IMG/VR virus record: IMGVR_UViG_2909314774_000001
DNA length: 64,000 nt
Strand: one strand, 5' to 3'
From: a virus
Lineage: Duplodnaviria; Heunggongvirae; Uroviricota; Caudoviricetes
Position numbers and translations under genes: made by a program
Shown: positions 1 through 64,000 of the stretch, piece by piece
Layout of the letters: every line of letters begins with the position of its first letter
How positions within the stretch are numbered: position 1 is the stretch's first letter
Notes under the pieces: generated by a model
The model's input: the letters and a program-made list of their open reading frames with translations, nothing else
What the model was told of the DNA's origin: nothing
Database searches by the model: none

Positions 1-2443
1 TGGCGTTAATAATGCGGAATTTATTTATGTGTACAATGGCAGTGATTACTCGCCAGGCTGGCGTCGTTCTTATAATACTAGAAACAAACCAACAGCTTCT
101 GATGTAGGAGCATTATCGCTTTCTGGAGGAGCGTTAACTGGCGGATTAACTGCTGCTGGCGAGATTATTTCAAAATCGGCGAATGGTCTGCGCATTGCCT
201 ACGGAAACTACGGATTCTTTATCCGAAACGATGGTTCAAGCACATACTTCATGTTGACCGATTCGGGTAACAGCCTGGGAACCTATAATAGTTTAAGGCC
301 GCTTATCATTAACAATGCCAATGGTGCTGTTAGGATCGGTAATGGACTCAATGTTACTGGCGGCATCAATGGTAGTTTGAACGGTAATGCTTCAACAGCT
401 ACGAAGTTGCAAACAGCGAGAAACATCAATGGTGTTAAGTTTGATGGTTCAGGCGATATCAATATTAATACATTGGTATCTCGTGGCCGAGTTACGGCGT
501 TAAGCGGCTCTACTCAAGGCACTGCTGGCATTCAAATGTATGAGGCGTACAACAATAGCTACCCGACCACGTATGGCAACGTATTGCACATGAAAGGTGC
601 GAGTGCTGCTGGTGAGGGCGAGTTGCTTATTGGCTGGAGCGGAACGGATGGTGCTCATGCACCGGTTTATGTTCGTTCACGCCGTGATACTTCGACAGCG
701 AATTGGTCTGGTTGGGCGCAGGTCTATACCACTGCTCATAAACCCACAGCGAAAGATGTTGGGGCTGCACAGACGTTTAGCGCGTCATACAGTACTGGGG
801 CTGGCAACTGGACTACCGCTGAATTTATCGCATGGCTGAAGGAGCGTGGTGCTTTCGCCGTACCGTATTGGATGATGAAAGGCTCTTGGTCATATGCCGA
901 CAATAAAATTATCACTGATACAGGTGTCGGCAATATTTGTCTTGCTGGTGCGGTTATCGAGGTTTTAGGTCACGAAGGCGCAATGACCATCCGAGTTACT
1001 ACGCCTACAACGACAACCGGAGGTGGTATTGCCAGTGCTCAGTTCACCTATATTAATCACGGTAGCGCGTATGCCCCTGCCTGGCGCAGAGATTACAACA
1101 CGACTCTCAAACCAACTGCGGCTGATGTTGGTGCGTTGCCGAGCGGTGGCGGCACACTTTCCGGCGCACTCACATTATCTATGGTTGCGCCGAGTGTTCA
1201 ATTACGAGGGCAAGGTACTGATACCAGGCAGTACATCATGGCTTACAGAACCGATGGTGCTACATCATGGTATGTAGGTAAGGCTAACAACGGCTCTGAT
1301 AGCGCGATGCTCTGGAACTATACGGGGGCAAACGGAGTCGAGTTGGCTGCCGATGGCAATGTGCGCATTAATGCGAAGGGTAAGCAGTTTACGTTCGCAA
1401 ACAACGGCAATTTGGGGCTTGTCGCTTCGTTGGATCAAAGTTCTGTTCCACAGGGCATTTACCATCAAGTTGCTATGAACTCTGGAACCAGAGGTGCTAA
1501 ATCCTATCTTCGTAAGTTCAGGGGTGGGAACGCAGATACCGTCTGGCATGAAACCGTTCAAGACGGAAATTACCGACTTGCTACTGGTGACACTGATTCT
1601 CAGGGTGAAATGTACCTTTCGACTTCGGGTTGGGTTCGTTTCCGTGGTGAAGTTGTTTCAGAATCGGCCAATGGTTTGCGAGCCGCATTCGGTAACTTCG
1701 GTTTCTTTATCCGAAATGATGGAACGAACACTTATTTCCTTTTGACAGCTTCAGGTGACAAGTACGGTTCTTGGAATGGTTTGCGGCCTCTGACTATCAA
1801 CAATGTCAGTGGCGCAGTGTCAATGAGCAACGGACTAACTGTTGCTGGTGGACTTAATGTAACGAGCGGAAACCTGAAAATCTCGACGTCCAGCACATCG
1901 TGGATCGACATGAGAGCAGGCGTAGCCCTTTCGAACTCTTCAGCTGTTTCGACGTCATCCGCTTCGGCGATAGTCCGTCAAGAACACGCCGATCGCCATT
2001 TCATTCTTGGCGGTTTGGGTAACTCGCAGTTCGGGATTTACATGATTAACAAATCTCGAACTGCGAACGGCACTGACGCTGCCGCTTATCTCCAGAACGA
2101 CGGCACTTGGGTTTGCGCAGGCAACGGTAGTTTTAATGACGTTTACATCCGTTCCGACCGCCGTAGTAAGCGCAATATTCGCAAAATTGAGCGGGCGCTC
2201 GACAAGCTGGAGCAGATCGAAGGTGTTCTCTACGAGATTCAGGTCTGTGGCCGTTATGAGCAGTCTGGTGGCCTCATCGCTCAGGATGTCCAGAATGTTC
2301 AGCCTGAACTGGTAACGGTCGACCATAACGATCAGTCAGGAGAGCCTCGTCTGCGTCTTAACTACAACGGCGTTATCGGCATGTTGGTTGAGGCTGTCAA
2401 AGAGCTGCGCGAGGAAGTGCGCGAACTGAAGGCAAAAATGTAA
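1..2443 (+). CDS. Tail fibre protein, 5'-partial at window edge, with C-terminal intramolecular chaperone (peptidase S74-like) domain
   Basis: Frame is open from nt 2, so the gene continues upstream. Internally duplicated modules (SANGLR[IA]A[YF]GN[YF]GFFIRNDG... twice; Y[SA]P[GA]WRR.YNT..KPTA.DVGA three times). C-terminus ...RSDRRSKRNIRKIE...LVEAVKELREEVRELKAKM resembles autocleaving chaperone domains of tail fibres and endosialidases. Confidence 0.8.
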   Translation, partial: GVNNAEFIYVYNGSDYSPGWRRSYNTRNKPTASDVGALSLSGGALTGGLTAAGEIISKSANGLRIAYGNYGFFIRNDGSSTYFMLTDSGNSLGTYNSLRPLIINNANGAVRIGNGLNVTGGINGSLNGNASTATKLQTARNINGVKFDGSGDININTLVSRGRVTALSGSTQGTAGIQMYEAYNNSYPTTYGNVLHMKGASAAGEGELLIGWSGTDGAHAPVYVRSRRDTSTANWSGWAQVYTTAHKPTAKDVGAAQTFSASYSTGAGNWTTAEFIAWLKERGAFAVPYWMMKGSWSYADNKIITDTGVGNICLAGAVIEVLGHEGAMTIRVTTPTTTTGGGIASAQFTYINHGSAYAPAWRRDYNTTLKPTAADVGALPSGGGTLSGALTLSMVAPSVQLRGQGTDTRQYIMAYRTDGATSWYVGKANNGSDSAMLWNYTGANGVELAADGNVRINAKGKQFTFANNGNLGLVASLDQSSVPQGIYHQVAMNSGTRGAKSYLRKFRGGNADTVWHETVQDGNYRLATGDTDSQGEMYLSTSGWVRFRGEVVSESANGLRAAFGNFGFFIRNDGTNTYFLLTASGDKYGSWNGLRPLTINNVSGAVSMSNGLTVAGGLNVTSGNLKISTSSTSWIDMRAGVALSNSSAVSTSSASAIVRQEHADRHFILGGLGNSQFGIYMINKSRTANGTDAAAYLQNDGTWVCAGNGSFNDVYIRSDRRSKRNIRKIERALDKLEQIEGVLYEIQVCGRYEQSGGLIAQDVQNVQPELVTVDHNDQSGEPRLRLNYNGVIGMLVEAVKELREEVRELKAKM

Positions 2444-2509
2444 TCAAGGTGAATGGTGAGGGGCCACCCTCACCAATTCAGGATATTCACATCAAAAAGG
2501 AGATTAGAT

Positions 2510-3292
2510 GTGCCAATTGTCGGTGTTCCCGGTTGGATTGGGTCTTCGGCTGTCAGTGTGACAGGCCAGAGATGGATGAGTGCGGCTCGAACGGCGGTGC
2601 AACTGCCAGCGGCTGGTTCAATGTCTCAAATGGCCGGGCGATCTAAAGAAGTTCAGTACAGCATCGGTGCGAATCATAACTACAACAAAGACACACTGAT
2701 CAACTATTTAAAATCCCAGGGGGCGACGCCAGTCGTTGTTACCATTACAGGGGATCTGGTGTCGTCCAGTAGCGGCGTGCCATGTTTAGATTTCCCGAGT
2801 TCACTTACCAACTCTTATATCAGCCTTGTAATCAACGCAGGTGTGACTGTCTATGGACGCGGTGGCAATGGTGGTAGTAACGCTGCCGGTGCTGCTGGTG
2901 GTAACGCAATTAATAATGGCATCGGTACACGCTTGCGTATTACGAATAATGGTGCAATCGCTGGAGGTGGCGGCGGCGGTGGCGGCGGTAACAGGGGTAA
3001 ACTAATATTTGGTGGTGGCGGTGGTCGCCCATTCGGTGCTGGTGGGTCTTCCTCTCATATGAGTTCCGGTGCAACTGCTGGTACTATTTCCGCTCCTGGT
3101 AAAGGATCTGTTGGTGAGGGGTCTCTTAGTGCATATACAGGCGGTTCGGGTGGTAATGTCGGTGCTGCTGGAGGAAGATGTAATACTCAAGGTAACGGTA
3201 CAGAATATAACGGCGGAGCAGCTGGTAAAGCCGTAACTGGCAACGCGCCTACATGGACTAAAGCTGGGGCAATTTACGGCGCTCATGTGTAA
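2510..3292 (+). CDS. gp38-like tail fibre adhesin with glycine-rich motifs
   Basis: N-terminus VGVPGWIGSSAV..TGQRWMS and repeated poly-Gly tracts (GGGGGGGGGN, GGGGG) resemble T2/S16-type gp38 adhesins. Start moved to in-frame GTG 2510, which has AAGGAG 8 nt upstream; the ORF-track ATG at 2453 overlaps the previous gene. Confidence 0.55.
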   Translation: MPIVGVPGWIGSSAVSVTGQRWMSAARTAVQLPAAGSMSQMAGRSKEVQYSIGANHNYNKDTLINYLKSQGATPVVVTITGDLVSSSSGVPCLDFPSSLTNSYISLVINAGVTVYGRGGNGGSNAAGAAGGNAINNGIGTRLRITNNGAIAGGGGGGGGGNRGKLIFGGGGGRPFGAGGSSSHMSSGATAGTISAPGKGSVGEGSLSAYTGGSGGNVGAAGGRCNTQGNGTEYNGGAAGKAVTGNAPTWTKAGAIYGAHV

Positions 3293-3366
3293 GTACTTAC
3301 CTACCAAGTGTGGGCGTTTTATGATATAAAACCGCCATCCCGATTTGACGATTCATGGAGGAAATA

Positions 3367-3690
3367 ATGTCGAACGAGATGGCAGGCGTAACGCCAGAGC
3401 AGGTAGAGCGCATTGCCGCTATCGTTGCGCGTGAAGTTGTCGGCAAATTAGGTAAGGAGTTGCGTGAGGAAATTGGCCAGGAGGTCAACGACCAGCTCAA
3501 AACCTACTTTGGCGATATGACGCCTTCGCAACACAGCATTCAGCACTCCAACCTGGACAAACTACTTAATCGGCTAGACGCCATCTCCAGCGGGTTCTTT
3601 GGCGGCATTATCTCAAAGATAACGTCGTTCCTGATTACCGCGCTGCTGCTGGGTCTGGCCGCTTATGGCGTGAAGAATGGACTGCAATAA
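3367..3690 (+). CDS. Small protein with C-terminal transmembrane helix, putative holin
   Basis: GGAGGA RBS 4 nt upstream of ATG 3367; single hydrophobic helix ITSFLITALLLGLAAYGV at the C-terminus; sits directly upstream of a lysis-like cluster. Confidence 0.35.
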   Translation: MSNEMAGVTPEQVERIAAIVAREVVGKLGKELREEIGQEVNDQLKTYFGDMTPSQHSIQHSNLDKLLNRLDAISSGFFGGIISKITSFLITALLLGLAAYGVKNGLQ

Positions 3691-4396
3691 CAGGAGATCA
3701 AGGATGAAAACTCCGAGAGGCATTCGTAATAACAACCCTGGCAACCTCGACAAAGGTTCGCCGTGGCAGGGGCTAATCGACAACCCTGCCGAACCGCGCT
3801 TTTGCACGTTTAAAGACCCTGTTTGGGGGATTCGTGCGCTGGCGGTGACTCTAATTACCTACCACGATAAACGTCGCGCAAAAGACGGCACAAGTATCGA
3901 TACCATTCGTGAAGTTATTGAACGTTGGGCACCGCCGAATGAAAACAACACTGACGCCTACATTAATGAGGTGTCTAAAGCCGTTGGTGTAACCGCAGAC
4001 ATGATCATCGATCTGCATGATTACGACATTCTTCGACCTTTGGTTGAGGCAATCATTCGCCATGAGAATGGGCGAGGTCCGCTAAAAACGCTGAACACCT
4101 GGTATGCGGCAGAAGTTATTGAGGAAGGTCTGCGTCGAGCTGGCGTCGTTAAGCCGGTGAAAACCGTGAAGGCTGTTCCTGTAACTAAAGAAACTGCAGG
4201 CGCAACTGTTACAGCAGGTATTGGTCTGGCGCAGCTGGCCGATGTTATGCCGCAGGTTTCCGCTGCTATGGATAAAGCACAAGGTCATATCTCTAGCGGG
4301 GATACAGTACGCATCATCTTCGGTATTGCCACTATTGTTGTGGCAGGATTCATTGCCTGGTCGCAGGTAAGAAAACACCAGAAAGGGATGGTCTAA
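3677..4396 (+). CDS. Putative cell-wall hydrolase / endolysin-like protein with C-terminal membrane anchor
   Basis: Conserved-looking N-terminal motif GIRNNNPGNL...W.G and a C-terminal TM helix (IIFGIATIVVAGFIAW); lies between the holin-like and spanin-like genes. Function is inferred from context only. Confidence 0.3.
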   Translation: MDCNNRRSRMKTPRGIRNNNPGNLDKGSPWQGLIDNPAEPRFCTFKDPVWGIRALAVTLITYHDKRRAKDGTSIDTIREVIERWAPPNENNTDAYINEVSKAVGVTADMIIDLHDYDILRPLVEAIIRHENGRGPLKTLNTWYAAEVIEEGLRRAGVVKPVKTVKAVPVTKETAGATVTAGIGLAQLADVMPQVSAAMDKAQGHISSGDTVRIIFGIATIVVAGFIAWSQVRKHQKGMV

Positions 4397-4397
4397 T

Positions 4398-4649
4398 ATG
4401 CTAGGCAGCCTGATGACAAAGCTAAAAGTTGCTTTGATTACGCTGGCTGCCGTTCTTTTCGTTCTTGTCGGCGCTTACACGATGGGCGGGAATGCGGCGC
4501 GACGAGCAATGGAAGAGAAGGCAAAACAGGAAGACAGAAAACGACTTCAAAACACAGTGAAAGTGGTGAATGAGACGAGCAGTAAAATACGTCAGAAAGA
4601 TGCTTCTGCCGTTCATCGTGAGTTGTATGATAAGTGGGTGCGTCATTAA
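4398..4649 (+). CDS. Putative i-spanin (Rz-like)
   Basis: N-terminal TM helix followed by a charged coiled-coil region; position immediately after the putative lysin. Confidence 0.45.
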   Translation: MLGSLMTKLKVALITLAAVLFVLVGAYTMGGNAARRAMEEKAKQEDRKRLQNTVKVVNETSSKIRQKDASAVHRELYDKWVRH

Positions 4650-4785
4650 ACCACAAACAGCCAGCGTGTTGTTCTGCGATGGGGCTGAGCCTATCTATAT
4701 CAGCAATAATGATGTAATGACTGAAGAAACCGAACGCCAAATCCTTTTTCACAATACGATGGGAGAGAGGGTTTGTGGTTGGTGA
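4570..4785 (+). CDS. Putative o-spanin lipoprotein (Rz1-like), overlapping the i-spanin in another frame
   Basis: Signal peptide with lipobox MISGC; small Cys-containing protein; overlapping arrangement is typical of Rz/Rz1 pairs. Confidence 0.4.
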   Translation: MRRAVKYVRKMLLPFIVSCMISGCVIKPQTASVLFCDGAEPIYISNNDVMTEETERQILFHNTMGERVCGW

Positions 4786-4817
4786 TGTCGAAGTTCCCCT
4801 CAAATGAGGGGAACACA

Positions 4818-5339
4818 TTATTCTTCGAACAATTTTTCGATAGATTTTGTAGGATAGAACAAAGAACGCTCGTTGTTACCAACCAGCTGGATAAAGCCTA
4901 AACTTTTATAAAACGCCTTGGCTTTGTCATTTAACGCCTCAACGAAAAGTCCATGAATGCCTACAGCAAGAGATGCATTGTACACAACGCGCATTGCATG
5001 TGTTACAAGCATTGAGCCAAATCCTTGACCTTGAAGGGACTTGTCCAAAGCCAGCCTACCCAAAGTAACACTTGGAACATTCCGATAAGGAACCTTCTTT
5101 TGTTTGCTTCTTGAAGGTAAGGACTCCTTTTCAAAACAACTACCTGACAAAGTGTAATATCCTAACACTTTTGGCCTTTCTTCTTGAGTGCAAAGCACAT
5201 AAGCACGAAGAATTTTTCCCTCATGCTGCCTTTTTAAGTGGTTGGCTAAAAAGGCGTTTAGTGACTCTTCGCCGCAATCAAAACCGTTTAGATCATAATC
5301 TTTCTCTCCAGAGAAAATCTCTATCGTTGTATTGCTCAC
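4818..5339 (-). CDS. GNAT-family acetyltransferase toxin (TacT/AtaT-like)
   Basis: GNAT acetyl-CoA binding region (QGQGFGSML...); immediately downstream of a small RHH/DUF1778-like gene on the same strand, separated by 8 bp. Confidence 0.8.
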   Translation of the reverse strand: MSNTTIEIFSGEKDYDLNGFDCGEESLNAFLANHLKRQHEGKILRAYVLCTQEERPKVLGYYTLSGSCFEKESLPSRSKQKKVPYRNVPSVTLGRLALDKSLQGQGFGSMLVTHAMRVVYNASLAVGIHGLFVEALNDKAKAFYKSLGFIQLVGNNERSLFYPTKSIEKLFEE

Positions 5340-5346
5340 GAGTAAA

Positions 5347-5616
5347 CTACTCCATGCTTTTCAGACGATCAGCAGCTCGTTTCAGCTTGTCGTTCGGTGC
5401 CGGAGGATTGCTTATAGCGTCCATAACCAGATTCCAGGATTCTTCATTCAGAACTAGTCTACGGTGTTGCTCTATAACTTTCACGGCACGTTCAGATGCA
5501 CTGCTAACCATAAACTGAGTAATGCTCTGGTTAGACATTGCGGCAGCTTCCTCGATGATGCTTTTATCGTCATCGGTTAATCTCAAATCGATGCGCTGCT
5601 TTTTTAGTGCTGACAT
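5347..5616 (-). CDS. RHH/DUF1778-type antitoxin (TacA/AtaR-like)
   Basis: Start set at MSALKKQRIDLRLTDDDK with AGGAGG RBS upstream; partner of the downstream GNAT toxin. Confidence 0.75.
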   Translation of the reverse strand: MSALKKQRIDLRLTDDDKSIIEEAAAMSNQSITQFMVSSASERAVKVIEQHRRLVLNEESWNLVMDAISNPPAPNDKLKRAADRLKSME

Positions 5617-5934
5617 GTATTCCTCCTGATGGCCGTGATGTAGGAAGGCCATCAATCTCCTCTGTTCAAACTGAGTTTTCGACTCAAAAATTACTTTAAA
5701 AGGCTATAGCCCATTACGTGTGCATTATCAAATTGTGTACGGCATATCACCGTACTTGTAATATAGAGGTCATTGTTACTTTTTTCAACAGACAAATACA
5801 AGCTATGATTGCCAATTGTTAATCACAACCTACCATTTAACCTTTACACCGCAGCCGTAGGCATTTAGGCTATATCACATATAAGAAAACAAGTTGTTTC
5901 AGACGATAATTATATACGCAAAGGGAACTCTCCA

Positions 5935-6603
5935 ATGACCAAGATCTTTGTGGTTGGCGGCACAAAGGGCGGGCCTGGCAAATCCACCGTTGCCCAGCAA
6001 ATTGCCGTTTGCCTGAAAGTCAAAAAGAAGAAGAAGGTTTATATTACCGATATAGATATTCAGCGCACGACAACGAGCTGGTGTGAAGACCGTCGACAGA
6101 ACGAAGACCTTGAGCTGATTCCTTTTGCATACGTTCAGGATGACATCATTAAGCACCTAAAATCGCTTCAGGGTAGAGCTGAGTTTGTAGTGGTAGATGC
6201 CGGTGGCTTTGACTCCGAAATTCAGCGACAAGCGATGCTGATGGCTGACGTTATCATTATCCCGCTTCGTCCTAAGCGTCGTGATTTGAAATCTCTGCGT
6301 GACATTGATCCTATTATCGACAATGTTCGTAATGTAAACGATAAAGTGAAGGTCCGCGCGGTCATGAACCAGTGCCCGGCTTTGCCATCACAAGTGTCTC
6401 GCATTCTGGCGGCTAAAGAGATTGTCGAGACGTTTGGCATCGAGTCTGCGCCAGTCAATCTATATAACCGCAACGTCTATGATGATGCGGAAGAGTCTGG
6501 TCGTTCTATCTTTGAAATGACCGGTAGCGAGCGCGACAAAAAGGCGGAAGCCGAGTTTGAAGAATTTGTAGATTATCTGTTGAGTCTGGAGGAAGAAGAA
6601 TAA
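5935..6603 (+). CDS. parA: ParA-like partition ATPase
   Basis: Deviant Walker A GGTKGGPGKST near the N-terminus; followed by a small DNA-binding partner with a TAATG overlap. Confidence 0.85.
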   Translation: MTKIFVVGGTKGGPGKSTVAQQIAVCLKVKKKKKVYITDIDIQRTTTSWCEDRRQNEDLELIPFAYVQDDIIKHLKSLQGRAEFVVVDAGGFDSEIQRQAMLMADVIIIPLRPKRRDLKSLRDIDPIIDNVRNVNDKVKVRAVMNQCPALPSQVSRILAAKEIVETFGIESAPVNLYNRNVYDDAEESGRSIFEMTGSERDKKAEAEFEEFVDYLLSLEEEE

Positions 6604-6962
6604 TGTCCATGAAAATGGGTGACCTAGCAAAGCGCAAAGAGCCTGATGCACCGGCTAAGAACACAACTCCTTTGCGCCAACCAGTCAGACCACAGGGACG
6701 CCCGACTCGTGGCAAAGAGAAAATTAAAAGCCGCACAATGTCACTGGAGGACGAATACTTCGAACTGCTGGAGATGATGAAGTTCATCCCTCGCTTCGAG
6801 AAATTCACCCGCTCTGATGTGATTCGTGCTGCTATTTTCCATCTTGCGGAGAAGACACCGCAGGAAATCGAGGACATCGTGAAACTTAACGAGGCGATCA
6901 CAGCTGCCGATGTCACGATGCGTACCGATGAAATTAAACGCGAGTTGATGAAGAAAGGGTGA
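6603..6962 (+). CDS. Ribbon-helix-helix centromere-binding partition protein (ParG/ParB-like)
   Basis: Basic N-terminus and an RHH-like segment (SLEDEYFELLEMMKF...RSDVIRAAIFHL); translationally coupled to parA. Confidence 0.55.
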   Translation: MSMKMGDLAKRKEPDAPAKNTTPLRQPVRPQGRPTRGKEKIKSRTMSLEDEYFELLEMMKFIPRFEKFTRSDVIRAAIFHLAEKTPQEIEDIVKLNEAITAADVTMRTDEIKRELMKKG

Positions 6963-7013
6963 TTATATTGGGCGTTTGTTACGCCCAATATATGAGTTGA
7001 AGGATAGACACCA

Positions 7014-8720
7014 ATGGAATCGATAGAAGTATTTTTAAAAAATTTTTTGGACTCAGATCATCGGGTTGCTGTCATAAAAGGAAATTGGGGAGTAGGTAAA
7101 ACGCATTATTGGAATAGCTTTTATACTAAACATTCTAAAAAATTAGATTTTAATGCATATTCATATGTTTCTTTGTTTGGAATAAATTCTATTGGAGACA
7201 TTAAAAAAGCTCTTTATCATTGTGCCACACCAATTAATGAAAAGAAATATAAAGAACTGATTTTATCTGAAACGGATCGAACTATGATTCGTTATAGAAA
7301 TGGGTTTTGGGGATGGTTGAAATACAACTCCTTGTCAAAATTTTTAATACATTTTGGAAAGAACGATTTTTTTGGGTTCAAAACTGATAATCTGCTGTCA
7401 TCTCTTGAGTATAAATTTGTTAATAATTATTTGGTTTGCATTGATGATATTGAACGAAAAGGTAGTGCGCTAGAAATTAAAGAGATTATGGGGGTAATTG
7501 ATGAGTTGGCAAGAAGAAAAAATTGCAAGGTTGTTCTAATATTAAATGAAGATAACTTACATGAAGAAACTGCACAACAACAGTTTTTAGAGTATAGAGA
7601 AAAAATAATTGATGTGGAAATAAAATACGATCCCACGCCTGAGAAAAACTTAAGAAAAGTTTTTTATGAGACTGACCCTGATTTTCTTTTGTTAAAAAAC
7701 CTAGTAAATGATTTAAACATCAAAAACATTAGAATATTAAATAAAATAAAATCATCTCTAGTTATATTTAGAGATGTGCTAAAGTTAGCAGAGGATAAGG
7801 TTAGAGAAAGTTTTATTAATAGATTGGTCTTATTTTCAGTGGTTTACTATTTTGGTGTTCCTAGCGTTGATTATGCTTCATTTAAGGAGTCAATCAAAAA
7901 TATACATGCATTCGACTATATGTTAGATGATAAAGATGAAAAGGAAGAAGTTAACTCTGTATATTCATTTGTTAATAGCCTTGATGTTATTTATGAACGA
8001 GCAGAAAGTGCTTTCGATGATGATATAGATTTTTACCTTAAGAACGGTTATGTTTCTTCTGAAAGCAATATTCTAAATATAATAAAAGAAAAAAATGAAC
8101 AATATAGAGATAATAGGGTTTTATGTGAGGTTTATAAAATTTGGGATGTTTTTAGAAACTCTTTTAAAGATAATGAATCAGAGTTTATTTTTCAAATTGA
8201 GCGCGTAATTAACGATAGTCTGTTGCGTATACCAATTGGACAGTTCGTAGGTTTAATAAATGTCCTAATTAAATTGGATAGAGATTGTAATAATATTATA
8301 GAGGCATATGCAGATGCTTTTGTTAATAAAGAAAATGCGTATGCTACATTTAATTCTTTGCGAGTAGAGATCTTCGGAAATGAAGAATTAGGTTTCAGAA
8401 TTGAAAAAAAATTGAAAGATAGAAATCCAGATGACTATAACTTAGATAAAATTATAAAAAAAATAGCTGGTGGAAGATTTAACCATAGTGATGTGAATAT
8501 TCTTAACAGTTTTTCTAAAGATGATTACGTAAACTGGATATTATCCTGTGATCAGGATGCTTTGAATTTAGTAGAAGAGACTATGCTCAAGTTCAAGGGT
8601 ATGCAACACCCGACAGACGAACAGAAGAGCATCACTGATAAAGCAATAGAAGCTTTGGAGGAAGTTGCTTCAAAATCAACACTTAATAAGCTGCGTGTTA
8701 ATAAAATACTCAATCATTAA
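7014..8720 (+). CDS. KAP-family P-loop NTPase (PifA-like)
   Basis: Walker A GNWGVGKT at residues 22-29 and Walker B LVCIDDIERK; the gene is markedly more AT-rich than its neighbours. Confidence 0.65.
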   Translation: MESIEVFLKNFLDSDHRVAVIKGNWGVGKTHYWNSFYTKHSKKLDFNAYSYVSLFGINSIGDIKKALYHCATPINEKKYKELILSETDRTMIRYRNGFWGWLKYNSLSKFLIHFGKNDFFGFKTDNLLSSLEYKFVNNYLVCIDDIERKGSALEIKEIMGVIDELARRKNCKVVLILNEDNLHEETAQQQFLEYREKIIDVEIKYDPTPEKNLRKVFYETDPDFLLLKNLVNDLNIKNIRILNKIKSSLVIFRDVLKLAEDKVRESFINRLVLFSVVYYFGVPSVDYASFKESIKNIHAFDYMLDDKDEKEEVNSVYSFVNSLDVIYERAESAFDDDIDFYLKNGYVSSESNILNIIKEKNEQYRDNRVLCEVYKIWDVFRNSFKDNESEFIFQIERVINDSLLRIPIGQFVGLINVLIKLDRDCNNIIEAYADAFVNKENAYATFNSLRVEIFGNEELGFRIEKKLKDRNPDDYNLDKIIKKIAGGRFNHSDVNILNSFSKDDYVNWILSCDQDALNLVEETMLKFKGMQHPTDEQKSITDKAIEALEEVASKSTLNKLRVNKILNH

Positions 8721-8728
8721 TAGATTAT

Positions 8729-8791
8729 GACCTGCTTCCGTATGTATTTAATAAGTTACTTATTATTTGTATATACAGAAGCAGGTCTTTT
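8729..8791. terminator. Long palindromic element / putative bidirectional terminator
   Basis: Stem GACCTGCTTC...GAAGCAGGTC enclosing an AT-rich loop, then TTTT; a near-twin sits at 56152-56226. Confidence 0.5.
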
Positions 8792-8901
8792 AAAGACACC
8801 CACCAGAACAAGTCCCTTCCGTTTCCACTTCCAAAAACTGCCACCAGTCGCTATCATCCGCTCATTGTGATAAGTAAGTAACTACCTACCAGGTGAGCCA
8901 C

Positions 8902-9642
8902 ATGAGCCAAATCTTTTTCGATACCATCGACAACGACCAGTACGACTTCATGACAGAGTGGAATACCGCTGTTATGGACAAGTGGGTTGCTGAAAACATT
9001 GGTTTGTCGCGCTGCAAAGACGAGGCTGAACTGTTTGAGACGAAGTGGTTTGATTACCGCGATATGCATCCTCTCATGGCCACCTGTCTGTTTACGGAGG
9101 CATACAAACGTCAGTACTCAAATATCATGCTGACGCACGGTCGTGAACACTTTGAAACAGCTCCGTTCACCACCGGGTTAAAACGCTTGCCTTATCAGGA
9201 GTTGTCGACTGCTAATAAAACGTCGCTATGGAAAGCACGCCAGTTTGCGGATCGCTATTGCTGCTCATACGACTACTTTATCTCCACTGTTCTTTCCGCA
9301 GCTGCACGACGTCTGTGGGACAAGCTGCCTCGCCCACAGCATTTGTGGCAGCCAGAACTGATTGAGATATTTGAAGAGAAATTAGCCAGACGCGCAACAA
9401 CCCGTCTGGATGACTCTCTGGTTAGCTTTAAGCATATGGGAGACATGCAGTTCAACCCGATTCAGGAAAGCTATTTTGAGTGGATTCTGGAGCGTTTGCG
9501 CACCATCCCTCGCAGCAAGCGCATACGCGCAATTTTCTCCGCTATCTGGCTAATGGAAATCGTTCCAGAGCGCCTTATTTCCGACCACTTTCCAGAAGAA
9601 CTGGAAGAAGCACGGCGGTTTATTGATCCCCTATCTAATTAA
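8902..9642 (+). CDS. Hypothetical protein
   Basis: ORF with AGGTGA RBS 5 nt before ATG 8902; no recognisable motifs. Confidence 0.5.
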   Translation: MSQIFFDTIDNDQYDFMTEWNTAVMDKWVAENIGLSRCKDEAELFETKWFDYRDMHPLMATCLFTEAYKRQYSNIMLTHGREHFETAPFTTGLKRLPYQELSTANKTSLWKARQFADRYCCSYDYFISTVLSAAARRLWDKLPRPQHLWQPELIEIFEEKLARRATTRLDDSLVSFKHMGDMQFNPIQESYFEWILERLRTIPRSKRIRAIFSAIWLMEIVPERLISDHFPEELEEARRFIDPLSN

Positions 9643-9685
9643 CTAATACTAGAAAACAATTTGTTTAAAAAACAAAGGAAAGCAC

Positions 9686-11026
9686 ATGACCGAACTTTGC
9701 CATACAGGACGCGGGCTGTCCGAAGAGTTTGATGAAGATTTCCAGAACAGACTGACGGCATATTTTTGTCGTGATCACGAGTTTCTTACTCGTGCGGGAG
9801 ATCTGGTTGTGCCTAGCCAGTTTGCCAATGCGGCCAATGCCATATTGGTTAATATGGTTTCGGGCTATTACCGTATGTACAAGAGCGCGCCCTCTTCATC
9901 TGCAATTCTGGATATGCTTAAGCGTGCGAAACGCGATAAGACTATCCGTGAGGAACTATTCGCCGATGTTGTTGCTGCGTTTAAGCGCATTCTTGCAGAA
10001 AAATTGTCCGATACCTCGTACATGGTTGACCAGGTATCAACCTTCGCAAAAAGTGTAGCGTTTGATGATGCTCTGATTAAGGCTGCTGAACTGAAAGAGA
10101 AAGGCGACTTTCAGGGGGCGATGGCAATCATGGCCAAGGTTCAGCAGATTGGATCGAACGAAGCGACCGGAATCTATGACTACTACACCTCCGCAAGTGA
10201 GCGATTGAAAGCGCGTGAATATGAGGCTTCAGAGGAGTATGTACCAAACAGTATTACAACTGGACTCCCTCTTCTCGATAGGTTGCTGTACCAAAAAGGC
10301 TGGGCAAAGCGCGAAATGGTGCTCTTCATGGGGTTCGCTAAATCCGGTAAATCGACCGCAATGGGTGAGTTTTCCATAAACGCAACGCTTGCTGGCTACA
10401 ATGTTCTGTATCTCTCGCTGGAGGTTCACACCACCATTTTATCCGACCGTTTTGATGCAAGATTGTCGGAGACAGAAATGTCCAAGCTGGTGGAACGGCG
10501 CGATGAGGTTCATCGTAAGTTGGCAGAGTTGGGAGCCACGAAGGGGATTGGTAGTTTGTGGGTGGTTGAGCGTCCGTCAGGAAGTATGTCACCGGCAGAT
10601 CTGGACCGTATGCTTAACAGCATGAAAGCCAACGGCATGGTACCTGACATGGTTGTTGTCGACTACGCAGATTTGATGCGTGCCAGTTATGACCTTCGTG
10701 ATGATCGCGCCAACATTCGTAGTATCTACACCGATTTACGTGCTCTTTATGACAAGCATAACGTTGCTGGGATCACGGCATCGCAGACAAACCGTGAAGG
10801 TGGAGCGTCAGAAGTTGCCACAATGATGCACGCTGCCGACAACATCGAAAAAGTACGTATTGCTGACCTGGTAATAACGATCAACAAAACCGAAGAAGAA
10901 GAAGCGAAAGGAGAGGCTCGTCTCTACTTTGCTGGTTCACGTAACCAGCAGGGAGGGATCAGCATTCGCGTTAAACAAAACCTCGAACAAATGCGCTTCA
11001 TTGAGCGAATCTTAGACGTTACCTAA
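9686..11026 (+). CDS. DnaB-family replicative DNA helicase
   Basis: Walker A GFAKSGKST and RecA-like C-terminal domain; conserved AAAGGAAAGCACATG start context. Confidence 0.85.
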   Translation: MTELCHTGRGLSEEFDEDFQNRLTAYFCRDHEFLTRAGDLVVPSQFANAANAILVNMVSGYYRMYKSAPSSSAILDMLKRAKRDKTIREELFADVVAAFKRILAEKLSDTSYMVDQVSTFAKSVAFDDALIKAAELKEKGDFQGAMAIMAKVQQIGSNEATGIYDYYTSASERLKAREYEASEEYVPNSITTGLPLLDRLLYQKGWAKREMVLFMGFAKSGKSTAMGEFSINATLAGYNVLYLSLEVHTTILSDRFDARLSETEMSKLVERRDEVHRKLAELGATKGIGSLWVVERPSGSMSPADLDRMLNSMKANGMVPDMVVVDYADLMRASYDLRDDRANIRSIYTDLRALYDKHNVAGITASQTNREGGASEVATMMHAADNIEKVRIADLVITINKTEEEEAKGEARLYFAGSRNQQGGISIRVKQNLEQMRFIERILDVT

Positions 11027-11107
11027 AAAATAAGCGTGGAGAACACCTCCACGCTTGATTCATTGGTGAAACAACTTTTCTTTTGCCAAACCACAAAAGA
11101 AAAACAC

Positions 11108-12286
11108 ATGAGCCTTTATGTTATATCAACATTTAGGTTGGTCACAATATTGCCTGTTAAAAGTGGAATTATCGTGAGCGAGCTGAAAGAGCTAATTACC
11201 GAATTAGATTTTGAACAATGGTTGGATACTGAAGGTATCGTTTATCGACGTGGAGGCGTGAGTGCTCGCGGTCGTGAAGTGAATATCAAGGAATGTCCGG
11301 TATGCGGCAGCTCCAACTGGAAGGTATATTTCAATCTGACCAGTGGCGTCGGCAAATGCTTTGCTGGTGATCATCCCGAAGAGATTCAGTTCAATAAGCT
11401 GGTCTTCCTCAAGCACTACAGCGGCAAATCACGACGACAGTTCGAGGAATATGTGCAGAACGCCCTTCTTTCCCAGGGGTGGGCACCAAAGAAAGAAGAG
11501 ATAGTGCTTGCAAGCACAGTCGAGTTAGAGGGACCACTTGCACTCCCTCGTCATTACGAACTTCCTATAGATGGCCGTCTTCCAGACTATCTGGTTGAAC
11601 GAAACATATCGCCTGAAATGGCAAAGTATTTTGACCTACGATACTGCGTCGAAGGCAAGCACGCCTATGTAGATCCGTATACAGATCAGGTTAAAGGACA
11701 GATATTCGATATGCGAATACTGATACCGGTTTACGATCTGGATGGGGTAATGAAGACATTTCAGGGACGAGACATTACCGGTACAGCAGAACGCCGCTAC
11801 CTCTTTCCTATGCAGCTTCCAGCTTCAGGTAAGTTTCTCTACAACGGCCATAATGCAGTCGGCAAACAGACTGTAGTTGTCTGTGAGGGGGCGTTCGATG
11901 TTATGGGGGTTAAACGAGCTATTTTTGACGAAGAAACATTACGTGATTACGTGGAACCAATAGGAACGTTCGGGATGCATCTATCTGGTAACACCACTCA
12001 GGATGCAGAAGATCAGTTAGGCGCGTTCCTGACGCTCAAGGCGCGTGGGTTACGTAATGTGATCATGATGTGGGATAGTGAAAAGCAAGCTATACGTAAT
12101 ACGATGGCCGCAGCCAGGCGACTGACCAGTATTGGTCTTAATGTCAAAGTGGCGTGTTTGGGCGAGGAAGGACTCGACCCGGGCGATGCAACGCCAGAGC
12201 AAATCATCAAAGCCTATTATCGGGCAAAACCGTATACCAAGCAGTTGGAGTTACAAAGCAAGGTTTTGGGCATTAAGGCTCTATGA
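11108..12286 (+). CDS. DNA primase (zinc-finger + TOPRIM, DnaG-like)
   Basis: CPVCGSSNWKV...GKCF zinc ribbon and TOPRIM motif VVVCEGAFDVMGV; start moved to ATG 11108, which carries the conserved AAAAACACATG context. Confidence 0.75.
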   Translation: MSLYVISTFRLVTILPVKSGIIVSELKELITELDFEQWLDTEGIVYRRGGVSARGREVNIKECPVCGSSNWKVYFNLTSGVGKCFAGDHPEEIQFNKLVFLKHYSGKSRRQFEEYVQNALLSQGWAPKKEEIVLASTVELEGPLALPRHYELPIDGRLPDYLVERNISPEMAKYFDLRYCVEGKHAYVDPYTDQVKGQIFDMRILIPVYDLDGVMKTFQGRDITGTAERRYLFPMQLPASGKFLYNGHNAVGKQTVVVCEGAFDVMGVKRAIFDEETLRDYVEPIGTFGMHLSGNTTQDAEDQLGAFLTLKARGLRNVIMMWDSEKQAIRNTMAAARRLTSIGLNVKVACLGEEGLDPGDATPEQIIKAYYRAKPYTKQLELQSKVLGIKAL

Positions 12287-12364
12287 TAACAATCACCTTT
12301 AAAATAAGTAGATGATTACTTATCTTTCTGTGAGAATACTTTCATCTGTTAGCTAGGAGTTGGT

Positions 12365-13141
12365 ATGAAAGACGAAATTCAGAAATTAGCCTGCGACATC
12401 ATTGATAAAACTGGTTTAGAAATCAGCGAGAGCAATCGGCTAGACATCATTGAAAAAGCCGTAAAAACAGCAATGGATCATATCGCCACTCGTTTGGTCG
12501 AGATCCCGCTACCAGGGCTACCTTATCTGAAAGTTGAGTTACACGTATGGGGTGAACCTTCTTGTTCACGGCGTTCTGCATTAGTTGTTTTTATTAGCAA
12601 AGAAAACCCGCTCAGTCTTAAAGTGCAGGTTGGTGCATGGATGGATGGAAAAGTGATCTACACAAATACCGTTTTTTGTCTTTCAAACGACGAAACTATT
12701 GAAGCGGCCATTCAAGAAGCAGTTCTAGCAATGCGCAGCAGCGGTTTGATGAAGAATAACTACGAAGAGTACTTGCGTTCGATAAGTGGTGAAAAGACAT
12801 TATCTCTGAAAGCAGATTTCGTTACCCCGAAAAATCTGTTGGAAGTCTTGCTTAATAAAGGGGCTAATGATGCCGTAAATGTAATCAGAGAGAGTGAGTA
12901 TGCGTCTCTTTGCGACATGTGCAAAAGCCAGTTGGATCTGGTGCATATCGTTATTGATGCTGGGAAGGCATGTGATGGCGTAATGGCGGAATTTGCTTGG
13001 AAGGTGGTCAGGATTGCTAACGAATTACCGATGATAGAGCAAGAGGCCAAATCATACGCCACCAATCATGTCACAGAGCTTCTTGTCCCCTATCGCTTAG
13101 AAAGCAATCAGCGCAAGATGGTTAGCTGGGGAAGTTGGTAA
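12365..13141 (+). CDS. Hypothetical protein
   Basis: 258-codon ORF in the replication gene cluster. Confidence 0.5.
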   Translation: MKDEIQKLACDIIDKTGLEISESNRLDIIEKAVKTAMDHIATRLVEIPLPGLPYLKVELHVWGEPSCSRRSALVVFISKENPLSLKVQVGAWMDGKVIYTNTVFCLSNDETIEAAIQEAVLAMRSSGLMKNNYEEYLRSISGEKTLSLKADFVTPKNLLEVLLNKGANDAVNVIRESEYASLCDMCKSQLDLVHIVIDAGKACDGVMAEFAWKVVRIANELPMIEQEAKSYATNHVTELLVPYRLESNQRKMVSWGSW

Positions 13142-13196
13142 TCTCTCCGCGCGTCGTTTTTTACGCAAATAACGATAGGTAAGTACAAGATTATTT

Positions 13197-13679
13197 ATGG
13201 CGGTAGTTGTGAAAGCTGATTTGTCAAAAATCCCTTCTATTTCAGGAAATAACGGTTATTCACTTCGTTGTGAGGAAGTAAAGATAAACGGTGAGTCGGC
13301 ATATTGCAGCTATTCCGTTTGCCAGCACACCATTCTTGCCTTCAAAGAAAACCGTCTTCCTCGAACTTCTTTCCAGTCGTGCGCAACCGCTATCAAAGAA
13401 GGCAAATGCAAGGCGTTAAAAATGATGGTTGAAGAGATTCGTAAAGGAGAATCTCTGTATTTCGAAGATATGACCGCGCTCATTAAGGAGGTTGAAGAAC
13501 GGAATAAACAAGCCAGAACTATAAAACGAAAACGTGACAGTGTAACGATTAATAGCATGGTTAAGAAGAGCACCACATCACAAACAGCGATCACTGACGT
13601 GTATGCGGCGTTGCTTGAAGAAACAACAAAAGAAACACATGAGCAAATCGATCAACATATGGAGGCAAAACAACAATGA
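13197..13679 (+). CDS. Hypothetical protein
   Basis: 160-codon ORF with a Cys cluster; overlaps the ligase start (ATGA). Confidence 0.45.
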   Translation: MAVVVKADLSKIPSISGNNGYSLRCEEVKINGESAYCSYSVCQHTILAFKENRLPRTSFQSCATAIKEGKCKALKMMVEEIRKGESLYFEDMTALIKEVEERNKQARTIKRKRDSVTINSMVKKSTTSQTAITDVYAALLEETTKETHEQIDQHMEAKQQ

Positions 13680-14998
13680 AAAAGTTGATCGCACTTAAGC
13701 ATAAGCTGGACGAAATGAAAGCTATGGGAACCAATGCAAAAAAAGAGGCATTGGCCAACATGGATGACTTCGAGCAAAGCATGGTTTCATTGATGCTCAA
13801 CCCTTTCATCCGTTTTGGGGTAAAGAAATACAAAGTGGCAGAGCCGCTTAGTGAGTCCGTCCCAAGTGACGAAAAAGCCATTGATATACTGAATAAGCTG
13901 GCCTCTCGCGAGCTGACGGGGAACGCAGCAATAGCTGCTGTTGAGTCTATCGTGGCGTCAATGTGCGCCGATGGGCAGGACGTGTTCCGTCGTTTCCTCT
14001 TAAAAGATCCGAAAGCTGGCGTTGGGATTAGCCTATGCAACAAGGTTTTTGAAAATCCCATTCCGAAATTTGAGGTGCAGCTGGCGTCACCGTATAAAGA
14101 AAAAGGCGACAAATACCCCTTCAAGCCAAATCCTAAAGCCAAATGGCCGATGATTGGCAGCCTTAAGCTCGATGGTTTGCGAGTAATTTGTGAGGTTATT
14201 GTTGACGAGGAAGAGGTGAACTTCCTTTCTCGTACTGGTAATCCAATCACGTCTCTCGATCACCTAAAGCCAGCCATGCTCGAATTAGGCAAACTTTCAG
14301 GCCACAAACACATCTTCTTCGATGGTGAAGGAACAGCCGGTTCATTTAACCAGTCCGTATCTGCATTGCGCAAAAAGAACGTGCAGGCAATTGGCGCTAT
14401 TTATCATGTTTTCGACTTCTTCCTACCGGAATGGCGGGCACAGGCTAAATCCAAAGAGTATGCAAAGACAGGTATGAAGCTGAAAGAGCGCCTGGCTATT
14501 CTCGTGGCGTTGTTCAAAAACGATCGCAGTGAAGACTACGCGCAAGACATTCACCTACATCCGTTCTACATCATCCATAGCCACGAAGACTTCATCGAAC
14601 GCTTCATGAAACGCCTGGACGATAACGAAGAAGGGGAGATGGGCAAAGATCCGAACTCTGTTTACGAGTTTAAACGTACCCGCAGCTGGTGGAAGTTAAA
14701 AGACGAAGATTCAGAAGATGGTGAAATTATCGACTTTGAGCCTGGCGACCCGGACTCTGGTTTTGCCAACACGCTTGGAAAAATTGTTATTCGTCTTGAA
14801 AACGGCGTCATCGTTCGTGCGAGTGGCATTAAGCATAAATATCTGGACGAGATCTGGAACAACAAAGAGAAGTACCGTGGTCGTATTGTCGAGGTTCATT
14901 GTCACGAGAAAACACCTGATGGCAGCTTACGCCACCCACGACTGAAATGGCCGCGTTGCTTACGCGATACCGAAGATCGAATCGGAGATAAAGAATGA
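13676..14998 (+). CDS. ATP-dependent DNA ligase
   Basis: Adenylation motif I KLDG (GSLKLDGLRVICEV) and later ligase motifs. Confidence 0.8.
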   Translation: MKKLIALKHKLDEMKAMGTNAKKEALANMDDFEQSMVSLMLNPFIRFGVKKYKVAEPLSESVPSDEKAIDILNKLASRELTGNAAIAAVESIVASMCADGQDVFRRFLLKDPKAGVGISLCNKVFENPIPKFEVQLASPYKEKGDKYPFKPNPKAKWPMIGSLKLDGLRVICEVIVDEEEVNFLSRTGNPITSLDHLKPAMLELGKLSGHKHIFFDGEGTAGSFNQSVSALRKKNVQAIGAIYHVFDFFLPEWRAQAKSKEYAKTGMKLKERLAILVALFKNDRSEDYAQDIHLHPFYIIHSHEDFIERFMKRLDDNEEGEMGKDPNSVYEFKRTRSWWKLKDEDSEDGEIIDFEPGDPDSGFANTLGKIVIRLENGVIVRASGIKHKYLDEIWNNKEKYRGRIVEVHCHEKTPDGSLRHPRLKWPRCLRDTEDRIGDKE

Positions 14999-15210
14999 TC
15001 GTATTAAGTAAAAGGGAGAAAGAAACGCTTCATGAAATCAGTAAGTGGCCGGAGTTCCCTGAGTACTGGAAGCCTAAAACGCGAGCTAAGTTAGAGCGTT
15101 TAGGGTTGGTTGCAAACGTTTCTGAAACGTGGTGCTCGGCCAACTACCAGTTAACTGATAAAGGGAAAGTATTGCTACAGCAATTAGTAGAATCAGGAGT
15201 GTTAAAATGA
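14995..15210 (+). CDS. Hypothetical small protein
   Basis: 71-codon ORF, start overlaps the ligase stop. Confidence 0.4.
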   Translation: MIVLSKREKETLHEISKWPEFPEYWKPKTRAKLERLGLVANVSETWCSANYQLTDKGKVLLQQLVESGVLK

Positions 15211-15359
15211 TTCCATACATCTCATTAGCTTTTATGGGTGGCTTCCTTATCGGCTTCGGCATCTGTCGTGATTTAATTAAGCAGGAACTTAAAACCAAAA
15301 CACTGTGCATCGGAAAGCGTGTGTATCGGGTAGTTCATGAAACAAAGGTTAGAAAATGA
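15207..15359 (+). CDS. Small membrane protein (50 aa), translationally coupled
   Basis: ATGA overlaps at both ends; hydrophobic helix ISLAFMGGFLIGFGIC; below the ORF-track length cut-off. Confidence 0.35.
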   Translation: MIPYISLAFMGGFLIGFGICRDLIKQELKTKTLCIGKRVYRVVHETKVRK

Positions 15360-15646
15360 GCAATTTAACTTCTTGGGACTGGTGGTTGGCCACCTATTTC
15401 TTAGCGGCCGGAGTCGCATTCGCCTTTTACGTAGGTCAGTTAGTCGTAAAACTGCTGCTGATTAAATTTGCCAGTCATAAACGTATCGATGATGGTCTGT
15501 GGCGTCTTGGCACCCTGGTGGAAACTCGCTACGGGCAACTTAAGGAGAACGAAACCATTACTATCCAAGCGAAACGGTTCACTGCCACCATCACAAGAAC
15601 ACCTAGTCGTAGAGTGGCCTTGATCAAAAAAGTCACAACCGAATAA
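15356..15646 (+). CDS. Hypothetical membrane protein
   Basis: N-terminal TM helix (WWLATYFLAAGVAFAFYVG). Confidence 0.4.
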   Translation: MSNLTSWDWWLATYFLAAGVAFAFYVGQLVVKLLLIKFASHKRIDDGLWRLGTLVETRYGQLKENETITIQAKRFTATITRTPSRRVALIKKVTTE

Positions 15647-15881
15647 AAATACAATGATAAGTATTTACTTACTTATCTTTTATGTATAAGATGACTTTGT
15701 TTTCGTTGAGACGCGACTGTTTGAACTTAAATACAAGTGCAAACGAAGAAGTCTATCTGGCAGTAGCCTAATAAGCCAAACACCAGCGAGGTCAGTTTCC
15801 AGCCTCGTTACCGAAATGGGACACACTGAGCGAGTGTGATTGCAGAACGCAGGAGGGAACATTCATGTTCCCTCCGATGAA

Positions 15882-15960
15882 GTAACAGAATGGGCGGTTG
15901 GTATATTTTCAACTCCATATGACTCCCGGATTCTTAGCCACTGACCGCCCATCCTGTTAC
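15882..15960. repeat. Long imperfect hairpin A (candidate structured RNA)
   Basis: 17 bp arms GTAACAGAATGGGCGGT / ACCGCCCATCCTGTTAC around a ~45 nt loop. Confidence 0.5.
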
Positions 15961-16034
15961 GTCATTTTGTTCAATTATGCCGTTTATACTGGGTTAAAAA
16001 GCGGCGACGTAGCCCGGCTGGTATGGTTAGCCAG

Positions 16035-16160
16035 CACACAACGTTGAGGCCATTACATTTTTATCAATTCTAAGGTTCTATTCACAGAGATACCGGCGAG
16101 CGTTGATATGTAACATGTTGGGCAAACATTCAATCGGAGTAGTGGCCTCAACGTTGTGAA
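16035..16160. repeat. Long imperfect hairpin B (candidate structured RNA)
   Basis: Arms CACAACGTTGAGGCCA / TGGCCTCAACGTTGTG around a ~85 nt loop. Confidence 0.5.
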
Positions 16161-16424
16161 GACGGGATTGTTGTGTAGGTTTAACCACTGTTGCCATTGG
16201 TGCCTGTTTTCACAACAAATGATTCCATACATCACATTGTATAAATTACAAAGTAGGTGCTGTCCTCAGAAACATCATCTACTTAAAGATTTTGCCTTCT
16301 ACTATTGAGCGAAGTCGAAAGCGTCTGGCACTAACGAAAAGTGCAAGTAGCGGTGCGTTTCCTGGCAGAAACTAAACCGTCGCGATTGGCACTGTTGAGT
16401 AATAAATACTGGCAGTGCTGAATT

Positions 16425-16499
16425 GATGGTGTAGCTCAGCGGTAGAGCAGTTGGCTGTTAACCAACTGGTCGGTGGTTCGAATCCACCCACCATCGCCA
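16425..16499 (+). tRNA. tRNA-Asn (anticodon GTT)
   Basis: Hand-folded cloverleaf: acceptor GATGGTG/CACCATC, anticodon loop CTGTTAA, T-loop GGTTCGAATCC, 3' CCA encoded. Confidence 0.85.
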
Positions 16500-16504
16500 A
16501 TTTA

Positions 16505-16591
16505 GGGGAGTTAGTCCGTAGGGGCAGCGGGGTAGACTGTAAATCTACTGTCATTGCGACTCGGGTGGTTCGACTCCATCACTCCCCACCA
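16505..16591 (+). tRNA. tRNA-Tyr (anticodon GTA), class II with long variable arm; D-arm non-canonical
   Basis: Acceptor GGGGAGT/ACTCCCC, anticodon arm GTAGA-CTGTAAA-TCTAC, T-loop TTCGACT, CCA encoded; the D-arm would not fold canonically by hand. Confidence 0.6.
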
Positions 16592-16595
16592 AATT

Positions 16596-16671
16596 GCCGG
16601 TTTAGCTCAGTTGGTAGAGCGCCTGCCTTGTAAGCAGGATGTCAGCGGTTCGATCCCGTTAACCGGCACCA
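16596..16671 (+). tRNA. tRNA-Thr (anticodon TGT)
   Basis: Acceptor GCCGGTT/AACCGGC, D-arm GCTCAGTTGGTAGAGC, anticodon loop CTTGTAA, T-loop TTCGATC, CCA encoded. Confidence 0.85.
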
Positions 16672-16762
16672 ACACAACAGGTAAGAGCATTGGGCGAATC
16701 GGCGATACTGACCACAAGCCCGTAAATCGATAGAGTCAGACCAGTGCTCTTACCGTTGTGAG
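16672..16762. repeat. Long imperfect hairpin C (candidate structured RNA)
   Basis: Arms CAACAGGTAAGAGCATTGG / CCAGTGCTCTTACCGTTG, ~47 nt loop; begins right after tRNA-Thr. Confidence 0.5.
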
Positions 16763-16807
16763 GAAGTGCAGCTCTTTGAAGCAACCAGAAGATAAGCATC
16801 TGGCTTC

Positions 16808-16892
16808 ACAACACAACGATAAGATCATTACGGTTAATCGTCGTTCATGTGCACAATGACTGGTCGAAAGGTAGTGATCTTACCGTTGTGAT
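16808..16892. repeat. Long imperfect hairpin D (candidate structured RNA)
   Basis: Arms CAACGATAAGATCA / TGATCTTACCGTTG, ~48 nt loop. Confidence 0.5.
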
Positions 16893-16990
16893 GAATGCAC
16901 AGGCTGATGTGCCGCAACTACAGTAGTGCGCGCTTTGCGGGGCTTGCTACAACCCTGTGTCGGAGTTCAGCACCGACCATCACAATAGCT

Positions 16991-17074
16991 GGAGAGTAGG
17001 GAGCATGGTGCTCAAGCGGTCTTGAAATCCGTCCCATTGTGCAAACGATGATGGTTCGATTCCATTACTCTCCG
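16991..17074 (+). tRNA. tRNA-Ser (anticodon TGA), class II; D-arm and anticodon stem imperfect
   Basis: Acceptor GGAGAGT/ACTCTCC with discriminator G and CCA; anticodon loop CTTGAAA; T-loop TTCGATT; long variable arm. Confidence 0.55.
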
Positions 17075-17075
17075 C

Positions 17076-17157
17076 CAGACACAGCGTTGAGCGGTTTGGC
17101 CTTTTAATCAACCAGATTAAGACTCCGCTAACATAAACCAGACCGCTCAACGCTGTG
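17076..17157. repeat. Long imperfect hairpin E (candidate structured RNA)
   Basis: Arms ACAGCGTTGAGCGGTTTGG / CCAGACCGCTCAACGCTGT, ~38 nt loop; directly after tRNA-Ser. Confidence 0.5.
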
Positions 17158-17234
17158 ATAGACAATTACGGCAGACGTTCTTAACCATAGCTTGCTAACA
17201 TCCTAGCAACACTTTTTTCAGCGCAAAATTCAAA

Positions 17235-17254
17235 GGGGCTTCGGCCCCTTTTTT
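17235..17254. terminator. Intrinsic terminator, probably bidirectional
   Basis: GGGGC-TTCG-GCCCC followed by TTTTTT on the + strand, with a T-rich tract on the - strand as well; separates the tRNA cluster from the convergent gene at 17270-18532. Confidence 0.7.
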
Positions 17255-17269
17255 GTTGAACAGTGCAAT

Positions 17270-18532
17270 TTACTTTGCATAGTCGCCCAATTTTAATATT
17301 TCGCGCTTATATTCATTAACCATGCTACTGGATTCAGTATAAATTCGATTTAAAAGATTATCGTTATCTTTATTTTCATTTATCTTAATTAGTGCTAATT
17401 TATATTCATAGTCATCAAATGCCACAATTAAATGGTGGCCTGGGATTATATCTTCGTCACTCTTAAAGTATATATCTTCAAGTATGTAATCTAGTTGATT
17501 AGATTTTCTTTTCTCGATGTAATCTTCAGCCATAGCTATTACATCATTCCTGTCATTTAACCTGTTTTTTTCGGAAGGCACATCTTCGTAATGTTGCACG
17601 ATTGAACAACCAATAAGGCGTGGGATGTAAACGTCAAAATGAGTAACTCTATCATTCGCGGTTTTAAGTAGTTCCTCAAAGTAGTTTCTTACATGTAAAG
17701 GCAACTTCTCAAAGTAATCATTAATTATAGGAGAACAAGGAGTTTTATAATTCATAAGAACCGACGGTACGAGCTTTGGGTGTCGAAACATCCAGTCCCT
17801 TTTAACGTCCGATGGAACATAATAACTTTTAATGATATTATCAAAATAATTTATCATTCGAGATTTGAATATTTTGTTGAATCTAAGGTTTATGAATGTA
17901 TCCAGATAAGGCATATTTGAATAAGCATCATCAAAAAATATTTCATCATTGAAAAAATCATATTTATTCAATAAACAACACAGTTTTTCCGAATTAATAT
18001 GTTCACAATAATCGATTTTTAATCCAAAGATAGCAATGATCAACTTCATCTGAGGTGGGATTTTAAAAATTAATTGTGACACATACGCTCTTTTTTCCTT
18101 GAGACATTCCCCATCAATATAAAATGAACCATCCACATACTCAAATATATTAATAATATGCTTCACATACTGTATTACCTCATGCTGTCTTACCAATGGG
18201 TAATATAGTCTATGTAACTCATCGCTGTTTAAATTAATTTTGTGTTTATCGATAATTTGTTTTGCAAGAAGACATAACTCATCATGTTGATTTAATAAGG
18301 AATCAAACCATTGTTTAAATGCACTCTTTCGCATTTCGAACAATGATTCAGTTGTTAATTGAAGGGCTGAAAAAGCTGCTTTTGCACTTTTTCTCGCTTC
18401 GTAGGCATTCCATGCTGTTGCTATAAAAGCAAATGCTGTAGCCAATGTTCCAACAGTTTGACCATTTAAAACAACCCAATCCCAAAAAATGACGGTGAGC
18501 AGTAGTATAATAATGAAAATTAAAAAAGGCAT
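17270..18532 (-). CDS. Membrane-anchored protein of unknown function (420 aa), AT-rich island
   Basis: N-terminal hydrophobic helices (FLIFIIILLLTVIFWDWVVL; TLATAFAFIATAW) then a large Asn/Tyr/Lys/Phe-rich soluble domain; base composition far more AT-rich than flanking genes. Confidence 0.6.
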   Translation of the reverse strand: MPFLIFIIILLLTVIFWDWVVLNGQTVGTLATAFAFIATAWNAYEARKSAKAAFSALQLTTESLFEMRKSAFKQWFDSLLNQHDELCLLAKQIIDKHKINLNSDELHRLYYPLVRQHEVIQYVKHIINIFEYVDGSFYIDGECLKEKRAYVSQLIFKIPPQMKLIIAIFGLKIDYCEHINSEKLCCLLNKYDFFNDEIFFDDAYSNMPYLDTFINLRFNKIFKSRMINYFDNIIKSYYVPSDVKRDWMFRHPKLVPSVLMNYKTPCSPIINDYFEKLPLHVRNYFEELLKTANDRVTHFDVYIPRLIGCSIVQHYEDVPSEKNRLNDRNDVIAMAEDYIEKRKSNQLDYILEDIYFKSDEDIIPGHHLIVAFDDYEYKLALIKINENKDNDNLLNRIYTESSSMVNEYKREILKLGDYAK

Positions 18533-18706
18533 GTATGTATTTCACTCTACTAACTATAAAATATTAGGCTAATGTTAACCAAACAATGCCTTAATTAATA
18601 GATTGATCGAGGCTTTAATAGCTTTATAATGCAGATTGCAAAGATAAGTATGCACACACCTATCTTCTTTGTAAGTAAAGTTGCATATCAATTCTATGAG
18701 GTAACA

Positions 18707-18952
18707 ATGACAATCACTATCTACGGACGAGATAACTGCTCATACTGCAAACGTGCGGTCGAGCTGGCGAAGCAACTAAAGGGACATGGCTACGGTGATT
18801 ATGAGTACATCGACATCACTACTGCCGGTATCGACAAGGAAAAACTTAGTGAAATTGTTGGTAAACCGGTAGAGACTATCCCCCAAGTACTGATCGATGG
18901 TCAACCGATTGGCGGATACACAGAACTGGCTGCATACGTCAGCACCCTCTGA
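18707..18952 (+). CDS. Glutaredoxin (NrdH/Grx-like)
   Basis: Thioredoxin-fold N-terminus MTITIYGRDNCSYCKRA with CxxC active site; start moved to ATG 18707, with GAGG upstream. Confidence 0.75.
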   Translation: MTITIYGRDNCSYCKRAVELAKQLKGHGYGDYEYIDITTAGIDKEKLSEIVGKPVETIPQVLIDGQPIGGYTELAAYVSTL

Positions 18953-18958
18953 TTTTAA

Positions 18959-18981
18959 CGGCTCACAGGAGCCGTTTTTTA
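18959..18981 (+). terminator. Intrinsic terminator
   Basis: CGGCTC-ACAG-GAGCCG followed by TTTTTT. Confidence 0.65.
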
Positions 18982-19163
18982 TTCCCACCAAACTCACTCC
19001 TGTTTCCCTTAAAATTCAAAAAACAACGTCTAAATGATTCCATACCTACTATGTATGGAATCATTGCTGAAAATGAGTTACTTTTACTCTTGATCCTATA
19101 AGAATCTATGCCTAATATACTGTTTACTTATACAGTGCATCGGCGTAACTCGGTGATTGTCAT

Positions 19164-20267
19164 ATGAAAAATAGCTTTGACAGAGCACGCGCTGCGGAGA
19201 ACACCTCAAAAGAGGCGATAGAGTATCTCGAAAGAGCATCTCAAATGCAGGCCGTTATGATCTCCCAGGTCAGCAATGACATGAGATTCTCGGACGCATT
19301 CATGTTATTCACTCGCTTATCTCTGCTGATAACCAGACGTCGGCCAGAGATCGCTGTTCATTGTATTTTGATACATGTTTTGCCGCACATTGCCGATGTA
19401 AAAGTAAGTGACATTAATAGGTTCATGGTGAACCAACTGGTCAACCCACTAATACTGGATGGCAAAATTGTTATGGGCCGCCGCGTTTTCTCTCTGATGA
19501 AGCAGTTCCTTAGCTGGTGCGCCTTCCAGGGGATGATAGACGTGTCACCGTTAAACGATATGTCACTTAACAAAGTTGCCGGTGGCGCAAAGCCCACACC
19601 TCGCGAGCGGAAGCTGACCGACGCAGAGGTATGGGTGTTCTGGAATATATGGGACTACTTCAATGTGTGTGCTGGTACAAAATGGGCGGCCAGGCTATGT
19701 CTTGTATCCGCAAGACGACCTGACGAAGTACTGCGGGCTAAAAAAAGTGAGTTCAATCTTAAGCGTGGGGTTTGGAATCAAGGCAAGAGGAACAAATCTG
19801 CCCGTGAGCATTCTCTGCCTTTAAGCTCATTAATGCGCACTTGTATTGAAGAGTTGTTCGAATATGGTAAAGACAGCCAGTGGCTCGTGCCTTCGAATAA
19901 AAAAATCGGGAAAGACCTTCCTATGTCTAAAGTGGCAATAGCCCAGGCATTACGTCGTATTCTGGAACGACCAGAACTGATGGAGCTTGAGCCATTTACA
20001 CCCCGAGATTTGCGCCGTACTGCGCGTAGTTACTTCCCAGCATTAGGCATAAGCCAGGAGGTATCACGTAAAATCATGAACCACAGTCTTGAGGGGATAG
20101 ATCGGGTCTACGACCGGCACGATTATATGGACGAGATGCGAGACGCCTTAGAAAGTTTCTCGACGTACATCGCATCAATCGTAGAGCAACCGGATTTAGA
20201 CGAAATTGACCACAAATTTAAGGGAGATCGTCTATCAACAGAGCTTATTCGTGTAAATTTTTCATAG
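19164..20267 (+). CDS. Tyrosine recombinase (phage-integrase family) lacking an N-terminal arm-binding domain
   Basis: Core-binding and catalytic domains with R...H..R...Y-type segments (LVSARRPDEV..., ...RDLRRTARSYF..., HSLEGIDRVYDRHDY); nothing upstream resembles an arm-binding domain. Confidence 0.7.
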   Translation: MKNSFDRARAAENTSKEAIEYLERASQMQAVMISQVSNDMRFSDAFMLFTRLSLLITRRRPEIAVHCILIHVLPHIADVKVSDINRFMVNQLVNPLILDGKIVMGRRVFSLMKQFLSWCAFQGMIDVSPLNDMSLNKVAGGAKPTPRERKLTDAEVWVFWNIWDYFNVCAGTKWAARLCLVSARRPDEVLRAKKSEFNLKRGVWNQGKRNKSAREHSLPLSSLMRTCIEELFEYGKDSQWLVPSNKKIGKDLPMSKVAIAQALRRILERPELMELEPFTPRDLRRTARSYFPALGISQEVSRKIMNHSLEGIDRVYDRHDYMDEMRDALESFSTYIASIVEQPDLDEIDHKFKGDRLSTELIRVNFS

Positions 20268-20648
20268 AGACTTTATGGCCTCAACAACCTTTTGTGATGC
20301 GCCTTTCTCTTTACCGAATCGCTCGTTATATGCAGCAAGAACCTGTTTTTCGTCCTCGTTAAGAGGAGCAGTGCCTTCTTTGTATAAAAATGCTGCGAGT
20401 TCGGGTTGGCGTTCTTCCAGCACCATCATCATAAGACGACTTGGCTCAATACCCAGTGCCAGCGCCAGCGGACGAACCTTATCGATAGGCAAAGGAATTT
20501 TGCCGCTTTTAATTAAAGAAAGGTTGTTGGCGTTTTTATACCCAATTGTTTTGGCTATCTGGGCCTGGCTCATAGGTGAGGATTCAATCAACCCTGCGAT
20601 AAAAGCAGCGTAGCGACTTTCTATAAATTCAATCTTGTTATCAGACAT
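20262..20648 (-). CDS. XRE-family helix-turn-helix transcriptional regulator
   Basis: HTH segment SQAQIAKTIGYKNANNLSLIKSGK; divergent from the downstream + strand genes; its promoter region carries a GGTAAGTGCTTACC palindrome. Confidence 0.7.
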   Translation of the reverse strand: MSDNKIEFIESRYAAFIAGLIESSPMSQAQIAKTIGYKNANNLSLIKSGKIPLPIDKVRPLALALGIEPSRLMMMVLEERQPELAAFLYKEGTAPLNEDEKQVLAAYNERFGKEKGASQKVVEAIKSL

Positions 20649-20899
20649 GGTTACAACCTTTGCGCGTTCAATTCTCTCTGGTAAGTGCTTACCGATATTA
20701 CATCAAAGGTTAGGGTTGTAAAGCTATTATCATTTTTTTCGATAGGCACTTAAAAGACCGGTTAAAGGCCATTGCACGGAGAAAAATTAGCCCAAAACAG
20801 GTAAGAAAATCAACTTGCATATGATATGAATGTATTCAGTATTGATACAAATTTTAGTAGTATTCCTTACCATAATATAAGTTAGAATGGATTGATTGA

Positions 20900-21112
20900 A
20901 TGAACACCACTATTTCCAGCCTAATCGCTCTTGAGATCGGACACGTACAGAAATTAGCTGATGAGTGTGTAGCTGACATCCTCACCGATCTACCGAATGA
21001 GCAGATTCAGGTTGGTGTGAATGACACAACTGGATTTATATTCGAACTTAACAACAAACGCTTCACGCTTCTCAATACCGGCTCCGGGTCTTTAGCCGTC
21101 AGAATCTGTTAA
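20900..21112 (+). CDS. Hypothetical protein
   Basis: 70-codon ORF downstream of an AT-rich divergent promoter region. Confidence 0.4.
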   Translation: MNTTISSLIALEIGHVQKLADECVADILTDLPNEQIQVGVNDTTGFIFELNNKRFTLLNTGSGSLAVRIC

Positions 21113-21210
21113 CCCCTCTTCTCCCTGCGCGAATGGCTTAGTTCCCTGTTCGCGCAGTGCTACATTAAACACACTAGTAAATAATTTGTTTTCATAACAA
21201 AGGATTAGCC

Positions 21211-23319
21211 ATGTCTAAAAAACGTTCCATCAAAGAGGTTCAGGACTTCCGTGACAGTGTAAAACGAGTAGTCGCTCTCCTTTCAGGTAAAAACATCCCT
21301 GTTGCAGAACGAGGGGACGACGCTTATGTACGCTATAACGATGATGGAGAGCCAATTCTCGTAAACATCCCATCAATCCCGGATAACGCAACACCGGCAT
21401 TGATGAATGCTGTGCGCGGATTTCTCGATCATGAGGTTGCTCACATTTTGTTTACCGATATTCGTGTGTCCAACAAAATGAGAGAAAAAGGACGCGTTCC
21501 TTCCTGGTCGCTATGGAATGCCTTAGAAGACGTGTTCATCGAGCGAAAAATGGGTCAGGTCTTTAACGGAACAAGACGTAATCTGATGGCAACTCAGCGC
21601 CTTATAATCGAAAAAGTCTTTAAACCAAAGGCTTCAGAGGCTATTGCTTATTGTGGCAAAGATCAGCGCGCGCTTTTTCTAAACTTCTTTCTCTGTCCGG
21701 TTGTAAGAGCCTGGGATGGCCAAGCACCGTTCGTAGATTTCATGGATGAATATTGGCCTGTCATTGAGAAACCAATTTCATTATTAAAAGAACATGGTAT
21801 CGATGTGGCCGTGCGTAACATGTCTTGCACCGAGGATTGTGTAAAGGTGGCTGCGACCATAGCTAAGATCCTCAAAGACACTGAAAGTGAAAGCAAAGGT
21901 AAGGAGTCAGCTCCGGGAAAAACTTCCGATCCTTCAGACGCTGACCAGACGGATGCCTCTGGAGAAAACAATGAAGACAACGAAGATCATGAGACACCCT
22001 CATCGTTAGATAATCACAAATCTATTAAATCAGAGTCACATAGTAAGCACAAACATGATAATAACGACAGTGATGATTCAGATAATCCTGAATCATCAGA
22101 AACAATATTCGATGATACAGAAAATGATAAAGCGGTATCAGATTCTGATGCTTCTGATAACGCGGCGTCAGAATCATTAACCGCTGACCACGAAAAAAGA
22201 AAAACGACAGAAGACGGCTCTTCAGACATTCCAACTCCGTCAAAAATGAGTCTGGAAGAGGCTTTAGAGGAGTTGGATAGCATGGAAGATGAAGTCGGAG
22301 GCATGACAGAAGATGCGCTATCCGAAACGATTAAAAGCGAGTTAACAGAAAGCTCGAAAAGCGAATACAGGCCATACAATCGCTCATACGACTTCATCGG
22401 CTCGATTGATCAGGCAGAAGCCCATATCAAACGGCTTATTAAAACATTCTCCGATATTGATTTAGGTGGATATCCAATCAGCCGTTATCGCATCGTTCCT
22501 GAAGGCAACCAACTCTTCGACAAATATATTGAAAAGCACCTTTCGTCAGGTGTTTCGTCGACGCTGGCAAAAGACCTGGAACGTGCAATAGCAAGCAGAA
22601 ACAGAGTTCAGTTTATACCTGGCCAGCGTCGGGGGCGCATTCATGGTTCAAGTATCTACAGATTAACAATGAATGATGATCGCGTGTTTCGTAAAAAAGA
22701 AGAATCTAAAGCCGTTAACGCCTGTGTTCAACAAGTGATTGATTTATCGGGTTCAATGAGTGGCGAAACGATAAAACTAGCTCTTGCAAGTGCATATACC
22801 ATCGCCGATGCACTTGATCGAATAAATGTTCCCAACATTATCACCGGCTTCACTACATTTGGCAGTCATATGGCAGCAGGAGAACTTAAGGCTATCAAAT
22901 ATGAGTTCTCTCGCTTTGAATCTTTAATGCTACCTATCATCAAAAATTGGAATGAAAAAGCAAATTCTCGCGAAGTTCGCTCACGTATGGGGTGCGTAGG
23001 CTACACATTCCCACTTCTTAATAACGTGGATGGTGAAAGCATAGCCAGCCTTGCATCGTTATTTTCCGGTCGCTTGGAGGACAGGAAGATCATGCTTGTT
23101 CTGAGCGATGGCGCGCCGTGGGCTGTTGGGAGAGGTTTTGACGCCCATTTGCGTTCGGTTACGAAGCAAATTGAAACGCAGACTGACATTGATTTGATGG
23201 CAATTGGCATCATGACTGATGCACCGGAGAGATTTTACGCAAATCATGCCCTGGTAACTAGTGTTGATAGTCTTGGTTCATCTGTAGTTACTGAACTATC
23301 TCGTATCATTTTGAAGTAA
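21211..23319 (+). CDS. von Willebrand factor A domain protein (CobT-like) with long acidic Ser/Asp-rich disordered insert
   Basis: MIDAS motif DLSGSMSG in the C-terminal half; central ~110 residue low-complexity acidic segment. Confidence 0.65.
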   Translation: MSKKRSIKEVQDFRDSVKRVVALLSGKNIPVAERGDDAYVRYNDDGEPILVNIPSIPDNATPALMNAVRGFLDHEVAHILFTDIRVSNKMREKGRVPSWSLWNALEDVFIERKMGQVFNGTRRNLMATQRLIIEKVFKPKASEAIAYCGKDQRALFLNFFLCPVVRAWDGQAPFVDFMDEYWPVIEKPISLLKEHGIDVAVRNMSCTEDCVKVAATIAKILKDTESESKGKESAPGKTSDPSDADQTDASGENNEDNEDHETPSSLDNHKSIKSESHSKHKHDNNDSDDSDNPESSETIFDDTENDKAVSDSDASDNAASESLTADHEKRKTTEDGSSDIPTPSKMSLEEALEELDSMEDEVGGMTEDALSETIKSELTESSKSEYRPYNRSYDFIGSIDQAEAHIKRLIKTFSDIDLGGYPISRYRIVPEGNQLFDKYIEKHLSSGVSSTLAKDLERAIASRNRVQFIPGQRRGRIHGSSIYRLTMNDDRVFRKKEESKAVNACVQQVIDLSGSMSGETIKLALASAYTIADALDRINVPNIITGFTTFGSHMAAGELKAIKYEFSRFESLMLPIIKNWNEKANSREVRSRMGCVGYTFPLLNNVDGESIASLASLFSGRLEDRKIMLVLSDGAPWAVGRGFDAHLRSVTKQIETQTDIDLMAIGIMTDAPERFYANHALVTSVDSLGSSVVTELSRIILK

Positions 23320-23414
23320 TTAAAACAGCCTTAATGATAAGTAACTACTTACCATAGTTAATGGTATATTTATATAAGAACTTGAACGCTCATTAGAGAA
23401 CAAAGGAAAAGCGC

Positions 23415-24650
23415 ATGACTACTACTGCACTGCAAAATGATAAAAATCCTTCTGATTACCTTGTTTGCAAGTGGTGCGGCAAATCATTTCACTATTTTAA
23501 GTCCCATGTAGCCAATGGTAATTGCGAGGGCATTCCTGAGTCAGTAAAAGATGCCGATCCTGACACCGTACTGAAAATGTACACAACGCAGTTTCCAGAT
23601 GAACCAACGCTATCGAAAAAGGCACTTGATGCAATTCAAGCTAAACGTGCCGAGCAAAAAAGCGAAATGGCGAAATCTTCTGGCTTGACCAGTAGCCCAG
23701 GCTACACAGGCACAGTTGAGTACAAGACAGATCTGGTCGCAGCTCACGAACTGCTAAACGTAACGGTGGAAGAACTCGGAACAAAACGTGGGACGCCGCT
23801 CATGGTTAGCGTCAACGTCAATACGCCGTATCCAGAGTTCGTTCCAGAAGTGAAGAAGGGCTACGTATATGGCGACTTCGAACTGATCAAAGATATTTTC
23901 ATGATGCTTGAACTTGGCATACCTGGCTATTTGTGGGGTCATGCAGGAACAGGCAAATCGTCATTGCCTACACAGCTATGTGCTTTGCTCAATCGTCCGT
24001 TGATCCGTGCCCAACATACAGCATCAATGGAAGAGGCACATGTTACGGGGCAAATTCTGGCGCGTGATGGCTCTACGTATTTCGAGCCTGGCTTGCTTGC
24101 GCTCGCAATGAAGCATGGCTGGGTTTACCTCGCGGATGAATACGACTTTGCGTTTCCACAAATTCTTGGCGTGTATCAGCCAGTGCTGGAAGGTGAGGCG
24201 TTGGTCATCAAAGAGGCAACTCCAGAATGGCGTCGCATTACTCCGCATGAACGGTTTGCTTTCATTGGCACTGGCAACACAAACGGTTCTGGTGATGAAA
24301 CCGGCTTGTACCAGGGTACAAACATCCAGAACGCCGCGAACTTTTCACGTTTTGGCATCGTTTCGAATGTGAAATACATGAGCAAAGAGGCAGAGATCAA
24401 CATGTTGATAAATGCCGGCATCGTGGATGAATACGCTGAAAAGATGGTTAAGTTTGCCGGTATCGTTCGCGATGGATATGAAGAACACCTTATCAGCCAG
24501 CCAATTGGGCCTCGTGAGCTTTTGTTGTCGGCCAAGATTGGAATGATGCGAGGCGACTTTGTGACAGGTATTGAGCGTTCTTTCATTAACAAACTCCCTT
24601 CAGCTTCTGCGCAAGCGGCTCGTGAAGTTGTTCAAAAAATATTTGGTTAA
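23415..24650 (+). CDS. AAA+ ATPase (CobS/MoxR-like)
   Basis: Walker A GHAGTGKSS and Walker B VYLADEYD; adjacent to the VWA protein, the usual pairing. Confidence 0.7.
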   Translation: MTTTALQNDKNPSDYLVCKWCGKSFHYFKSHVANGNCEGIPESVKDADPDTVLKMYTTQFPDEPTLSKKALDAIQAKRAEQKSEMAKSSGLTSSPGYTGTVEYKTDLVAAHELLNVTVEELGTKRGTPLMVSVNVNTPYPEFVPEVKKGYVYGDFELIKDIFMMLELGIPGYLWGHAGTGKSSLPTQLCALLNRPLIRAQHTASMEEAHVTGQILARDGSTYFEPGLLALAMKHGWVYLADEYDFAFPQILGVYQPVLEGEALVIKEATPEWRRITPHERFAFIGTGNTNGSGDETGLYQGTNIQNAANFSRFGIVSNVKYMSKEAEINMLINAGIVDEYAEKMVKFAGIVRDGYEEHLISQPIGPRELLLSAKIGMMRGDFVTGIERSFINKLPSASAQAAREVVQKIFG

Positions 24651-24652
24651 TC

Positions 24653-24856
24653 GTGCGTAAAGGATGTTTCGGCTCTCTTATCGCTGCTTCTGAAACTGGC
24701 AAGGCTTGTCTGGGGTGTCCAGACAAGCCCGATTGTCACCAATCAGCAAAAGAAGTTGCGATTTCGATGTATGGGAAGTTCGTAGGCTTCCCCAATGACA
24801 AAATCAAAAAAACCAGAAAGGTAAAAACACATGAAGGCACTGATGGTTCGAACTGA
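24653..24856 (+). CDS. Small Cys-rich protein
   Basis: 67-codon ORF with C..C...C pattern; overlaps the start of the polymerase gene. Confidence 0.35.
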   Translation: MRKGCFGSLIAASETGKACLGCPDKPDCHQSAKEVAISMYGKFVGFPNDKIKKTRKVKTHEGTDGSN

Positions 24857-27800
24857 CTTCTCACTTGGGGAGTCGGCTCTAAAAGCAGAAAACGCGGTGA
24901 AGATTGCCAGAGAAGCTGGCTACACCGCTGTAATTTCAGCAGATAGCATGAATATTGCAAGTGTTATTCCACTACAACGTGCCGCTGGTGACGACATGGC
25001 GGTTATTTGTGGTGTGAAACTAAACATTGTTGATGATCCCACATACGAGCACCGGGCTAAACTTGCTAAAGAATCTATGAGATGTATGGAATCATTAGAG
25101 CGGGGACGTAACTACTCGTTTACCGCTCTAATTAAAAATGAGCAAGGATATCGCGACATCTGCGAACTAATGACGGCGGCCAACACACGAGAACAGTTCT
25201 ACTTTGTACCGCGTCTCTCGCTCGAACAGTTGGTTTCTACATATGCCAAAGGCAACATCATCCTGCTTACTTCCGACATCGGTAGCGTGTTCCAACGCAA
25301 CGATTTTGCAAAAATCATAAGCACACTGATTACAGCGGGTGGAAAAGACAACTTCTATAGTGTGGTTTATCCGCACCCTACCCCATTCTACGACCAGATT
25401 AACGTCCGGGCGATGAAAGTCGCCAGCGCATTGAAAATAGAGCCAGTGGCGTTCTATCCCGCTTATTACGAATCGATCGACGATGCAGACATTAAAGACA
25501 TTGCGCACATGGTTACGAACAACATCAAAATCGACCAGCCGCATCGTCTGCGTATCCCCCACCAGCGAGATAACGCCGTCAATGGTCGCCGCCATCTCCT
25601 TGAGGCGCTTAAAGCCTTCTCCGTTCGCATGGATGTGCCGGTAACAGCTGCAATGGCCTCAACAACGCAGGATACCATTATCGATGCCTGCACATGGCGC
25701 TGGCATGAATTGCCGCCAGCACTGCCAAAGATGGCAGACGACGAGCCTGCAACGCTTATGAAACTGGCTGTTGCAGGGCTGCGTAAACGTCTTACCACAA
25801 AAGAGTTTGGCTACACACCACCTGCTTCTGAGAACAGGGTTTATGTTGAGCGGCTAAAGTACGAAATGGACACGCTGACTCGCCTGGGATTTTGTGGTTA
25901 CTTCCTGATGGTACGCGATCTGATGAATCATAGTCGTGAAACTGGCATTCCCGTTGGGCCTGGTCGTGGTTCCTCTGCCGGTTCTCTGGTGGCGTGGTGC
26001 ATAGGCATAACCAACGTCGACCCAATCCGTCACGGTCTTCTGTTTGAGCGTTTCATCAACCCTGAGCGTCTCGACTTGCCGGATGCGGACTTGGACTTCA
26101 GCCAGGCACGTCGCCATGAGGTGATCGAGTATCTGAATGAACGCTACGGCGAAGATTACGTTGCGGGTATTCCGAACTTCACCTACCTGGGCGCAGCCTC
26201 TGCACTACGTGATACCGCTCGTATTTATGGTGTGGAGTCCGCAGATATGGCGGTATCAAAAGAACTGAAGAACGCTGAGGATGATAGCCTTCCATTGGAA
26301 GAACTGCGCGAACAACTGGCAAGTCTCGACAAATACGCAACAAAATATCCTGATGCATTCAATGCAGCCTGCAAGTTACAAAGCCTTATGCGTGGCTTTG
26401 GTAGACATGCGGCAGGGATGATCGTAGCAGGTGTTCCTCTGACAGAACGTACACCGGTTGAGCGCCGTGGTGACGCGCGTTGTATCGCATTTGACAAGCG
26501 TTACTGCGAGGCTATGGGCCTAATTAAGCTGGACGTGCTTGGCCTGGCAACTCTCGATTTGCTCGATAGTGCAAAACGCTACATAAAAGAGAACACAGGT
26601 GAAGATATCAATCTTGATGCCATTTCTCTTGAAGATCGCAAGGTGCTGGATGGTTTTGCTGCTGGGTACACTCAAGGTGTTTTCCAGCTTGAATCAGGCC
26701 CAATGCGCAAGCTGCTTAAAGATTTAGGTGGTGGAATTGAGCCAATGAGCTTTAAAACGGTCGTCGCTACAACTGCGCTCTTCCGGCCGGGGCCAATTCA
26801 ATCAGGCATGTTGGATGACTATGTTTCTGTCGCCAAAGGCTTTATGACGCCGGAATCATTACACCCCGTTCTTGATGAACTTACCGCGGAAACAAATGGC
26901 GTGATTCTCTATCAGGAACAGACGATGAACGCGACTCGATTGCTTGCCGGCTTCACAATGGCTGAAGCTGACGCTGTGCGTTCCGCAATCGGTAAGAAGA
27001 ACATGGAAAAAATGAAGAGCATGGGCGAGAAGTTCATCGTTCAGGCTCAAGCTGGCTGGATAGACGTTGAGCTGGAAGATGGCACTACACAGCGCATTCA
27101 CCGTGCGGAACATTTTAAATGCGAAGACGGAACTCTGAAAACTGTCGAAGAGGCACTTGAGCACGGCGCAAAACTACCTATAAACGCAGTACGCGTTACA
27201 GCGTCACATCCAGGGCTATCAGAGATGAAAGCGAAGGAGATCTGGACCGCATTTGAGAAAAACGGAGCCTATCAGTTCAATAAATCACACTCCGTTGCTT
27301 ATTCTTTAATCAGTTATCAGTCTATGTGGCTAAAGACGCACTACCCTGCTGAGTTCTTCGCAGCTGCGCTCACCATTCTGGGCGAGGATAAGCATCAGGG
27401 GCTGGTGAAGGATGCGCTGACCTATGGCATTCGCGTATTGCCACCAGACGTTAATGTGTCATCTAACCGAATTGAGATCCGCACACTCGAAGACGGCAGT
27501 CAGGCACTGTATGCGCCATTCTCTGCTGTGAAAGGCTGTTCTGAAAATGGTTGTCAGGCAATTATGCGTGCGCGTGAGAAAGTTGGTGGCAAATTCGAGT
27601 CAGTGGCACAATTCGATGAAGCGGTCGAGAAGCGTGCATGTAACAGTCGTGTACGCGAGTCGCTTCATAAAGTAGGGGCTTTTGCGTCAATTGAGCCAGG
27701 CAGTCTTCCAGCAACTGATCCTGAACGACTGCGCGACCAGGCTGAGCTGATGGGCAATCTCATCATTGACGCTGTTAAAGCATCACGTCCGTTCGAAATG

Positions 27801-28349
27801 AATCCTAAGCGTTCTGCCGAAATCAACGTACTCATGACACGTATGGCGGCTGAAATGGGCTTGGGTGAGGAGTTGATACGCCCGACTATTGGTATTAAAC
27901 CCAAAATCATGATCATTCTGGACAATGCGAACGGCAATGACGCTCGTACCGGCTACTTCATGGAGAACGGATACGACGACTTTAAGGCAAAACTACTGAC
28001 AGTTGGAGATCTGCGCATGGGCGATCTTTATGTCACGGGTGTTTGTAAGAAGGTTAAGGACAAAGAGAAAGACTATACCAAAGACGAGATAGGCCAGTTC
28101 ACAGACTTTATGCGGGAAGAAATTAATCTTGTACGACCAACCTACATTTTGACGTGTGGTAGTCGTTCAACCGCACTATTTAACAATAAGAGTAAACCAT
28201 CAGATCTGATTGGTCGTAAGGAGTACTTCCCAGAGCTTGATGCAACCGTCTTCTACGGATTTAACCCGAATATCCTGTACTTCCGACCGGAAGAAGGAGA
28301 GCGACTGGAGGCCATTCTGGCTGATATCGCGGAGACAATAAATAAGTAA
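24831..28349 (+). CDS. DnaE-type DNA polymerase III alpha-like replicative polymerase with extra C-terminal domain
   Basis: PHP N-terminal domain and Pol III alpha core motifs (GFCGYF..., GPGRGSSAGSLVAW..., LLFERFINPER..DAD.DF); C-terminal ~170 residues are not part of the canonical core. Confidence 0.85.
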   Translation: MKALMVRTDFSLGESALKAENAVKIAREAGYTAVISADSMNIASVIPLQRAAGDDMAVICGVKLNIVDDPTYEHRAKLAKESMRCMESLERGRNYSFTALIKNEQGYRDICELMTAANTREQFYFVPRLSLEQLVSTYAKGNIILLTSDIGSVFQRNDFAKIISTLITAGGKDNFYSVVYPHPTPFYDQINVRAMKVASALKIEPVAFYPAYYESIDDADIKDIAHMVTNNIKIDQPHRLRIPHQRDNAVNGRRHLLEALKAFSVRMDVPVTAAMASTTQDTIIDACTWRWHELPPALPKMADDEPATLMKLAVAGLRKRLTTKEFGYTPPASENRVYVERLKYEMDTLTRLGFCGYFLMVRDLMNHSRETGIPVGPGRGSSAGSLVAWCIGITNVDPIRHGLLFERFINPERLDLPDADLDFSQARRHEVIEYLNERYGEDYVAGIPNFTYLGAASALRDTARIYGVESADMAVSKELKNAEDDSLPLEELREQLASLDKYATKYPDAFNAACKLQSLMRGFGRHAAGMIVAGVPLTERTPVERRGDARCIAFDKRYCEAMGLIKLDVLGLATLDLLDSAKRYIKENTGEDINLDAISLEDRKVLDGFAAGYTQGVFQLESGPMRKLLKDLGGGIEPMSFKTVVATTALFRPGPIQSGMLDDYVSVAKGFMTPESLHPVLDELTAETNGVILYQEQTMNATRLLAGFTMAEADAVRSAIGKKNMEKMKSMGEKFIVQAQAGWIDVELEDGTTQRIHRAEHFKCEDGTLKTVEEALEHGAKLPINAVRVTASHPGLSEMKAKEIWTAFEKNGAYQFNKSHSVAYSLISYQSMWLKTHYPAEFFAAALTILGEDKHQGLVKDALTYGIRVLPPDVNVSSNRIEIRTLEDGSQALYAPFSAVKGCSENGCQAIMRAREKVGGKFESVAQFDEAVEKRACNSRVRESLHKVGAFASIEPGSLPATDPERLRDQAELMGNLIIDAVKASRPFEMNPKRSAEINVLMTRMAAEMGLGEELIRPTIGIKPKIMIILDNANGNDARTGYFMENGYDDFKAKLLTVGDLRMGDLYVTGVCKKVKDKEKDYTKDEIGQFTDFMREEINLVRPTYILTCGSRSTALFNNKSKPSDLIGRKEYFPELDATVFYGFNPNILYFRPEEGERLEAILADIAETINK

Positions 28350-28355
28350 TAAAGA

Positions 28356-28380
28356 AAACCCGCCTGTTGGCGGGTTTATA
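28356..28380 (+). terminator. Intrinsic terminator
   Basis: AACCCGCC-TGTT-GGCGGGTT followed by a T-rich tract. Confidence 0.6.
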
Positions 28381-28652
28381 AAGAATTATGGCGCTTGTTG
28401 AGGAAGTCACTCCTCTTACGCACTTTGTTTTGCCATGCCGGCAGTTAGCTTCTGCCTTTGACTATTCATGCGGCAACCCCGCATTTCGCCACAATGGGCA
28501 ATTCACTTTTATGGAATAAACTGGCCGTTGTGTCGATTTAATTAGCATGGCCTTACCATGCTAATTTATTCAACTTGTACAATCCTGCAAATCTATCCAC
28601 TCAGGCTTACACCGTCTTCGTTATTGTAGAAATGAGGATCATCAGCGTTGAA

Positions 28653-28868
28653 TCAGCTTAGAGCAATGACATTTGCTGCTGCTGGGCCTTTAGCCCCATT
28701 CTCGATAGAGAATTCGACCTGCTGGCCTTCTTCCAAAGTGCGGAAATTATTACTCTGAATTGCCGAAAAATGTACAAAAACATCTTTACTGCCATCAGCA
28801 GGAGAAATAAAGCCAAAGCCTTTATCAGAGTTAAACCATTTTACTAAACCAGTCATTTTATTAGACAT
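28653..28868 (-). CDS. Cold-shock protein (CspA family)
   Basis: [23 protein letters not shown]...VFVHFSAIQ... closely matches the E. coli CspA-family sequence; start set at the conserved MS.KMTG. Confidence 0.95.
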
Positions 28869-29197
28869 AGATATTACCTTCTTAATTTTGTGAGCCACAT
28901 AGTGCGGCGAGAATTTGATCTGTATAGATTGGGACTTACTTAGGCACTTAAGGAGGAGACTCACGAAGAAGGGAAATCAGAAGATAACACTGAACTGAGA
29001 CTGCTTTACTAAAACTGCTTACATAAGGTCTGTCTTGCAAACCAACGATGCTATTAACGCATACCCCTTCTTTTCATGCAACCTTTATTTTTCAAAGATA
29101 ACTAATTTTTGTCACCATTGGTTTAGTAAACGTTAACGAACCAGACGATGCCAGACACCTTTACAGAGAACAGATGCCCGCCAATTGGCGGGCATCA

Positions 29198-29761
29198 TTA
29201 TGCGCATTTCGCAATATCTTTGCGGCGTTTAATCAGTTTCTCCGCAATTTGCTCTATTTCGTTGAAATCTTTCGAGACGCTGTTTCGAAGCGCCAGATTC
29301 CATTTACTCAAAGTTCGGGCATTTTGGACAATTTGATCGCCCTCTTTAAGTCGTCCGTTATTCATGAGCCATTCAGCCACATCAGCCCAATCCCAGAGAG
29401 GAGACTGGCCTTTTATGCGTTGTACAGGGCAAGGGAAGTCGCCGCTTCCGCGCTTACCGTCTTTGAGCAACGCCACTGCCTGGCGAGACAGGTCTGTCAG
29501 TTCCGCGATATCGCTTAAGCCCACAAGAGCCGAGTCGACGGATTCAACAATTGCACCGATACCGGCTGATTCAATATTGTCGACCGCAGATGCGATAGCT
29601 GCATCAAGTGATTGTGCTTCGCGGTCAAATTCTACATAGACGGAGTTTCCATATGCGCAAATTAGCGCATCGTCACAGCCGTTTTGGTACAGCGCGTCTT
29701 CCAGTCCTTCCGTCTCATACGATACGCCTGAGAGCGTCAGAGTGAAGTTATAAAGCGCCAT
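29198..29761 (-). CDS. Hypothetical protein with HTH-like C-terminal segment
   Basis: Start set at MALYNF; C-terminal ...SDIAELTDLSRQAVALL... is HTH-like. Confidence 0.4.
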   Translation of the reverse strand: MALYNFTLTLSGVSYETEGLEDALYQNGCDDALICAYGNSVYVEFDREAQSLDAAIASAVDNIESAGIGAIVESVDSALVGLSDIAELTDLSRQAVALLKDGKRGSGDFPCPVQRIKGQSPLWDWADVAEWLMNNGRLKEGDQIVQNARTLSKWNLALRNSVSKDFNEIEQIAEKLIKRRKDIAKCA

Positions 29762-29821
29762 AGTTTTCCTTTGAAGATAGTTGGACAGTTTCTGCAAAAG
29801 GCGGCTAATGCCGCCTTGAAA

Positions 29822-30046
29822 TCATTTACAACGATCAACCATTCGTTTGATCTGTTTGGCATGGTTTTCGGGATTACCCGGAGTCGACCATACGCTCATT
29901 TGGTGAGTTTTGTGTTCACCTTCTGGATTACCGCATCGCAGTCTGCAAAAACAATGTGCAGCACCACCAGCTGCTACCCAGATCCAGCCTTTACTTAATG
30001 CATAGTCAATGGCTGCTTGAATATGCTTATTCGGATGTTGCTTCAT
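29822..30046 (-). CDS. Hypothetical small protein
   Basis: 74-codon ORF immediately upstream, on the same strand, of 29198-29761. Confidence 0.35.
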   Translation of the reverse strand: MKQHPNKHIQAAIDYALSKGWIWVAAGGAAHCFCRLRCGNPEGEHKTHQMSVWSTPGNPENHAKQIKRMVDRCK

Positions 30047-30300
30047 TCGCCTCCGATAATAGTATTCTATTCACAGTGTTGACATCTGTCAACGGCGACT
30101 GAATTTCATCCGTTCATGCCACACCCCCATCCATCTCATGTATGTGACCTAAAGATGGTCAGCACAGCTTACCAAAATAAGACAACTAATTATCTTCGGT
30201 GATCTCAATATTTTCCCCTGAACAAAGTTGACATGACGCCATAAACCCGTTCTCTGTTTGATATAATTGATACAGATTTTATAAGTAGGAACCTATTAGA

Positions 30301-30732
30301 GTGAACACTGATATTTTTTCTAAAATCATGGCCGATCTGGAGTTCGACCGCGACAACCTTGAGGAAGTATGGCGTAAACAGCCACGGCTTTTAATGGAGT
30401 ATGGGTCAAAACTAGCGCAGGCAGATCGAGATGTCGCAGAGGCAAAACTTAACCTTGAAGCTGTTGAAGCAAAGCTATACGACACAGAGCGTAAGAACTT
30501 GAGTATGAACGGCATTAAGTTCAACGAGTCTGTACTGGACGCTAAGGTTAAAACAAACCCACAGTATCTGTCTAAACGGCAGAAGTTGGATGAAGCACGG
30601 CACATCGCAGACATATACAAACATGCTGTCGCCGCCTTTTCGCATCGCCGAGACATGATCGTTCAGGCGTCAAAGATGGCCATCGTTGAATTAGAGCGAT
30701 TAGGCTCTGAACGCTTTATTACTCCCCGTTGA
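30301..30732 (+). CDS. Hypothetical protein
   Basis: 143-codon ORF (GTG start) upstream of the SSB-like gene. Confidence 0.4.
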   Translation: MNTDIFSKIMADLEFDRDNLEEVWRKQPRLLMEYGSKLAQADRDVAEAKLNLEAVEAKLYDTERKNLSMNGIKFNESVLDAKVKTNPQYLSKRQKLDEARHIADIYKHAVAAFSHRRDMIVQASKMAIVELERLGSERFITPR

Positions 30733-30849
30733 TTTTTGATAGATAATAAGTAAGTACTGATCTATCATTTAACAGCTCGAAAGAGCCACGAATGAACGAA
30801 AGCCCAACGCGCATAGCGCCATCGGCCAAATCACAACAAGGAGAAACAC

Positions 30850-31878
30850 ATGTCTAAGACATTACTTGATTTGCTTAACAAAACTCGTGAAGACATTGCC
30901 GCCAAACGTGGCAACAACGTTGATCTGACTCGCTTAAAAGACGGCGTCAACTATATCCGCATCTTCCCGAATAAAGACGACCCAAACGGTAAGTTCTTCC
31001 AGACTTTCGGTATGCACTACGTTAAGTATCAGAACGAGGAAGGTAAAGAAGCAACCAACGCTTATATTTGTGAGCAACATACTCACGGTCGCGCTTGTCA
31101 GCTATGCGAAATGGTTATGGAAGGTCGCGCTCGTCACAAGGGTAACAAAGCAATGGAAGAACGCATCGGTCAAATGCGTGCCACTCCTCGCTACCTGGTC
31201 AACGGCATTCTTTCTGCTCGTGAGGATTTCGCAGATGCTGAGAAATGCCAGTTAATCGAGCTGCCGTCTACTGTATTCGATGATATCTGCAAAGCAATCA
31301 CCGAAGACATCGCTGATGATATCGGCAATCCACTGAGCAAAGAGGAAGGCTACGCATTCCTGATTAAACGTACTGGCTCTGGTCGCGATACCAAATATGA
31401 CGTCTCGCCTAAGCGTAAAGTCTACAAAGGCGATATCGAAGATAAATTCTGGAACACCCAGCATGATCTGATCGCATACGCAAATCAGGCTGATGAAACT
31501 CGTCTTCTGTCGACAGTTCGCACTATGGGTCGTCTGATTGGCATCGCTGCACCAACTGCCGCAGCATCTGCACCAGCAATTTCCTCAACCGCGAAAACAT
31601 CGGCTGCGGCACTACCTGGATTTGGCTCTGTCACTGGTCATACGGAGGGTGCGACTGCTGTAGCAACCGCTCACACCCCAGCTTCTGAACCAACCAGTCT
31701 GGTTGATGAAGAAATCCTCCGTGCCGTTGAAACTGAATTTAAACCAGAAGCAAGTTCCGCTGCCGTTGCCGTATCAGTCAAAGAGTCTGAAGCAGTCGCA
31801 GCGACATCTGTAGCAGCCGCATCTGCGACGGAAGACGAAGGTCTGGATGACCTACTGAGAGAGCTGGACTCTCTGTAA
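30850..31878 (+). CDS. Putative single-stranded DNA-binding protein
   Basis: Cys/His cluster (C..H...C..C), Ala/Ser/Thr-rich linker and acidic C-terminal tail DEGLDDLLRELDSL typical of SSBs; sits with FEN and RecA. Confidence 0.5.
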   Translation: MSKTLLDLLNKTREDIAAKRGNNVDLTRLKDGVNYIRIFPNKDDPNGKFFQTFGMHYVKYQNEEGKEATNAYICEQHTHGRACQLCEMVMEGRARHKGNKAMEERIGQMRATPRYLVNGILSAREDFADAEKCQLIELPSTVFDDICKAITEDIADDIGNPLSKEEGYAFLIKRTGSGRDTKYDVSPKRKVYKGDIEDKFWNTQHDLIAYANQADETRLLSTVRTMGRLIGIAAPTAAASAPAISSTAKTSAAALPGFGSVTGHTEGATAVATAHTPASEPTSLVDEEILRAVETEFKPEASSAAVAVSVKESEAVAATSVAAASATEDEGLDDLLRELDSL

Positions 31879-31893
31879 TCCCATTACGTGACC

Positions 31894-31923
31894 AGTAAGG
31901 CGTCTACGGACGCCTTACTTTTT
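31894..31923 (+). terminator. Intrinsic terminator
   Basis: AGTAAGGCGTC-TACG-GACGCCTTACT followed by TTTTT; lies inside the ORF-track extension of the next gene. Confidence 0.6.
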
Positions 31924-31938
31924 GGAAGGAATGTACCG

Positions 31939-32883
31939 GTGAATTATCTCTTCGTAGATGGCAATAGCCTGGGTTATTACCACCAACAATCTGACAAATT
32001 GCACAACGGCGAAATGGAAGTACAGGCTGCTTTCGGCTTTGTTAAGAACGTCCGTCGTTATGCCTCCATCCTCCATGCCCGACCTATGATTCTTTGGGAT
32101 GGATTTAGTGACAAGCGTCGCGACTTTTACCCGGACTACAAAGCAAATCGCGACGACGATCCTGATATGAAAAAGATGAAGGAAGGCTTTGCTATCCAGA
32201 AGCCATACATCCTCAAAATGATGACCGCGCTTGGAGTTACCCAACTCATTGCAAAAGATGCAGAAGCGGATGATCTGGCCGGGCTGCTGGTATCCCGCAT
32301 GGCACCGCAGCCAACCGTTGAACACATCTATCTGTTAACAGGCGATAGCGACTGGCTTCAGTTAGTTCGTGAAAACGTAAGCTGGGTAAGCCTGCGTGAA
32401 GACGCCAAAAACAAGCAGGTTAATTTTGAGCAATTTGCGGAGCTGACAGGATTCGCCACGCCTCGCGCATTTTTGGAAGCAAAAGCATTACAAGGCGATA
32501 ACTCGGACAACATTAGCGGTGTTGGTGGCATTGGTGCTGGCGGTGCGAAAGAGCTGCTGCATGAATGGGGAAGTGTCGCAACGATGGTACGCGGCATCAA
32601 CGACGGCTCAATCGTGGTTAATAAAGGGCGTCATAAGACCGCCTTCAACAAACTAGCGAAGAATGCCTTCAACGAGAAAACAGGCTGTCGAATGCTCGAA
32701 GCGTTCAAGAGAAACATCACGCTAATGAACCTGATTGAGACGAAGTTTCCGCCTACCGAAATCGAAACAATCAAAGGCAATCGTGACGTGAAAGCATTCG
32801 AGCAACTGTGCTACGAGCTGAATTTCCGTTCGTTCCTTGAAGACCTTGAAGTGTTTGTTCTTCCATTCGAAAGGTATTGCTAA
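31939..32883 (+). CDS. 5'-3' exonuclease / flap endonuclease (FEN)
   Basis: N-terminal nuclease motifs (LFVDGNSLGYY, ILWDGFSDKRRDFYP, LLTGDSDWLQL) and helix-3-turn-helix (GDNSDNISGVGGIG); start moved to GTG 31939 to exclude the terminator hairpin. Confidence 0.8.
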   Translation: MNYLFVDGNSLGYYHQQSDKLHNGEMEVQAAFGFVKNVRRYASILHARPMILWDGFSDKRRDFYPDYKANRDDDPDMKKMKEGFAIQKPYILKMMTALGVTQLIAKDAEADDLAGLLVSRMAPQPTVEHIYLLTGDSDWLQLVRENVSWVSLREDAKNKQVNFEQFAELTGFATPRAFLEAKALQGDNSDNISGVGGIGAGGAKELLHEWGSVATMVRGINDGSIVVNKGRHKTAFNKLAKNAFNEKTGCRMLEAFKRNITLMNLIETKFPPTEIETIKGNRDVKAFEQLCYELNFRSFLEDLEVFVLPFERYC

Positions 32884-33149
32884 TGCTTAAATCGATTATC
32901 AATGGCGCTACAACCACCCCTGCCCAACTGGCAAAAGAGATTGTCTTTTATCACGGTGAGTACGCTGTCATCGCACTGCCGTCAATTCTAGGCGCTGCCG
33001 GAATGAAAGCGACAGATCGCGAGTTTGGATTAGTCAGCGAGCAGGTCGTAAAAATCCTCGCTCGTGTATCCAGACTCCTTAACCACGATGCGATTGTATT
33101 CGATGAATCCGCCGCTTTAAAACGAATCAACGAAACAAAAGGAGCCTGA
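32877..33149 (+). CDS. Hypothetical protein
   Basis: 90-codon ORF between the FEN and RecA genes. Confidence 0.4.
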   Translation: MLMLKSIINGATTTPAQLAKEIVFYHGEYAVIALPSILGAAGMKATDREFGLVSEQVVKILARVSRLLNHDAIVFDESAALKRINETKGA

Positions 33150-33151
33150 TC

Positions 33152-34225
33152 ATGGCAAAAGGAAAATCCGCACTGGCACTTGCTCTGAAAAAGAAAATCG
33201 GTAGCAACGACGAAATTCAGAAAGTAACTCATTGGATTGATACAGGCTTTCCACCGTTAAACAAAGCTATTTCTGGTCGTTACGATGGCGGCTTCCCATG
33301 TGGTCGTATCGTCGAAGTATTCGGTCCTCCAAGTGCAGGGAAAACGTTCCTTGCAACAGCAGCGATGATCTCCGCTCAAAAACAAGATGGTCTGGCGGTA
33401 TTCCTCGATCATGAAAACAGTTTTGACGTTGGCCTGGCTGTAGCCAATGGCCTGAACGCAGATGAGGATGACGGTCAGTGGGTATACAAGCAGCCAGATA
33501 CCTTCGAAGACTCTGTAGAGTTGATCGGCACAATACTTAAATTGGTTCGTGATGAAGAGCTTATCCCCGAATCAGCACCTATCTGTATCGTGGCTGACTC
33601 TCTTGCGTCTATGGTTCCGAACTCCAAAGCCGAGAAGTTCGAAAAGATGGCTGAAGGCACTGCCAAAGACAAAGATCAGCTAAACATGAACGACAATACG
33701 GCACTGGCTCGTGCGACGAGTGCGAACTTCCCTACTCTGGCTTTGTGGGCACGCAAATACAACGCCTGCATCATCTTCTTGAATCAGGTTCGCACAAAAA
33801 TCGGTGTAATGTTTGGCGACCCTACTACGTCGCCAGGTGGAGATTCACCGAAGTTCTACGCTTCTGTACGTATCCGTCTTGGTGCATCGGTGATGAAGGA
33901 TGGTAAAGAGAAGATCGGCCAGGACGTAGGCGCAGAATGCATCAAAAACAAAGTTGCACCACCGTATGGCAAATGCACCTGGAAATTCTACTTCGATCCT
34001 ACTCGTGGCCTCGACGTTATCGAATCGCTCGTCGAGTACATGCTGGAAGAAGGATACCTGCCAAAGAACGCCAGCGGGCGAGTTGAAATTGGTGACAAGA
34101 AATACACCAAATCGCAGATCGTTGAGATGTATCGGGAGAAGCCACTGGCTGAAATCATTGCGGCTTTGCAGGCAATCGACGACCGAAGAGCAAAAGACAA
34201 CCCCACCGAGTCAGTAGAAGAGTAA
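33152..34225 (+). CDS. RecA-family recombinase
   Basis: Walker A GPPSAGKT and RecA-like core. Confidence 0.8.
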   Translation: MAKGKSALALALKKKIGSNDEIQKVTHWIDTGFPPLNKAISGRYDGGFPCGRIVEVFGPPSAGKTFLATAAMISAQKQDGLAVFLDHENSFDVGLAVANGLNADEDDGQWVYKQPDTFEDSVELIGTILKLVRDEELIPESAPICIVADSLASMVPNSKAEKFEKMAEGTAKDKDQLNMNDNTALARATSANFPTLALWARKYNACIIFLNQVRTKIGVMFGDPTTSPGGDSPKFYASVRIRLGASVMKDGKEKIGQDVGAECIKNKVAPPYGKCTWKFYFDPTRGLDVIESLVEYMLEEGYLPKNASGRVEIGDKKYTKSQIVEMYREKPLAEIIAALQAIDDRRAKDNPTESVEE

Positions 34226-34227
34226 AC

Positions 34228-34256
34228 ACAAGGCGTCCACAGGACGCCTTGTTTAT
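34228..34256 (+). terminator. Intrinsic terminator
   Basis: AAGGCGTCC-ACAG-GGACGCCTT followed by a T-rich tract. Confidence 0.6.
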
Positions 34257-34317
34257 CTCTTGAAAATATATAAGTACTTACTTATTATTTTCGCATAACA
34301 ACCACATAGGAAAACAC

Positions 34318-34518
34318 ATGATCAAAATCTATCTATTGGCAGTAGCCACAGGCCTTTCAGTGGCTCTCATCTACGGTTTACTGGTTCCGTCGCTGATTTC
34401 TACCAAGAGTGATTTAGCCGTCATGTTTGGAGTTATCGTTGGTTTTGGTGCTCCTGTAATCGGTCTTATTGCTGGTCGTAAGTTTATCAACTCATTAATC
34501 AAAGCAAAGGGGAAATAA
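34318..34518 (+). CDS. Small two-helix membrane protein
   Basis: 66-codon ORF, almost entirely hydrophobic; 3 nt upstream of the SPFH gene. Confidence 0.5.
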   Translation: MIKIYLLAVATGLSVALIYGLLVPSLISTKSDLAVMFGVIVGFGAPVIGLIAGRKFINSLIKAKGK

Positions 34519-34521
34519 GTA

Positions 34522-35352
34522 ATGAAGAAAGGTTTACTTGCAGTTGCTCTGGCGGCTATTTGCACAATGGGTCTTACTGGCTGCGATCGCGTGGAGCCTG
34601 GATACGTTGGCATCAAAGTAAACAAATTAGGTGAAGACAAAGGGATTGGTGAAGTGGTTGGCGTTGGTCGCCAATGGACAGGTCTTAACACCGAACTTTA
34701 CGTATTCCCGACCTTCAAACAAATGAAGACCTACGACGAGCCGTTCACATTCCAGATGAGTGACGGTACTGCTATTGGTCACAAAATTGGCGTTGCGTAT
34801 CTGGTTAATCGTGACAAGGTAACGACGGTGTTCCAGACCTATCGCAAAGGCGTAGACGATATCACCGAATCAGATCTGCGTCAGAAAATTGCCGACTCTC
34901 TAAACCGTTTGGCCAGCCGTATGACCACTGACTCATTTATCGACGGTGGTAAGGCACAATTGCTGGACAACGCACTGAAAGATATTCAGAAAGAGATGTC
35001 TCCGGTTGGTATTGAGGTACTGAGCCTGTCATGGGTTGGAAAGCCTGATTACCCAAAAACTGTCATTGAATCTATTAACGCCAAAGTAACGGCTAACCAG
35101 CGTACTCTGCAACGTCAGCAGGAAGTTGAACAACGTAAAGCTGAGGCGAATATGCTACGTGAACAGGCTAATGGTGAAGCTGATGCTATCCGTGCTCGTG
35201 CGCAAGCAGAAGCAGACGCCATTCGTCTACGCGGTGAAGCTCTGCGTCAAAACCCGAACGTTATGGAACTGGAAGCCATCAATAAATGGAATGGCCAGTT
35301 ACCGCAGTACATGACTCAAGGGGCTAACACTCCTTTCATTACAGTGAAATAA
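34522..35352 (+). CDS. SPFH/Band-7 domain lipoprotein
   Basis: Lipoprotein signal peptide with lipobox LTGC; SPFH-like core and Ala/Glu/Arg/Gln-rich C-terminal coiled coil. Confidence 0.6.
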   Translation: MKKGLLAVALAAICTMGLTGCDRVEPGYVGIKVNKLGEDKGIGEVVGVGRQWTGLNTELYVFPTFKQMKTYDEPFTFQMSDGTAIGHKIGVAYLVNRDKVTTVFQTYRKGVDDITESDLRQKIADSLNRLASRMTTDSFIDGGKAQLLDNALKDIQKEMSPVGIEVLSLSWVGKPDYPKTVIESINAKVTANQRTLQRQQEVEQRKAEANMLREQANGEADAIRARAQAEADAIRLRGEALRQNPNVMELEAINKWNGQLPQYMTQGANTPFITVK

Positions 35353-35368
35353 CTCCCCTAAAAAGTTC

Positions 35369-35394
35369 AGGCGTCCAGTTGGACGCCTTTTTTA
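35369..35394 (+). terminator. Intrinsic terminator
   Basis: AGGCGTCC-AGTT-GGACGCCT followed by TTTTTT. Confidence 0.7.
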
Positions 35395-35443
35395 TCGCAA
35401 TTATCTTATTAAGAAAACAATTTGTTTAAAAGGATAAGAAAAC

Positions 35444-35869
35444 ATGACAACTATTAAGAAACTCTACGATGCCGCAAACGTGGCTCTGGATGTTATTGAT
35501 GATGAAGTAGCAAAAGGCTTTCCTGAACCTGATTGGGCGCATCAGCTACGAAACGCTATCGCAGAAATGACCCCACCAGATCCAACCCCCGACGAGACAG
35601 ACTGGCAGCGATTCATCCGTATGTACGCTCAGGAAATAGGTCCAACGCCAACGGCAGAGCAGGCAATGCTGCTGAAATACTTCAAAGAGGCGGGAGAGGA
35701 TTTACCAATTGATGACTCAGCATATTGGTTCCACTGCGCATGGCGTAAGTATGACGTGATATTCACACAAGGCATGGGAAGCAAAGATATGGTTGTGTGG
35801 CATCTACTCCATATAGACACAGCCGTTGACAGAGTTATTGAACAGTTTTTCCCTAAACAAGAAGATTGA
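35444..35869 (+). CDS. Hypothetical protein
   Basis: 141-codon ORF preceded by the GAAAACAATTTGTTTAA palindrome. Confidence 0.5.
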   Translation: MTTIKKLYDAANVALDVIDDEVAKGFPEPDWAHQLRNAIAEMTPPDPTPDETDWQRFIRMYAQEIGPTPTAEQAMLLKYFKEAGEDLPIDDSAYWFHCAWRKYDVIFTQGMGSKDMVVWHLLHIDTAVDRVIEQFFPKQED

Positions 35870-35924
35870 TCGCCTATTCATAACTAACAAAATAAGTAAA
35901 CACTAACCACAAAAGGAAAAACAC

Positions 35925-36200
35925 ATGAGAGTTTTAGTTCGAATCGTTACCAGCACTGTCTATGACGTGTTTCCGCTTTTTATGGTCAAAGCCGATGGCC
36001 TTAACGACGAAGAAACTGACGCGCTGATCCAGCGTATTCTCGTTGAATATACAGGTCATGACGCTGATTCAGTGATGGTTGATGATGATGGTGTTTGTTG
36101 GCATAACGGCAACTGTTGGTACGTAGAAGAGACTCAACAAATCAGTGATGAAGATGCCGAACATCTTGAGCGTATTTTAAGCATCAGCACTTTTGAGTGA
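35925..36200 (+). CDS. Hypothetical protein
   Basis: 91-codon ORF with conserved AAAGGAAAAACACATG start context. Confidence 0.45.
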   Translation: MRVLVRIVTSTVYDVFPLFMVKADGLNDEETDALIQRILVEYTGHDADSVMVDDDGVCWHNGNCWYVEETQQISDEDAEHLERILSISTFE

Positions 36201-36415
36201 GTTTACAGTAAAATTTATATAAGTTAGTATCTACCTATCATGAAGATTTTTATTGAATACTTGTTACTCATCGTTTCAATAGCTTTTGTCATCGACTGCA
36301 TTTTCACTGGTGTCATTCGTAAAGTCTTTTCCCCGGTGCACGACGTAGTCATAAACGCTTTGGCTATCGTGCTCGTATTTAATTCAGCATTTGATGTAAT
36401 CAAAGAGGTGGCAGC

Positions 36416-36751
36416 ATGAAGGCCATCCCATTCGCGCTGTTGTTCCTTTCTTCGATCGTTGTGGCCGACACCACTGTTTATCAGTGTGAAATGTCTGTAG
36501 CCGACGTTAAGAATGGCGCTCTTACCGACGTCATAAAAGCACCATATGGAGCGATGGTCGTAGACAGCGGCGACCAGTTCTATGTTGTGCGTGACGATCG
36601 AGTGTTGTCATCCCCATATCTCACAAATCGTAATGGCAAATTAACCGGCGTCGGAGAAGACCACTTCGTATACAACAAATACAAGGGCTTCTATGGCGTT
36701 CACGCTTCTCAGCAAAGCTACCTTTTCGATGACTGCAAGGAGGTTGGATAA
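36416..36751 (+). CDS. Hypothetical secreted protein
   Basis: N-terminal signal peptide MKAIPFALLFLSSIVVA. Confidence 0.45.
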   Translation: MKAIPFALLFLSSIVVADTTVYQCEMSVADVKNGALTDVIKAPYGAMVVDSGDQFYVVRDDRVLSSPYLTNRNGKLTGVGEDHFVYNKYKGFYGVHASQQSYLFDDCKEVG

Positions 36752-36963
36752 TGGCATTAACACTGGCAGGTCTGGAAATCGAGAAAACAAGCGGCTACTG
36801 GCGTGCTAAGGGTTTCAAGCAGCCTGGCATTCTTGAGCGTCTGGAACGTGAAGATGGGTATATCGTCCACCAGCGGCGTGAATGGCGTATGTACGATCCA
36901 GAAACAGGAAAACTGACTACAAAAGCCGGAACACTTTGGGGTCTGTTGAAGAAAATTCACTGA
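36751..36963 (+). CDS. Hypothetical protein
   Basis: 70-codon ORF, start overlaps the previous stop. Confidence 0.35.
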   Translation: MALTLAGLEIEKTSGYWRAKGFKQPGILERLEREDGYIVHQRREWRMYDPETGKLTTKAGTLWGLLKKIH

Positions 36964-36972
36964 TAACACCAA

Positions 36973-37450
36973 CCACTGCGGTGAGTAGTCTGCTCACCGC
37001 ATTCGTATCCAGCTCATTATCCACTGTAGTCAGTAACAAAACCTTCCTACATATCTGCTAACCACTGTAGCGAGTAGACAGCCTTTCATTCGCATCAAAC
37101 AACCACTATGGTGAGTATTGGAGTGAGATGTCCAGCGGGTATCCACTATGGTGAGTAAGCCTTTGCTGTTTTCAGTGGATATCCACTCGCCACAGTGGAT
37201 ACGCTCAAAGATGAGGGCGACAACAACCACTATAGACAGTAAATTTTCCAAGATACCCAGTGACCACTAACCTCGCAGCCCTTGTTTCATCAGTGTTAGT
37301 GATCACTAACATTTAATTCAGTATTTGCATTCTACTGCCTACAGTGGTTATCAACAGATAACGATACTCACTATAGTGGATAGCGAATTACAGATATAAG
37401 TAAGGCTCACTACAGTGGATAGTGAGCCTTACTACTAACTACAGTGGTTG
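36973..37450. repeat. Iteron array downstream of repA (incA-like)
   Basis: At least six direct copies of the 15-mer CCACTRYRGNSAGTA (36973, 37021, 37062, 37103, 37144, 37227) plus inverted copies (37173-37201, 37339, 37375, 37406, 37439) and a perfect 16 bp palindrome GTTAGTGATCACTAAC at 37303. Confidence 0.8.
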
Positions 37451-37452
37451 GG

Positions 37453-38508
37453 CTATTTGCGAGTCTTTGCCTTGCGCAACTCTTCGAGAAGCGCCAGTTC
37501 TTCTTTACTCAACATGACCATTTTGCCTTCTTTTTCGTCAGGCACAACGTCGATAATGTCATCTTGATTCTCATCTGGGAGGCTATATTCCGTCTCATCA
37601 TTATCGATTTTTGTTGATATTTGTGCCTGGCGTAACTTTGGCCGCCTATAGTGGATGACGAAGTAGACCGAGTTTCCGCGCTTAACTTCCGTGTAATCGA
37701 GATATCCTATCTCTCGCAGCTGTTCCATAGCCTTTCTTACCGTCGCATTCTGAGTAATAGTGCGACTTGTCAGATTAAGTCTGGCGCGTAAACGGGCTAG
37801 TGATATTGGTGCCGGATCAGGCGGCAAACTTTCAATAAAAGTATAAAGCGCCTGAGCGGATTCTTTTCTTGAGAGTTCGTTTATAGCCCGGAGTTGCAGA
37901 AGAACCTTTTTGTCGAACTGGTAGAGTTCGAAAATCTTGGGATCTGCTTTCAGTTCGACCGTATCGTGCTTGACACTATATTTTGCCGTTTGCACAAGAT
38001 GCGTTACGTAAAACTCATCAGAGCCTTTGCTACGGAACGAGATGGTATTTGTGGCAATACGGCTTAGCGAACTGTCCAGGCGTTTGCGTAACTTCGCTGA
38101 TGACCTGGCGGTCGGAATGCCACACAGCCTTACAAACTCAACGAACGGCAATGTGACAGTATCGCCAACGACCTTGTGTTTGGCAAACGCGTGGATTATT
38201 CCCACCCACGTTTTAAAGTCGTTATCCATATCAAGCCGAAGGCCAGAGATCCTTATGTCTTCGTACCCTTCGGCTTTTGCCAGAGACAGCTGTTTGAGTT
38301 CAGCAGAGGCATCCATAGAGACCATTTGCCCCTTTCTTCCTCTGGATGTCGATTTCAGCGTCGGAACGAAGAGGCCCAGACGCATCAAAGCAACAGGCTG
38401 AACAGTGTTATTAGTGTTAGGAACCAACGTAACAACTTCGCCTGTCTTTTTATCTGTTTCTGAAAATGCTTCAACGATCGCTATGTTTTTATTGCCGTTT
38501 TCGCTCAT
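37453..38508 (-). CDS. repA: RepA-type plasmid replication initiator (P1 RepA-like)
   Basis: N-terminal ...[16 protein letters not shown]... and ...[25 protein letters not shown]... match my recollection of P1 RepA; flanked by iterons on both sides. Confidence 0.8.
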
Positions 38509-38551
38509 TCCAAATGTCTCTTGTTATTCGACGGCTTTGGTGGCCTTTGCT

Positions 38552-38671
38552 GATTACAGTGGATAGTAGCACTCATCACAGCGGTTATCCTACCGTCTAT
38601 AGTGGTTTTTCTCCTCTCTATAGTGGTTGCTTTGCTCCCTATAGTGGATTATTCGCTCTCTATAGTGGATA
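38552..38671. repeat. Iteron array upstream of repA (origin-proximal)
   Basis: Five direct copies of CTCTATAGTGG[AT]T-like repeats at ~21 bp spacing (38552, 38597, 38617, 38638, 38659). Confidence 0.8.
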
Positions 38672-38699
38672 TCGATCATGTCTGAAGGCAGATGGCACA

Positions 38700-38838
38700 A
38701 CGGTTTGAGGTTGGCGGGGATCTTATTGGGTCTTTATGGGTCTCTTTGGTTCTCTTTGTGATCTGAATTACTGGATCGGGCCTGTGGATAAAAATCAGAG
38801 GATTTCAAGAACAGGTAACTCTACTCTTCTGTGGATAT
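38700..38838. promoter_or_regulatory. Origin core: AT-rich GATC-containing repeats plus DnaA boxes
   Basis: GGATCTTATT / GGGTCTTTAT / GGGTCTCTTT / GTGATCT repeats (GATC at 38719, 38759, 38774); perfect DnaA box TGTGGATAA (reverse of TTATCCACA) at 38784-38792; near-consensus TGTGGATAT at 38830-38838. Confidence 0.7.
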
Positions 38839-38950
38839 TTAAGGACATAAGAATCATGACTAAGAGTAGAGTTGAGATATATCTATGTATATCAGTATGT
38901 TAATGAAGAATTAAGTCATTAAGTTATCCATAAAAGACAATGTGCTCTAC

Positions 38951-39053
38951 TCTCTACAGTGGATATATACAGCTCTCCAGAGTGGTTGTTTTACTCTTCA
39001 TAGCGGTTATTCAGCTCTCTACAGAGGTTTCTTTGCTCTCCATAGTGGATGGC
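38951..39053. repeat. Second upstream iteron array
   Basis: Five direct copies of CTCTMYAGWGGWT-like repeats at ~21 bp spacing (38951, 38973, 38995, 39015, 39037). Confidence 0.7.
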
Positions 39054-39091
39054 AACACCCTTTCAGACCAGTAACCGCAACGGCTAGAGGC

Positions 39092-39165
39092 GATCGGGGA
39101 TCTCTTTGGATCTTCTATTTGATCTTACTTGGGATCTCTTATTTGGATCTATCCAGTGGATAACT
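39092..39165. promoter_or_regulatory. GATC cluster with 13-mer-like AT-rich repeats and a DnaA-box-like site
   Basis: GATC at ~39092, 39100, 39111, 39121, 39133, 39146; repeats GATCTCTTTGG / GATCTTCTATTT / GATCTTACTTGG / GATCTCTTATTTG resemble oriC 13-mers (GATCTnTTnTTTT); AGTGGATAA at 39156. Confidence 0.6.
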
Positions 39166-39250
39166 GGGATAAGTAAAACAGGCAAATGCAGATTAAGGTA
39201 TGCCTAATGAGTTATCGTAGCATCGGCCAATAACTACTGAAAAAACGATT

Positions 39251-39895
39251 ATGGATCTAAAACGCACGCGCTGGGTTCGTCGTCTTGAGGACGGCTCCTA
39301 CACTATCGAATCAAATTCCAACCTGAATAAGCAGAAGTTACTTTGTGATATCTGCGGTATAGCGGCGAAGTGCCCGATCTACGAAACCAGAATTAAACTT
39401 GATAAGGCTGGTGTGAACTTTCATTTGAATAGTTGTATCAGGTACGTTCCATTGCTCGCATTTCGTAAACCGATCATCGGATTGGATGCGCCCTACTTCA
39501 ACACACTCCGTTCAGGAGTAACGTGGCGAGATCGTTTATCACCAGACAAACTGATTTGCCTTGTATCCGCAGATACAGGAAAAATCATTCGTTTTGGGAA
39601 AGTAGACAAGGTTTACTCAGGCCCAGTTGACGAGATGTTGCGGAAACACAGCCGGTTTAATCACCTCTGCATGGGTGGTGAGAAAATCGAGAAGGTTGAA
39701 GAAGTGATCCGCAAATCCTACGGACACTTCCTGACCAAAGATAGCCTGCTCACTGCAATCTACATCAGACATGTAAAACGTGAGTTCGACCTTGAATACC
39801 ATAGCGAAGAAGAACTGAACCTTGTCGATCCACGTCCTAAAGCTGGCGTCATAAGCATAAATGCAGCGCGTAAAAAGCCCACTGACGCGCTGTAA
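39251..39895 (+). CDS. Hypothetical protein
   Basis: 214-codon ORF next to the origin. Confidence 0.5.
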   Translation: MDLKRTRWVRRLEDGSYTIESNSNLNKQKLLCDICGIAAKCPIYETRIKLDKAGVNFHLNSCIRYVPLLAFRKPIIGLDAPYFNTLRSGVTWRDRLSPDKLICLVSADTGKIIRFGKVDKVYSGPVDEMLRKHSRFNHLCMGGEKIEKVEEVIRKSYGHFLTKDSLLTAIYIRHVKREFDLEYHSEEELNLVDPRPKAGVISINAARKKPTDAL

Positions 39896-40150
39896 CCCTC
39901 CAGATCGTATATTGGCGTAGATAGAATCTACGCCCCCTCAAAATAGCTCTCATAGCGTTCTACAGTGATCCTGTCTTATTTTTAGTCATACAGACAAGCA
40001 AAGTTGCGCCACGATAAATAGGTATATACTTACTTATAAATTTTTGTATATTAAGGCGCTCGTTTCATTCCTAACATACCGTTATGCATAGTTGTTTACC
40101 TCCTCATTGCTCTTAGAATTTGTATCAAAATAACCACAAAGGAAAAACAC

Positions 40151-41236
40151 ATGACTTTGCCATACGGCGTCATTTCTGACTGCCACTACCATAAATGGGA
40201 TGCGTTCTCCACGACGAACGCTGAGGGGCTTAACTCCAGACTTGAAATACAGTTGGAAGCAACGAAAGAAGCAGCCATCGCCATGAAGAAGGCCGGTTGT
40301 AAGTACATGTTGGTTGCCGGTGATACATTTCACGTCCGAGGAACTGTGTCCCCTTCTGTTTTGCATTACGTAACTGAAACGTACAAGTGGATTATCAACG
40401 AGCTTGATCTGACAGTAGTAATGCTGGCCGGTAATCACGATCTTGAAACCAACGATTCAGTATATAGCGCCAACGCAGCAGCATCGCTGAGTTCTATCGG
40501 CGTGGTAATCGTATGTGGCAAGCGCCCACACTCAATAAAAATTGGTGATGTGACTGTCCACCTGATTAGCTGGCGTAACAATCATGCGGAGCTTATCAGC
40601 GATCTGAAAGCATTACGTAAGAGCGTAGAAGGTGATAATCATGACGTTGTTATCCATACATCCATTAACAAAGCCATTCCAACAATGCCTGACGTCGGTA
40701 TCGATGCGCAGGAGTTAAAGGATATCGGCTTTCGTCTCGTGCTTAGTGGGCATTACCACAACCACAAAGAGGTCATTCCTGGAGTTATCAGTGTCGGTGC
40801 ACTGACTCATCAAAATTGGGGAGATGTTGGATCTCTGGCTGGCTACATGATCGTAAACCCGGACGGCAGTTTCAGTCACTACGAAACCAGTGCGCCTAAA
40901 TTCATTAACCTGGAAGATGATGTTGCTGATGACCAAATTCGCGGCAACTACGTGCGTTTCCGCGCCGTAATTGAGAACGATGAAGAAGGCATTAAGTACC
41001 AGAACATCCTCAAAACAATGGGTGCAAAAGGTGTCGTGTGCAACTTCATCCGTAAGTCATCAATGATGGAAGGTACAGCCAGCACAACTGAAACCAGCAA
41101 AATCGATAGCCTGGGAGAGTCGGTATCTGCTTATTGCAAGATTGTCCACGATACTGACGGCGGATTTGATCTGAGCAAATTGGATATTTTGTGTCAGGAA
41201 ATCCTCACCGAAGCGGAGAGTTCGGAGGCTGTGTGA
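40151..41236 (+). CDS. SbcD/Mre11-like nuclease
   Basis: Calcineurin-like phosphoesterase motifs (DCHYH, GDTFH, GNHD). Confidence 0.8.
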   Translation: MTLPYGVISDCHYHKWDAFSTTNAEGLNSRLEIQLEATKEAAIAMKKAGCKYMLVAGDTFHVRGTVSPSVLHYVTETYKWIINELDLTVVMLAGNHDLETNDSVYSANAAASLSSIGVVIVCGKRPHSIKIGDVTVHLISWRNNHAELISDLKALRKSVEGDNHDVVIHTSINKAIPTMPDVGIDAQELKDIGFRLVLSGHYHNHKEVIPGVISVGALTHQNWGDVGSLAGYMIVNPDGSFSHYETSAPKFINLEDDVADDQIRGNYVRFRAVIENDEEGIKYQNILKTMGAKGVVCNFIRKSSMMEGTASTTETSKIDSLGESVSAYCKIVHDTDGGFDLSKLDILCQEILTEAESSEAV

Positions 41237-41277
41237 AGCAAAGTCGTTATGGGAGCTTTCGAGACTTTGCCATCACG

Positions 41278-41469
41278 ATGAAAAGACTTGAACGAGGCCA
41301 GACGGTGATGTTTCACAAGCCCTACCCGCCACAAGGAAATCCCGTAGCGTTTTATCTTGGAAGGTTAACAAGAAAAGGCGTATTGAGGCGCAGATCCTTC
41401 CCGGCGCATACGGAGTTCAGATTGAAAGAAGGCCAAAAGCTAACACACGGTATCAGAGGTGTTATATGA
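41278..41469 (+). CDS. Hypothetical small basic protein
   Basis: 63-codon ORF filling the SbcD-SbcC gap; its stop overlaps the SbcC start. Confidence 0.3.
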   Translation: MKRLERGQTVMFHKPYPPQGNPVAFYLGRLTRKGVLRRRSFPAHTEFRLKEGQKLTHGIRGVI

Positions 41470-43382
41470 AGTTTTTAAAGCTCCAGGTTGAGAATTTTAT
41501 GGCTATCGCCAGCGCGGAGGTCGAGTTAGATCAGCGTGGTTTAGTGCTTATTCAGGGTGTTAATAGTGATGATAGTTCCGCATCAAGTAATGGCTCTGGA
41601 AAGTCAACTCTAATGAATAGCCTGATGTGGTGTCTTTATGGCGAAACAGCTCATGGTGTGAAGGGTGACGATGTGTTGTCTACCGACCATGAAAAGAACT
41701 GTCGTGTTGCAGTAACCATCGAGGATGAAGGCAAGAGATACGCAATCATTCGTCACCGTAAACACAAAGAGTTCAAAAATCGTCTTATCGTTCGTGGTGA
41801 AGATGGCGATATGACGAAAGGCAAAGATGCGCTGACGCAGGAGTTCGTCGAGCGTCTGATCGGTGCATCTAAAGAGGTTTTCATGGCTTCCATCTATGCG
41901 AGCCAAGAAGCTATGCCAGATTTACCTGGAATGTCCGACAAAAACCTCAAAACCATCGTAGAAGAAGCCGCTGGCGTTGACAGACTGACACGCGCCTACG
42001 CTATTGCTCGTGAGCGAGCTAATGCAGCTGCCGCACGTATGGATGTGGTTAAAACCAAATTGGAGTCGACAATCTCGACCATTGAGGCAACACAGTCAGA
42101 AATTGAGTCAGCGAAAGCCTCCTCTGAATCATGGGAGCAAGAGCGTTCTAAACGTTATGACGATGCCCTGGCTGGGCTGGCCAGTGCCGAAGTTGAGTTA
42201 ACGGAAGTTGAACTTGAGATCCGCACTCTTCCCGAACAGATACGTGATACCGAGAAGGCAATCGAAAGTGAGCGCAAAAAGTTAGCCTCAAAAGAAGAAC
42301 ATGACGCCAAGTTGCTCAAAGTTCGTGGTGCGATAACTGATATTCGGGCAAGCATCAAAGCTACAGAAAATAGTCAGGCTGATGCAATGAGCCGCGCGCG
42401 TAATTTTAAGACCAAAGCAGAAGAGGTTGGTACTAAAGTGGGATCACCATGCCCTACTTGTGGCAAAGCCTACTGCGAAGAAGATCTATCAACGGTGAAG
42501 GAGAATTTCATTGAACAAGCACGTCAGGAAATTGGTCAGGCGAAGACACTTGCAGAGGCAATGGCTAAACACAAAACGAATCTTGAGAAAGCGTTAAGCA
42601 TTGAGTCTGCCCTTGTTAAAACGACACCTGATGTAACGGCTATCATTGCCCGGATTGAAGAGCTTACGAAACAACTCTCATCTTTGCGTCATCGTGAGAA
42701 GGAGGTTGTTGCTATTGAGTCTCTTGTGACTCGTGCTCGTACTGAGGTCGATCGTATATCAAAAGAGATTAATCCGTTTATTGCTCTTATCGCCAGACAC
42801 GAAGATAACCTGGTATCCAGTAAGTCTACCTTCAAGTCCTTAAAAGATGAGTTGAAGGCTATTCAGGAACAAACGTTGCTATTGGAAAAAGCTCGTCAGG
42901 TCTACTCTCCTGCCGGGGTGCGTTCTCATATTTTGACGTCTGTTACGCCTTTCCTGAATACACGCACTGCCGAGTATCTCAATACGTTGTCTGACGGGAA
43001 TATTACTGCTGAGTGGTCGACGATGGATGTCACTAAAAAAGGTGAGTATCGCGACAAATTCAACATTAGTGTGCAGAAGAAAGGTTCAAGTAAGTCGTTC
43101 CAGACCCTCTCTGGTGGTGAGAAGCGGAAGGTTCGCATTGCGTGTTCTTTGGCATTGCAGGATCTGGTTAGTAACCGGGCGAGTAAAAACATCGATTTGT
43201 TTATCGGCGACGAAATTGACGATGCACTCGATACAGCCGGTCTTGAACGCCTCATGGGTATTCTGGAGTCCAAAGCTCGCGAGCGAGGTACTGTGCTGAT
43301 TATCTCCCATAAAGAGATGAAGTCATGGTTCCGGGAAACTATTACGCTGGAAGTTAAAGAGGGGCGCAGCTATGTCGTTTAA
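41466..43382 (+). CDS. SbcC/Rad50-like ATPase
   Basis: N-terminal Walker A (NGSGKST), central coiled coil with CPTCG zinc hook, C-terminal signature LSGGEKRK and Walker B LFIGDEID. Confidence 0.85.
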   Translation: MKFLKLQVENFMAIASAEVELDQRGLVLIQGVNSDDSSASSNGSGKSTLMNSLMWCLYGETAHGVKGDDVLSTDHEKNCRVAVTIEDEGKRYAIIRHRKHKEFKNRLIVRGEDGDMTKGKDALTQEFVERLIGASKEVFMASIYASQEAMPDLPGMSDKNLKTIVEEAAGVDRLTRAYAIARERANAAAARMDVVKTKLESTISTIEATQSEIESAKASSESWEQERSKRYDDALAGLASAEVELTEVELEIRTLPEQIRDTEKAIESERKKLASKEEHDAKLLKVRGAITDIRASIKATENSQADAMSRARNFKTKAEEVGTKVGSPCPTCGKAYCEEDLSTVKENFIEQARQEIGQAKTLAEAMAKHKTNLEKALSIESALVKTTPDVTAIIARIEELTKQLSSLRHREKEVVAIESLVTRARTEVDRISKEINPFIALIARHEDNLVSSKSTFKSLKDELKAIQEQTLLLEKARQVYSPAGVRSHILTSVTPFLNTRTAEYLNTLSDGNITAEWSTMDVTKKGEYRDKFNISVQKKGSSKSFQTLSGGEKRKVRIACSLALQDLVSNRASKNIDLFIGDEIDDALDTAGLERLMGILESKARERGTVLIISHKEMKSWFRETITLEVKEGRSYVV

Positions 43383-44115
43383 ATTAAGCCGCTCGCAGTT
43401 TTTGCAGGTATTTGCAGTGATGCAGTCGATAAAACTGATCAATGGGCATACTTCCAATGGTGCGGCTCCACGTATTCTGTGGGGCAGCAACAATATTGAC
43501 GGAGTACAATTCGCCGCGTTGCTTGGTCTAATATCCGAGACGCCATTGATGCAAAGTTTGAAATCACTACCACCTGGATGTATTGCGCCGATCCTGATTA
43601 ATCCTTTTGTTGAGGGGGGATATCTTCCCAACGTCGGGCCTGGGTTTATTGCATCCCATGAAACTGAAGATCTTAACATTAATAGCGAAGGGTTCTTTGG
43701 GGGAATGGGTGCGCATCACTGTATGGCTTTCACGAACCTTATTCGACTTGCCAATAAGCGGGTGGATAGTTTGGCATCGCCAGGTGATGCTTTTACTGGT
43801 TTCCTTATCCAAAGGAGGGATAAAAAGTACAGTGCGGACAAACTACAGTTTGTTGGTAAGTATGGAGAAATGGTAGAAATCGAACTTCAGCTCCCTCATG
43901 TTTTAGCAAACGATAGTGCAGACAGTCGGAGGCTATTGGGCATCATGCGTCATTTCATAGCAAGTGGTGTTAAACATGCCGCAGATAAACGTGTCACGCA
44001 GGAAAATGAGTATTCAGACTTTGCAAACTATCCCCAACCAACGTTGCAAACGGCAATAGTAGCCAATTCGTTGGAGGCGAGATTATTGGAAAACCCTATA
44101 TGGGGAACATGGTAA
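43372..44115 (+). CDS. Hypothetical protein
   Basis: 247-codon ORF between the SbcC and resolvase genes. Confidence 0.5.
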   Translation: MSFKLSRSQFLQVFAVMQSIKLINGHTSNGAAPRILWGSNNIDGVQFAALLGLISETPLMQSLKSLPPGCIAPILINPFVEGGYLPNVGPGFIASHETEDLNINSEGFFGGMGAHHCMAFTNLIRLANKRVDSLASPGDAFTGFLIQRRDKKYSADKLQFVGKYGEMVEIELQLPHVLANDSADSRRLLGIMRHFIASGVKHAADKRVTQENEYSDFANYPQPTLQTAIVANSLEARLLENPIWGTW

Positions 44116-44124
44116 GGAGACTAT

Positions 44125-44694
44125 ATGAGTAAAAAAATCAGCGTAGTTGGTGTTGATCCCTCAATGAGCAACTTTGGGCTTGCTGTGGGCACTTTAGACC
44201 TTGAGACGGACGAACTTGAGATTCACGGCCTTACTCTTGTTGAGACTAAAGCGGGGAGTAACAAAAAGACCGTTCGTGTGAACAGTGACGATCTGCGCCG
44301 CGCCAGTGAAATATGGCGTGTTGCGAAGCCAATCATTGATAAGGCAAATATGGTTTTTTGTGAGCTACCGGTTGGGAGCCAAAACTCTCGTTCGCAGACG
44401 TCTTACGGTATTTGTATCGGTGTACTTGCGTGTGTGGATAAGCCATTGATCCAGGTTACTCCAAACGAAATCAAGCATTTTGTCGGCAATAAACTTACTA
44501 CATCGAAAGAAGAGATTATCCAGTGGGCTACGAAAAAACACCCTAAAGCACCGTGGCTGCGTCGTAAGCAATCTGGACAGGATGTTCTCGTGAACAAAAA
44601 CGAACATTTGGCTGATGCGGTGGCTGCCATCCATACCGGTATGCAAACAGATCAGTTCCGCCAGGTGCGCGATGTTCTTAAGTCTCTCATTTGA
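44125..44694 (+). CDS. RuvC-like Holliday junction resolvase
   Basis: N-terminal VGVDPSMSNFGLAV resembles the RuvC catalytic start; placement with recombination genes. Confidence 0.5.
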   Translation: MSKKISVVGVDPSMSNFGLAVGTLDLETDELEIHGLTLVETKAGSNKKTVRVNSDDLRRASEIWRVAKPIIDKANMVFCELPVGSQNSRSQTSYGICIGVLACVDKPLIQVTPNEIKHFVGNKLTTSKEEIIQWATKKHPKAPWLRRKQSGQDVLVNKNEHLADAVAAIHTGMQTDQFRQVRDVLKSLI

Positions 44695-44767
44695 TTTCAT
44701 TGATAGGTAAGTGCTTATCTATTAACATGGGCCACTATATTTAGTGGCCCTCTTTATTTGGTGATAC

Positions 44768-47083
44768 ATGATAAGCATCGTAAAACGTAACGGCCAAACA
44801 GAGCCGTTATCCGAAGAAAAATACAACCGCGTCGTAATGTATGGCGTAGAAGGCATTCGTGGTGTAAGCGCATCCGCTGTAGCAATGGGAGCTGCGGCCA
44901 GCATTTTTGATGGGATTACCACCAGCCAGTTGCATGAGGCTTTGGTTAAATCTGCCGCTGATTTGATCTCACCAGAAGCACCAAATTACTCACAGGTGGC
45001 TGCCCGCCTGAACATTTTTAAAATCCGCAAAGATGCCTTCGGTCGTTACGACTATCCGAACTTCTACCAACACATTGTCAAGAACGTTAACAAGGGCGTT
45101 TATGACAAGGATTTGCTGACACATTATTCGTTTGAAGAGATCGAAGAACTCGGCAATTACATTAAGCCGAAACGTGACGATCTTTTTGGCTATGCAGCTA
45201 CGGTGCAGTTGCAAAGCAAATACCTCGTTCAAAACCGTGTTACTGGTGAGATTCATGAGGGGCCGCAACATATCTATATGCTGGTAGGCATGTGTCTGTT
45301 CCAGAATTGGGAAGACGACTGCGCTGGCAAAACACGTATGGAGATGGTCAAAGGTTTCTATGACGTTACAAGTACGTTCAAACTGTCTCTGCCCACACCA
45401 ATCATGGCCGGCGTCCGTACTCCAACCCGTCAGTTCTCCAGTTGTGTGCTGATTGAGTCTGGCGATAGTCTGAAAGGGATTAGTGCAGCTTCAGCCGCAA
45501 TTATCGACTACGTTTCACGTCGTGCTGGAATTGGTATTGGTTTTGGCCGTATCCGTGCGCTGGGCAGCGAGATCCGCAATGGTGAAGCCACCCATACCGG
45601 AGTTATTCCATTCCTGAAGCATTTCCAGACTGCTGTTAAATCTTGCTCGCAAGGTGGTGTCCGTGGTGGCGCAGCAACAGCGTTTTACCCGATCTGGCAT
45701 CTTGAAGTTGAAAGTCTGCTGGTGGTGAAAAATAACCGTGGTATCGATGAAAACCGCGTTCGCCATCTTGATTACGGCGTCATGAGTAACCGTCTGATGT
45801 ACCGTCGACTCGTCAGAAGCGAGAACATCACTCTGTTCAGCCCGCATGATGTGCCTGATATGTACGAAGCCTTCTTCACAGATCAGGATCTGTTTGAAAA
45901 GCTGTACCATAAATACGAAGCCGATGATTCAATTCGCAAGAAGTCAGTACCTGCCATTGAGCTGTTCTCATCTCTGATGCAGGAACGAGCGTCCACGGGC
46001 CGAATTTATATTGCGAACGTCGATCATATTAACGAGCATGGCGCTTTCATTCCTGCTCTTGCACCTGTTCGCCAGTCAAACCTGTGCATGGAGATCACTC
46101 TACCCACCCGTCCACTGGCATTTACCGACGACCCGAACGGTGAGATCGCGCTATGCACTTTATCCGCTTTTAACCTCGGAGCCATCCGTTCACTGGAGTC
46201 TCTTAAAGAGGTGGCGTTCTATGCCGTTGCTGCACTGGATTCGTTACTGGATTATCAAGACTATCCGATGGAGGCAGCCGAAGTGCCTGCCAAAGCTCGT
46301 CGTAGCTTGGGAATTGGTGTAACCAACTTTGCTTATTACCTGGCAAAGAATGGCGTTCGTTATTCTGATACCGCTGGCAATAAACTGGTGCATGAAACGT
46401 TCGAAGCTATCCAGTATTACCTTCTTGATGCCAGCTGCCGACTTGCTGAAGCAAAAGGTGAGTGTGACTGGTTTGAGCAGACCAAGTACGCAATTGGTCA
46501 GTTGCCGATCGACCATTACCGTTCTTCATTAGACGAAAGTGGCGAAACCAACTTTGAGTTAAAGATGCCGTGGGAAGAACTGCGTGAACGTATTGCAAAA
46601 TACGGCCTTCGCAACTCCACACTGACGGCACAAATGCCATGCGAGACTTCCAGCCAGATCACTAATTCCACCAACGGCATCGAACCGCCTCGTGGCCCGG
46701 TGTCGGTGAAATCTTCTAAGGACGGCATCGTTAAGATGGTCGTGCCTGAGTTTGAAAAACTGAAGGAACAGTATGAATACCTGTGGGATATGCCGGACAA
46801 CCGCGGCTATCTGACAAAGGTGGCGATCATCCAGAAGTTCTTTGACCAGGCTATTTCAGCCAATACCAACTATGACCCTTCTCGCTTTGAAGGCGATAAA
46901 GTCCCAATGATGACGCTACTGTCAGATTTGCTTCTCGCCTACAAGATGGGAGTTAAAACGCTTTACTACCACAACACCAGAGATGGGGCAGGAAAGCGTG
47001 ATGACGACGAACCGCAGAATCCACTGACGCAAGCTGTAGCCGTCGAGCCAGAAGATGAGTGCGACGGGGCCTGCAAAATCTGA
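44768..47083 (+). CDS. nrdA: Ribonucleotide reductase class Ia large subunit
   Basis: N-terminal ATP-cone, catalytic SNLCMEI motif, C-terminal Cys pair (CDGAC). Confidence 0.9.
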   Translation: MISIVKRNGQTEPLSEEKYNRVVMYGVEGIRGVSASAVAMGAAASIFDGITTSQLHEALVKSAADLISPEAPNYSQVAARLNIFKIRKDAFGRYDYPNFYQHIVKNVNKGVYDKDLLTHYSFEEIEELGNYIKPKRDDLFGYAATVQLQSKYLVQNRVTGEIHEGPQHIYMLVGMCLFQNWEDDCAGKTRMEMVKGFYDVTSTFKLSLPTPIMAGVRTPTRQFSSCVLIESGDSLKGISAASAAIIDYVSRRAGIGIGFGRIRALGSEIRNGEATHTGVIPFLKHFQTAVKSCSQGGVRGGAATAFYPIWHLEVESLLVVKNNRGIDENRVRHLDYGVMSNRLMYRRLVRSENITLFSPHDVPDMYEAFFTDQDLFEKLYHKYEADDSIRKKSVPAIELFSSLMQERASTGRIYIANVDHINEHGAFIPALAPVRQSNLCMEITLPTRPLAFTDDPNGEIALCTLSAFNLGAIRSLESLKEVAFYAVAALDSLLDYQDYPMEAAEVPAKARRSLGIGVTNFAYYLAKNGVRYSDTAGNKLVHETFEAIQYYLLDASCRLAEAKGECDWFEQTKYAIGQLPIDHYRSSLDESGETNFELKMPWEELRERIAKYGLRNSTLTAQMPCETSSQITNSTNGIEPPRGPVSVKSSKDGIVKMVVPEFEKLKEQYEYLWDMPDNRGYLTKVAIIQKFFDQAISANTNYDPSRFEGDKVPMMTLLSDLLLAYKMGVKTLYYHNTRDGAGKRDDDEPQNPLTQAVAVEPEDECDGACKI

Positions 47084-47188
47084 CATATGGTGGGGTATAA
47101 CCCCACCTTCTCTTTGATTTGTAAGCCTTGTTTAAACAAATAAGATAACAACTTGTTTAAACACATCAAAAAGCAAAAGGAAAAACAC

Positions 47189-48331
47189 ATGTCATATTCA
47201 ACGTTCCGTTTGGGTGCTAATGATGCAACCAAAGAGCCTATGTTCCTCGGACAATCTGTCAACGTGGCACGTTACGATCAGCAAAAATACCGTGATTTTG
47301 AAAAGTTGATTGAACGTCAATTGTCTTTCTTCTGGCGGCCGGAAGAAGTTGATATTTCGAGCGATCGTATCGACTTCAACACGAAGCTGCGGGACCACGA
47401 ACGTCACATTTTTCTGAGCAATCTCCGTTATCAAACGTTACTCGATTCAGTTCAGGGACGTAGCCCAAATGCAACGCTGCTGCCGCTTATCTCTATTCCT
47501 GAACTGGAAACGTGGGTTGAAACATGGTCTTTCTCTGAGACTATCCATAGCCGCAGCTACACCCACATTATTCGTGGCATGGTGGACGATCCGAGCATTG
47601 TTTTTGACGGTATTGTTACGGATGAAGAAATCATCAACCGAGCGATCAGTATCTCTGCTGAATATGACAGGCTTTATGGGATGACCTGCGAGCGCCAGTC
47701 GTTAGGTGAGAAGGAGTTTGAACGTCTGTACGTAAATGAATATGGCTGGGAGCCATACCCTTTGCACCGTCAGCTTTTCCGCACGTTGGTGTCCATTAAT
47801 GCGCTTGAGGCGATCCGTTTCTATGTAAGTTTTGCATGTACGTTTGCCTTTGGCGAACGGAAGTTGCTTGAGGGTAACACCAAAATTATGCGCTTTATTG
47901 CCCGTGATGAAGCTCTGCATTGCGAAGGAACTGAACGCATGATCCGCTTCATGCGTACCGGTCGCGAAGGTTTATTGTGGAAAGAGATTGCTGCTGATGA
48001 AGAAAACGTCATTTACGACACCATGAAATCAGTAGCCGAACAAGAAATGAACTGGGCAGACTATCTCTTCAAAGACGGTTCGATGATTGGTTTAAACGCG
48101 GACATTCTCAAAACCTATGTAAAATACCGCACCAATCTGGCTATGAATCGTCTTGGCCTGAAGGCTTTATTTCCAGAAGTTACCACTGATCCGCTGGTCT
48201 GGATGAACAAGTGGTTGTTAACCGACACACTGCAAATTGCACCACAAGAGGCAGAGCAAAGTACATATCTGGTAGGTCAGATCGATTCTACCGTGGATAA
48301 GGCTTCTCTAAGCCAGTTTGCTGACCTGTAA
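47189..48331 (+). CDS. nrdB: Ribonucleotide reductase class Ia small subunit
   Basis: Di-iron ligand motifs (E..H in FGERKLLEG...DEALHCEG); start moved to ATG 47189 with the conserved AAAAGGAAAAACACATG context. Confidence 0.9.
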
Positions 48332-48408
48332 ACCGATACAAAGCATTATGTGGCCTGGCAACGCTGGGCCACAATGGATCACAAGAATTAAGAAGGAACA
48401 AAACTAGC

Positions 48409-49278
48409 ATGAACTTTACCAAACTGACTGACCACCTGAAACTTGCCACCGATCGACTCATTGGATTTAAGCCAGAACCATATGAGTTGCATGAAGGTCA
48501 TGGTGTAGCTACTGAAAGTATTTACAAGATGGTCGATCAGTTTCATGAACTATTCCAGCATCCGAGACGCGTTATGCCGACACCAGAGCTGCTTCGTCTC
48601 CGTGCAAGCCTGATTCATGAAGAAGCTGTAGTGGAAGGTATTCCAGCCGCAATGAATGGGGATATTGAGCAACTGCTGGATGCAATGGCCGACTTTTTAT
48701 ACGTTGGTGTTGGTACGATGGTCGCCATCAAAGGTGGTATTTCTACCGGCATGACCTATTACACGCAGGAACAGAGCATTGATCGCTTTATGCAGACAAT
48801 TTTTGTGCCCGGTAACACTGTTTTCGATGATATGGCAATGCCATTTCAGGAAGCTCGTGAGGCGTCATGTATGCTCGAAGAGCTGGCAGATAAACTTGAG
48901 AACAAGACTGTTAAGGATTCTGAGCTGATTCAGGAACTGCGCCGTGTCATGAACAAAATCTATGTGGCGTGCATGATGACCTATCGACTGGCTGATTTCC
49001 TCGGTATCAATGTAGTCGAGCTGGTTGGCGAAATTCATCGGTCTAACATGACAAAATTATGGCCTGCTGATGTTGAGGAACGTCGCCAGGCTGTGGCCAA
49101 CTGCAAATACGACTCTTCAGATCTGGGATTCCGCCATGCTGATGGCACCGATAAGATGATCGGTTTTCGAATTTCCGATGGAAAGATTCTGAAGTCTCCA
49201 ACCTATAGTGATGTCGATTTATCCTCCTTTGTTGAGCAAGCTAAAGCCTCAGCAATGTACGGAATGATCAAAAAATAA
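48409..49278 (+). CDS. Hypothetical protein, possibly an all-alpha nucleotide pyrophosphohydrolase (MazG/dUTPase-like)
   Basis: Sits between nrdB and thyA; the functional guess rests on context and a loosely MazG-like E..E...D pattern. Confidence 0.3.
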   Translation: MNFTKLTDHLKLATDRLIGFKPEPYELHEGHGVATESIYKMVDQFHELFQHPRRVMPTPELLRLRASLIHEEAVVEGIPAAMNGDIEQLLDAMADFLYVGVGTMVAIKGGISTGMTYYTQEQSIDRFMQTIFVPGNTVFDDMAMPFQEAREASCMLEELADKLENKTVKDSELIQELRRVMNKIYVACMMTYRLADFLGINVVELVGEIHRSNMTKLWPADVEERRQAVANCKYDSSDLGFRHADGTDKMIGFRISDGKILKSPTYSDVDLSSFVEQAKASAMYGMIKK

Positions 49279-49449
49279 TTGTAGGTAGTTATCTATCTGT
49301 GTATATTGCGTTGGCGCGTTAAATTTCTGAAACAACTATTCGTTTTTGGTGGCCTATGGCCACCATTTTTTTATCTATCTGGTCTTGTTCTCTCAATAAA
49401 TGTAAACTCACGCAATGAATAAGTGGTTACTTATCTTTGTGAGGTTTTT

Positions 49450-50553
49450 GTGTCACTCCTTTTGAATCGTGAGCATACGAACGGTCAGGTAACAAACGCA
49501 TCGTATGCAAAAGTTATTGAGACGGTGCTTAAAAGCGGCGTGCAGGCTGATGATCGCACAGGCACTGGTACTTTAAGCACCTGCTACGTTCCCTCTTACT
49601 ACATGCTTACTGGTGGGACTGTGCCGCTTATTTCTGGAAAGGCGGTAAATCTTAAGCCACTGCTTGTCGAACTTGAGTGGTATCTGAAAGGCACGGGCAA
49701 CATCCAATTTCTCAAGGATAACGGCGTTAAGATTTGGGATGCATGGGCCGATGAGAATGGCGATTTGGGGCCGGTTTACGGTAAGCAGTGGCGTCGATGG
49801 GAAGATACCCGCATCGTGAGCCATAGTGAATATCTGAGCAAGATCGCTACTTTCCGTGAACGCGGGTACAAAGTCGAGGGATACCTGGGTATCAGTGAAG
49901 ATCGCGTAGTGCTGTCCCGTGAAATCGATCAGCTACAGCGTATTGTCGATACACTGCGCACGAACCCTACCGATCGTCGCATCATGCTTAACGCATGGAA
50001 CGTAGGCGAGCTTGAGGATATGAAACTGCCACCTTGCCACTTTGTCTTCTCTTTGTGGAGTCGTGAGCTGGATTTTGAAACCCGTTTAACGATGGCAACT
50101 GACATTGGTCTTCAACACAGTCGCCTCGGTTACGAGTCTATCTACACCAAGATGCTATACGATCTGGAGATGGACGGCAGTGTTACTGAAGCTGAACTGG
50201 ATGAACTTGGAATCCCCAAACGCATCCTCAACTCCTGCCTCGTACAGCGTAGCGTAGACACTTTTGTTGGTATGCCATTCAATATTGCTGGCTATGGCAT
50301 TCTCACTCATTTTCTCGCGAAGATTACGGGTCACATGGCCGGTGCATTTGTGCATTTTGGCTTTGACGTGCATTTGTACAACAACCACATGGAAGGTGTG
50401 TGTGAGCTAATGAAACGACAGGCTCCAGAGCATTCAGATCCGGTCGTTATTTTCCCTCATGAATGGTCAGAGTTGGATGATTTCAAATGGGACGAGGTTT
50501 TAATTCTTGGCTATGACCCTCTATCGTGGATCAAGGTTCCAGTGGCGGTGTGA
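49450..50553 (+). CDS. thyA: Thymidylate synthase (ThyA family) with two internal insertions
   Basis: Motifs DRTGTGT, IWDAWADENGDLGPVYGKQWRRW, DRRIMLNAWNVGELEDMKLPPCH, VGMPFNIAGY, FDVHLYNNH, GYDP...KVPVAV; start set at GTG 49450 with GAGG upstream. Confidence 0.85.
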   Translation: MSLLLNREHTNGQVTNASYAKVIETVLKSGVQADDRTGTGTLSTCYVPSYYMLTGGTVPLISGKAVNLKPLLVELEWYLKGTGNIQFLKDNGVKIWDAWADENGDLGPVYGKQWRRWEDTRIVSHSEYLSKIATFRERGYKVEGYLGISEDRVVLSREIDQLQRIVDTLRTNPTDRRIMLNAWNVGELEDMKLPPCHFVFSLWSRELDFETRLTMATDIGLQHSRLGYESIYTKMLYDLEMDGSVTEAELDELGIPKRILNSCLVQRSVDTFVGMPFNIAGYGILTHFLAKITGHMAGAFVHFGFDVHLYNNHMEGVCELMKRQAPEHSDPVVIFPHEWSELDDFKWDEVLILGYDPLSWIKVPVAV

Positions 50554-50554
50554 T

Positions 50555-50968
50555 ATGGCAAGAGGTATGTATGTCTTATGCGAAATTGAAGGTGTGCTGG
50601 CAAATGCCAGCCATCGTAAATCAGTATCTGACGCGGATGCAGGCCAGCTCATTGCCGGTGATGAACTCATTTTCCCCACCAGCCGTATGTTGCGTGGTTT
50701 TGCTCGCTCAGGGGCTGAAGTGGTGCTTATCAGTAGCCGCTCTGAAACTCTTGAAGCGCCCACTAAACGATGGCTGAAAGATTTTGGCGTTGATTACGAC
50801 TGGCTTCATCTCGTACCGAATAGCACCAGTTATGAGAAGCATATTAAGCGCACATTAGCGGAGCATAAAGGCGATCTGCTTATCGCTGCGCTGGTGCACG
50901 ATCCTCGACTCCGTGCCGCTTTAGCTGACTCTCATCATAGACCGGTCATCTATGAGGTGAGCAAATGA
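50555..50968 (+). CDS. Hypothetical protein
   Basis: 137-codon ORF between thyA and the DHFR gene. Confidence 0.4.
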   Translation: MARGMYVLCEIEGVLANASHRKSVSDADAGQLIAGDELIFPTSRMLRGFARSGAEVVLISSRSETLEAPTKRWLKDFGVDYDWLHLVPNSTSYEKHIKRTLAEHKGDLLIAALVHDPRLRAALADSHHRPVIYEVSK

Positions 50969-51441
50969 AGATGATAGCTGCTGTTGGCCGTAACTATGAG
51001 ATCGGCATAGCGAACGAACTGCCCTGGCGTTGTTCTACCGATCTGAAGCTATTTAAGAGACTCACCAAAAACGCCACTGTCGTTATGGGGCGTAAAACGA
51101 TGGAAAGTCTCAAACGCCCTCTTCCAGAGCGTCATAACCTCGTTTTGACGCGCTCTCATGGCTTTGTACCAAATGGATTCTACCCTGCTGGTGTGGATGA
51201 TGTGTTGCGATTACCAGAGCCTGTGTGGGTGATTGGCGGGGAACAAATTTACTCGCTATTCATGCCGCATGTTGAAGAGATTTGGCTCTCCCACATCGGC
51301 GTTGATGTACCAAACGCCGATGCATTCTTCCCGGCAAGCATGATGCGTAACTTAGGCTTTGTGCCTGTTGAAACAGCTTATACCCAACGAGCCAGCGAGG
51401 AAGAGCCTGGCTTTTCGCAGATCGTATACAGAAGGTCGTAA
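50965..51441 (+). CDS. folA: Dihydrofolate reductase
   Basis: MIAAVGRNYEIGIANELPW...VVMGRKT...VIGGEQIY matches DHFR. Confidence 0.85.
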   Translation: MKMIAAVGRNYEIGIANELPWRCSTDLKLFKRLTKNATVVMGRKTMESLKRPLPERHNLVLTRSHGFVPNGFYPAGVDDVLRLPEPVWVIGGEQIYSLFMPHVEEIWLSHIGVDVPNADAFFPASMMRNLGFVPVETAYTQRASEEEPGFSQIVYRRS

Positions 51442-52085
51442 TGGATTACCGGATTGGGATCACTGGTGCTCAGGGCAGTGGGAAAACAACCCTGGCTAAA
51501 TATATCGACAAACATTACGGAATCCCTTACGTGGATGCTGGTGTCGGAAGTTTGATGAGCCGCCTCGGTGTTCTAGTAGGTGAGTCTATGCCTCTATATG
51601 AGCGGCTTCAGATTCAAATGGAAATAGCAAAGCATATAGAGCTACTTACACGTGGTGTTGAAGGCTTTATTATCGATCGCACACCTGCTGATGTTATGGC
51701 CTACACGTTGGATTTGGTCGGCCATACAAATGAAGATCGGTGTATTGAGTTAGCCCTCGATATCGAAAAGTTTTGCCACAAAACTGCTATTTCAAACTTT
51801 AACGCCATTGCTGGCTTACGCCCGGGAGTCGCTCTCTCAGAGCGAGATTACTTGCGATCACAACGAGCATCATTAGACCGTCTGTATGTCGCTCGTATTG
51901 ATGCGTTGATGTGCGGGGAACTGACAAAAATTCACCTGCATCCGCAAAGGGGAGATCTGCAAACCTTCGTCGTTTCCAACCGATATCGCACGGTTGAAGC
52001 AAGAGCCAGATCAGTGATGAGAATGCTAGATAACGCTGTAGAAAAGATAGAAAACCGGTTCTGTGGCCGAGTAACCGTTCATTAG
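51441..52085 (+). CDS. P-loop nucleotide kinase-like protein
   Basis: Walker A GITGAQGSGKTTLAKY; sits in the nucleotide-metabolism cluster. Confidence 0.5.
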   Translation: MDYRIGITGAQGSGKTTLAKYIDKHYGIPYVDAGVGSLMSRLGVLVGESMPLYERLQIQMEIAKHIELLTRGVEGFIIDRTPADVMAYTLDLVGHTNEDRCIELALDIEKFCHKTAISNFNAIAGLRPGVALSERDYLRSQRASLDRLYVARIDALMCGELTKIHLHPQRGDLQTFVVSNRYRTVEARARSVMRMLDNAVEKIENRFCGRVTVH

Positions 52086-52146
52086 AAATTGTTCGCCTCT
52101 TCAACATTGCGACAATAAAACTCTCAAAATGGGTTAAGGATAAAAA

Positions 52147-52566
52147 ATGTTTAGTGAAATGTTGCTTGAAGATGAACTGGATCGGAAAACAACAGAGGCT
52201 TTGATTCGTGTAGCGGACGAACATTCCCGGTCGCTTATGAGCGATCGAGAGGCTCGTCTGGCTATTCGTGCCATATTCGAAACTGCGCAGGGGCTTGTTG
52301 GCGCACAAGTAGGTGAAGCCATTAACATCGCCATGTCTCAGTTCAGTGAAGACAGTAAAAAGCCTCTGTTTCCTATGCATTTGATGCTGGCTGGTGGCAC
52401 GGTGCTTTATATCTCTGTTTGTCTGGATAGCAACCAAATCAATATTCTCAACACTGCGTCAGGTAAGTGGAAAGATCCGATTGTCTGTGAAACCAGTGAA
52501 GAAACTTTGAAAAAAGCGGCTCAATTTGTACGTAGCGCACTACTTAAGGGCGCTAAGAAGTTGTAA
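52147..52566 (+). CDS. Hypothetical protein
   Basis: 139-codon ORF. Confidence 0.45.
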   Translation: MFSEMLLEDELDRKTTEALIRVADEHSRSLMSDREARLAIRAIFETAQGLVGAQVGEAINIAMSQFSEDSKKPLFPMHLMLAGGTVLYISVCLDSNQINILNTASGKWKDPIVCETSEETLKKAAQFVRSALLKGAKKL

Positions 52567-52575
52567 GGAGTTCTG

Positions 52576-53130
52576 ATGACAACGATTGTTGCAGGCATCG
52601 ATATCGAGTCTACGGGACTGGATTTCCTTGCTGGTCATAAAATTATTGAAATCGCAATTACCCGCTATGAACTGGAGACACAGACAATGGTTGATAGTTT
52701 TGTAATGCGGTTCAACCCGCGTCGCAGTATCGATCCGAAAGCGCAAGCGGTACACGGCATCAGTCTTGAAGATTTAGCCGCCGAGCCGTTACTAGCCGAT
52801 CACGCTTCATCTGTCGCTTCGTATCTCTCTTCTTCCGATATTTGGATAGCCCACAACGGCGAAGCGTTCGATATTCCGTTTATTAGGCATGAGCTGAAAA
52901 GTTACGGTTTTTCGCTTCCAGACATCCCATTGATTGACACTCTATTTTCCCTGTGGGCCACAGAAGACGGTAAACGTCCTCGCCTTGAAGAATTGGCCTT
53001 CTCTCTTGGCTTTATATACGATCATGCCAAAGCACATAGTGCCTTATATGACACAAACTTAATGATGCAATGCTTCTTTAAGGCACGTAATAAATACGGA
53101 TTTTTTAAATTACCCTCTGAAATTGTGTAA
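52576..53130 (+). CDS. DnaQ-like 3'-5' exonuclease (DEDDh)
   Basis: Exo I GIDIESTG, Exo II HNGEAFDIPF, Exo III HSALYDTNL. Confidence 0.8.
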   Translation: MTTIVAGIDIESTGLDFLAGHKIIEIAITRYELETQTMVDSFVMRFNPRRSIDPKAQAVHGISLEDLAAEPLLADHASSVASYLSSSDIWIAHNGEAFDIPFIRHELKSYGFSLPDIPLIDTLFSLWATEDGKRPRLEELAFSLGFIYDHAKAHSALYDTNLMMQCFFKARNKYGFFKLPSEIV

Positions 53131-53145
53131 AACAAAAGCCTGCTT

Positions 53146-53185
53146 TAAAGAGAGTTTGAAGCAGGCTTTCTTTTAAAGAACAGTC
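53146..53185 (+). terminator. Intrinsic terminator
   Basis: AAGCCTGCTT...AAGCAGGCTT followed by TCTTTT. Confidence 0.55.
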
Positions 53186-53907
53186 GCCTTTCAATCATTT
53201 CCTGCCTGTATTTAATACTTTTCCGCCTGATAGGTTTAGTCAAAATGTAGCCATCGAAACGCAAATGCAACTAAACAGAAGGAGACTTACATGAGTTCGG
53301 TTGAAAATGTAATGACAAATGATGATCTGGATGAGCTGACAGCCATGTTGCAATCACTTGATGAACCAGTAAAAAAAGCCGCACAGGTTGAAAATACTGA
53401 TGATATTGACGATCTGCTGCTCGGCCTCGATGCTGGCGTAGCCATGAGTTCTGATGATGTTGCCGAAGAACTGTTCAATGAAGAAAAAGCAGGTGATTTC
53501 AGCTCTGCTTTAAATGAGTTGGAGTTAGCGCATGAGCCTATAAACGTAATTAACGCTGAAAGTGTTGAATCTGCCGAAAACGAGCCAGAACAATTGGGAT
53601 TGATTGAGGTTGAAGAGTGTGTTGAGGTTAATGATGAATTAAAAGTTCAACAGTCAAATGATAGCAATACAAATAAAAAAGCTCGTGCTGCAAGAGGTCC
53701 TCGTTTTACTTTAAGTGATAAAGATGATTCGTTTTTCAATAAAGCGGGCTTAGAAAAAGATATTTTCTTAGACGCTTACGATAACGCGCCTGTCAAAGCA
53801 AAGGATAAGATATTAAACCTTCTTAATTGGTTTAGCGGAGGTCCAGATATTAGTGTTTACACGGTAATTTCCATGAGTGAAGTGGTCAACAAAAACTGGC
53901 CACCGAG

Positions 53908-55055
<1,148 letters not shown>

Positions 55056-55536
55056 TATGGCACCTGTGTTGTTCTGAGGTGAGCATATCACCTCTGTTCA
55101 GGTGGCCAAATTCAGTAAACCACTTCAGAGACACCTTCTCACAGAAAAGAAGGCTACAAGTAATAGTATTAAGATTGCTTTAATGAGCAATCCAGAAAAA
55201 CCGTATCCGCTTAACACTGCGTCAACTCAGGCTGGGCAAATGATGGCTGTATTTCCAGCGACAGGAATTGCCGTTAGAGGCGGTGGAAATCTAACATTGA
55301 ACGAAGAATCACCGATCGTTAAGAAGTTTGTCGCGGAGTACACTATTGGATGACGTTCCCCTACTGAAAATAAAGCCCATAGAGAGCTTTATAGTGCTGG
55401 GTAAGCCAATCACATACCCAGCACCACAAAAACGCGCCAGAGAGCTTCTCGTTTGCATTTCTGGCGCGTTTTATTTGATTGCCAGACATAAAATCAAATG
55501 CAAAAATAGGTATTTACTTACCTATCGAGAAAGAAG

Positions 55537-56130
55537 ATGATTGCAGCCGAAAAAATCAAACAGCGAAAGCGCGACAACTCTCTTCGTGACCTCTGGAGAA
55601 CACCTGACTGGCTGTTTTCTGCCATTCAACGTTATCTTGGAGTGACATTTGATGTTGACGTTGCCTGCAACAAGGACAATGCAAAGCTGCCTAATTTCAT
55701 AGGCGTTGAGCGTGATGCTTTGAAATCTGAATGGGGACAGCCAGGTACAATTGCCTTCCTCAATCCACCCTACTCCAAAATCTCCCCCTGGATTGATGCG
55801 GCTATACGTGAGCAGGCTCGCGGAGTTACAACAGTGATGCTAATTCCTCAATCCCTAGATACAAAGTGGTATGAGCGTGCAACAGAGTGTGCGAATGAGA
55901 CGATTATTCTGTCTGGTGGCCGCGTAGCGTTTGTCGAGCCTGACGTCAATCTGGGTCAGGTAGAAGTAAACATCAACCCAGGTGGCAGTATGCTCGTTGT
56001 TTTTCGAGGATTCTGTCAGGACGCTGGGCACTCTATAAGCAAGATCCCTTTGGACGTCATGAAAAGTCTGGGAGGGTATGATCCTGCGAATGTGATCAGG
56101 AAAAAAAGACCATCAAAGAAGGCTGCTTAG
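55537..56130 (+). CDS. DNA N6-adenine methyltransferase (phage Dam-like)
   Basis: Catalytic motif NPPYS with the upstream W.TPDWLF segment typical of small phage adenine methyltransferases. Confidence 0.7.
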   Translation: MIAAEKIKQRKRDNSLRDLWRTPDWLFSAIQRYLGVTFDVDVACNKDNAKLPNFIGVERDALKSEWGQPGTIAFLNPPYSKISPWIDAAIREQARGVTTVMLIPQSLDTKWYERATECANETIILSGGRVAFVEPDVNLGQVEVNINPGGSMLVVFRGFCQDAGHSISKIPLDVMKSLGGYDPANVIRKKRPSKKAA

Positions 56131-56151
56131 TTTGTTCTGGCGTCTGTAATT

Positions 56152-56226
56152 AGCCTGCTTCTGTATATATAAATAACTACATATTAATTATTAATATACG
56201 GAAGCAGGCTGTTTTGTATCAGAGAC
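56152..56226. terminator. Long palindromic element / putative terminator (twin of 8729-8791)
   Basis: Stem AGCCTGCTTC...GAAGCAGGCT around an AT-rich loop containing TGTATATATA, followed by GTTTTG. Confidence 0.5.
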
Positions 56227-56291
56227 TCCAGACCTGAACATCACTACAGAATCCACTAGAACCCCTTCCCAGACGCTTTAAAATCGATTTT

Positions 56292-56546
56292 ATGAATCAC
56301 TTTAAGGAAACTAACATGTCATACCCGACTAATGTCGTTGCGCTCGTAGAGAGCGATTTTCTGGCCCAGGCCCGTGAAATGATGAAAGATCGCGAGCAGG
56401 CTTTCAACTTGTACGAATGGGCAATTAAGTGCTTGCATCTTGGGGAGCATCGCGAACTTGTTGAACAGCTTTTAGGTGAGTTGATTAACGAGGTGTTTGC
56501 CTTGAATGTTCAACTACATGGTCGAGAAAATAATCAATCGAAATGA
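56292..56546 (+). CDS. Hypothetical protein
   Basis: 84-codon ORF. Confidence 0.4.
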   Translation: MNHFKETNMSYPTNVVALVESDFLAQAREMMKDREQAFNLYEWAIKCLHLGEHRELVEQLLGELINEVFALNVQLHGRENNQSK

Positions 56547-57130
56547 TAGATAAGTACAAACTATTCATAAAGTGAATTGTAAGTGCTAAGATCTGATAGT
56601 TTCCAGTCGTAGACTGGAGACTCGACCTGATGGGTGGGGGTAAGCGTCACTGGCGTCAGGTTTAAAAAAGCTCACTACCAGCGTAGAACCGGTGCCGTTT
56701 AGGTGTCGGGGAAGGGGGAACCAAAGTGAGCGGAGACAAGGGTCACTTTATGATTGTCGAGTCTGGGGTGTTTCGAGAGGTTGAATCCAGTACTCCCCTT
56801 CATAAAGTGTGGGAAGATCTCGGTTCTGGGGTGCTGTCATCCATAACTTCCCAAGTCTAAGCTGGCAGTAGACTTAGGCCATAACTTTTCAGGTTATGAA
56901 ACGACCAGGTTGGTGAGGGATTTTTATACTCACCTCCCTGGGAGAGTATTACCTGAAAAGACAACCTCTCACTTCGTTCGAGGTGAACTTCACTCACTTC
57001 GTTCGTTCAGTTCAGGTTTATAAAAACCTGTTCTGGGAAGTAATTTGTTTATTTTAATAATTATTAACACGCACGCGTGTGCGCACGCGCGAGGAAAAAA
57101 ATCGGCGCGGCGCTTGATTCAGGAGTTTAT

Positions 57131-57724
57131 ATGACGACGAAGACACCAGCCCGATCGCAAGAAAAAACTCGCAAAAAAGCCAAAAACAAAAATTCTCCCC
57201 GCACCAATTCCACAACGCCTGTCGTAGAGTTCAATCCCCAGCTTAAAACCGTGAAAATCTTCAGTGATGGCTCTTGCCTTAAAAATCCGGGTGGCCCGGG
57301 CGGTTACGGTATAGTTCTCCAGTATCGTGGTGAGGAACGCGAGTTCTCAGATGGTTTTCATAGCACCACCAATAACCGCATGGAGATGATGGGGGCACTT
57401 ATCGGGCTGGAGCGTTTGAAATATCCATGCAACGTTATTTTGCACTCTGATAGCCAGTATCTGAAAAACGGCATGACACAGTGGATGAAATGGTGGAAAC
57501 GCAATGGATGGGTGACTTCTGACAAAAAACCGGTAAAGAATGTTGATCTGTGGAAGCGTCTGGATGAGGCTGCAAGTCGACATAATGTTCGCTGGAAGTG
57601 GGTTAAAGGTCACGCCGGGCATCGTGAAAATGAAATATGTGATCGACTCGCGAAGATCGCAGCTTTTTCCGCAGCAGATATGCCTCACAAGAAAGATATT
57701 GGTTTTGTTTACAACAAGCAGTAA
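57131..57724 (+). CDS. rnhA: Ribonuclease HI with basic N-terminal extension
   Basis: RNase H motifs (FSDGSC...[25 protein letters not shown]); start moved to ATG 57131 (AGGAG 6 nt upstream) to leave the GC-alternating tract upstream. Confidence 0.85.
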
Positions 57725-57869
57725 GTAAGTGTTTACCTATCATTTTAAATCATGTATCTTATCAGCGTCAGGATGACAATGTGTCGGTAAGACACAGTTC
57801 CAGGATGGAACGAGAAAGGCGGCTGGCAATCGCCAGCCGCAACTCTTTCTGACACTGGATGGAGTCCAC

Positions 57870-58364
57870 ATGGCACGTCAAACCTATTTCACTTCTGCAA
57901 CTAAACGTCCTCGTTCACTACGTCAAATTTTGGCCGAATTATTTAGCGGTCGTGTTCTGTCACGTCTTGATGAACTAGAGACTGCCGTTCGGTTGCTGAA
58001 TGAACGTTTAGATAAGCAAGCGTCAGTTGTTGCGAACGTGGGGGCGATTGTTACCTCTGGTTCTTCACGCGAAGCGAAAAGTACACGGCCTTTAGTGAAG
58101 GAGAAAAACAACAAGGACAGTTCGAATGGAAAATTTTCAAAGAAAGAGGCTGAAACCAATGGCCTACGTTCTCATTATAGTTTCACTGGCGACGATAGCC
58201 GTTCCAGCCGGCCAGAGCCTTTTGATGCCGGGTTCATCCATCACCACACCTCCGTCGACGACAATTACCACCACTCCAGTAGAGCGTCCTGTCACTCTGG
58301 ATGGGATGACGGTGGATGCGATACCTCAAGTTCATCCAGTTACTCAGGATCATGCTGTGACTAA
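57870..58364 (+). CDS. Hypothetical protein; 3' half uncertain
   Basis: First ~90 codons look protein-like; the Ser/Cys/Asp-rich tail overlaps the better-looking ORF at 58159-58377. Confidence 0.3.
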   Translation: MARQTYFTSATKRPRSLRQILAELFSGRVLSRLDELETAVRLLNERLDKQASVVANVGAIVTSGSSREAKSTRPLVKEKNNKDSSNGKFSKKEAETNGLRSHYSFTGDDSRSSRPEPFDAGFIHHHTSVDDNYHHSSRASCHSGWDDGGCDTSSSSSYSGSCCD

Positions 58365-58377
58365 GGCGGTTGTATGA
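58159..58377 (+). CDS. Hypothetical small membrane/secreted protein
   Basis: Hydrophobic N-terminus MAYVLIIVSLATIAVPAG followed by a Thr/Pro-rich region. Confidence 0.35.
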   Translation: MAYVLIIVSLATIAVPAGQSLLMPGSSITTPPSTTITTTPVERPVTLDGMTVDAIPQVHPVTQDHAVTKAVV

Positions 58378-58571
58378 ACTGGTTTTCAAATCACTTTGGA
58401 AAAACTTGGCTGGCGATTCTGGCTTTCATAGCTCTCATGGCCGCCGGTTGGGTATCGAACATTGTAAAACTCGTTTGCTCTGGTGATCTCCAGTTTCAGG
58501 CTGGTATGACCTTGGCTCGTGTTGTTGGGATTTTTGTTTTTCCAGTCGGTTCGGTACTTGGTTATTTCTGA
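58374..58571 (+). CDS. Hypothetical small membrane protein
   Basis: 65-codon ORF with two hydrophobic helices. Confidence 0.4.
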   Translation: MNWFSNHFGKTWLAILAFIALMAAGWVSNIVKLVCSGDLQFQAGMTLARVVGIFVFPVGSVLGYF

Positions 58572-58664
58572 CGGTTGTTAGTGCATATGCATTGACCGTC
58601 TTTTCGTAAGCAATTCATGTAACTAGAAAACAACTTGTTTTAACAAATAACAAAAGGAAAGCAC

Positions 58665-59090
58665 ATGTTAGGTTTATTCAAAAAGAAAACTCGTAAAGCT
58701 GTTATCGAGGTCAAAAAAATGGAGAACCGAGATGCGGTTGAAGCCACCGTGTGGGGCGCGTACATGATCTCCTATGCCGATGGCACATGCGACGCAAAGG
58801 AAATTTCCATTCTTGAGAAAACAATTGCAGCTCTGCCTGCGTTTTCTCCGTTTGCTGGTGAGATTGCCCAAATGAGCGCCAATATCCGTGCTCAATACGA
58901 AGCCTCACCGCGCCGCGCTAATGCCCAGGCTTTACGTGAGCTGGCTGATGTGGCCGGGACTAATGATGCAGTAGATGTACTGTGTCTGTGCCTTGATATT
59001 GCCGACCAAGACGGTATTGGCGAACAAGAAGAGCTGGCCCTGAAAAAGATCGCACAGGCGCTTCAGTTGTCACTGGATGCTTATCTCTAA
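58665..59090 (+). CDS. TerB-like domain protein
   Basis: ...YMISYADGTCDAKEISILEK...DVLCLCLDIADQDGIGEQEELALKKIAQAL... resembles TerB-fold proteins. Confidence 0.5.
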   Translation: MLGLFKKKTRKAVIEVKKMENRDAVEATVWGAYMISYADGTCDAKEISILEKTIAALPAFSPFAGEIAQMSANIRAQYEASPRRANAQALRELADVAGTNDAVDVLCLCLDIADQDGIGEQEELALKKIAQALQLSLDAYL

Positions 59091-59248
59091 TGCTTGAGAG
59101 ATTCCGGCTTGTGACCGTCATTGCTCTTCTGGTGATGGCGGTGTTGGTGGATTTTACGGGAAAGATGATGTCTGTCATTTCTGATGGCGTCCTCATTGGT
59201 CTGGCGATCTACTTCGCTTATCCGCTAGTCCGTAAAGCAACGTGTTAA
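59090..59248 (+). CDS. Small hydrophobic protein (52 aa), translationally coupled to the TerB-like gene
   Basis: TAATG overlap with the previous stop; two hydrophobic segments; followed by a hairpin (GACAAGGGCC...GGCCCTTGTG); below the ORF-track length cut-off. Confidence 0.4.
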   Translation: MLERFRLVTVIALLVMAVLVDFTGKMMSVISDGVLIGLAIYFAYPLVRKATC

Positions 59249-59387
59249 TGACAAGGGCCAAATGGCCCTTGTGTTTCGTTGACCGAAATAGAGAGTTTGC
59301 ACCTTTACGTTTAGCTTGCTCCCCTTTTATGCCACATCACAATAAAGCCAATAAGAAAACAACTTGTTTAAGCATTAGGAAAAACAC

Positions 59388-59957
59388 ATGTGCAAGAAAT
59401 GCAAAGCGATAGCTGATGAACAAAACGCCTTATTCGAAGAAATGGATGCTAATGAACTGGTCAAAATGTTAGCCATTCTTCGAGGAATAGAAGACGTTTC
59501 CATATTTGAGAGAGTGGTTACAGCACTTAATTTTGAGTCCACCTTTGAAGAGCCAACTCAGGTTGTAGCTTTAGCACATCATTTCGGTGTTCATTATCTT
59601 GCTGAAAAAGAGCGCGCTGATAAGTTGCAGGCGACTTTGGATATGGTGAGCGAGACTCAACGAACTGATGACACTAACAAGAGTGAGGCGATTATTGCCA
59701 GCAAAGATCGTGAAATTGCTGGGCTTAAATCCTCTCTAACGATGTTGATGTCTGCGTTCAATCTTATGTCTTCTCAGGCGGGTTATAAAATGCCATCACT
59801 AAACAGCGATGATCCGATGGCCGTTCGTCAGCTTTTGGGAGCAATGGCCGACCAACTCGACGACACAAAGAGTCGGCTTGAAGACATGATGCGTGAGTTA
59901 AGCCATCGACATAACCTCGCAACACAGCCACACAAAGCCTTTCAAAGCTCTAATTGA
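59388..59957 (+). CDS. Hypothetical protein (coiled-coil)
   Basis: 189-codon ORF with the conserved upstream palindrome and AAAAACACATG context. Confidence 0.5.
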   Translation: MCKKCKAIADEQNALFEEMDANELVKMLAILRGIEDVSIFERVVTALNFESTFEEPTQVVALAHHFGVHYLAEKERADKLQATLDMVSETQRTDDTNKSEAIIASKDREIAGLKSSLTMLMSAFNLMSSQAGYKMPSLNSDDPMAVRQLLGAMADQLDDTKSRLEDMMRELSHRHNLATQPHKAFQSSN

Positions 59958-60012
59958 TCTGATATGGCCGCATGATCGGCCATATTGTGTTGATAAAAAA
60001 CAAGGATGAAAA

Positions 60013-60294
60013 ATGGCATACGGTACAGGGATTTACAACAATAAAGGAATTAACGTTACTGGCTTCCTTACTCCTATTTTTTTTCTTGATCGATTTACTG
60101 CGTCATCAGGCTCTAAGACGTACTCCAATCCGCCACCGGGTAAATCGCTACATGCCGTGTGGTCATTGATGCCTCTTAACAACGACAACTACATTAATTT
60201 ACCTGTTCCAACAGTTACTATTAATGGAAATACGGTTAGTTGGTCAAATTTATATACGGGGCTTGGTTCTTACATATACACATACTGGGGATAA
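60013..60294 (+). CDS. Hypothetical protein
   Basis: 93-codon ORF. Confidence 0.4.
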   Translation: MAYGTGIYNNKGINVTGFLTPIFFLDRFTASSGSKTYSNPPPGKSLHAVWSLMPLNNDNYINLPVPTVTINGNTVSWSNLYTGLGSYIYTYWG

Positions 60295-60296
60295 TT

Positions 60297-60911
60297 ATGT
60301 TCGGGATGTCAATTACTCAATCAGATGGAAGTTTGTGGATGAGTCCAGAATTTACTCCGCAAAATCTGATTAATAAAGGGACAATGTCTACATCTAAAGG
60401 TTCTGTTTTTCAAACATCAATCCCATCAAACAAATCATGCTTTTTCTTCATAAAAAGCAGTAATAAGGCGAACATGATGTTTATTCATGAGCATAGTAAC
60501 GGATACAATGCTCTCAGATTGCATCAGGTAAATGGTAGCCCCGGAACAATAACAGTTTATGCTTTTTCTGATATGGTGTTACCACATTCTGGCTATGGCA
60601 TTGCCATGTATAACAGCGCAGGCGCAATGGTGTATCACGGTGAGATGATGCCCCTTGATGCGAAACTTATCACTATTTCTGACCCTCAATTTACAATAGA
60701 TATGGGGTATCCATGTGCGGTAATGCCTGCTATGGTTGGGGTATATAACTATAGACGAACCGATTACGACAGACCTGTCTATGTAACAATGACAGGTGCA
60801 ACTGGAAACCAAGTATATAACGGTCAATGGTATTCCGGTAATGTCACATGGGATATTAAGAAGATTTATACAAACAAAATTCTGGTGATAAATACCTCCA
60901 AGTATGATTAG
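60297..60911 (+). CDS. Hypothetical protein
   Basis: Start set at ATG 60297, directly after the previous stop. Confidence 0.4.
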   Translation: MFGMSITQSDGSLWMSPEFTPQNLINKGTMSTSKGSVFQTSIPSNKSCFFFIKSSNKANMMFIHEHSNGYNALRLHQVNGSPGTITVYAFSDMVLPHSGYGIAMYNSAGAMVYHGEMMPLDAKLITISDPQFTIDMGYPCAVMPAMVGVYNYRRTDYDRPVYVTMTGATGNQVYNGQWYSGNVTWDIKKIYTNKILVINTSKYD

Positions 60912-61014
60912 CCAATGCCTTTATTTGAAGGATTGCCTGTTTATTTCTATTTAGTACCTTTTCATTTTTGAAATAATTGCACCATTAAACAAATCACTTC
61001 TTAATGGTGCAATT

Positions 61015-62700
61015 ATGAATACAGCCCTTTCCATCATCGACGATGCCAACTCAAACACTGCTATCGACTATCGGCAGGAAATGAACGTCATCCACGAAAT
61101 TGTGGCCGAGTGCGAGAAAGAGATCGCCTTCATGTATCAGGTACACGACTTCGTTTATGGCGACGAACGCCACAACATGATTAATCGCCTGCTGAGACTA
61201 AACCATCGACCAGATGAAGATCGCTCGCGTTTAAATCGAGGTTGGTTGGATAAAGTCGATCTGGAATGGGTGAAACAGAATATTTGGGCCGAGTACTGGA
61301 GGAAGGTCACGGACATGACTAACGTTTTGCTGATCATGCCAGCTTCCCGTCGAGATGAGTGGCGCGAGCAGTTTATAGAGGGCAAACAGGAAGTCATCAA
61401 AACTGACAGAACCGGCTACCAGATGAAGGTTAAAGAGTTCGTTGGTGTACCGGAGTTCAAAGCAGAAACGGTCATACCCACGATGCTTAATTTGCTGAAT
61501 GACAGGCACAAATATCTCTCTGAGCGCGTGTATGGCTTGTTTAAGGCGCTGAGTCCTGCGCACAAGACAAATAAGACAAACGGTTTCAGCGAACGTCTGA
61601 TAATCGCTGACTGCATTTCTGATTTCTGGCGGGACAGCGTTAGTGTGAACTATCGCAAAGAGGACTATATCGACGATCTGCGTGTCTTGCTTCATTTCTT
61701 CGCGCACAAAGAATTTATTACCATCAACCGCACTGCTGAGGTGCTATCAGCTGCGTATCGGGCAAACGACTGCCAGACCGGTGACTGGATGAACGTCGAT
61801 GGAAATCTAATGCGCGTGAAGATGTTCAAGAACGGCAACGTTCACTTTGAAATACATCCTGACGTGGCCTGGAAGTTGAATGAGGTGCTGGCTTACAGTA
61901 TGCCTGCTGCAATCCCCGCGCCATGTCGCACCGCGCCAAAAACACGGGCACCAAAGCAGTTCGGGTTAATCCAGAAGACGATCTCCGTGCCGGTTCGCAC
62001 TGCGCTTCGTGACGGGCGATTAAGCAAAGACAAAGGCGTATGGTACTTCTCTGATTCAGCTCTCCAGAAGTCGCAGGTGGAAGAGCTTGAGCGCACACTG
62101 AGCTTCATTGGCGGCGTGCAGGAGAAAAAGCACTGGCAGTTCCCGTATGAGATCGGCCATACGCTAAATACGATTGTGGCTACCGGATTAATACCGGATA
62201 CAAAATCACACCAGTTCTACCCTACCCCACGCTTGATTGCTGAGTACGTTGCCAGAGCCACTGAATTGAAGTCTGGTGAGAAGCTGCTGGAGCCTCAAGC
62301 CGGACGTGGGGATCTTCTGGCCTATATCAACGCCGATCTGGAAGATGTTACCTGCATAGAAATCGCACCTCTCTTCGCTGATATCCTGCGCGGAAAAGGG
62401 TATACGAACACGATTTGCTGCGACTTCATAAAGTGGTCTGAGGACAACGTAGGTTATCAGTTCGACAAAATCGTTATGAACCCGCCGTACTCGCTTGGTC
62501 GTCATAGAGAGCACACGCTGGCTGCGCTGGGGCATCTGAAAGTCGGCGGGCGTCTTGTAGCAGTATTGCCGGGCACTGCGCCAATACTGGACTGGATGAC
62601 GATGGATAATTACGTTTATGCCAGAGGGAAGTCGTTTACCAACGAGTTTGAAGACACAGGGATCACAGTCAGCGTATACGTTTTCAAACGCGTTAAATGA
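61015..62700 (+). CDS. Two-domain protein with C-terminal SAM-dependent N6-adenine methyltransferase domain
   Basis: Motif I LLEPQAGRGDL and motif IV NPPYS in the last ~160 residues; ~400 residue N-terminal domain of unknown function. Confidence 0.65.
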   Translation: MNTALSIIDDANSNTAIDYRQEMNVIHEIVAECEKEIAFMYQVHDFVYGDERHNMINRLLRLNHRPDEDRSRLNRGWLDKVDLEWVKQNIWAEYWRKVTDMTNVLLIMPASRRDEWREQFIEGKQEVIKTDRTGYQMKVKEFVGVPEFKAETVIPTMLNLLNDRHKYLSERVYGLFKALSPAHKTNKTNGFSERLIIADCISDFWRDSVSVNYRKEDYIDDLRVLLHFFAHKEFITINRTAEVLSAAYRANDCQTGDWMNVDGNLMRVKMFKNGNVHFEIHPDVAWKLNEVLAYSMPAAIPAPCRTAPKTRAPKQFGLIQKTISVPVRTALRDGRLSKDKGVWYFSDSALQKSQVEELERTLSFIGGVQEKKHWQFPYEIGHTLNTIVATGLIPDTKSHQFYPTPRLIAEYVARATELKSGEKLLEPQAGRGDLLAYINADLEDVTCIEIAPLFADILRGKGYTNTICCDFIKWSEDNVGYQFDKIVMNPPYSLGRHREHTLAALGHLKVGGRLVAVLPGTAPILDWMTMDNYVYARGKSFTNEFEDTGITVSVYVFKRVK

Positions 62701-62761
62701 TAGGTAAATACTTACCTAATTTGTGTAAGAATGTAGTTACTAAACGATAAGAGAAAAACAC

Positions 62762-63466
62762 ATGAACAACCTCCAGTTAGAGCATTTTAACGTCACAGGC
62801 CATTCTGATTTTCCTTTCAAGTTTACATTGAAAGGTTATGCAGAGGATGCGGTAGGCCAGATCATTATTGATAAAGGCATCGTTAAGTTTGAGGGGGATT
62901 TTGATGAATCCGCGAAAACATTCATAGACTTCGTTGCCAAACGTTGGAGCGAGCAATGGAAAAACCTGGAAAAGCGCGCCAATGAGTTTGATCGGTTCAT
63001 GGATGCAATGGATACAGCAAAAGAGGCTCTTGATGCCGGGACTCCGTTAGATCTGGAGTCACTTTTCAACGGCGAAGTGGCCTCTGCGATGTTCGCCACC
63101 ATGTTCGCGGGTGAGTTCGTCCGCAGCGGTGCCAAAAACTACCTTGAGCTGGATTACAACGTCCCTGCAATTGGCGATTTCGTCGTTACCATCCAACGCA
63201 AAGAAGGTAAGACGCCAGGTGAACGCGTCGCAGAACTTGAGGCTGTTGTGGATCAGCGTAACGGAGAGTGTGACCGTTTGATCAACGAGCTTCATGCACT
63301 TCGGGAAGAAAGAATATGCGCGGGTAGCAATACACGTAATGCAGCGGATATCTACTTCCAGTTAGTTGAGGAATGCCAGATTCCACCAGGCGGCTCTCTT
63401 GTCGATTACGTCAGACATTTAATGACGGAAGTTAACTCCAGCCATAAAGATGGTGAGGTGCGCTGA
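62762..63466 (+). CDS. Hypothetical protein
   Basis: 234-codon ORF with the conserved AAAAACACATG start context. Confidence 0.5.
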   Translation: MNNLQLEHFNVTGHSDFPFKFTLKGYAEDAVGQIIIDKGIVKFEGDFDESAKTFIDFVAKRWSEQWKNLEKRANEFDRFMDAMDTAKEALDAGTPLDLESLFNGEVASAMFATMFAGEFVRSGAKNYLELDYNVPAIGDFVVTIQRKEGKTPGERVAELEAVVDQRNGECDRLINELHALREERICAGSNTRNAADIYFQLVEECQIPPGGSLVDYVRHLMTEVNSSHKDGEVR

Positions 63467-63846
63467 TGTTTGGCATTGACGCACAGCGTATAGCCGCTTT
63501 TGCAAAAAGCCCTCTTGATAATCCCTTGTCTCGTAGTGAGCAAATGGAGCTGGCAAGGCTTTTTCTTCACATTCAAAAACAGGCAGACGTTTTCAATAAC
63601 ATGCCTGATCAACCTATTCTGGATGGTCACATCCAGATGGTCATTAACAGTCATGAGAAAGGCTGGGCTGCAATCGTCCCCTGCACAATTACATACAAGT
63701 TGGCGAAAGAGGTTCAAGAGTTTCGAAAAGTCAGCGTCGAATCAGAGTCTACCAAAGCCGCAATAAACACTCTTATTCGCATGGGGTTCACATGGGACGG
63801 TGGAGCTTACTGGCAAGCACCTCACCCCATTTTATCCGGCAATTAG
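63466..63846 (+). CDS. Hypothetical protein
   Basis: 126-codon ORF, start overlaps the previous stop. Confidence 0.45.
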   Translation: MFGIDAQRIAAFAKSPLDNPLSRSEQMELARLFLHIQKQADVFNNMPDQPILDGHIQMVINSHEKGWAAIVPCTITYKLAKEVQEFRKVSVESESTKAAINTLIRMGFTWDGGAYWQAPHPILSGN

Positions 63847-63984
63847 ACGCTACAAATCCTTCGGCATGAATAAATAAAGGCCATAAGTTGTGGCCTTAAA
63901 TAAATTGTTTTCTACCTTTTCTTATTTGTGAAAATAAACCAGCACTTGGTAGTGCTTATGTAACAGCAAAGAAGAGAAAAACAC

Positions 63985-64000
63985 ATGAGTAACAAAATCG
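63985..64000 (+). CDS. Hypothetical protein, 3'-truncated by window edge
   Basis: ATG 63985 carries the conserved GAGAAAAACACATG context; only 5 codons fall inside the window. Confidence 0.3.

What the first reader, a model, noticed from the sequence alone, without database searches (positions are those of the whole stretch)
19164..20693. Tyrosine recombinase without an arm-binding domain beside an XRE regulator
The recombinase has core-binding and catalytic regions but its N-terminus shows no arm-binding domain, and it is paired with a convergent HTH regulator whose promoter carries a palindromic site. In an element that otherwise looks plasmid-maintained this is more consistent with a dimer-resolution or inversion recombinase than with an integration module. 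I could not find an obvious attP-like tRNA fragment nearby.
Basis: partly seen in the sequence, partly recalled or inferred. Interest (0 to 1): 0.4.

Follow-up and report, generated by a model that had tools for sequence, protein, structure and literature searches.

The report
Lox-like recombinase module of phage-plasmids
This gene encodes a stripped-down site-specific recombinase that sits next to its own 33-base palindromic target on a phage that lives as a plasmid; it most likely keeps plasmid copies as single circles rather than inserting the phage into the chromosome, and the family has not been studied by experiment in any paper I could find.

Summary
Window 19164-20267 (+) encodes a 367-aa tyrosine recombinase with core-binding and catalytic domains and no arm-binding domain. 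It converges on, and overlaps by 6 nt, a 128-aa XRE-type HTH gene (20262-20648, -). That gene's promoter carries the conserved palindrome GGTAAGTGCTTACC.

The window is an SSU5/pHCM2/pMT1-type phage-plasmid of E. coli.

- A perfect 13-7-13 palindrome (19033-19065) lies 98 bp before the ATG. It occurs once per plasmid. In 58 species-representative genomes it always lies beside an int homologue, and its two arms co-vary.
- A LexA box (19118-19137) overlaps the int -10 element. It is the only exact one on the 112-kb plasmid.

The module was never chromosomal in 5,426 complete E. coli genomes. No attB-like sequence, second site, serine resolvase or Xer site was found. Phage SSU5 has deleted the module and still grows lytically.

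Best reading: a Cre/lox-like multimer-resolution module derived from P4-type integrases, SOS-wired in the phage-plasmid clade. Activity is untested. I rate it a new variant of a known kind, of moderate interest.

The parts
19010..19024 (.). Loosely conserved A/T-rich motif (TAAAATTCAAAAAAC; relatives have TCAGAtTTcAAAAAA) about 9 bp outside the left arm. It may be an accessory or bending element.
   Evidence: Present in Cyrano, pHCM2, Enterobacter and Klebsiella plasmids, and absent in pMT1. Its function is not tested.
19033..19045 (+). Left arm of the candidate recombination site: AATGATTCCATAC.
   Evidence: Perfect inverted repeat of the right arm. The 11 inner bases are invariant or co-vary with the other arm in 56 distinct sites.
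19046..19052 (+). 7-bp asymmetric spacer, CTACTAT, the presumed crossover region.
   Evidence: Varies between lineages around the consensus CTATTAA. It occurs in both orientations relative to int.
19053..19065 (+). Right arm of the candidate recombination site: GTATGGAATCATT.
19090..19118 (+). int promoter: -35 TTGATC (19090-19095), 17-nt spacer, -10 TAATAT (19113-19118).
   Evidence: Read from the sequence. Both hexamers are conserved in the alignment of seven relatives. The tool's consensus scan did not list it.
19118..19137 (.). LexA (SOS) box TACTGTTTACTTATACAGTG, overlapping the -10 element.
   Evidence: CTGT-N8-ACAG is conserved in all SSU5-like relatives fetched, apart from a degenerate copy in Buttiauxella, and is absent in the megaplasmid clade. 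It is the only exact match in the window and in the 112-kb plasmid. int mRNA rises about 26-fold in SOS-inducing macrophages.
19164..20267 (+). Arm-less tyrosine recombinase gene, 367 aa.
20262..20648 (-). XRE-type HTH protein (128 aa), convergent with int and overlapping it by 6 nt. Probably the prophage repressor.
   Evidence: Annotated as 'putative repressor' CYRAN_45 and expressed 10-fold above prophage background in lysogens.
20680..20722 (-). Promoter of the HTH gene (-35 TTTACA 20722-20717; -10 TAATAT 20700-20695) with the operator-like palindrome GGTAAGTGCTTACC (20680-20693).

Best explanation
This is a self-contained 'simple' tyrosine-recombinase module comparable to Cre/loxP of phage P1. 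The protein descends from P4-type integrases and has lost the arm-binding beta-sheet. It is expected to bind as a dimer to the two inverted 13-bp arms of the single 33-bp site that lies 98 bp upstream of its own gene, and to exchange strands across the 7-bp asymmetric spacer.

Each replicon carries one site. The productive reaction is therefore between directly repeated sites in plasmid dimers or multimers, which returns them to monomers so that the low-copy, roughly 110-kb plasmid prophage can be partitioned. By analogy with Cre, it could also circularise terminally redundant virion DNA after infection.

In the phage-plasmid clade the gene is read from a sigma-70 promoter overlapped by a LexA box. 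Synthesis would then be low during normal growth and would rise during the SOS response, when RecA-driven recombination produces more multimers and the prophage is induced.

Shown: the gene, its domain content, the site, the coupling and co-variation of site and gene, the exclusively plasmid location, the LexA box, and the rise in transcript. Inferred: binding, cleavage positions, the resolution function, and LexA control.
For: - The site is a perfect 13-7-13 palindrome, with none expected by chance in the window.
- In a scan of 185,579 species-representative genomes the palindrome was found 58 times. In 57 cases an int homologue (34-86% identity to this Int by tblastn, 45% or more except where the 8-kb locus cuts the gene short) starts 41-150 bp away and reads away from it. 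The one exception lies at the end of its locus.
- The two arms co-vary although the search pattern did not require it. At position -8 the pairs are C:G 45, T:A 11, with none mismatched. At position -3 they are G:C 44, T:A 11, with one mismatched. The arm class follows the Int clade.
- There is one site per plasmid.
- None of 254 places in 5,426 complete E. coli genomes is chromosomal, and no chromosomal look-alike of the site exists.
- The arm-binding domain is absent and the catalytic residues are conserved.
- The 112-kb plasmid has no other candidate resolution system: no serine resolvase, no second tyrosine recombinase and no dif/cer-like Xer site.
- The same module sits on non-phage megaplasmids of Pantoea, Rahnella and Erwinia, without the HTH neighbour where I inspected the annotation. 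Its function is therefore a plasmid function.
- Phage SSU5 has deleted the module together with the repressor and still grows lytically.
- For the LexA box and the expression data.
Against: - No experiment on this family was found in the searchable literature. Gilcrease and Casjens 2018, the most likely place for a discussion, is not held.
- A resolution enzyme is usually made constitutively or is autoregulated. LexA repression is unusual for one and more typical of integron integrases.
- The DNA immediately outside the left arm is a hot spot of variable cargo, which hints at a role in gene exchange.
- The spacer points either way relative to int in different lineages.
- Three conserved single-arm copies elsewhere in the genome are not explained.
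- His II is replaced by Arg in the whole family.
- The palindrome could also serve as an operator.
Confidence: 0.6

Rival explanations
1. It is a conventional integrase. The palindrome is the core of an attP, and the phage-plasmid can insert into a chromosomal attB, perhaps only under SOS conditions or in hosts other than E. coli.
For: - By sequence the protein belongs to the P4/CP4-57 integrase lineage (NF007246 partial match; PHROG 1 'integrase').
- SOS-induced expression would suit a switch between states.
- The review literature notes that some phage-plasmids alternate between integrated and plasmid states.
Against: - None of 254 copies is chromosomal in 5,426 complete E. coli genomes.
- No chromosomal match to the site exists at E <= 10.
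- No orphan palindrome was found in 185,579 species-representative genomes.
- There is no arm-binding domain.
- No repeated arm-type motifs occur around the core.
- All contigs inspected show the usual plasmid synteny beside int.
Confidence: 0.08
2. It is a gene-exchange platform. Int joins the phage-plasmid to other replicons that carry the same site. Later separation swaps the DNA on one side, which would explain the variable cargo next to the site. The arrangement parallels integron intI/attI, which is also LexA-controlled.
For: - The segment left of the site differs in every lineage: the caf1 F1-capsule operon in pMT1, YafO toxin-antitoxin genes and a colicin immunity gene in Klebsiella and Enterobacter, a highly expressed moron in Cyrano, and nothing in this window.
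- In pMT1, and in several E. coli plasmids, similarity stops at the outer edge of the left arm.
- The LexA box resembles integron integrase control. That comparison rests on general knowledge of integrons, not on a test here.
Against: - Cargo is never flanked by two sites.
- In most lineages similarity resumes about 20 bp outside the arm and includes a conserved A-tract, so the break is not at the crossover.
- No attC-like elements were seen and no integron-integrase family matched.
- Mosaic breakpoints are also expected next to ordinary resolution sites.
- This reading is compatible with the main explanation rather than exclusive of it.
Confidence: 0.15
3. The palindrome is only a regulatory element, either an operator for Int or another protein or an RNA hairpin. 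Int is then an inactive or purely regulatory relic. Its SOS-driven transcription into the convergent repressor gene would be what matters.
For: - In the megaplasmid clade a -10-like element lies about 15 nt after the site, so the promoter probably overlaps the right arm, which would give autoregulation.
- int and the repressor gene converge and overlap with no terminator between them.
- int is the only gene on the plasmid with a LexA box, while Cyrano is induced by ciprofloxacin.
Against: - All catalytic residues, including the tyrosine nucleophile, are invariant across 43 sequences down to 42% identity.
- The geometry of arms plus a 7-bp asymmetric spacer is that of a crossover site.
- The arm sequence itself is conserved, not just its pairing, which argues against a mere RNA hairpin.
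- No T-tract follows the stem.
- The module persists without the repressor gene in the megaplasmids inspected.
Confidence: 0.1
4. It is a DNA inversion switch that flips a segment between two inverted sites.
For: Arm-less tyrosine recombinases such as Rci do this. The spacer orientation differs between lineages.
Against: There is only one full site per plasmid. The three extra copies are single arms with no partner arm.
Confidence: 0.02

Closest known systems
Cre/loxP of phage-plasmid P1
   Same: - Both are arm-less, two-domain tyrosine recombinases encoded next to a single site of about 33 bp, made of 13-bp inverted arms around an asymmetric spacer.
- Both sit on a low-copy plasmid prophage of enterobacteria.
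- The expected role is the same: resolving multimers and possibly circularising incoming DNA.
   Different: - There is no detectable sequence relationship. phmmer against PDB found nothing. Foldseek ranks Cre at E 0.09-0.5, well behind lambda Int at 2e-6.
- The spacer is 7 bp, against 8 bp in loxP.
- The promoter carries a LexA box.
- The protein descends from P4-type integrases.
P4/CP4-57/SXT-type integrases (Pfam PF13356 + PF22022 + PF00589)
   Same: They are the nearest sequence relatives (26-34% identity). They share the core-binding and catalytic domains and the C-terminal motif around the tyrosine (VYDRHDY).
   Different: - The family here lacks the arm-binding beta-sheet of about 65 residues.
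- Its site is a symmetric palindrome with no arm-type repeats.
- It is never found integrated.
- His II is replaced by Arg.
ResD/rfsF of plasmid F and Rsd/crs of the Salmonella virulence plasmid; XerS/difSL and XerH/difH
   Same: Each is a single tyrosine recombinase encoded beside the one site on which it acts to resolve replicon dimers. This comparison comes from general knowledge and was not tested here.
   Different: The protein lineages differ. Foldseek aligns XerH only at E 3e-4 or worse. Nothing suggests FtsK dependence. The site sequence is unrelated.
Integron integrase IntI with attI
   Same: The recombinase promoter carries a LexA box, the site lies immediately upstream of the gene, and variable cargo lies directly beyond the site.
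   Different: There are no attC cassettes, the cargo is not flanked by sites, and no integron-integrase family matched. The site is a plain double-stranded palindrome.

Membership tests
Heterobivalent phage integrases (lambda/P4 type) | N-terminal arm-binding domain (PF13356 / PF09003) | tested here: not met
   No Pfam or NCBIfam match on residues 1-70. The family is 340-380 aa without PF13356, whereas distant relatives carry it. The alignment shows a gap there, and the modelled N-terminus is helical.
Heterobivalent phage integrases (lambda/P4 type) | Catalytic domain with the R-K-H-R-H/W-Y residues | tested here: met
   PF00589 scores 2.9e-10. R185, K211, R284, H307 and Y316 are invariant, and R281 stands in place of His II.
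Heterobivalent phage integrases (lambda/P4 type) | Integrated copies and a chromosomal attB that shares the core with attP | tested here: not met
   None of 254 places is chromosomal. No chromosomal match to the site exists at E <= 10 in 5,426 E. coli genomes. No orphan palindromes were found in 185,579 genomes. Only E. coli chromosomes were searched sensitively.
Heterobivalent phage integrases (lambda/P4 type) | Arm-type repeats flanking the core, and an adjacent excisionase | tested here: inconclusive
   No repeated motif lies within the intergenic region apart from the palindrome. The neighbours scanned are an XRE HTH protein and a 70-aa protein of unknown function. A small excisionase elsewhere cannot be excluded.
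Simple tyrosine recombinase plus site modules (Cre/loxP-like; functional class) | Protein with core-binding and catalytic domains only | tested here: met
Simple tyrosine recombinase plus site modules (Cre/loxP-like; functional class) | Site of about 30-34 bp: inverted 11-13-bp arms around a 6-8-bp asymmetric spacer | tested here: met
   13-7-13 at 19033-19065. The arms are conserved and co-vary while the spacer varies.
Simple tyrosine recombinase plus site modules (Cre/loxP-like; functional class) | One site per replicon, linked to the gene | tested here: met
   179 records gave 179 places. Whole-plasmid scans agree. In 57 of 58 loci int is 41-150 bp away.
Simple tyrosine recombinase plus site modules (Cre/loxP-like; functional class) | Recombination between two sites without accessory factors; multimer resolution in vivo | not testable with these tools
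   This needs biochemical or genetic assays. No published assay was found.
Cre protein family (sequence homology) | Detectable sequence or close structural similarity to Cre | tested here: not met
   phmmer against all PDB chains gave no hit at E <= 1. Foldseek places Cre and Tre at E 0.09-0.5 and TM about 0.4.
Integron integrase / attI platform | IntI-type protein and attC-bounded cassettes | tested here: not met
   No integron-integrase NCBIfam match. Cargo is not bounded by a second site.
LexA (SOS) regulon | CTGT-N8-ACAG box overlapping the promoter, conserved in relatives | tested here: met
   The box at 19118-19137 overlaps the -10 element. It is conserved in the SSU5-like relatives with Int at least 59% identical, with a degenerate copy in Buttiauxella. 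It is unique on the plasmid.
LexA (SOS) regulon | LexA binding and DNA-damage-dependent expression | tested here: inconclusive
   Published RNA-seq of the 99%-identical Cyrano gene shows log2 5.6 in LB against 10.3 in macrophages, an SOS-inducing setting. Neighbouring genes also rise, and no lexA mutant or binding data exist.
Xer/dif systems | A dif/cer-like XerC-XerD site on the plasmid | tested here: not met
   A relaxed pattern scan of the 112-kb plasmid found none, while shuffles gave 0-3.

The most novel reading that the evidence does not exclude
In SSU5-type phage-plasmids the int promoter could be the element's DNA-damage sensor. LexA cleavage would unleash transcription through int and on into the convergent, overlapping repressor gene. 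That would lower the repressor by transcriptional interference or antisense RNA while supplying the recombinase. In addition, Int-mediated exchange at the site would move cargo between replicons, including the F1 capsule operon of the plague plasmid pMT1, whose junction lies exactly at the arm edge.
Probability: 0.15. Interest if true: 0.7.

Novelty: new variant of a known kind. Interest (0 to 1): 0.45.

Why it matters
The module occurs in 4.6% of complete E. coli genomes (251 of 5,426). It is also on the plague plasmid pMT1, the typhoid plasmid pHCM2, hundreds of Klebsiella and Enterobacter phage-plasmids that can carry resistance genes, and the large plasmids of Pantoea, Rahnella and Erwinia.

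If it is the multimer-resolution system, it is a maintenance function of all these replicons and a possible target for curing them. A recombinase with a defined 33-bp site unrelated to loxP or FRT could also become an additional, orthogonal genome-engineering tool. Two natural specificity classes exist, with arms TGATTCCATAC and TGACTCCAGAC.

The family also shows how a heterobivalent integrase can be simplified into a Cre-like enzyme by losing its arm-binding sheet. The LexA box links plasmid-prophage recombination to the SOS response.

Tried and rejected
- **tRNA-fragment attP.** ARAGORN finds only four intact tRNA genes 2-2.7 kb upstream and nothing at the locus.
- **Second site, for inversion or excision.** None was found in the window, in the 112-kb plasmid, in 179 PLSDB plasmids or in a Providencia plasmid.
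- **Chromosomal attB or integrated copies.** None.
- **Other resolution systems on the plasmid.** No serine resolvase, second tyrosine recombinase or Xer site.
- **The palindrome as a terminator.** No T-tract follows it on either strand in relatives, and the real glutaredoxin terminator is at 18957-18976.
- **Single-arm copies as co-evolving accessory sites.** The Providencia plasmid, whose arms differ, has no such copies, so this stays unexplained.
- **Cargo captured as site-flanked cassettes.** Rejected, because there is only one site and most boundaries lie about 20 bp outside it.
- **Literature.** Searches for a functional study of this recombinase, of LexA control in SSU5-like elements, or of a resolution system on the Pantoea LPP-1 plasmid found nothing. 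Gilcrease and Casjens 2018 could not be read.
- **PADLOC.** It found no defence-system link.
Full report
**What the window is.** The region is 100% identical to E. coli plasmids of about 110 kb (for example NZ_CP047004) and 98% identical to the induced phage-plasmid Cyrano of E. coli LF82. These belong to the SSU5/pHCM2/pMT1 group of siphovirus plasmid prophages. They have an IncFIB RepA, phage head and tail genes, and DnaE and CobST-like genes. Around the finding the gene order is: four tRNA genes (16425-17077), a 420-aa protein of unknown function (17270-18532, -), glutaredoxin (18629-18952), int (19164-20267), the HTH gene (20262-20648, -), a 70-aa ORF (20900-21112) and CobT (21211-23319).

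**The observation.** It is correct.
- Int has a Pfam catalytic domain (residues 172-320) and a near-threshold core-binding domain (71-133). Nothing matches the first 70 residues.
- A database search returned a tight family of 340-380-aa proteins, none with the arm-binding domain PF13356. The next relatives, at 34% identity or less, are 400-464 aa and do have it.
- In a joint alignment the family simply lacks the roughly 65-residue beta-sheet segment. It starts at the helix that follows that segment.
- An AlphaFold model built on 43 sequences (pLDDT 83.5) has only helices before residue 60.
- Its best structural matches are the arm-less fragments lambda Int 75-356 and Tn1549 Int 82-397, followed by Xer proteins. 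Cre is a much weaker match.
- The catalytic R185, K211, R284, H307 and Y316 are invariant. The family has Arg at the His II position, in the motif RDLRRT.
- The HTH gene is convergent and overlaps int by 6 nt. Its promoter-like element (TTTACA, 16 nt, TAATAT) is followed by GGTAAGTGCTTACC, which is conserved in diverged relatives with at most one substitution.

A perfect palindrome lies 98 bp upstream of the int ATG: AATGATTCCATAC-CTACTAT-GTATGGAATCATT (19033-19065). No such match occurred in 100 shuffles of the window.
- Every relative I fetched has it at the same place. These were pMT1, pHCM2, Enterobacter, two Klebsiella lineages, Providencia and Pantoea.
- I scanned one genome for each of 185,579 species with a pattern that allowed two alternative bases at two arm positions. 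That gave 58 hits, all in Enterobacterales and one per contig.
- In 57 of these an int homologue begins 41-150 bp away and reads away from the site. The remaining hit lies at the edge of its locus.
- The two variable arm positions always change together in both arms. One position shows C:G 45, T:A 11, none mismatched. The other shows G:C 44, T:A 11, one mismatched. The search pattern did not require this.
- The arm class follows the protein clade. TGATTCCATAC goes with Int at 56% identity or more. TGACTCCAGAC goes with the Providencia/Pantoea/Rahnella/Erwinia clade, at 44-52% identity where the full gene is in the locus.
- The 7-bp spacer varies, is asymmetric (consensus CTATTAA), and points either way relative to int.
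- This is the anatomy of a lox/FRT/dif-type crossover site, recognised by a co-evolving protein. It is not the anatomy of a terminator, because no T-tract follows it. Nor is it a mere RNA hairpin, because the arm sequence itself is conserved.

**Integration, inversion or resolution.**
- Among 5,426 complete E. coli genomes the int-plus-site block occurs in 251. All 254 places are on plasmids and none is on a chromosome.
- A sensitive BLAST of the 47-nt site region at E <= 10 hits no chromosome at all.
- Contigs that carry identical or related proteins show the same plasmid synteny beside int.
- There is exactly one full site per plasmid: 179 records gave 179 places. A complete 112-kb plasmid and 100 kb of a Providencia plasmid give the same answer. 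That excludes an inversion switch.
- The 112-kb plasmid has no serine resolvase, no second tyrosine recombinase and no dif/cer-like Xer site. Int and its site are therefore the only visible multimer-resolution candidate on a plasmid kept at about 5.5 copies per cell.
- The module also sits on non-phage megaplasmids of Pantoea, Rahnella, Erwinia and others. In the two Pantoea plasmids whose annotation I inspected, unrelated genes flank it and the HTH gene is absent. The shared function is therefore a plasmid function.
- Phage SSU5 itself carries a 7.5-kb deletion relative to pHCM2. The deletion removes the site, int, the HTH gene and their neighbours, yet SSU5 is a plaque-forming phage. The module is therefore dispensable for lytic growth.
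- I conclude that multimer resolution, in the manner of Cre/lox, is the most likely role (confidence 0.6). Circularisation of infecting DNA is a possible second role, inferred only by analogy.

**SOS wiring.** Between the site and the ATG lies a promoter: TTGATC (19090-19095), 17 nt, TAATAT (19113-19118). Its -10 element overlaps a LexA box, TACTGTTTACTTATACAGTG (19118-19137).
- The promoter and box are among the most conserved columns of the intergenic alignment.
- The box is present in the SSU5-like elements whose Int is at least 59% identical, with a degenerate copy in Buttiauxella. It is absent from the megaplasmid clade, where a -10-like element sits so close to the site that the promoter probably overlaps the right arm, which suggests autoregulation.
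- It is the only exact LexA box in the window and on the whole plasmid.
- Published RNA-seq of LF82 gives the 99%-identical Cyrano int log2 values of 5.6 in overnight LB and 10.3 after 6 h in macrophages. The authors describe the macrophage environment as SOS-inducing. The repressor gene rises from 6.6 to 9.9, and the 70-aa ORF from 4.3 to 10.8.
- This fits LexA control but does not prove it, because neighbouring genes rise too.
- LexA control of a resolution enzyme is unusual. It makes sense if multimers arise mainly through RecA-dependent recombination. It also raises the possibility that SOS-driven transcription from Pint into the convergent repressor gene contributes to prophage induction. 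Cyrano is induced 39-fold by ciprofloxacin, and the 128-aa repressor has no peptidase domain. That idea is untested.

**Variable cargo beside the site.** The DNA to the left of the site differs in every lineage.
- This window has nothing there.
- Cyrano has a very highly expressed moron.
- pHCM2 has a 492-bp ORF.
- Enterobacter has YafO toxin-antitoxin genes, and Klebsiella has these plus a colicin immunity gene.
- pMT1 has the caf1 F1-capsule operon, followed by IS elements and the murine toxin gene.

In pMT1 and several E. coli plasmids similarity ends exactly at the outer edge of the left arm. In most lineages, however, a loosely conserved A-tract motif about 9 bp outside the arm still belongs to the conserved block. 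Cargo is never bounded by a second site. Exchange through the site between co-resident plasmids is plausible and would be compatible with a resolution role, but it is not demonstrated.

**Comparison with known systems and novelty.** Functionally the closest analogue is Cre/loxP of P1. Both are arm-less recombinases with an adjacent single palindromic site on a plasmid prophage. By descent, however, the protein is a truncated P4-type integrase and not a Cre relative. It fails the defining tests of a heterobivalent integrase: it has no arm domain, no attB and no integrated copies. It meets the sequence-level tests of a simple recombinase/site module. I found no experimental study of it. General phage-plasmid papers only list 'tyrosine recombinases' among the persistent genes of this group. 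I therefore rate it a new variant of a known kind, of moderate interest. Its potential uses are as an orthogonal recombinase/site pair and as a clue to how clinically important phage-plasmids are maintained and induced.

Noticed in passing
window 15207-15218 (+), 16219-16230 (+), 25084-25095 (-): There are three extra exact copies of one arm, ATGATTCCATAC, each followed by ATCWCAT and with no partner arm. With at most one mismatch the 12-mer matches five times in the window (these three plus the two arms of the full site), against 0.32 expected. The three are conserved at the same syntenic places in pHCM2, Klebsiella plasmids and SSU5, with one substitution in one SSU5 copy, although their flanks have diverged. 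One is the start of a 50-aa ORF, one lies upstream of the tRNA cluster, and one is antisense inside dnaE. Each points toward the full site. The Providencia plasmid, whose arms differ, has no equivalents. Their function is unknown.
   Followed up: partly
L076 (phage SSU5) 5980-6011, compared with pHCM2 (L070): The type phage SSU5 carries a 7.5-kb deletion relative to pHCM2. It removes most tRNA genes, phoH, glutaredoxin, the site, int, the HTH repressor and the 70-aa ORF. This probably explains why SSU5 behaves as a lytic phage.
   Followed up: yes
L002 / L072 (Yersinia pestis pMT1), junction at the left arm of the site: In pMT1 the acquired region abuts the recombination site directly, and the A-tract motif seen in other lineages is missing. 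That region runs through the caf1 operon, IS elements and ymt. pMT1 also has a serine recombinase near parAB that the E. coli element lacks.
   Followed up: partly
window 19769-19780; L002-L006 at locus position 3107: An arm-like sequence, GTATGGAATCAAG (the codons for VWNQ), lies inside the int coding sequence in pMT1, pHCM2, Enterobacter and Klebsiella relatives. It is degenerate in this window (GTTTGGAATCAAG). It could be coincidence or an autoregulatory half-site.
   Followed up: no
window 17270-18532 (-): This 420-aa ORF has no Pfam, NCBIfam or PADLOC match and hits only PHROG 18168 of unknown function. It lies in the variable stretch between the tRNA genes and glutaredoxin, where relatives carry phoH and gp49-family genes instead.
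   Followed up: partly
L073 83026-83415 (plasmid NZ_CP047004; outside or at the edge of the window): A 129-aa S24-family peptidase (UmuD/LexA-like) is annotated on the same plasmid. It could be an alternative route for SOS sensing besides the LexA box at int.
   Followed up: no
L073 23170-25560 (NZ_CP047004): The otherwise identical plasmid pCTX carries ISEcp1-blaCTX-M-55 inserted between the tRNA region and the small ORFs. The window lacks this insertion.
   Followed up: no
L071 4728-7789 (Klebsiella plasmid pKP18-8-3): In this relative, dnaE is annotated as a shorter gene followed by a NUMOD4/HNH homing endonuclease gene. This suggests an endonuclease insertion in the polymerase gene.
   Followed up: no
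window 20900-21112 (+): This 70-aa ORF is divergent from the repressor gene (PHROG 2627, unknown function). Its Cyrano homologue rises about 90-fold in macrophages, which would suit a Cro-like or early lytic gene.
   Followed up: partly

Follow-up and report, generated by a model that had tools for sequence, protein, structure and literature searches.

A CobT-like and CobS-like gene pair in the replication cluster of an SSU5-type phage-plasmid

Described AAA+/VWA motors

The gene pair analyzed here shares its adjacent AAA+ and VWA genes with the CobNST motor (PDB 9uka, 9ujv, 21vt, and 21vu; bioRxiv 10.64898/2026.07.21.739949). CobT of that motor has the same arrangement of an N-domain, an acidic linker, pre-VWA helices, and a VWA domain with five MIDAS residues, and the AAA+ core of CobS aligns with the phage CobS-like protein over about 270 residues. 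The linker of the solved CobT is disordered over ~90 residues, and the CobT_N fold has been described as peptidase M48C-like (bioRxiv 10.64898/2026.07.21.739949). Unlike its CobNST counterpart, the phage CobS-like protein has an extra N-terminal extension of ~100 residues, and the phage-plasmid pair lies without a CobN partner inside a phage replication cluster. The two systems also differ in that the phage CobT-like protein retains an HExxH motif where genuine CobT reads DSMALR, and the phage scores fall far under the equivalog cut-offs.

Mg-chelatase BchI/BchD (ChlI/ChlD) is a class I chelatase motor like the CobS/CobT pair. BchD/ChlD carries an acidic, proline-rich linker before its VWA/MIDAS domain, but its N-domain is AAA+-like rather than zincin-like. 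The BchH/ChlH partner is absent here, and the sequence searches that we made returned no match to BchI/BchD. NorQ-NorD, Rea1 (Midasin), and RavA-ViaA belong to the same class of MoxR AAA+/VWA-MIDAS pairs, with nitric oxide reductase, pre-60S ribosome factors, and respiratory complexes as their known clients. To our knowledge, the VWA partners in these three systems have no zincin-like N-domain.

Phages are known to encode such pairs as well. In group 2.2 jumbo phages, a MoxR-VWA pair includes a VWA protein that begins with a metallopeptidase-like domain, and we liken it to the present pair by this description. A role in virion assembly has been proposed for the jumbo-phage pair, with tail development in Acidianus two-tailed virus (ATV) cited as a MoxR-VWA precedent (Iyer et al. 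2021, PMC7824862), whereas the pair described here is embedded in a replication cluster. In Salmonella phage SSU5, the orthologues SSU5_049 and SSU5_050 are annotated as “putative porphyrin biosynthetic proteins,” and SSU5-like phage-plasmids carry counterparts. The gene order in SSU5 is the same (cobT, cobS, small ORF, dnaE); the region is 80% identical in DNA, and the folded CobT domains are about 73-75% identical. The difference is confined to the linker, which spans 190 aa in SSU5 versus 110 aa here, with 20% identity between the two. The family is already known, and the literature that we searched contained no experimental or functional study of any phage CobS/CobT.

The gene pair and its element

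We analyzed a 64,000-nucleotide stretch of viral DNA (IMG/VR record IMGVR_UViG_2909314774_000001), referred to here as the window, with a focus on positions 21211-24650. DNA comparison with plasmids and phages identifies the window as an SSU5-type phage-plasmid, with near-identical DNA present on circular plasmids and phages of ~110 kb that carry structural, partition, and replication genes. Known E. coli plasmids such as pSCU-306-2, which also carries tail, capsid, terminase, and ParB genes, match the 21211-24650 stretch at 100% identity. Phages Cyrano, PhiR41_1, and CMS-2020a match the region at 95-97% DNA identity. Of 5426 complete E. coli genomes, 218 carry the stretch (95-100% DNA identity), and every one of the 227 matching places lies on a plasmid. 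More broadly, the ORF pair is widely retained in enterobacterial elements, with one 90%-identity protein cluster containing 3307 members. For the window itself there is nothing new, as its genes are identical to deposited and annotated ones; this is an ordinary, long-annotated CobT-like/CobS-like ATPase pair of the replication cluster of SSU5-type E. coli phage-plasmids. The features of the locus are as follows.

20262..20648, minus strand: HTH transcriptional regulator (Pfam HTH_19), divergent from the cobT-like transcription unit
20900..21112, plus strand: 70-aa ORF 5' of the CobT-like gene (phrog_2627, E 9e-41, full length)
21211..23319, plus strand: CobT-like protein, 702 aa, with a zincin-like N-domain, an acidic disordered linker, a helical “shaft” region, and a VWA/MIDAS domain
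21211..21900, plus strand: N-domain, aa 1-230, CobT_N homologue (Pfam CobT, E 1.8e-21 for the isolated N-domain)
21901..22230, plus strand: acidic Ser/Asp/Glu-rich disordered linker, aa 231-340 (pLDDT below 50)
22231..23319, plus strand: C-terminal region, aa 341-702, helices followed by the VWA domain
23415..24650, plus strand: CobS-like MoxR-class AAA+ ATPase, 411 aa (AAA_5, E 2e-15; phrog_249, E 2e-106)
24653..24856, plus strand: 67-aa Cys-rich ORF that follows the CobS-like gene and overlaps the start of dnaE (phrog_6337, E 3e-46)
24831..28349, plus strand: DnaE, DNA polymerase III alpha subunit (Pfam DNA_pol3_alpha, finger, HHH_6, and PHP domains)

The 70-aa ORF is labelled as a hypothetical protein in pSCU-306-2, and the 67-aa ORF corresponds to SSU5_051 in the phage SSU5 annotation. 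A first-pass annotation had delineated the same two large ORFs and read them as an AAA+/VWA-MIDAS pair, and Pfam, PHROG, and PDB CobS matches agree on their homology to CobS/CobT. The CobT-like ORF matches Pfam CobT at aa 9-292 (E 3e-27), CobT_C at aa 492-701 (E 6e-83), and phrog_1576 over its full length, and its relatives fall into 5063 representative clusters at E<=0.001. An AlphaFold2 model built from a 46-sequence alignment has a mean pLDDT of 79.8; an earlier model from 15 close relatives (mean pLDDT 38) was discarded. Sequence and model together give the complete CobT architecture: the N-domain, a disordered acidic linker, helices preceding the VWA domain, and a VWA domain with an intact MIDAS site. 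The MIDAS motif DLSGSMSG noted previously lies at aa 511-518 (DNA 22741-22764). All five MIDAS residues (D511, S513, S515, N605, and D633) are conserved in 147 of 147 relatives and align to D422, S424, S426, N518, and D546 of the solved CobT. The domain has the fold of ring-binding MIDAS domains, and its gene is adjacent to that of the ATPase. Whole-model fold searches returned VWA matches only, with no match to a zincin fold.

The CobS-like protein has an AAA_5/MoxR-type core with intact Walker A (GHAGTGKSS, DNA 23937-23963) and Walker B (LADEYD, DNA 24129-24146) motifs. Among 24 relatives, conservation of G175, G178, G180, K181, D241, and E242 reaches 90% or more. In a PDB profile search, aa 142-411 align to residues 39-315 of the CobS chain in 9ujv (E 2e-25), and Midasin, CbbQ, and NorQ are also matched. 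The N-terminal extension carries a finger-like C-x2-C-x4-H-x4-H motif at aa 18-31 (DNA 23466-23507), and this finger varies by lineage. A 13-bit FtrD-like match, obtained when the N-domain and the CobS N-terminal extension were searched against Pfam at E<=10, was rejected. The CobS-like gene of Xenorhabdus hominickii has an intein in its P-loop, which is consistent with an important gene but does not show it to be one.

Linker, N-domain, and the question of cobalamin

The only long segment of the CobT-like model with pLDDT below 50 is aa 231-340, in agreement with the acidic disordered linker of about 110 residues described earlier. It contains 33 D+E, 29 S+T, 10 K+R, and 7 bulky hydrophobic residues, compared to 14% D+E and 34% hydrophobic residues in the rest of the protein. 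The linker does lie N-terminal to the MIDAS motif, but not directly ahead of it, as ~170 structured residues (aa 341-510), modelled as helices and a strand preceding the VWA sheet, intervene. Nor is it unusually long, as had been suggested: the family median is 147 aa, and 74% of 146 full-length representatives exceed 110 aa. The median D+E fraction in the same representatives is 0.39 versus 0.29 here, and the linker of genuine cobaltochelatase CobT is likewise Ser/Asp/Glu-rich in sequence. An acidic linker is therefore typical of the CobT family as a whole, shorter here than in most relatives, and is uninformative about any departure from CobT. Linkers range from 95 to 199 aa, and those of the SSU5 group share 10-22% identity with the present one. 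We rejected the reading of a relic gene because the folded domains flanking the linker are kept at 73-75% identity while the linker drifts. The linker DNA is not a repeat array, since its only tandem repeat is a 9-nt unit of 2.6 copies.

The N-domain contains an intact HExxH motif (H74-E75-V-A-H78, DNA 21430-21444), which 143 of 147 relatives retain. Neither this motif nor the linkage to dnaE described below was mentioned in the first-pass annotation. The related-locus search, which returned nothing but close relatives when run with a single protein, chose HExxH as the most conserved stretch, and the motif is invariant in an alignment (A5) that includes the unrelated podophage ICP2. Other conserved N-domain residues are N103, E106, D107, and E111; E106 is kept in 146 and E111 in all of the 147 relatives, and both fall within a modelled helix (aa 96-117). 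In the AlphaFold2 model, HEVAH is located on a helix (aa 62-81) that follows a first helix and then strands at aa 31-34, 39-42, and 48-53, and motif and model together thus place HExxH on a helix after a small beta-sheet, as in zincins. PHROG family phrog_459, labelled “peptidase,” matches aa 72-128 (E 8e-8). CobT was the sole Pfam match to the N-domain at E<=10, with no peptidase family among the results, and a PDB profile search with the N-domain alone found no peptidase. PDB matches to XaxA and AcrIIA26 in the N-domain (19 bits) were judged to be chance or too weak. Since the N-domain retains the zincin HExxH...E signature, the machine may bind metal at this site and cleave a client. HExxH is missing in 4 of the 147 relatives and is replaced by DSEISK in Pseudomonas phage nickie, indicating that proteolysis is not indispensable to the family.

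The suggestion that the pair is not a cobalamin enzyme is reasonable given the absence of CobN from the element, the missed equivalog cut-offs, and the replication-cluster location. No CobN is found among the 135 annotated features of pSCU-306-2, which carries an identical copy of the pair, and the sole ORF above 1000 aa in the window is DnaE. NCBIfam scores are 69.1 bits against the CobT equivalog TIGR01651 (cut-off 759.05) and 84.9 bits against the CobS equivalog TIGR01650 (cut-off 558.55), so both cut-offs are missed about tenfold. The ribonucleotide reductase of the element is of class Ia, which is not B12-dependent. De novo B12 synthesis in E. coli requires heterologous cobN/S/T, and Salmonella uses an anaerobic route (PMC6249242), yet the pair is widely kept in enterobacterial elements. 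All of this, together with the absence of an intact HExxH from genuine CobT, weighs against the proposal that the two proteins are true auxiliary cobaltochelatase subunits, joining a host CobN to boost cobalamin synthesis during infection. What speaks for that proposal is the clear CobS/CobT homology, including the shaft, MIDAS site, and acidic linker, and the presence of relatives in phages of Rhizobium and Pseudomonas, hosts that possess the aerobic cobalamin pathway. Hijacking of host CobN has also been proposed (Liu et al. 2021, PMC8651126), and an auxiliary role of this kind has been suggested for cyanophages and haloarchaeal viruses. We regard auxiliary subunits as quite improbable, and the pair probably does not work as a cobaltochelatase in this setting.

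Replication-cluster setting and possible clients

The pair lies 5' of dnaE in a cluster that encodes helicase, primase, ligase, CobT, CobS, DnaE, a gp32-like SSB, a 5'-3' exonuclease, and RecA. We examined related genome loci with enough sequence (23 loci from several phyla, with 26-60% CobT identity) and found dnaE within 6 kb 3' of the CobT-like gene in 21 of them; the cobT-cobS-dnaE order persists down to 26-40% CobT identity. Most related loci also have a homologue of the HTH regulator just 5' of the CobT-like gene. A viral-contig alignment search covered the closest 80 loci, and the distant context comes from genome contigs and annotated phages. Pseudomonas phage nickie also shows synteny with dnaE and replication genes, and in ICP2, cobT-cobS is found just 5' of primase, helicase, and a family A polymerase. 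Based on gene spacing and strand, the pair is probably co-transcribed with dnaE; our scan detected no terminator-like site on the plus strand between cobT and dnaE, and promoter and terminator counts showed no excess over shuffles. The shared gene order may reflect the common descent of one phage lineage and not functional coupling.

This setting bears on two further explanations. The pair could be a virion assembly chaperone and protease that helps assemble or process structural proteins, as in the jumbo-phage proposal and its ATV precedent (PMC7824862). ATV ORF892 does appear among the structural matches (rank 36), and HExxH would suit a processing role. However, the genes sit among replication genes, and more than 15 kb separates them from the structural genes of the element; this placement is conserved in distant relatives and ICP2. 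We thus consider virion assembly unlikely.

Alternatively, the pair could serve in anti-defence or host takeover, remodelling or degrading a protein of host immunity or housekeeping, in line with the anti-host role raised by the first-pass annotation. This would fit the early or replication location and the design of the pair as a machine that targets proteins and may carry a protease head; the lineage-variable CobS finger and the fast-evolving linker would also be compatible with an arms race. But we found no support for it: defence-system models (PADLOC) gave no match to the CobS-like protein or the two small ORFs, and a DrmE match to the CobT-like protein (E 6.8e-4, 16 bits) was rejected as not credible. 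There is no likeness to known defence or anti-defence proteins; the 19-bit AcrIIA26 match covers ~50 residues, and the structured domains are highly conserved across the SSU5 group rather than diversifying. The same CobT/CobS pair occurs in hosts of many phyla, which favors a generic over a host-specific target. An anti-host module accordingly seems a poor prospect.

The pair is most likely a MoxR-type AAA+/VWA-MIDAS protein remodeller, possibly a proteolytic one. More specifically, we favor, at a probability of roughly 55%, a phage-type CobS/CobT motor whose client is not CobN, which possibly binds metal or is proteolytic, and which is part of the replication or early cluster. Judging from the homologous CobST and NorQD complexes, whose structures are solved, the CobS-like protein would assemble as a hexameric MoxR-class AAA+ ring. 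If the solved CobST is a guide to the later steps, the N-domain of the CobT-like protein would dock on the ring, and the helical segment preceding the VWA domain would enter the ring pore. The MIDAS site would thereby be offered to a client protein and grip one of its acidic residues, and ATP hydrolysis would drive the remodelling of the client. In the E. coli phage-plasmid, this client would not be CobN, so that the pair would not make cobalamin. The HExxH...E site, which is lost in genuine CobT, may bind metal and cut the client, which is most likely a protein of phage or host origin required at the replication or early stage. A bolder version, which we put forward only tentatively and think rather doubtful, is that the phage-type CobS/CobT is an AAA+-driven, MIDAS-targeted metalloprotease and the active ancestor of the pseudo-peptidase cobaltochelatase motor. 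SSU5-type phage-plasmids and other phages would then require it for replication, through its remodelling or cleavage of a host protein or one associated with the replisome.

Few “auxiliary metabolic genes” annotated in phages are as widespread as the CobS/CobT-like genes, which virome surveys routinely count as cobalamin genes. CobT-like clusters span phages of enterobacteria, vibrios, rhizobia, and actinobacteria, as well as haloarchaeal viruses. Taken with the new CobST structures, an HExxH motif that is intact in the phage type but lost in genuine CobT provides a concrete and testable hypothesis. If the pair is indeed a replication-tied protein remodeller or protease, then the cobalamin inferences drawn from these genes would be wrong for many phages.

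The CobT-like and CobS-like gene pair

The first-pass annotation described a CobT-like VWA protein paired with a CobS-like AAA+ ATPase. This observation is confirmed, as both ORFs are present with family matches in Pfam and PHROG, on one strand and separated by 95 bp. The MIDAS motif of the CobT-like protein, DLSGSMSG, occupies aa 511-518. Its gene is preceded by a 70-aa ORF, a divergent HTH regulator, and a tyrosine integrase.

Gene pair and neighbors in the window (replication-gene neighbors identified by Pfam)
9686-11026, DnaB-like helicase
11036-12286, primase
13676-14998, ATP-dependent ligase
21211-23319, + strand, CobT-like protein, 702 aa; Pfam CobT at aa 9-292, CobT_C at aa 492-701; phrog_1576 end to end
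~21510-21630, weak AcrIIA26 match of the family profile (CobT-like aa ~100-140)
23415-24650, + strand, CobS-like protein, 411 aa; AAA_5 and phrog_249 matches
24653-24856, Cys-rich ORF, 67 aa, 3' of the CobS-like gene, overlapping the dnaE start
24831-28349, DnaE, 1172 aa
30850-31878, gp32-like SSB
31888-32883, 5'-3' exonuclease
33152-34225, RecA

Circular E. coli plasmids of ~110 kb, among them pSCU-306-2, match positions 21211-24650 at 100% identity; the stretch is present in 218 of the 5426 complete E. coli genomes, with every match on a plasmid. Escherichia phages Cyrano, PhiR41_1, and CMS-2020a match at 95-97% identity and Salmonella phage SSU5 at 80%. Together, these matches identify the window as an SSU5-type phage-plasmid. 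The SSU5 annotation, in place since 2012, lists both genes as “putative porphyrin biosynthetic proteins,” the RefSeq names are “cobaltochelatase CobT-related protein” and “AAA family ATPase,” and the 90%-identity protein cluster holds 3307 member sequences. The pair is very common, long annotated, and identical to deposited sequences, and nothing in the present copy is new. More broadly, a representative search returned 5063 clusters at E<=0.001, and full-length matches in a viral structure library include uncultured Caudovirales, Gordonia phages, haloarchaeal tailed viruses, Thermus phage P74-26, and ATV ORF892. The Cyrano record (OV696614.1) labels the pair “dimethylbenzimidazole phosphoribosyltransferase” and “cobalamin synthetase,” labels that seem to confuse the Salmonella CobT/CobS enzymes with the unrelated Pseudomonas-type chelatase subunits of the same names.

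Acidic linker and N-domain motif

An AlphaFold2 model of the CobT-like protein, computed from an alignment of 46 diverse relatives (mean pLDDT, 79.8; pTM, 0.73), contains a single long low-confidence segment at aa 231-340. Its 110 residues comprise 33 D+E, 29 S+T, and just 7 bulky hydrophobics, in agreement with the ~110-residue acidic disordered insert described earlier. The same description called the insert unusually long, which does not hold. The linker of the solved cobaltochelatase CobT, “of ~90 residues” and disordered in all structures (bioRxiv 10.64898/2026.07.21.739949), is also Ser/Asp/Glu-rich in the aligned sequence. Among 146 full-length representatives, each at most 59% identical to the query, the median length of the corresponding segment is 147 residues, and 74% have a longer one than the window copy. 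The median D+E fraction is 0.39 versus 0.29, so that the window linker is among the shorter and less acidic of the family. Identity to the SSU5 group is 73-75% in the folded N- and C-terminal parts but just 10-22% in the linker, whose length ranges from 95 to 199 residues. The proposed check of linker length and conservation among homologs thus shows conservation of composition and disorder, but not of sequence or length. The linker is N-terminal to the MIDAS motif, as originally stated, but not adjacent to it: ~170 structured residues intervene, whose counterpart is the helical “shaft” and first strand of the solved CobT_C.

The first-pass annotation lacked both the dnaE linkage and an HExxH motif in the N-domain, H74-E75-V-A-H78 (21430-21444), which is retained in 143 of 147 aligned relatives. 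The preceding G70 and D73 and the following E111 are invariant (147/147), E106 is present in 146, N103 and D107 are also conserved, and GF[LIV]DHEV[AG]H was picked in the related-locus search as the family's single most conserved stretch. The model places the motif in a helix (aa 62-81) after one helix and three short strands, with E106 and E111 in a later helix, a predicted order of elements that matches the expectation for a zincin. The unrelated Vibrio podophage ICP2 retains HECYH, and Pseudomonas phage nickie no longer has the motif, with DSEISK in its place. Solved cobaltochelatase CobT differs from the CobT-like protein in carrying RGLGD-SMALR here, DSMALR replacing HEVAH, so that both His residues and the Glu are missing. 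The authors of that structure liken CobT_N to the peptidase M48C fold (bioRxiv 10.64898/2026.07.21.739949), and a jumbo-phage MoxR-vWA pair with an N-terminal metallopeptidase has been described (Iyer et al. 2021, PMC7824862). The PHROG “peptidase” family phrog_459 matches the HExxH region. For this putative peptidase fold, whole-model fold searches returned VWA matches only and sequence profile searches returned no peptidase match. A separate match of the N-domain family profile to the anti-CRISPR AcrIIA26 (PDB 9zq6_B; E 0.005, 19 bits), along an “N-x-V-E-D-x-F-I-E” helix, is weak and probably due to chance.

Relationship to cobaltochelatase

By sequence, the homology of the pair to CobS/CobT is real: the family profile matches PDB CobT at E 6e-62, PDB CobS is matched at E 2e-25, and all five MIDAS residues are conserved in 147/147 relatives. 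That the pair are true chelatase subunits has less support, and three observations speak against a cobaltochelatase role in this element. First, NCBIfam equivalog scores are 69 bits against a cut-off of 759 for CobT and 85 against 559 for CobS. Second, no CobN is annotated on the completely annotated pSCU-306-2, which carries an identical copy of the pair and whose ribonucleotide reductase is class Ia; DnaE is the only window ORF exceeding 1000 aa. Third, B12 synthesis in E. coli requires heterologous cobN, cobS, and cobT, and Salmonella uses the anaerobic route (PMC6249242). Viral CobST has been proposed to hijack host CobN (PMC8651126), but this cannot hold for the E. coli host, barring an unknown partner. 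The original interpretation is right in part, as the pair is probably no cobalamin enzyme here, and wrong in part, as the linker is not unusual.

In the CobS-like protein, the residues conserved in 24 relatives include Walker A (GHAGTGKSS, aa 175-183) and Walker B (LADEYD, aa 239-244), along with several more in the core. Compared to the 328-aa solved CobS, the protein carries ~100 additional N-terminal residues, opening with C18-x2-C21-x4-H26-x4-H31 (aa 18-31; 23466-23507), a pattern resembling a C2H2 finger. Most SSU5-lineage relatives and nickie share it, some alphaproteobacterial copies have Asp for the second Cys, and ICP2 lacks it. On a Xenorhabdus hominickii contig, the CobS-like gene (L087 10445-12754) encodes 769 aa, including a ~360-residue intein that contains a LAGLIDADG homing endonuclease domain, directly follows the Walker A lysine, and ends in HN then Thr; DnaE at this locus is divided between ORFs of 806 and 389 aa.

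Synteny with replication genes and predicted role

In 31 bacterial genome loci, an HTH regulator and then a small ORF precede the CobT-like and CobS-like genes, which are followed by one or two small ORFs and then by DnaE, SSB, and exonuclease. At 26-60% CobT identity, 21 of the 23 loci that extend far enough downstream retain this order. The hosts include alpha-, beta-, and gammaproteobacteria, Desulfosarcina, a cyanobacterium, and a Chloroflexi MAG. Gene order in nickie is identical, and in ICP2, which has a family A polymerase, cobT-cobS lies directly upstream of primase, helicase, and polymerase. A sequence scan of the + strand from cobT to dnaE found no terminator-like site, and the pair is probably expressed together with the replication genes.

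Several alpha- and betaproteobacterial relatives have one or two ORFs of ~180-260 aa between the CobS-like gene and dnaE, in place of the 67-aa Cys-rich ORF of enterobacterial elements; the first such ORF in Roseospira marina (L093 11260-11901) matches sigma-70 region 2. At the RecA position, pSCU-306-2 carries a gene of 2340 bp with a LAGLIDADG homing endonuclease annotation (L001 23941-26280), probably an intein-containing RecA; the RecA of the window (33152-34225) and of SSU5 is a plain 357-aa protein. Between ligase and integrase lies a cluster of four tRNA genes (Asn-GTT, Tyr-GTA, Thr-TGT, and Ser-TGA; 16425-17077), and tRNA-Asn is the sole tRNA annotated in the compared stretch of SSU5. 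A 420-aa ORF (17270-18532, - strand) with a hydrophobic N-terminus, no Pfam match, and lower surrounding G+C (about 0.41) may be accessory cargo; its counterpart stretch in pSCU-306-2 encodes two shorter hypothetical proteins. Adjoining thymidylate synthase and NrdAB, pSCU-306-2 also carries a dihydrofolate reductase that RefSeq labels trimethoprim-resistance dfrA51 (L004 20028-20504), to which a 158-aa window ORF (50965-51441) corresponds by position alone.

The best-supported reading is that the pair forms a MoxR-type AAA+ ring with a VWA-MIDAS adaptor that would remodel a client protein other than CobN. Ring assembly, pore insertion, and remodeling would proceed as in the solved CobST complex. 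The conserved motif suggests that the CobT-like adaptor could also act in proteolysis, its zincin head being possibly active. The structural genes of the element lie >15 kb from the pair, and a virion assembly chaperone is a less well supported role, as is the anti-defense module in line with the anti-host idea of the first-pass annotation. The interest lies solely in the function of phage CobS/CobT, rather than in the present copy.

Follow-up and report, generated by a model that had tools for sequence, protein, structure and literature searches.

The window (a 64,000-nucleotide stretch of DNA from a member of the Caudoviricetes) encodes a DnaE-type DNA polymerase whose C-terminal tail lies outside the Pol III alpha core. 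The question raised by this locus is what that tail descends from, and what it contributes to the replicase that carries it.

The polymerase and its host element

The reading frame given in a preliminary description of this DNA (24831..28349, plus strand, ATG start, 1172 aa) was recovered unchanged, and its product is a C-family polymerase, scoring 626.7 bits against TIGR00594 (cutoff 434), with all four core Pfam domains (PHP, Pol3 palm, fingers and (HhH)2) above their cutoffs. The gene and its core are laid out as follows:

24831..28349, plus strand: dnaE gene, ATG-start ORF encoding a 1172-aa C-family (Pol III alpha-type) DNA polymerase
24846..25358, plus strand: PHP domain, residues 6-176 (PF02811, E 5e-13)
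25755..26543, plus strand: Pol III alpha palm/NTPase core, DNA_pol3_alpha, residues 309-571 (PF07733, E 8.9e-74)
26550..27050, plus strand: fingers domain, residues 574-740 (PF17657, E 8.4e-44)
27078..27233, plus strand: insertion of ~52 aa, residues 750-801, at the junction of fingers and beta-binding domain (opposite a gap in E. coli DnaE)
27426..27695, plus strand: (HhH)2 / beta-binding domain, residues 866-955 (PF14579 HHH_6, E 3.3e-16)

BLASTP aligns residues 4-956 with residues 9-893 of E. coli K-12 DnaE at 30% identity and finds no alignment to that protein past residue 956; judged from this alignment, the Pol III alpha core stops near residue 956. The protein falls short of the chromosomal DnaE1 equivalog PRK05673 (675 bits versus a cutoff of 1002), the match stopping at about residue 743. 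In its PHP domain the usual N-terminal H-x-H is M-x-R (LMVRTDFS versus LRVHSDYS in E. coli), so this is probably not a proofreading PHP.

The gene is 100% identical to dnaE of the E. coli plasmid pM-64-197 and 84% identical to that of phage SSU5, and the window is an SSU5-like phage-plasmid of E. coli. The gene is present in 780 plasmid records, among them 63 from Yersinia and 49 from Salmonella that hold close relatives of the window copy. In many relatives, dnaE is split at the insertion site by an HNH homing-endonuclease gene; in one such variant (L003) the N part corresponds to residues 1-782 and the C part to residues 788-1172 of the window protein. A homology search with the tail returned mostly proteins of 374-390 aa, plus a small number of shorter fragments, and not a single full-length polymerase; on the sole contig examined (P0002), the short match is a genuine split-gene variant and not an artefact. 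Fragments of this protein are already labelled 'uracil-DNA glycosylase' by NCBI.

Homology and fold of the C-terminal domain

The tail corresponds to the following feature:

27798..28346, plus strand: domain with a family-4 uracil-DNA glycosylase (UDG) fold, residues ~990-1172, replacing the OB and tau-binding domains

Searched alone, it matches NCBIfam TIGR00758 (UDG_fam4) with an E-value of 2.5e-8, and a profile of its 40-member family retrieves the PDB sequences 4zbx (E 2.4e-22), 1vk2 (7e-20) and 1ui0 (1e-16), with PF03167 matching 39 of the 40 members. Although the window protein misses two curated cutoffs, that of TIGR00758 (33.8 versus 125.3 bits) and that of PF03167 (15.5 versus 24.3 bits), homology to family-4 UDGs is secure at the profile level. 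The AF2 model of the tail (pLDDT 84, pTM 0.83) is an alpha/beta UDG fold with no beta-barrel; Foldseek aligns it with S. tokodaii UDG at E 6e-12 and TM 0.73-0.80, identity to 4zbx being ~20%, and the best 36 PDB matches are all family-4 UDG or UdgX. A second, independent structure aligner also returns the UDG fold, which is shared with the family-4 enzymes of S. tokodaii (4zbx), T. maritima (1l9g/1vk2) and T. thermophilus (1ui0) and with UdgX (6ail).

The preliminary description had called the tail an extra domain that loosely resembles a family-4 UDG. The resemblance stands, and 'loosely' understates a clear homology; the domain does lie outside the core, but because it takes up the site of the OB and tau-binding domains, it is a replacement for them and not an addition. 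The OB and tau-binding region of E. coli Pol III alpha occupies the same polypeptide position, directly after (HhH)2 and an internal motif (QADMF versus QAELM here), and yet shares no sequence or fold similarity with the window tail, the alignment stopping at residues 956/893. A canonical OB or tau-binding tail, the outcome that had been named as contradicting the UDG reading, is excluded: nothing like E. coli DnaE follows residue 956, and structure prediction, both aligners and the profiles give a family-4 UDG fold instead.

It is very improbable that the tail is a functionless vestige, or that its UDG likeness reflects chance or a misread OB/tau-binding domain. Catalytic and cofactor residues are indeed lost, and the window protein taken alone is below the curated family cutoffs, but 128 cluster representatives match the domain at E<=1e-10, at least 84 full-domain sequences among the matches listed come from outside the SSU5 group, and several positions are near-invariant. 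The domain is moreover confidently folded in the model and kept in split-gene variants; given the concurrence of two aligners with the profile searches and the dissimilarity of the E. coli OB/tau domains, the chance or OB reading is effectively refuted.

This architecture is already known and was published in 2014: Timinskas et al. (NAR 42:1393) reported a DnaE 'DnaEX' variant with a C-terminal UDG in certain Yersinia pestis and Salmonella enterica strains, and described it as an additional polymerase (PMC3919608). Its architecture is identical to that of the window DnaE (PHP-Pol3-(HhH)2, then a UDG of the archaeal PF03167 type in place of the OB domain and CTD), and the window protein belongs to the variant as there defined, including carriage on enterobacterial extrachromosomal elements. 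That account is one sentence long, without catalytic residues, Fe-S ligands, phage distribution or function, and the 2011 survey of Kazlauskas and Venclovas says of the C-terminal regions of viral C-family polymerases only that they 'may include different structural domains'. No functional or biochemical study of any DnaE-UDG fusion was found in the literature searched, surveys of virus replicases included.

Active-site and iron-sulfur positions

In family 4 and UdgX, the residues with assigned roles are E52, N91, H178 and R184: the motif-A Glu of family 4 activates water, N91 and H178 hydrogen-bond uracil and drive the departure of uracilate, and R184 binds substrate (PMC10359453). The four strings singled out in the preliminary description are present in the window protein (residues 1029-1046, 1067-1074, 1106-1117 and 1141-1149), and GEAPG and HPS have indeed given way to other residues, as it had claimed, E42, N82 and H164 of S. 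tokodaii UDG becoming D1031, G1070 and N1145. The equivalent segments are:

27918..27932, plus strand: motif-A equivalent L1030-D1031-N1032-A1033-N1034 (G-E-A/G-P-G in family 4), mapping to G41-G45 of 4zbx
28035..28052, plus strand: T1069-G1070-V-C-K1073-K1074 (T-N-V-V-K-C in family 4), with N82 of 4zbx becoming G1070 and C86 becoming K1074
28263..28283, plus strand: motif-B equivalent N1145-P-N-I-L-Y-F1151 (H-P-S/A-x-x-x-R/Y in family 4), with H164 becoming N1145 and Y170 becoming F1151

A register pairing GEAPG with DNANG was discarded, as the profile alignment pairs GEAPG with the LDNAN of residues 1030-1034, and the catalytic Glu therefore aligns with Asp1031. Among 113 fusion sequences, this position is acidic in 99 (D in 95 and E in 4, with N in 7), whereas the uracil-reading Asn is kept in only two. 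The motif-B His position holds N in 71, S in 25, T in 13 and H in 2, and Phe occupies the Arg position in 75 of the 113; with family-4 motif B also tested as H-P-S-(S/A)-(L/V)-(L/V)-R, His and Arg are both lost in the window DnaE. Opposite the Fe-S ligands C14, C17, C86 and C102 of 4zbx stand E1008, a gap, K1074 and F1090; with no Cys at any ligand position, an Fe-S cluster in this protein is ruled out. Many more distant fusions retain CxxC and the fourth Cys, and the loss is that of the window's clade.

Compared with family-4 UDGs, then, the window domain has LDNAN for GEAPG, Gly for Asn and Asn for His, has lost the motif-B Arg and the Fe-S cysteines, is acidic rather than basic, and forms part of a polymerase instead of standing alone. 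Because the uracil-recognition residues and the Fe-S ligands are replaced, it is probably no longer a canonical uracil glycosylase. 'Inactivated', as it had been termed, is a reading of the sequence, and the domain may retain a non-canonical activity, since the motif-A acid is kept as Asp and the pocket is among the best-conserved residues of the family. A derived pattern, x-D-x-P/A-[N/S/T]...Y-x-T-[G/S/A/T]-x-x-K...[N/S/T]-P, is common to more than 100 DnaE-UDG fusion clusters, and among 204 columns T1069 ranks 1st in conservation, P1146 4th, K1073 7th, P/A1033 14th, D1031 21st and N1145 35th, which suggests that the derived pocket is under purifying selection. Purely random decay of the active site is not favoured: like substitutions recur over the 113 fusions, and the pocket columns are highly conserved. 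Counter to a non-catalytic reading, the conservation of Asp1031 and of the pocket lining could equally mean a catalysis that is altered and retained.

That the domain is still a DNA glycosylase of altered chemistry or specificity, removing a template base ahead of the polymerase, is nonetheless unlikely. Asp1031 would then activate water like the Asp of family-1 GQDPY, Asn, Ser or Thr would take the place of the His of motif B, which the MUG/TDG family likewise lacks, and base removal would precede the polymerase as in the fused UDG of SP15-like A-family polymerases. The prevailing acid at the catalytic position and the rank of the pocket residues agree with this, the family-2 motifs GINPG/MPSSSAR lack the His too (PMC10359453), and active PolA-UDG fusions read dU ahead of the fork (bioRxiv 10.1101/2025.03.26.645540). 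Furthermore, the canonical EAPG, TN and HP survive in at least one DnaE-UDG fusion, the 1124-aa P0168, which makes replication-coupled excision plausible for the ancestor. All of this is opposed by the replacement of the equivalents of N91, H178 and R184 alike (Asn and His each surviving in 2 of 113 fusions), by the loss of the Fe-S ligands in the window's clade, by the acidity of the domain and by the position of the window protein under both curated cutoffs. Less probable still is that the conserved derived pocket constitutes a new functional class in the UDG superfamily, by which the replicase would read ahead on the template for, or excise, a base other than canonical uracil, or uracil by a different mechanism; if true, a bacterial-type polymerase would have its own counterpart of the archaeal B-family uracil pocket and of the SP15-like PolA-UDG fusions.

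Place of the domain in the replicase

Between the (HhH)2 and UDG-fold domains lies one further element:

27738..27752, plus strand: QAELM, residues 970-974, candidate beta-clamp-binding motif in a predicted disordered linker (from position and conservation)

The internal clamp-binding motif of E. coli alpha is QADMF, residues 920-924 (PMC3201878). QAELM begins 14 aa past the end of the HhH alignment and 920-QADMF-924 27 aa past it; AF2 gives pLDDT <50 over residues 966-981, and R966 and Q970 rank 3rd and 12th in conservation among the 204 columns. A contact with the beta clamp more probably lies in QAELM, just upstream of the UDG-fold domain, than in the domain itself, as suggested by sequence position and conservation. 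Neither a clamp nor a clamp loader was seen among the window genes checked.

The replication genes of the window include a DnaB-like helicase, a primase, a ligase, a gp32-like SSB, a FEN, RecA and a DnaQ-like exonuclease, and a CobS/CobT-like AAA+/vWA pair is encoded directly upstream of dnaE. The UDG-fold domain is acidic (pI 5.0, net charge -4), the median pI of the fusion family being 6.2 versus mostly 8-10 for free-standing canonical matches; generic DNA binding is thus not favoured, and a generic basic DNA-binding surface is weakened as a candidate.

It is possible, but doubtful, that the domain is mainly a protein-docking module, standing in for the lost tau-binding domain and tying the polymerase to another part of the replisome, for instance to the DnaB-like helicase, primase, gp32-like SSB or DnaQ-like exonuclease, or to the CobS/CobT-like pair. 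It holds the position of the tau-binding C-terminus, its pI fits protein contacts better than DNA contacts, and it stays joined to the beta-binding domain in the split gene; the module CobT-like, CobS-like, dnaE-UDG, SSB, FEN and RecA is in addition syntenic across enterobacterial, Pseudomonas and Rhizobium phages. The best-conserved residues, however, are those around what was the base pocket and along the DNA-contact strand, and do not form an obviously new surface.

The reading put forward here, to which we give an even chance, is that the domain serves the SSU5-type phage-plasmid replicase as an accessory module, non-canonical and probably without catalysis, derived from a family-4 UDG that replaced the OB domain and tau-binding CTD. 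The ancestral OB fold and tau-binding CTD have been swapped for a descendant of a family-4 (Fe-S) uracil-DNA glycosylase, placing the module at the site from which the OB domain usually handles template DNA; there it would guide or read DNA at the fork, or stabilise the polymerase on DNA, with processivity probably supplied by the host beta clamp through the conserved QAELM.

Parallels to such an accessory role would be the N4-like A-family polymerases, with their catalytically dead UDG-like domain, and the poxvirus D4 subunit. Among A-family phage polymerases with a fused UDG, the SP15-like are active and the N4-like lack the catalytic residues (bioRxiv 10.1101/2025.03.26.645540); active SPO1-like/SP15-like fusions include phiLo (9qhs) and YerA41. 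Their polymerase family is unrelated to that of the window DnaE (A versus C), and the UDG is N-terminal there and C-terminal here: A-family and C-family fusions are independent events. Earlier precedents for a polymerase-attached UDG are the SPO1/T5 hypothesis and vaccinia D4-A20 (PMC3201878). In the poxvirus holoenzyme E9-A20-D4, the UDG D4 is the processivity subunit; unlike the window domain, D4 is a catalytically active family-1 enzyme that joins a B-family polymerase as a separate subunit, with A20 as the bridge.

UDG-fold domains are now found on viral replicases of the A family (SPO1, SP15, N4), the B family (poxvirus D4) and the C family, and thus represent a recurrent solution; whether it serves processivity, template reading or coupled repair is settled for only a few cases in the A and B families. 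Carriers of the C-family version are the SSU5/pHCM2/pMT1-type phage-plasmids, which are very common in E. coli, Klebsiella, Salmonella and Yersinia and in part bring resistance genes with them, and the residue map obtained here (Asp1031, Gly1070, Asn1145, the missing Fe-S ligands and QAELM) makes the question of its role directly testable.

A DnaE core within a phage-plasmid replication module

The open reading frame at 24831-28349 (+), the single long one at this site, starts with ATG and encodes 1172 residues. Its product is, as the preliminary description had stated, a DnaE-type polymerase: four Pfam domains form the core of a DnaE-type C-family enzyme, and the protein reaches 626.7 bits against the Pol III alpha superfamily model TIGR00594 (cutoff 434) and none of the cutoffs of the chromosomal DnaE equivalogs (NCBIfam).

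Pfam domains of the window DnaE (residues)
6-176, PHP
309-571, DNA_pol3_alpha
574-740, fingers
866-955, HHH_6

Since the usual H-x-H metal-binding motif of the PHP domain reads M-x-R (LMVRTDFS at 24840-24863, residues 4-11; LRVHSDYS in E. coli), the domain probably does not serve as a nuclease for proofreading; the window encodes a DnaQ-like (RNase_T) exonuclease separately, at 52576-53130.

The window dnaE is 100% identical to that of E. coli plasmid pM-64-197, 93-96% to those of Escherichia phages Cyrano, PhiR41_1 and CMS-2020a, 84% to that of Salmonella phage SSU5 and ~80% to those of Klebsiella phage-plasmids, and it is held by 780 plasmid records (Klebsiella 313, Escherichia 220, Enterobacter 90, Yersinia 63, Salmonella 49), from which the window is judged to be a phage-plasmid of the SSU5/pHCM2/pMT1 type. 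Outside dnaE it is not identical to the otherwise very similar pM-64-197, since its RecA (33152-34225) is uninterrupted (357 aa) and the equivalent position of the plasmid (14322-15519 of locus L002) holds a 779-aa ORF annotated 'LAGLIDADG family homing endonuclease', presumably an intein-containing RecA. A self-contained replication and recombination module surrounds dnaE.

Genes of the module (window coordinates)
9686-11026, DnaB-like helicase
11036-12286, DnaG-like primase
13676-14998, ATP-dependent ligase
21211-23319, CobT-like vWA protein
23415-24650, CobS-like AAA+ protein
30850-31878, gp32-like SSB
31888-32883, 5'-3' exonuclease
33152-34225, RecA
40151-43382, ORFs of an SbcCD-like pair (by collinearity with pM-64-197 only)
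44768-48331, ORFs of NrdAB (by collinearity with pM-64-197 only)
48409-49278, MazG-like protein
49423-50553, thymidylate synthase
52576-53130, DnaQ-like exonuclease

The window genes checked included neither a sliding clamp nor a clamp loader, and the annotation of the related plasmid lists no dUTPase and no UDG as a separate gene. At 376 aa, the thymidylate synthase homologue is long, and it matches PF00303 in two stretches, suggesting an insertion. The neighbour immediately downstream of dnaE is a cold-shock protein gene in opposite orientation (cspG-like, 28653-28964, -), in place of which SSU5 and L003, a contig with a split dnaE, carry a DUF7740 protein gene. A 67-aa Cys-rich ORF (…CFGSL…CLGCPDKPDC…; 24653-24856, +) shares 26 nt with the start of dnaE; its same-position counterpart, SSU5_051, is annotated as a hypothetical protein. 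The CobT-like (vWA) and CobS-like (AAA_5) pair directly upstream of dnaE (21211-24650) is also found upstream in Pseudomonas phage nickie (2067-5468 of L007) and Rhizobium phage RHph_Y2_11 (830-4672 of L008), separated there from dnaE by one to three small genes. The wider module is syntenic among enterobacterial phage-plasmids, nickie and RHph_Y2_11, the order CobT-like, CobS-like, dnaE, SSB, FEN, RecA, SbcCD being the same in the Pseudomonas and Rhizobium phages as in the window.

A family-4 UDG-derived domain in place of the OB and tau-binding domains

Residues 4-956 align with 9-893 of E. coli K-12 DnaE at 30% identity (BLASTP), including a 52-residue insertion at 750-801, and the alignment ends there, which agrees with the earlier placing of the tail outside the Pol III alpha core; no counterpart of the E. 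coli OB fold or tau-binding domain was found by this comparison, and Pfam gave no significant match past residue 955 of the full-length protein. The last 222 residues match TIGR00758 (UDG family 4, E 2.5e-8) and an archaeal type-4 UDG model (E 2e-6) in NCBIfam, PF03167 in Pfam (E 0.019) and, by sequence search, the S. tokodaii UDG 4zbx (E 0.011), single-sequence scores that are real, though sub-threshold. A profile built from 40 diverse members of the family reaches PDB sequences of family-4 UDGs at E 2.4e-22, 7e-20 and 1e-16, and 39 of these 40 match PF03167 individually.

Relatives of the tail were collected and 13 of them aligned. An AlphaFold2 model of residues 961-1172 has a mean pLDDT of 84 and a pTM of 0.83, with disorder at 966-981, a helix at 992-1009 and then an alternating beta/alpha domain. 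Its first 36 PDB matches in Foldseek are family-4 UDGs and UdgX only (best 4zbx, E 5.9e-12, TM 0.73/0.80, with 1l9g, 1vk2 and 1ui0), followed by family 5 and TDG/MUG; among viral models it matches phage UDGs and UDG domains within A-family phage polymerases, that of SP-15 among them. The tail thus has a family-4 UDG fold, and a domain derived from this family stands in place of the OB and tau-binding domains. The preliminary description had seen such a fold by loose resemblance; the fold stands and the likeness is clear. An OB or tau-binding domain, the outcome it had set against a UDG fold in structure prediction, is rejected, as model, Foldseek and profile searches all return a UDG.

The window protein and 4zbx were each aligned to the family profile.

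Active-site residues (4zbx; window)
Motif A: G41-E42-A43-P44-G45; L1030-D1031-N1032-A1033-N1034
Stacking Phe: F55; M1044
Uracil-reading Asn: N82; G1070
Motif-B His: H164; N1145
Motif-B aromatic: Y170; F1151
Fe-S cysteines: C14, C17, C86, C102; E1008, deletion, K1074, F1090

In family 4 and UdgX the Asn and motif-B His hydrogen-bond uracil and promote departure of the uracilate, water activation falls to the motif-A Glu and substrate binding to a motif-B Arg (PMC10359453). Read against these roles, the window protein has lost the residues for uracil recognition, leaving-group departure and cofactor binding, while keeping an acidic residue at the catalytic position. The GEAPG and HPS signatures are indeed replaced, and the four peptide strings quoted in the preliminary description lie at residues 1029-1046, 1067-1074, 1106-1117 and 1141-1149; the pairing of GEAPG with DNANG was off by one residue, the profile alignment giving LDNAN. 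The tail, we infer, does not act as a canonical uracil glycosylase; homology ties it to family-4 UDGs, yet its defining residues place it outside that enzyme family.

Conservation across the fusion family

When 1.84 billion cluster representatives were searched with a profile, 724 proteins matched at E<=1e-3, of which 128 reached E<=1e-10. Strong matches are mostly full-length polymerases of 1080-1140 aa or proteins of 385-400 aa with HHH_6 and the UDG-like domain, and the weak end consists of free-standing UDGs of 190-280 aa. All sampled long members have the order PHP-Pol3-fingers-HHH_6-UDG, and isolated phages with the same fusion include Pseudomonas phages of the nickie group and Rhizobium phages RHEph10/RHph_Y2_11.

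Residues at former active-site positions in 113 fusion-context sequences
Catalytic Glu: D 95, N 7, E 4
Motif-A Pro: P 82, A 22
Last Gly of motif A: N 47, S 21, T 19
Uracil-reading Asn: G 37, S 30, A 23, T 17, N 2
Motif-B His: N 71, S 25, T 13, H 2

The same kinds of substitution thus recur throughout the family, rather than a decay differing from lineage to lineage. Because many distant members keep an N-terminal CxxC and the fourth cysteine, the ancestor was an Fe-S family-4 enzyme; in the SSU5 clade the cluster ligands are fully lost. One metagenomic fusion (P0168, 1124 aa) keeps TEAPG, YITN and HPG and lies above the Pfam UDG cutoff, making it a candidate enzymatically active C-family polymerase-UDG fusion; intact and degenerate forms therefore both exist, as in A-family polymerases.

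Among 204 columns ranked over 97 non-SSU5-biased sequences, former pocket and DNA-contact residues stand high (T1069 1, P1146 4, K1073 7, P/A1033 14, D1031 21, N1145 35), and rank 2 is Glu1097 (in REEINL; 28119-28121), which is E in 96/97 fusions and Gln in the S. tokodaii UDG. The tail is under purifying selection in its derived state, and a vestige without function is very improbable, former pocket residues being among the most conserved.

The junction between fingers and HhH seems to have been invaded repeatedly by mobile elements. In the one contig examined (L003, 2918-7170) of the P0002 cluster of tail relatives (1459 member sequences), a free-standing NUMOD4+HNH_3 homing-endonuclease gene splits dnaE into a 787-aa N part (matching window residues 1-782) and a 389-aa HhH and UDG-like C part (788-1172), the break falling inside the ~52-aa insertion of the intact window gene (27078-27233, residues 750-801). 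Three other fusions (P0055, P0147, P0121) carry inteins, some with LAGLIDADG, between fingers and HhH (window residues ~745-815), and the corresponding position is where PRK09532 and PRK07373, models of cyanobacterial split-intein DnaE, break.

Candidate clamp motif and proposed role of the tail

The observation of a DnaE-UDG fusion is correct and its earlier interpretation supported, yet the feature is already known, because Timinskas et al. (PMC3919608) describe the same protein family, citing PF03167, and a 374-aa fragment with exactly the window sequence (P0001) is named 'uracil-DNA glycosylase' at NCBI; the window protein is a member of their variant. The literature searched yielded no residue-level account of lost and kept UDG sites in these fusions, nor their breadth, an apparently intact form, a candidate clamp motif or a functional study.

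The linker between HhH and the UDG-like domain is disordered in the model (pLDDT <50 at 966-981) and holds R966 (rank 3) and Q970 (rank 12 of 204). Its family consensus is R-x-x-D-Q-x-E-L-x-P-G-L, the window sequence being RLRDQAELMGNL, and the motif lies 14 residues past the end of the E. coli alpha alignment; the internal beta-binding motif of E. coli alpha, 920-QADMF-924 (PMC3201878), lies 27 past the same point. QAELM (970-974) is a candidate clamp-binding motif, by which the polymerase may borrow the host beta clamp.

With a pI of 5.0 and a net charge of -4 (family median pI 6.2) the tail is acidic, and canonical free-standing UDG matches are mostly at pI 8-10. This speaks against a simple DNA-clamp role, and two rivals therefore remain: a module mainly for protein docking, in place of the tau contact, which we consider rather doubtful, and a non-canonical glycosylase using Asp1031, i.e., retained but altered catalysis, which seems unlikely. 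It is quite improbable that the altered pocket gives a C-family replicase a functional reader of template bases or a glycosylase with a new specificity. Precedents for an accessory role of such a domain are the SPO1/T5 UDG-like domains, for which a processivity role has been proposed, and the vaccinia D4-A20 factor (PMC3201878), together with N4-like A-family polymerases, whose fused UDG domain has lost its catalytic residues, and SP15-like enzymes, in which an active fused UDG reads template dU ahead of the fork (bioRxiv 10.1101/2025.03.26.645540). The tail would serve the phage replicase as an accessory module, in the position from which an OB domain usually contacts the template, and that this module is non-catalytic has about an even chance of being right.

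Follow-up and report, generated by a model that had tools for sequence, protein, structure and literature searches.

The SPFH lipoprotein gene and the small membrane-protein gene directly ahead of it, analysed here within a 64,000-nucleotide stretch of Caudoviricetes DNA (the window), form a pair that is far more widespread than an earlier reading from sequence alone could show. The SPFH protein matches 642 of 50,697 deposited phage genomes (~1.3%), temperate and strictly lytic alike, and the pair is found in 654 plasmid records, among them the Y. pestis plasmid pMT1. In the window, the run of hairpin, predicted promoter, 66-aa gene, SPFH gene and hairpin (Table 1) appears to be an autonomous, horizontally mobile phage moron. 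The explanation we favour, a mobile moron encoding a periplasmic SPFH cage with a hairpin subunit that shields the inner membrane, is tentative when taken whole. Its structural part we regard as probable; the early envelope-protection or exclusion role is a guess on the doubtful side, which we prefer to modulation of FtsH or to timing of lysis.

Table 1. Features of the cassette, by position in the window
Feature	Position	Strand	Remarks
Left hairpin, GGCGTCC..GGACGCC	34228..34252	+	Terminator scan: 11 pairs, 7 G-C
Sigma-70-like promoter (predicted), TTGAAA-17-TATTAT	34260..34288	+	10/12 consensus positions
Perfect 10-bp palindrome, TAAGTACTTA	34271..34280	.	Within the promoter spacer, conserved with the promoter
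Two-helix inner-membrane partner gene, PHROG 1130	34318..34518	+	66-aa ORF
Inter-helix loop PSLISTKSD, predicted periplasmic	34387..34413	+	P24 and S28 lie within the loop
SPFH/Band-7 lipoprotein gene, PHROG 200	34522..35352	+	276-aa ORF
Signal peptide and lipobox L-T-G-C, Asp at +2	34522..34587	+	Cys21 codon at 34582-34584
Long C-terminal helices, residues 179-243 and 245-255	35056..35286	+	AlphaFold2 secondary structure
Family signature W-x-G-x-x-P (W256, G258, P261)	35287..35304	+	Near the C-terminus
Right hairpin (35369-35388) and T-run, TTTTTTAT	35369..35395	+	Terminator scan: 8 pairs, 6 G-C

The SPFH lipoprotein

A profile search matches the 276-aa protein to Pfam PF01145 (Band_7/SPFH) at E=2.6e-30, with 106.2 bits against a cut-off of 23.6, over residues 23-209 and positions 2-176 of the 176 in the profile; a weak match to the Flotillin profile covers residues 208-266. 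Its N-terminus, MKKGLLAVALAAICTMGLTG/C, fits the lipobox pattern [LVI][ASTVI][GAS]C. Twenty close enterobacterial homologues keep both Cys21 and Asp22 almost or entirely without exception, and across 143 divergent representatives (mutually no more than 50% identical) the lipobox column holds Cys in 89%. Outside the enterobacteria residue +2 varies (Ser, Thr, Asp, Glu and Gly are seen). In the 143 representatives the C-terminal signature is nearly fixed: all of them have W256, 98% have G258 and 94% have P261. The AlphaFold2 monomer model, of moderate confidence (pLDDT 74.5, with the C-terminal 18 residues below 50), places strands at residues 28-95 and 164-176 ahead of a 65-residue helix and a shorter one, which would be the counterpart of the coiled-coil wall in SPFH cages. 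The first-pass annotation had described a lipoprotein with an SPFH core and a coiled-coil tail, and the profile match, the signal peptide ending in a lipobox with Cys21 and the length of the modelled helix each agree with that description.

Searched with Foldseek, the model aligns at full length (250-300 columns, ~17% identity) with HflK/C, prohibitin, erlin and stomatin at E=8e-13 to 1e-9. Profile comparison of the family against solved proteins gives prohibitin 1/2 at E=4e-11, HflK at 4e-7 and HflC at 1e-6; HflK is the sole match in a single-sequence PDB search, and weak matches to HflC and HflK are the only ones in NCBIfam, both of them short of the equivalog cut-offs (30.2 vs 134.4 bits for hflC, 18.7 vs 159.4 bits for hflK). 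With the HflK/HflC-FtsH and PHB1/PHB2 systems the phage protein shares the SPFH fold, the long coiled-coil helix and a predicted placing of the SPFH domain outside the cytoplasm, against an energy-transducing membrane. Unlike HflK/HflC, it has no N-terminal transmembrane helix and would be held instead by a lipid-modified cysteine and a two-helix protein; and unlike the heteromeric HflK/HflC and PHB1/PHB2 pairs, it is the single SPFH gene of its cassette, encoded by a phage moron.

Prohibitin and HflK/C both act together with proteases of the FtsH type, which they cage, and as the closest solved relatives they point to a role different from shielding and so count against the one we prefer. A phage-made mimic of HflK/C or prohibitin could enclose or titrate host FtsH from the periplasmic side, altering the stability of phage regulators of the lambda CII/CIII type, of phage membrane proteins or of LpxC. 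The profile ranking, the single-sequence and NCBIfam matches and the predicted non-cytoplasmic orientation of the SPFH domain all favour such a mimic, and published work on other phage SPFH proteins has already put the idea forward. We nevertheless hold it to be unlikely: the scores lie far under the HflC/HflK equivalog cut-offs at ~17% identity, the anchor is built differently, the sequence carries no link to FtsH, and a role in the lysogeny decision would make no sense in strictly lytic and Gram-positive phages, where the pair is common.

The two-helix partner

The partner gene has an AGGA ribosome-binding site at 34308-34311, and its 66-aa product has two hydrophobic segments, roughly residues 5-23 and 33-52, ahead of a basic tail (GRKFINSLIKAKGK); the second helix is rich in glycine, and the protein as a whole is glycine-zipper-rich. 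One basic residue lies at the N-terminal end, the loop has a net charge of zero and the C-terminal tail holds five basic residues; from the positive-inside rule we predict an N-in/C-in topology with the loop in the periplasm, and the N4-like homologue carries an N-in/C-in annotation. In an alignment of 17 partners, free-standing and fused together, P24 and S28 are the sole invariant residues, and G38 is kept in at least 90%.

Both window proteins are clear members of PHROGs, which as sequence clusters are without assigned function: the SPFH protein of phrog_200 (E=3e-108), whose label is 'lipoprotein', and the 66-aa protein of phrog_1130 (E=2.1e-25), a family filed as 'membrane protein' in the moron category. 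The small protein has no Pfam match at E<=0.1 and none in NCBIfam, PADLOC or PDB sequence searches, and word-indexed searches for its homologues, by sequence and by profile, reached no further than close enterobacterial and Pseudomonas relatives, none fused to other domains. Because these searches of Pfam, NCBIfam and PDB were empty, we dropped membership of both the NfeD and the holin families. The earlier suggestion of an NfeD-like partner is not supported by the Pfam result, and 66 aa, nearly all of them used by the two hydrophobic helices and the short basic tail, are too short for the NfeD OB-fold domain. The arrangement does recall the SPFH-NfeD operons (QmcA-YbbJ and YqiK-YqiJ of E. coli, PH1511-PH1510 of Pyrococcus), in which a small membrane gene is tightly coupled to the SPFH gene, and QmcA is among the structural and profile matches of the phage SPFH protein; it differs from them in a partner that is a hairpin only, lacking the NfeD OB-fold (PF01957), and, since QmcA faces the cytoplasm, in the signal peptide and lipobox of its SPFH protein.

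The coupling of the two genes, already claimed in the first-pass annotation along with the two-helix nature of the small protein, holds in detail. Three nucleotides separate the ORFs (TAA at 34516-34518, then GTA, then ATG), the GGGGA Shine-Dalgarno of the SPFH gene lies at 34509-34513 inside the upstream ORF, and both ORFs share one reading frame; in P88, phiP27, PAN70 and KpCHEMY26 the genes overlap at ATGA. The small gene has a dN/dS of 0.11-0.34 and the SPFH gene one of 0.02-0.07, taken from alleles saturated at synonymous sites; on these values both ORFs are confirmed as real genes under purifying selection.

An abutting small membrane ORF is present in 90 of 90 non-redundant IMG/VR loci from three clades, against a baseline from the same script of 16% of random ORFs with a small hydrophobic ORF in the partner position. 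Lineages outside the three clades, inspected singly, mostly have a partner too; locus searches with single divergent queries returned 2 and 0 loci. In ~18 of the best 150 family representatives the two-helix domain is naturally fused ahead of the SPFH protein, in the order two helices, third hydrophobic segment, SPFH, these fused forms being mostly metagenomic singletons. Taken together, the loci and the fusions argue that the partnership of the two proteins is obligate. No conserved third gene accompanies the pair across the lineages compared, and the papers searched yielded no account of the pairing, of the loop motif or of fused forms.

The partner gene evolves ~7x faster than the SPFH gene, and its alleles have been exchanged by recombination beside a near-identical SPFH gene (loci L048 and L027 against the window). 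Rapid change and swapping of this kind, in a small, hydrophobic, glycine-zipper-rich protein, would suit a membrane toxin and its keeper, in which a depolarising hairpin is held by the SPFH cage and freed on superinfection or plasmid loss, with abortive infection or addiction as the outcome; the carrier is a low-copy phage-plasmid, on which stabilisation modules are common, and the promoter contains a putative operator. We find this very improbable. The interchange of partner alleles sits badly with tight toxin-antidote co-evolution, stable natural fusions are hard to square with a releasable toxin, the pair is widespread among strictly lytic phages, and the PADLOC-DB v2 defence models contain no family that matches either protein at E<=1.

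The cassette and its carriers

The window is 99.8% identical to non-mobilizable E. coli plasmids of ~107-112 kb and 99% identical to Escherichia phage CMS-2020a, and by these comparisons it belongs to an SSU5-like phage-plasmid, as the first-pass annotation had proposed in calling the host element a phage-plasmid. The strong terminators that it saw on either side of the pair are likewise there, as hairpins: on sequence grounds the left one would end transcription of the RecA-like gene upstream and marks the left edge of the cassette, and the right one would end transcription of the cassette and marks its right edge. Their core, GGCGTCC-N-GGACGCC, is found once at each cassette end (the right copy at 35370) and nowhere else in the 64 kb window, and not once across 100 shuffles of the window.

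The predicted promoter is conserved beyond what the surrounding sequence retains. Across seven SSU5-family alleles, which include SSU5 itself and Y. pestis pMT1 and in which synonymous sites of the adjacent genes are saturated, the block CTTGAAAATATATAAGTACTTACTTAT[CT]ATT is identical in six and two bases off in the seventh. The palindrome in its spacer is a possible operator. The only other exact copy of the palindrome, at 3290, is probably there by chance, because it falls at the 3' end of a coding region and has no promoter.

In the SSU5-like Klebsiella phage ST13-OXA48phi12.3 the cassette is missing and one hairpin stands at the same site, with a left flank that matches the left junction of the window and a right flank that matches its right junction. 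This single hairpin at an empty site indicates that the cassette is a cleanly bounded moron; the cassette shows the hallmarks of such an element, a predicted promoter and terminator of its own together with presence or absence at a fixed site among relatives. The copies of the pair in P88 and in P1-like, N4-like and rV5-like phages are without the boundary hairpin, which is confined to SSU5-like elements, and we therefore read it as a local insertion scar or terminator that lies outside the mobile unit.

Carriers of the pair range over P2-like P88, P1-like RCS47, lambdoid phiP27 and Stx2 phages, N4-like, rV5-like and jumbo phages, a crAss-like phage, roseophage DSS3_MAL1 and Pseudomonas PAN70; it is frequent in large strictly lytic phages with long productive cycles and is present in phages of Gram-positive hosts. 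P88 has it within an early operon, the N4-like phage between the RNA polymerase II subunit genes and dUTPase, the rV5-like phage amid DNA-metabolism genes, and the lambdoid phages amid early or replication genes and not late lysis genes. In P1-like phages it belongs to the C1-repressed ban operon, where it lies between upl and trnI/ban; P1 itself has tciA/B/C at exactly this slot, and P1-like phages carry either tciABC or the SPFH pair. The exception is the Staphylococcus Kayviruses, in which the pair mbpV-mbpS directly follows the endolysin gene lysK and precedes the transglycosylase gene tgl; MbpS is a distant homologue with a small membrane protein gene ahead of it. In PhiSH19 a 'superinfection exclusion protein' is annotated beside the SPFH gene, but it is a soluble acidic protein and we gave the annotation little weight; in this phage the partner that really adjoins the SPFH gene is a two-helix ORF of 69 aa, left unannotated, whose predicted topology differs.

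The Kayvirus arrangement counts against a shielding role and is an argument for a lysis clock, in which a holin- or antiholin-like hairpin is fenced by SPFH protein. The cage would restrain the hairpin, the true holin or a tethered endolysin, and this restraint would delay or sharpen lysis; we reason that an SPFH fence could in principle limit the lateral assembly of holin rafts. The 66-aa protein does have the gross features of a class II holin (small size, two helices, the second rich in glycine, a charged C-terminus and, from our topology prediction, N-in/C-in ends), and the authors of the Kayvirus work write that MbpV 'resembles holins'. Set against this, searches of Pfam and PHROGs for a holin-family match were negative, its PHROG family being filed with membrane proteins and morons, and the window shows no genetic linkage of the 66-aa gene to an endolysin: the candidate lysis genes, at 3355-3690 and 3677-4396 (the latter the candidate endolysin), lie ~30 kb from a cassette that is insulated by terminators and has its own predicted promoter. 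With early or replication-gene contexts in P1-like, P2-like, lambdoid, N4-like and rV5-like phages as well, lysis timing is the less likely role for this element, and we judge the clock improbable.

SPFH proteins generally organise membrane microdomains and encapsulate client proteins, and the pair could do the same as a general scaffold, its microdomain aiding the export or assembly of phage envelope proteins (for example Sec-dependent secretion) or, alternatively, stabilising the inner membrane and the proton-motive force during heavy phage production. Its occurrence in numerous large lytic phages whose cycles are long and productive would fit, as would the secretion-helper role that has been proposed for the Kayvirus Tgl transglycosylase. 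Against it, the lineages compared share no conserved third gene, and the moron structure and the presence or absence of the cassette among close relatives fit an accessory and not a housekeeping function. We rate a scaffold as decidedly improbable.

Proposed assembly and role

In the model that we prefer, the SPFH protein would be exported, would receive its lipid at Cys21 and would stay in the inner membrane. Asp at +2 is the Lol-avoidance residue in E. coli, and Arg at +3, the residue found here, may weaken that retention signal; for this reason we go no further than inferring retention, to which the two-helix partner and the fusions point in addition to Asp+2. Export, a lipid anchor and inner-membrane retention would together put the SPFH domain and the long helices on the periplasmic face, in the orientation of HflK/C and prohibitin, a placement suggested by Cys and Asp sorting, by the fusions and by the partner's basic C-terminal tail. 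Every solved SPFH protein that we know of oligomerises into a ring or cage, and by analogy this one would probably do likewise and so enclose a patch of inner membrane. Its dedicated membrane subunit would be the 66-aa protein, a helical hairpin that begins and ends in the cytoplasm, whose short conserved periplasmic loop motif P-x-[LM]-[IV]-S we infer to be the likely contact with the SPFH protein.

The complex would be expressed in this window from its own predicted promoter and, since the pair lies among early or middle genes in other phages, would be expected early in infection. There it may shield the inner membrane of its host, whether an infected or a carrier cell, from insults on the periplasmic side, chiefly DNA entry by a second phage (superinfection exclusion), with pore-forming toxins as the alternative. 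Superinfection exclusion is plausible in view of the early-gene position elsewhere, the tciABC slot in P1-like phages and the predicted exposure to the periplasm. The slot itself is a hint, by analogy, of envelope protection: the TerB-like tciA/B/C are annotated 'tellurite or colicin resistance or inhibition of cell division', although they are unrelated to the SPFH pair and their functions are predicted from homology only.

Accessory superinfection-exclusion proteins such as T4 Imm and Sp, P22 SieA, HK97 gp15 and Ltp of the Streptococcus phage TP-J34 are small inner-membrane proteins, exported or lipid-anchored proteins, or both, that act at the outer face of the cytoplasmic membrane. The pair resembles T4 imm and sp in its early-gene position in other phages, and differs from all of these proteins in having no kinship of sequence or fold with them; none is an SPFH protein, and we know of no exclusion protein that has the SPFH fold. 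In the full-text literature searched we found speculation and no functional study of any family member: papers that mention phage SPFH proteins call their role unclear or speculate upon it, and recent papers on phage-plasmids and P2 hotspots do not include SPFH.

In its broadest form our proposal is that of a widespread two-component phage organelle, a periplasmic SPFH nanocage with a hairpin subunit, placed early in the inner membrane by phages of many families, that blocks entry of competing phages or attacks from the periplasmic side, which we consider somewhat unlikely. If this is true, superinfection exclusion would gain a new mechanistic class, with examples in therapeutic phages (Kayvirus, N4-like and PAK_P3-like), in Y. 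pestis pMT1 and in plasmids of the S. Typhi type. Carriers of the pair include phages used for therapy. Control by the pair of susceptibility to other phages or to colicins, if it exists, would affect the design of phage cocktails, and it may also bear on the ecology of phage-plasmids in clinical Enterobacteriaceae. One SPFH gene with a 66-aa partner, non-essential and contained in ~1.1 kb with its own predicted promoter, would be an unusually tractable system in which to learn how SPFH cages are held in place and what they contain.

The two-gene cassette and its boundaries

The two genes are separated by TAA-GTA alone (34516-34524) in a reading frame common to both, and the ribosome-binding site of the second, GGGGA, sits within the first ORF. 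The 276-aa product matches Band_7/SPFH in Pfam (E=2.6e-30, residues 23-209), residues 208-266 give a weak match of flotillin type, and the N-terminus is a signal peptide with the lipobox LTG-C at its end; in 20 homologues of 70-99% identity, Cys21 and Asp22 are kept. The 66-aa product contains a pair of hydrophobic segments followed by a basic tail and has no match in Pfam, NCBIfam, PADLOC or PDB. PHROGs places it in phrog_1130 ('membrane protein', moron category, E=2e-25) and the larger protein in phrog_200 ('lipoprotein', E=3e-108). On the strength of the Pfam match, the lipobox and the minimal gap, the SPFH lipoprotein tightly coupled to a two-helix membrane partner that the first-pass annotation described is upheld.

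Between alleles with saturated synonymous sites, the small gene has a dN/dS of 0.11-0.34 and the SPFH gene one of 0.02-0.07, values that indicate purifying selection on both; because the small ORF keeps such a ratio despite that saturation, it is a real gene. Its non-synonymous change is about 7 times faster than that of the SPFH gene. The SPFH gene of homologous locus L048 is almost identical to the window's, yet dS in the small gene is 0.63, an instance of the occasional exchange of the small gene by recombination.

The hairpin core GGCGTCC-N-GGACGCC occurs at only two sites in 64 kb, one at each cassette end, and in none of the shuffles, which agrees with the terminators first placed around the pair. 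Klebsiella phage ST13-OXA48phi12.3, an SSU5 relative without the two cassette genes, has a single such hairpin directly 3' of its recombinase gene; in alignment, the sequence 5' of this hairpin corresponds to the window's left junction and that 3' of it to the right junction. Promoter, two genes and second hairpin copy therefore come or go as a block, and by this comparison the cassette has the structure of a cleanly bounded moron, an autonomous accessory transcription unit. Seven SSU5-family alleles, SSU5 and Y. pestis pMT1 among them, were compared over a 34-bp promoter block: six are identical and the seventh differs by 2 bases. The adjoining leader and the synonymous sites are divergent. 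The promoter spacer holds a perfect 10-bp palindrome, TAAGTACTTA, which may be an operator.

Features of the cassette, its surroundings and partner genes missing from deposited annotations
Feature	Position	Strand	Details
RecA-like recombinase gene	33152-34225		357 aa; upstream of cassette
Left terminator-like hairpin	34228-34252	+	terminator scan
Sigma-70-like promoter	34260-34288	+	TTGAAA-17-TATTAT; precedes small gene
Small membrane protein gene	34318..34518	+	ORF, 66 aa
SPFH lipoprotein gene	34522..35352	+	ORF, 276 aa
Right terminator-like hairpin	35369-35388	+	terminator scan; followed by T-run
DUF7238 protein gene	35444-35869		E=5e-38; next gene after cassette
Candidate lysis membrane protein gene	3355-3690		111 aa; phrog_5093 (unknown function); C-terminal hydrophobic segment
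Candidate 'endolysin' gene	3677-4396		239 aa; phrog_873; transglycosylase-type domains matched; ends in hydrophobic segment
Unannotated partner, phiP27	L091, 3763-3951
Unannotated partner, Burkholderia vB_E175	L170, ORF ending at 904
Unannotated partner, PhiSH19	L178, between 1432 and 1638	-

The region shares 99.8% identity with non-mobilizable E. coli plasmids of ~107-112 kb and also matches Escherichia phage CMS-2020a (99%) and Salmonella phage SSU5 (79%); genes neighbouring the cassette encode a 5'-3' exonuclease, the RecA-like recombinase, the DUF7238 protein and a Rep3-type initiator. These findings make the window an SSU5-like phage-plasmid, the kind of host element assumed at first. 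In many near-identical plasmids (e.g. NZ_CP124417) the RecA-like gene encodes 779 aa, is annotated 'LAGLIDADG family homing endonuclease' and carries an extra ~1.27 kb, absent from the window, that is probably an intein or homing-endonuclease insertion. The slot of the DUF7238 gene holds small ORFs of unannotated function in the Klebsiella relative and DUF2591 (NinX-like) in SSU5 and pMT1, so gene content 3' of the hairpin varies as well. Just beyond, at 36240-36751, lies a second small membrane/exported pair, a 59-aa two-helix protein (phrog_2535) whose gene overlaps that of a 111-aa protein whose N-terminus resembles a signal peptide (phrog_2077), both families without assigned function; in the SSU5 and Klebsiella relatives, ORFs of equal lengths (180 and 336 nt) and with the same overlap occupy the matching position.

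Distribution of the SPFH family and its partner

By tblastn, the SPFH protein matches 642 of 50,697 phage records, both temperate (SSU5-like, P1-like RCS47, P2-like P88, phiP27 and Stx2 phages, Pseudomonas PAN70) and strictly lytic (183 Staphylococcus records, Kayviruses included, and N4-like, rV5-like, jumbo, phiCbK, crAss-like and Lak phages). A further 654 plasmid records match the cassette, 63 of them from Yersinia; Y. pestis pMT1 matches over the cassette's full length at 79% nucleotide identity, and KIM10+ pMT-1 has the whole cassette, including the same promoter block (L092 2560-3594, Y_RS21715 and Y_RS21720). Among 1.84 billion cluster representatives, 2,816 clusters match at E<=1e-3 and 195 at E<=1e-30. 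The lipobox Cys is present in 89% of 143 SPFH representatives, in which the C-terminal W-x-G-x-x-P is nearly constant (W256 100%, G258 98%, P261 94%). SPFH/Band-7 proteins of the same overall fold also occur in giant viruses of eukaryotes (Tupanvirus, Pandoravirus, Marseillevirus and mimivirus relatives, by BFVD matches to the model), and SPFH genes are thus present in very different virus groups.

In most lineages inspected the SPFH start is adjoined or overlapped by a small membrane ORF: P88, SSU5, P1-like phages, N4-like KpCHEMY26, rV5-like KE23, PAN70, jumbo phage SonariX, Burkholderia vB_E175, roseophage DSS3_MAL1, crAss cr85_1 and phiP27, in which the 62-aa ORF is unannotated. The more distant DL54, phiCbK, Staphylococcus A3R (mbpV-mbpS), Bacillus BillyBob and PhiSH19 have a differently built small membrane protein, in Faecalibacterium Toutatis the two helices lie within the SPFH protein itself, and no partner was seen at the Erwinia M7 and Rhizobium IC12 loci inspected. 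Across non-redundant IMG/VR loci of three clades the partner is present in 90 of 90, six of these by manual inspection after the script left them unscored (five without a called upstream ORF, one without a hydrophobic segment); the same crude script finds a small hydrophobic ORF at that position for 16% of random ORFs. In several phage genomes the deposited annotation omits the partner, yet the SPFH start codon is overlapped by an intact two-helix ORF. In many contigs of the L049 type the partner ORF has 78 aa and a 20-nt overlap with the SPFH start, and in L080 it ends 1 nt beyond that start, which points to a frameshift polymorphism within a run of A.

When 17 partners are aligned, P24 and S28 are the sole invariant residues; both lie in the inter-helix loop, in the motif P-x-[LM]-[IV]-S, and the nearly invariant G38 follows where the second helix begins. 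About 18 of the best 150 representatives, mostly metagenomic singletons, are natural fusions in which a two-helix domain with this motif is followed by a third hydrophobic/lipobox segment and the SPFH domain. Loss or read-through of one stop codon in the cassette would give a fusion with that domain order.

Predicted location and resemblance to known SPFH systems

From its charge distribution we infer that the partner has both ends in the cytoplasm and its conserved loop in the periplasm, the topology independently annotated for the N4-like homologue. The SPFH protein is predicted to be exported and lipid-anchored. Asp at +2 is an inner-membrane retention signal in E. coli, which Arg at +3 may weaken; the lipoprotein has both. 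As support independent of this signal, the topology of the fusions requires the SPFH domain to be periplasmic, at the inner membrane. The partner's loop motif is proposed to contact it, since no other part of the partner could then reach that domain.

An AlphaFold2 model (pLDDT 74.5) consists of an SPFH domain and, after it, a 65-residue helix, and its best structural matches, over the full length, are the membrane-cage formers HflK/C, prohibitin, erlin, stomatin, flotillin and QmcA. The family profile matches prohibitin 1/2 (E=4e-11), then HflK/HflC (~1e-6) and QmcA (2e-6). We rejected identity with HflK/HflC: scores are far under the equivalog cut-offs, and HflK/C has two subunits and another anchor, whereas the window protein is a single subunit with a lipobox anchor. 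That the pair modulates FtsH is a separate reading, and an unlikely one. Nor is the cassette a strict SPFH-NfeD pair, because the NfeD-like domain sought in the partner after the first pass is absent and Pfam gives no match. This is a mobile two-gene phage module whose products most likely form an assembly resembling prohibitin or HflK at the periplasmic side of the inner membrane, with a hairpin subunit of its own.

Genomic setting and possible role

In phage P1, tciA/B/C (L176, record 70233-70929) fill the slot flanked by upl and trnI/ban within the ban operon, which C1 represses; these TerB-like genes carry the annotation 'tellurite or colicin resistance or inhibition of cell division'. RCS47-type P1-like phages (L086/L049) have the SPFH pair in exactly that slot, replacing tciA/B/C, and it is an exchangeable cargo site for either. 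In P88 the pair lies within the early operon between cox and a replication gene, in phiP27 between the repressor region and xis/int, in N4-like phage between RNA polymerase II subunit genes and dUTPase, and in rV5-like phage among DNA-metabolism genes. The window's overlapping candidate lysis genes, neither product of which has a Pfam match, are ~30 kb from the cassette; Kayvirus is the exception, where the pair adjoins lysK. Control of lysis timing, one of two roles first proposed, is quite doubtful.

PADLOC has no model that matches the pair's proteins, and a literature search found no experiment on this SPFH family; papers on phage SPFH proteins call their role unclear or only speculate. 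Our tentative preference is that the pair would act early to protect the inner membrane from attack on its periplasmic side, in particular by superinfection exclusion, the other role first proposed. This reading ranks above FtsH modulation and then lysis timing, above a general membrane scaffold, which is marginally more doubtful than the latter, and above a toxin-keeper pair, which we consider very improbable. The pair is a variant of a known SPFH kind and not categorically new; its interest lies in the breadth of its distribution and in its being a minimal, testable SPFH system.
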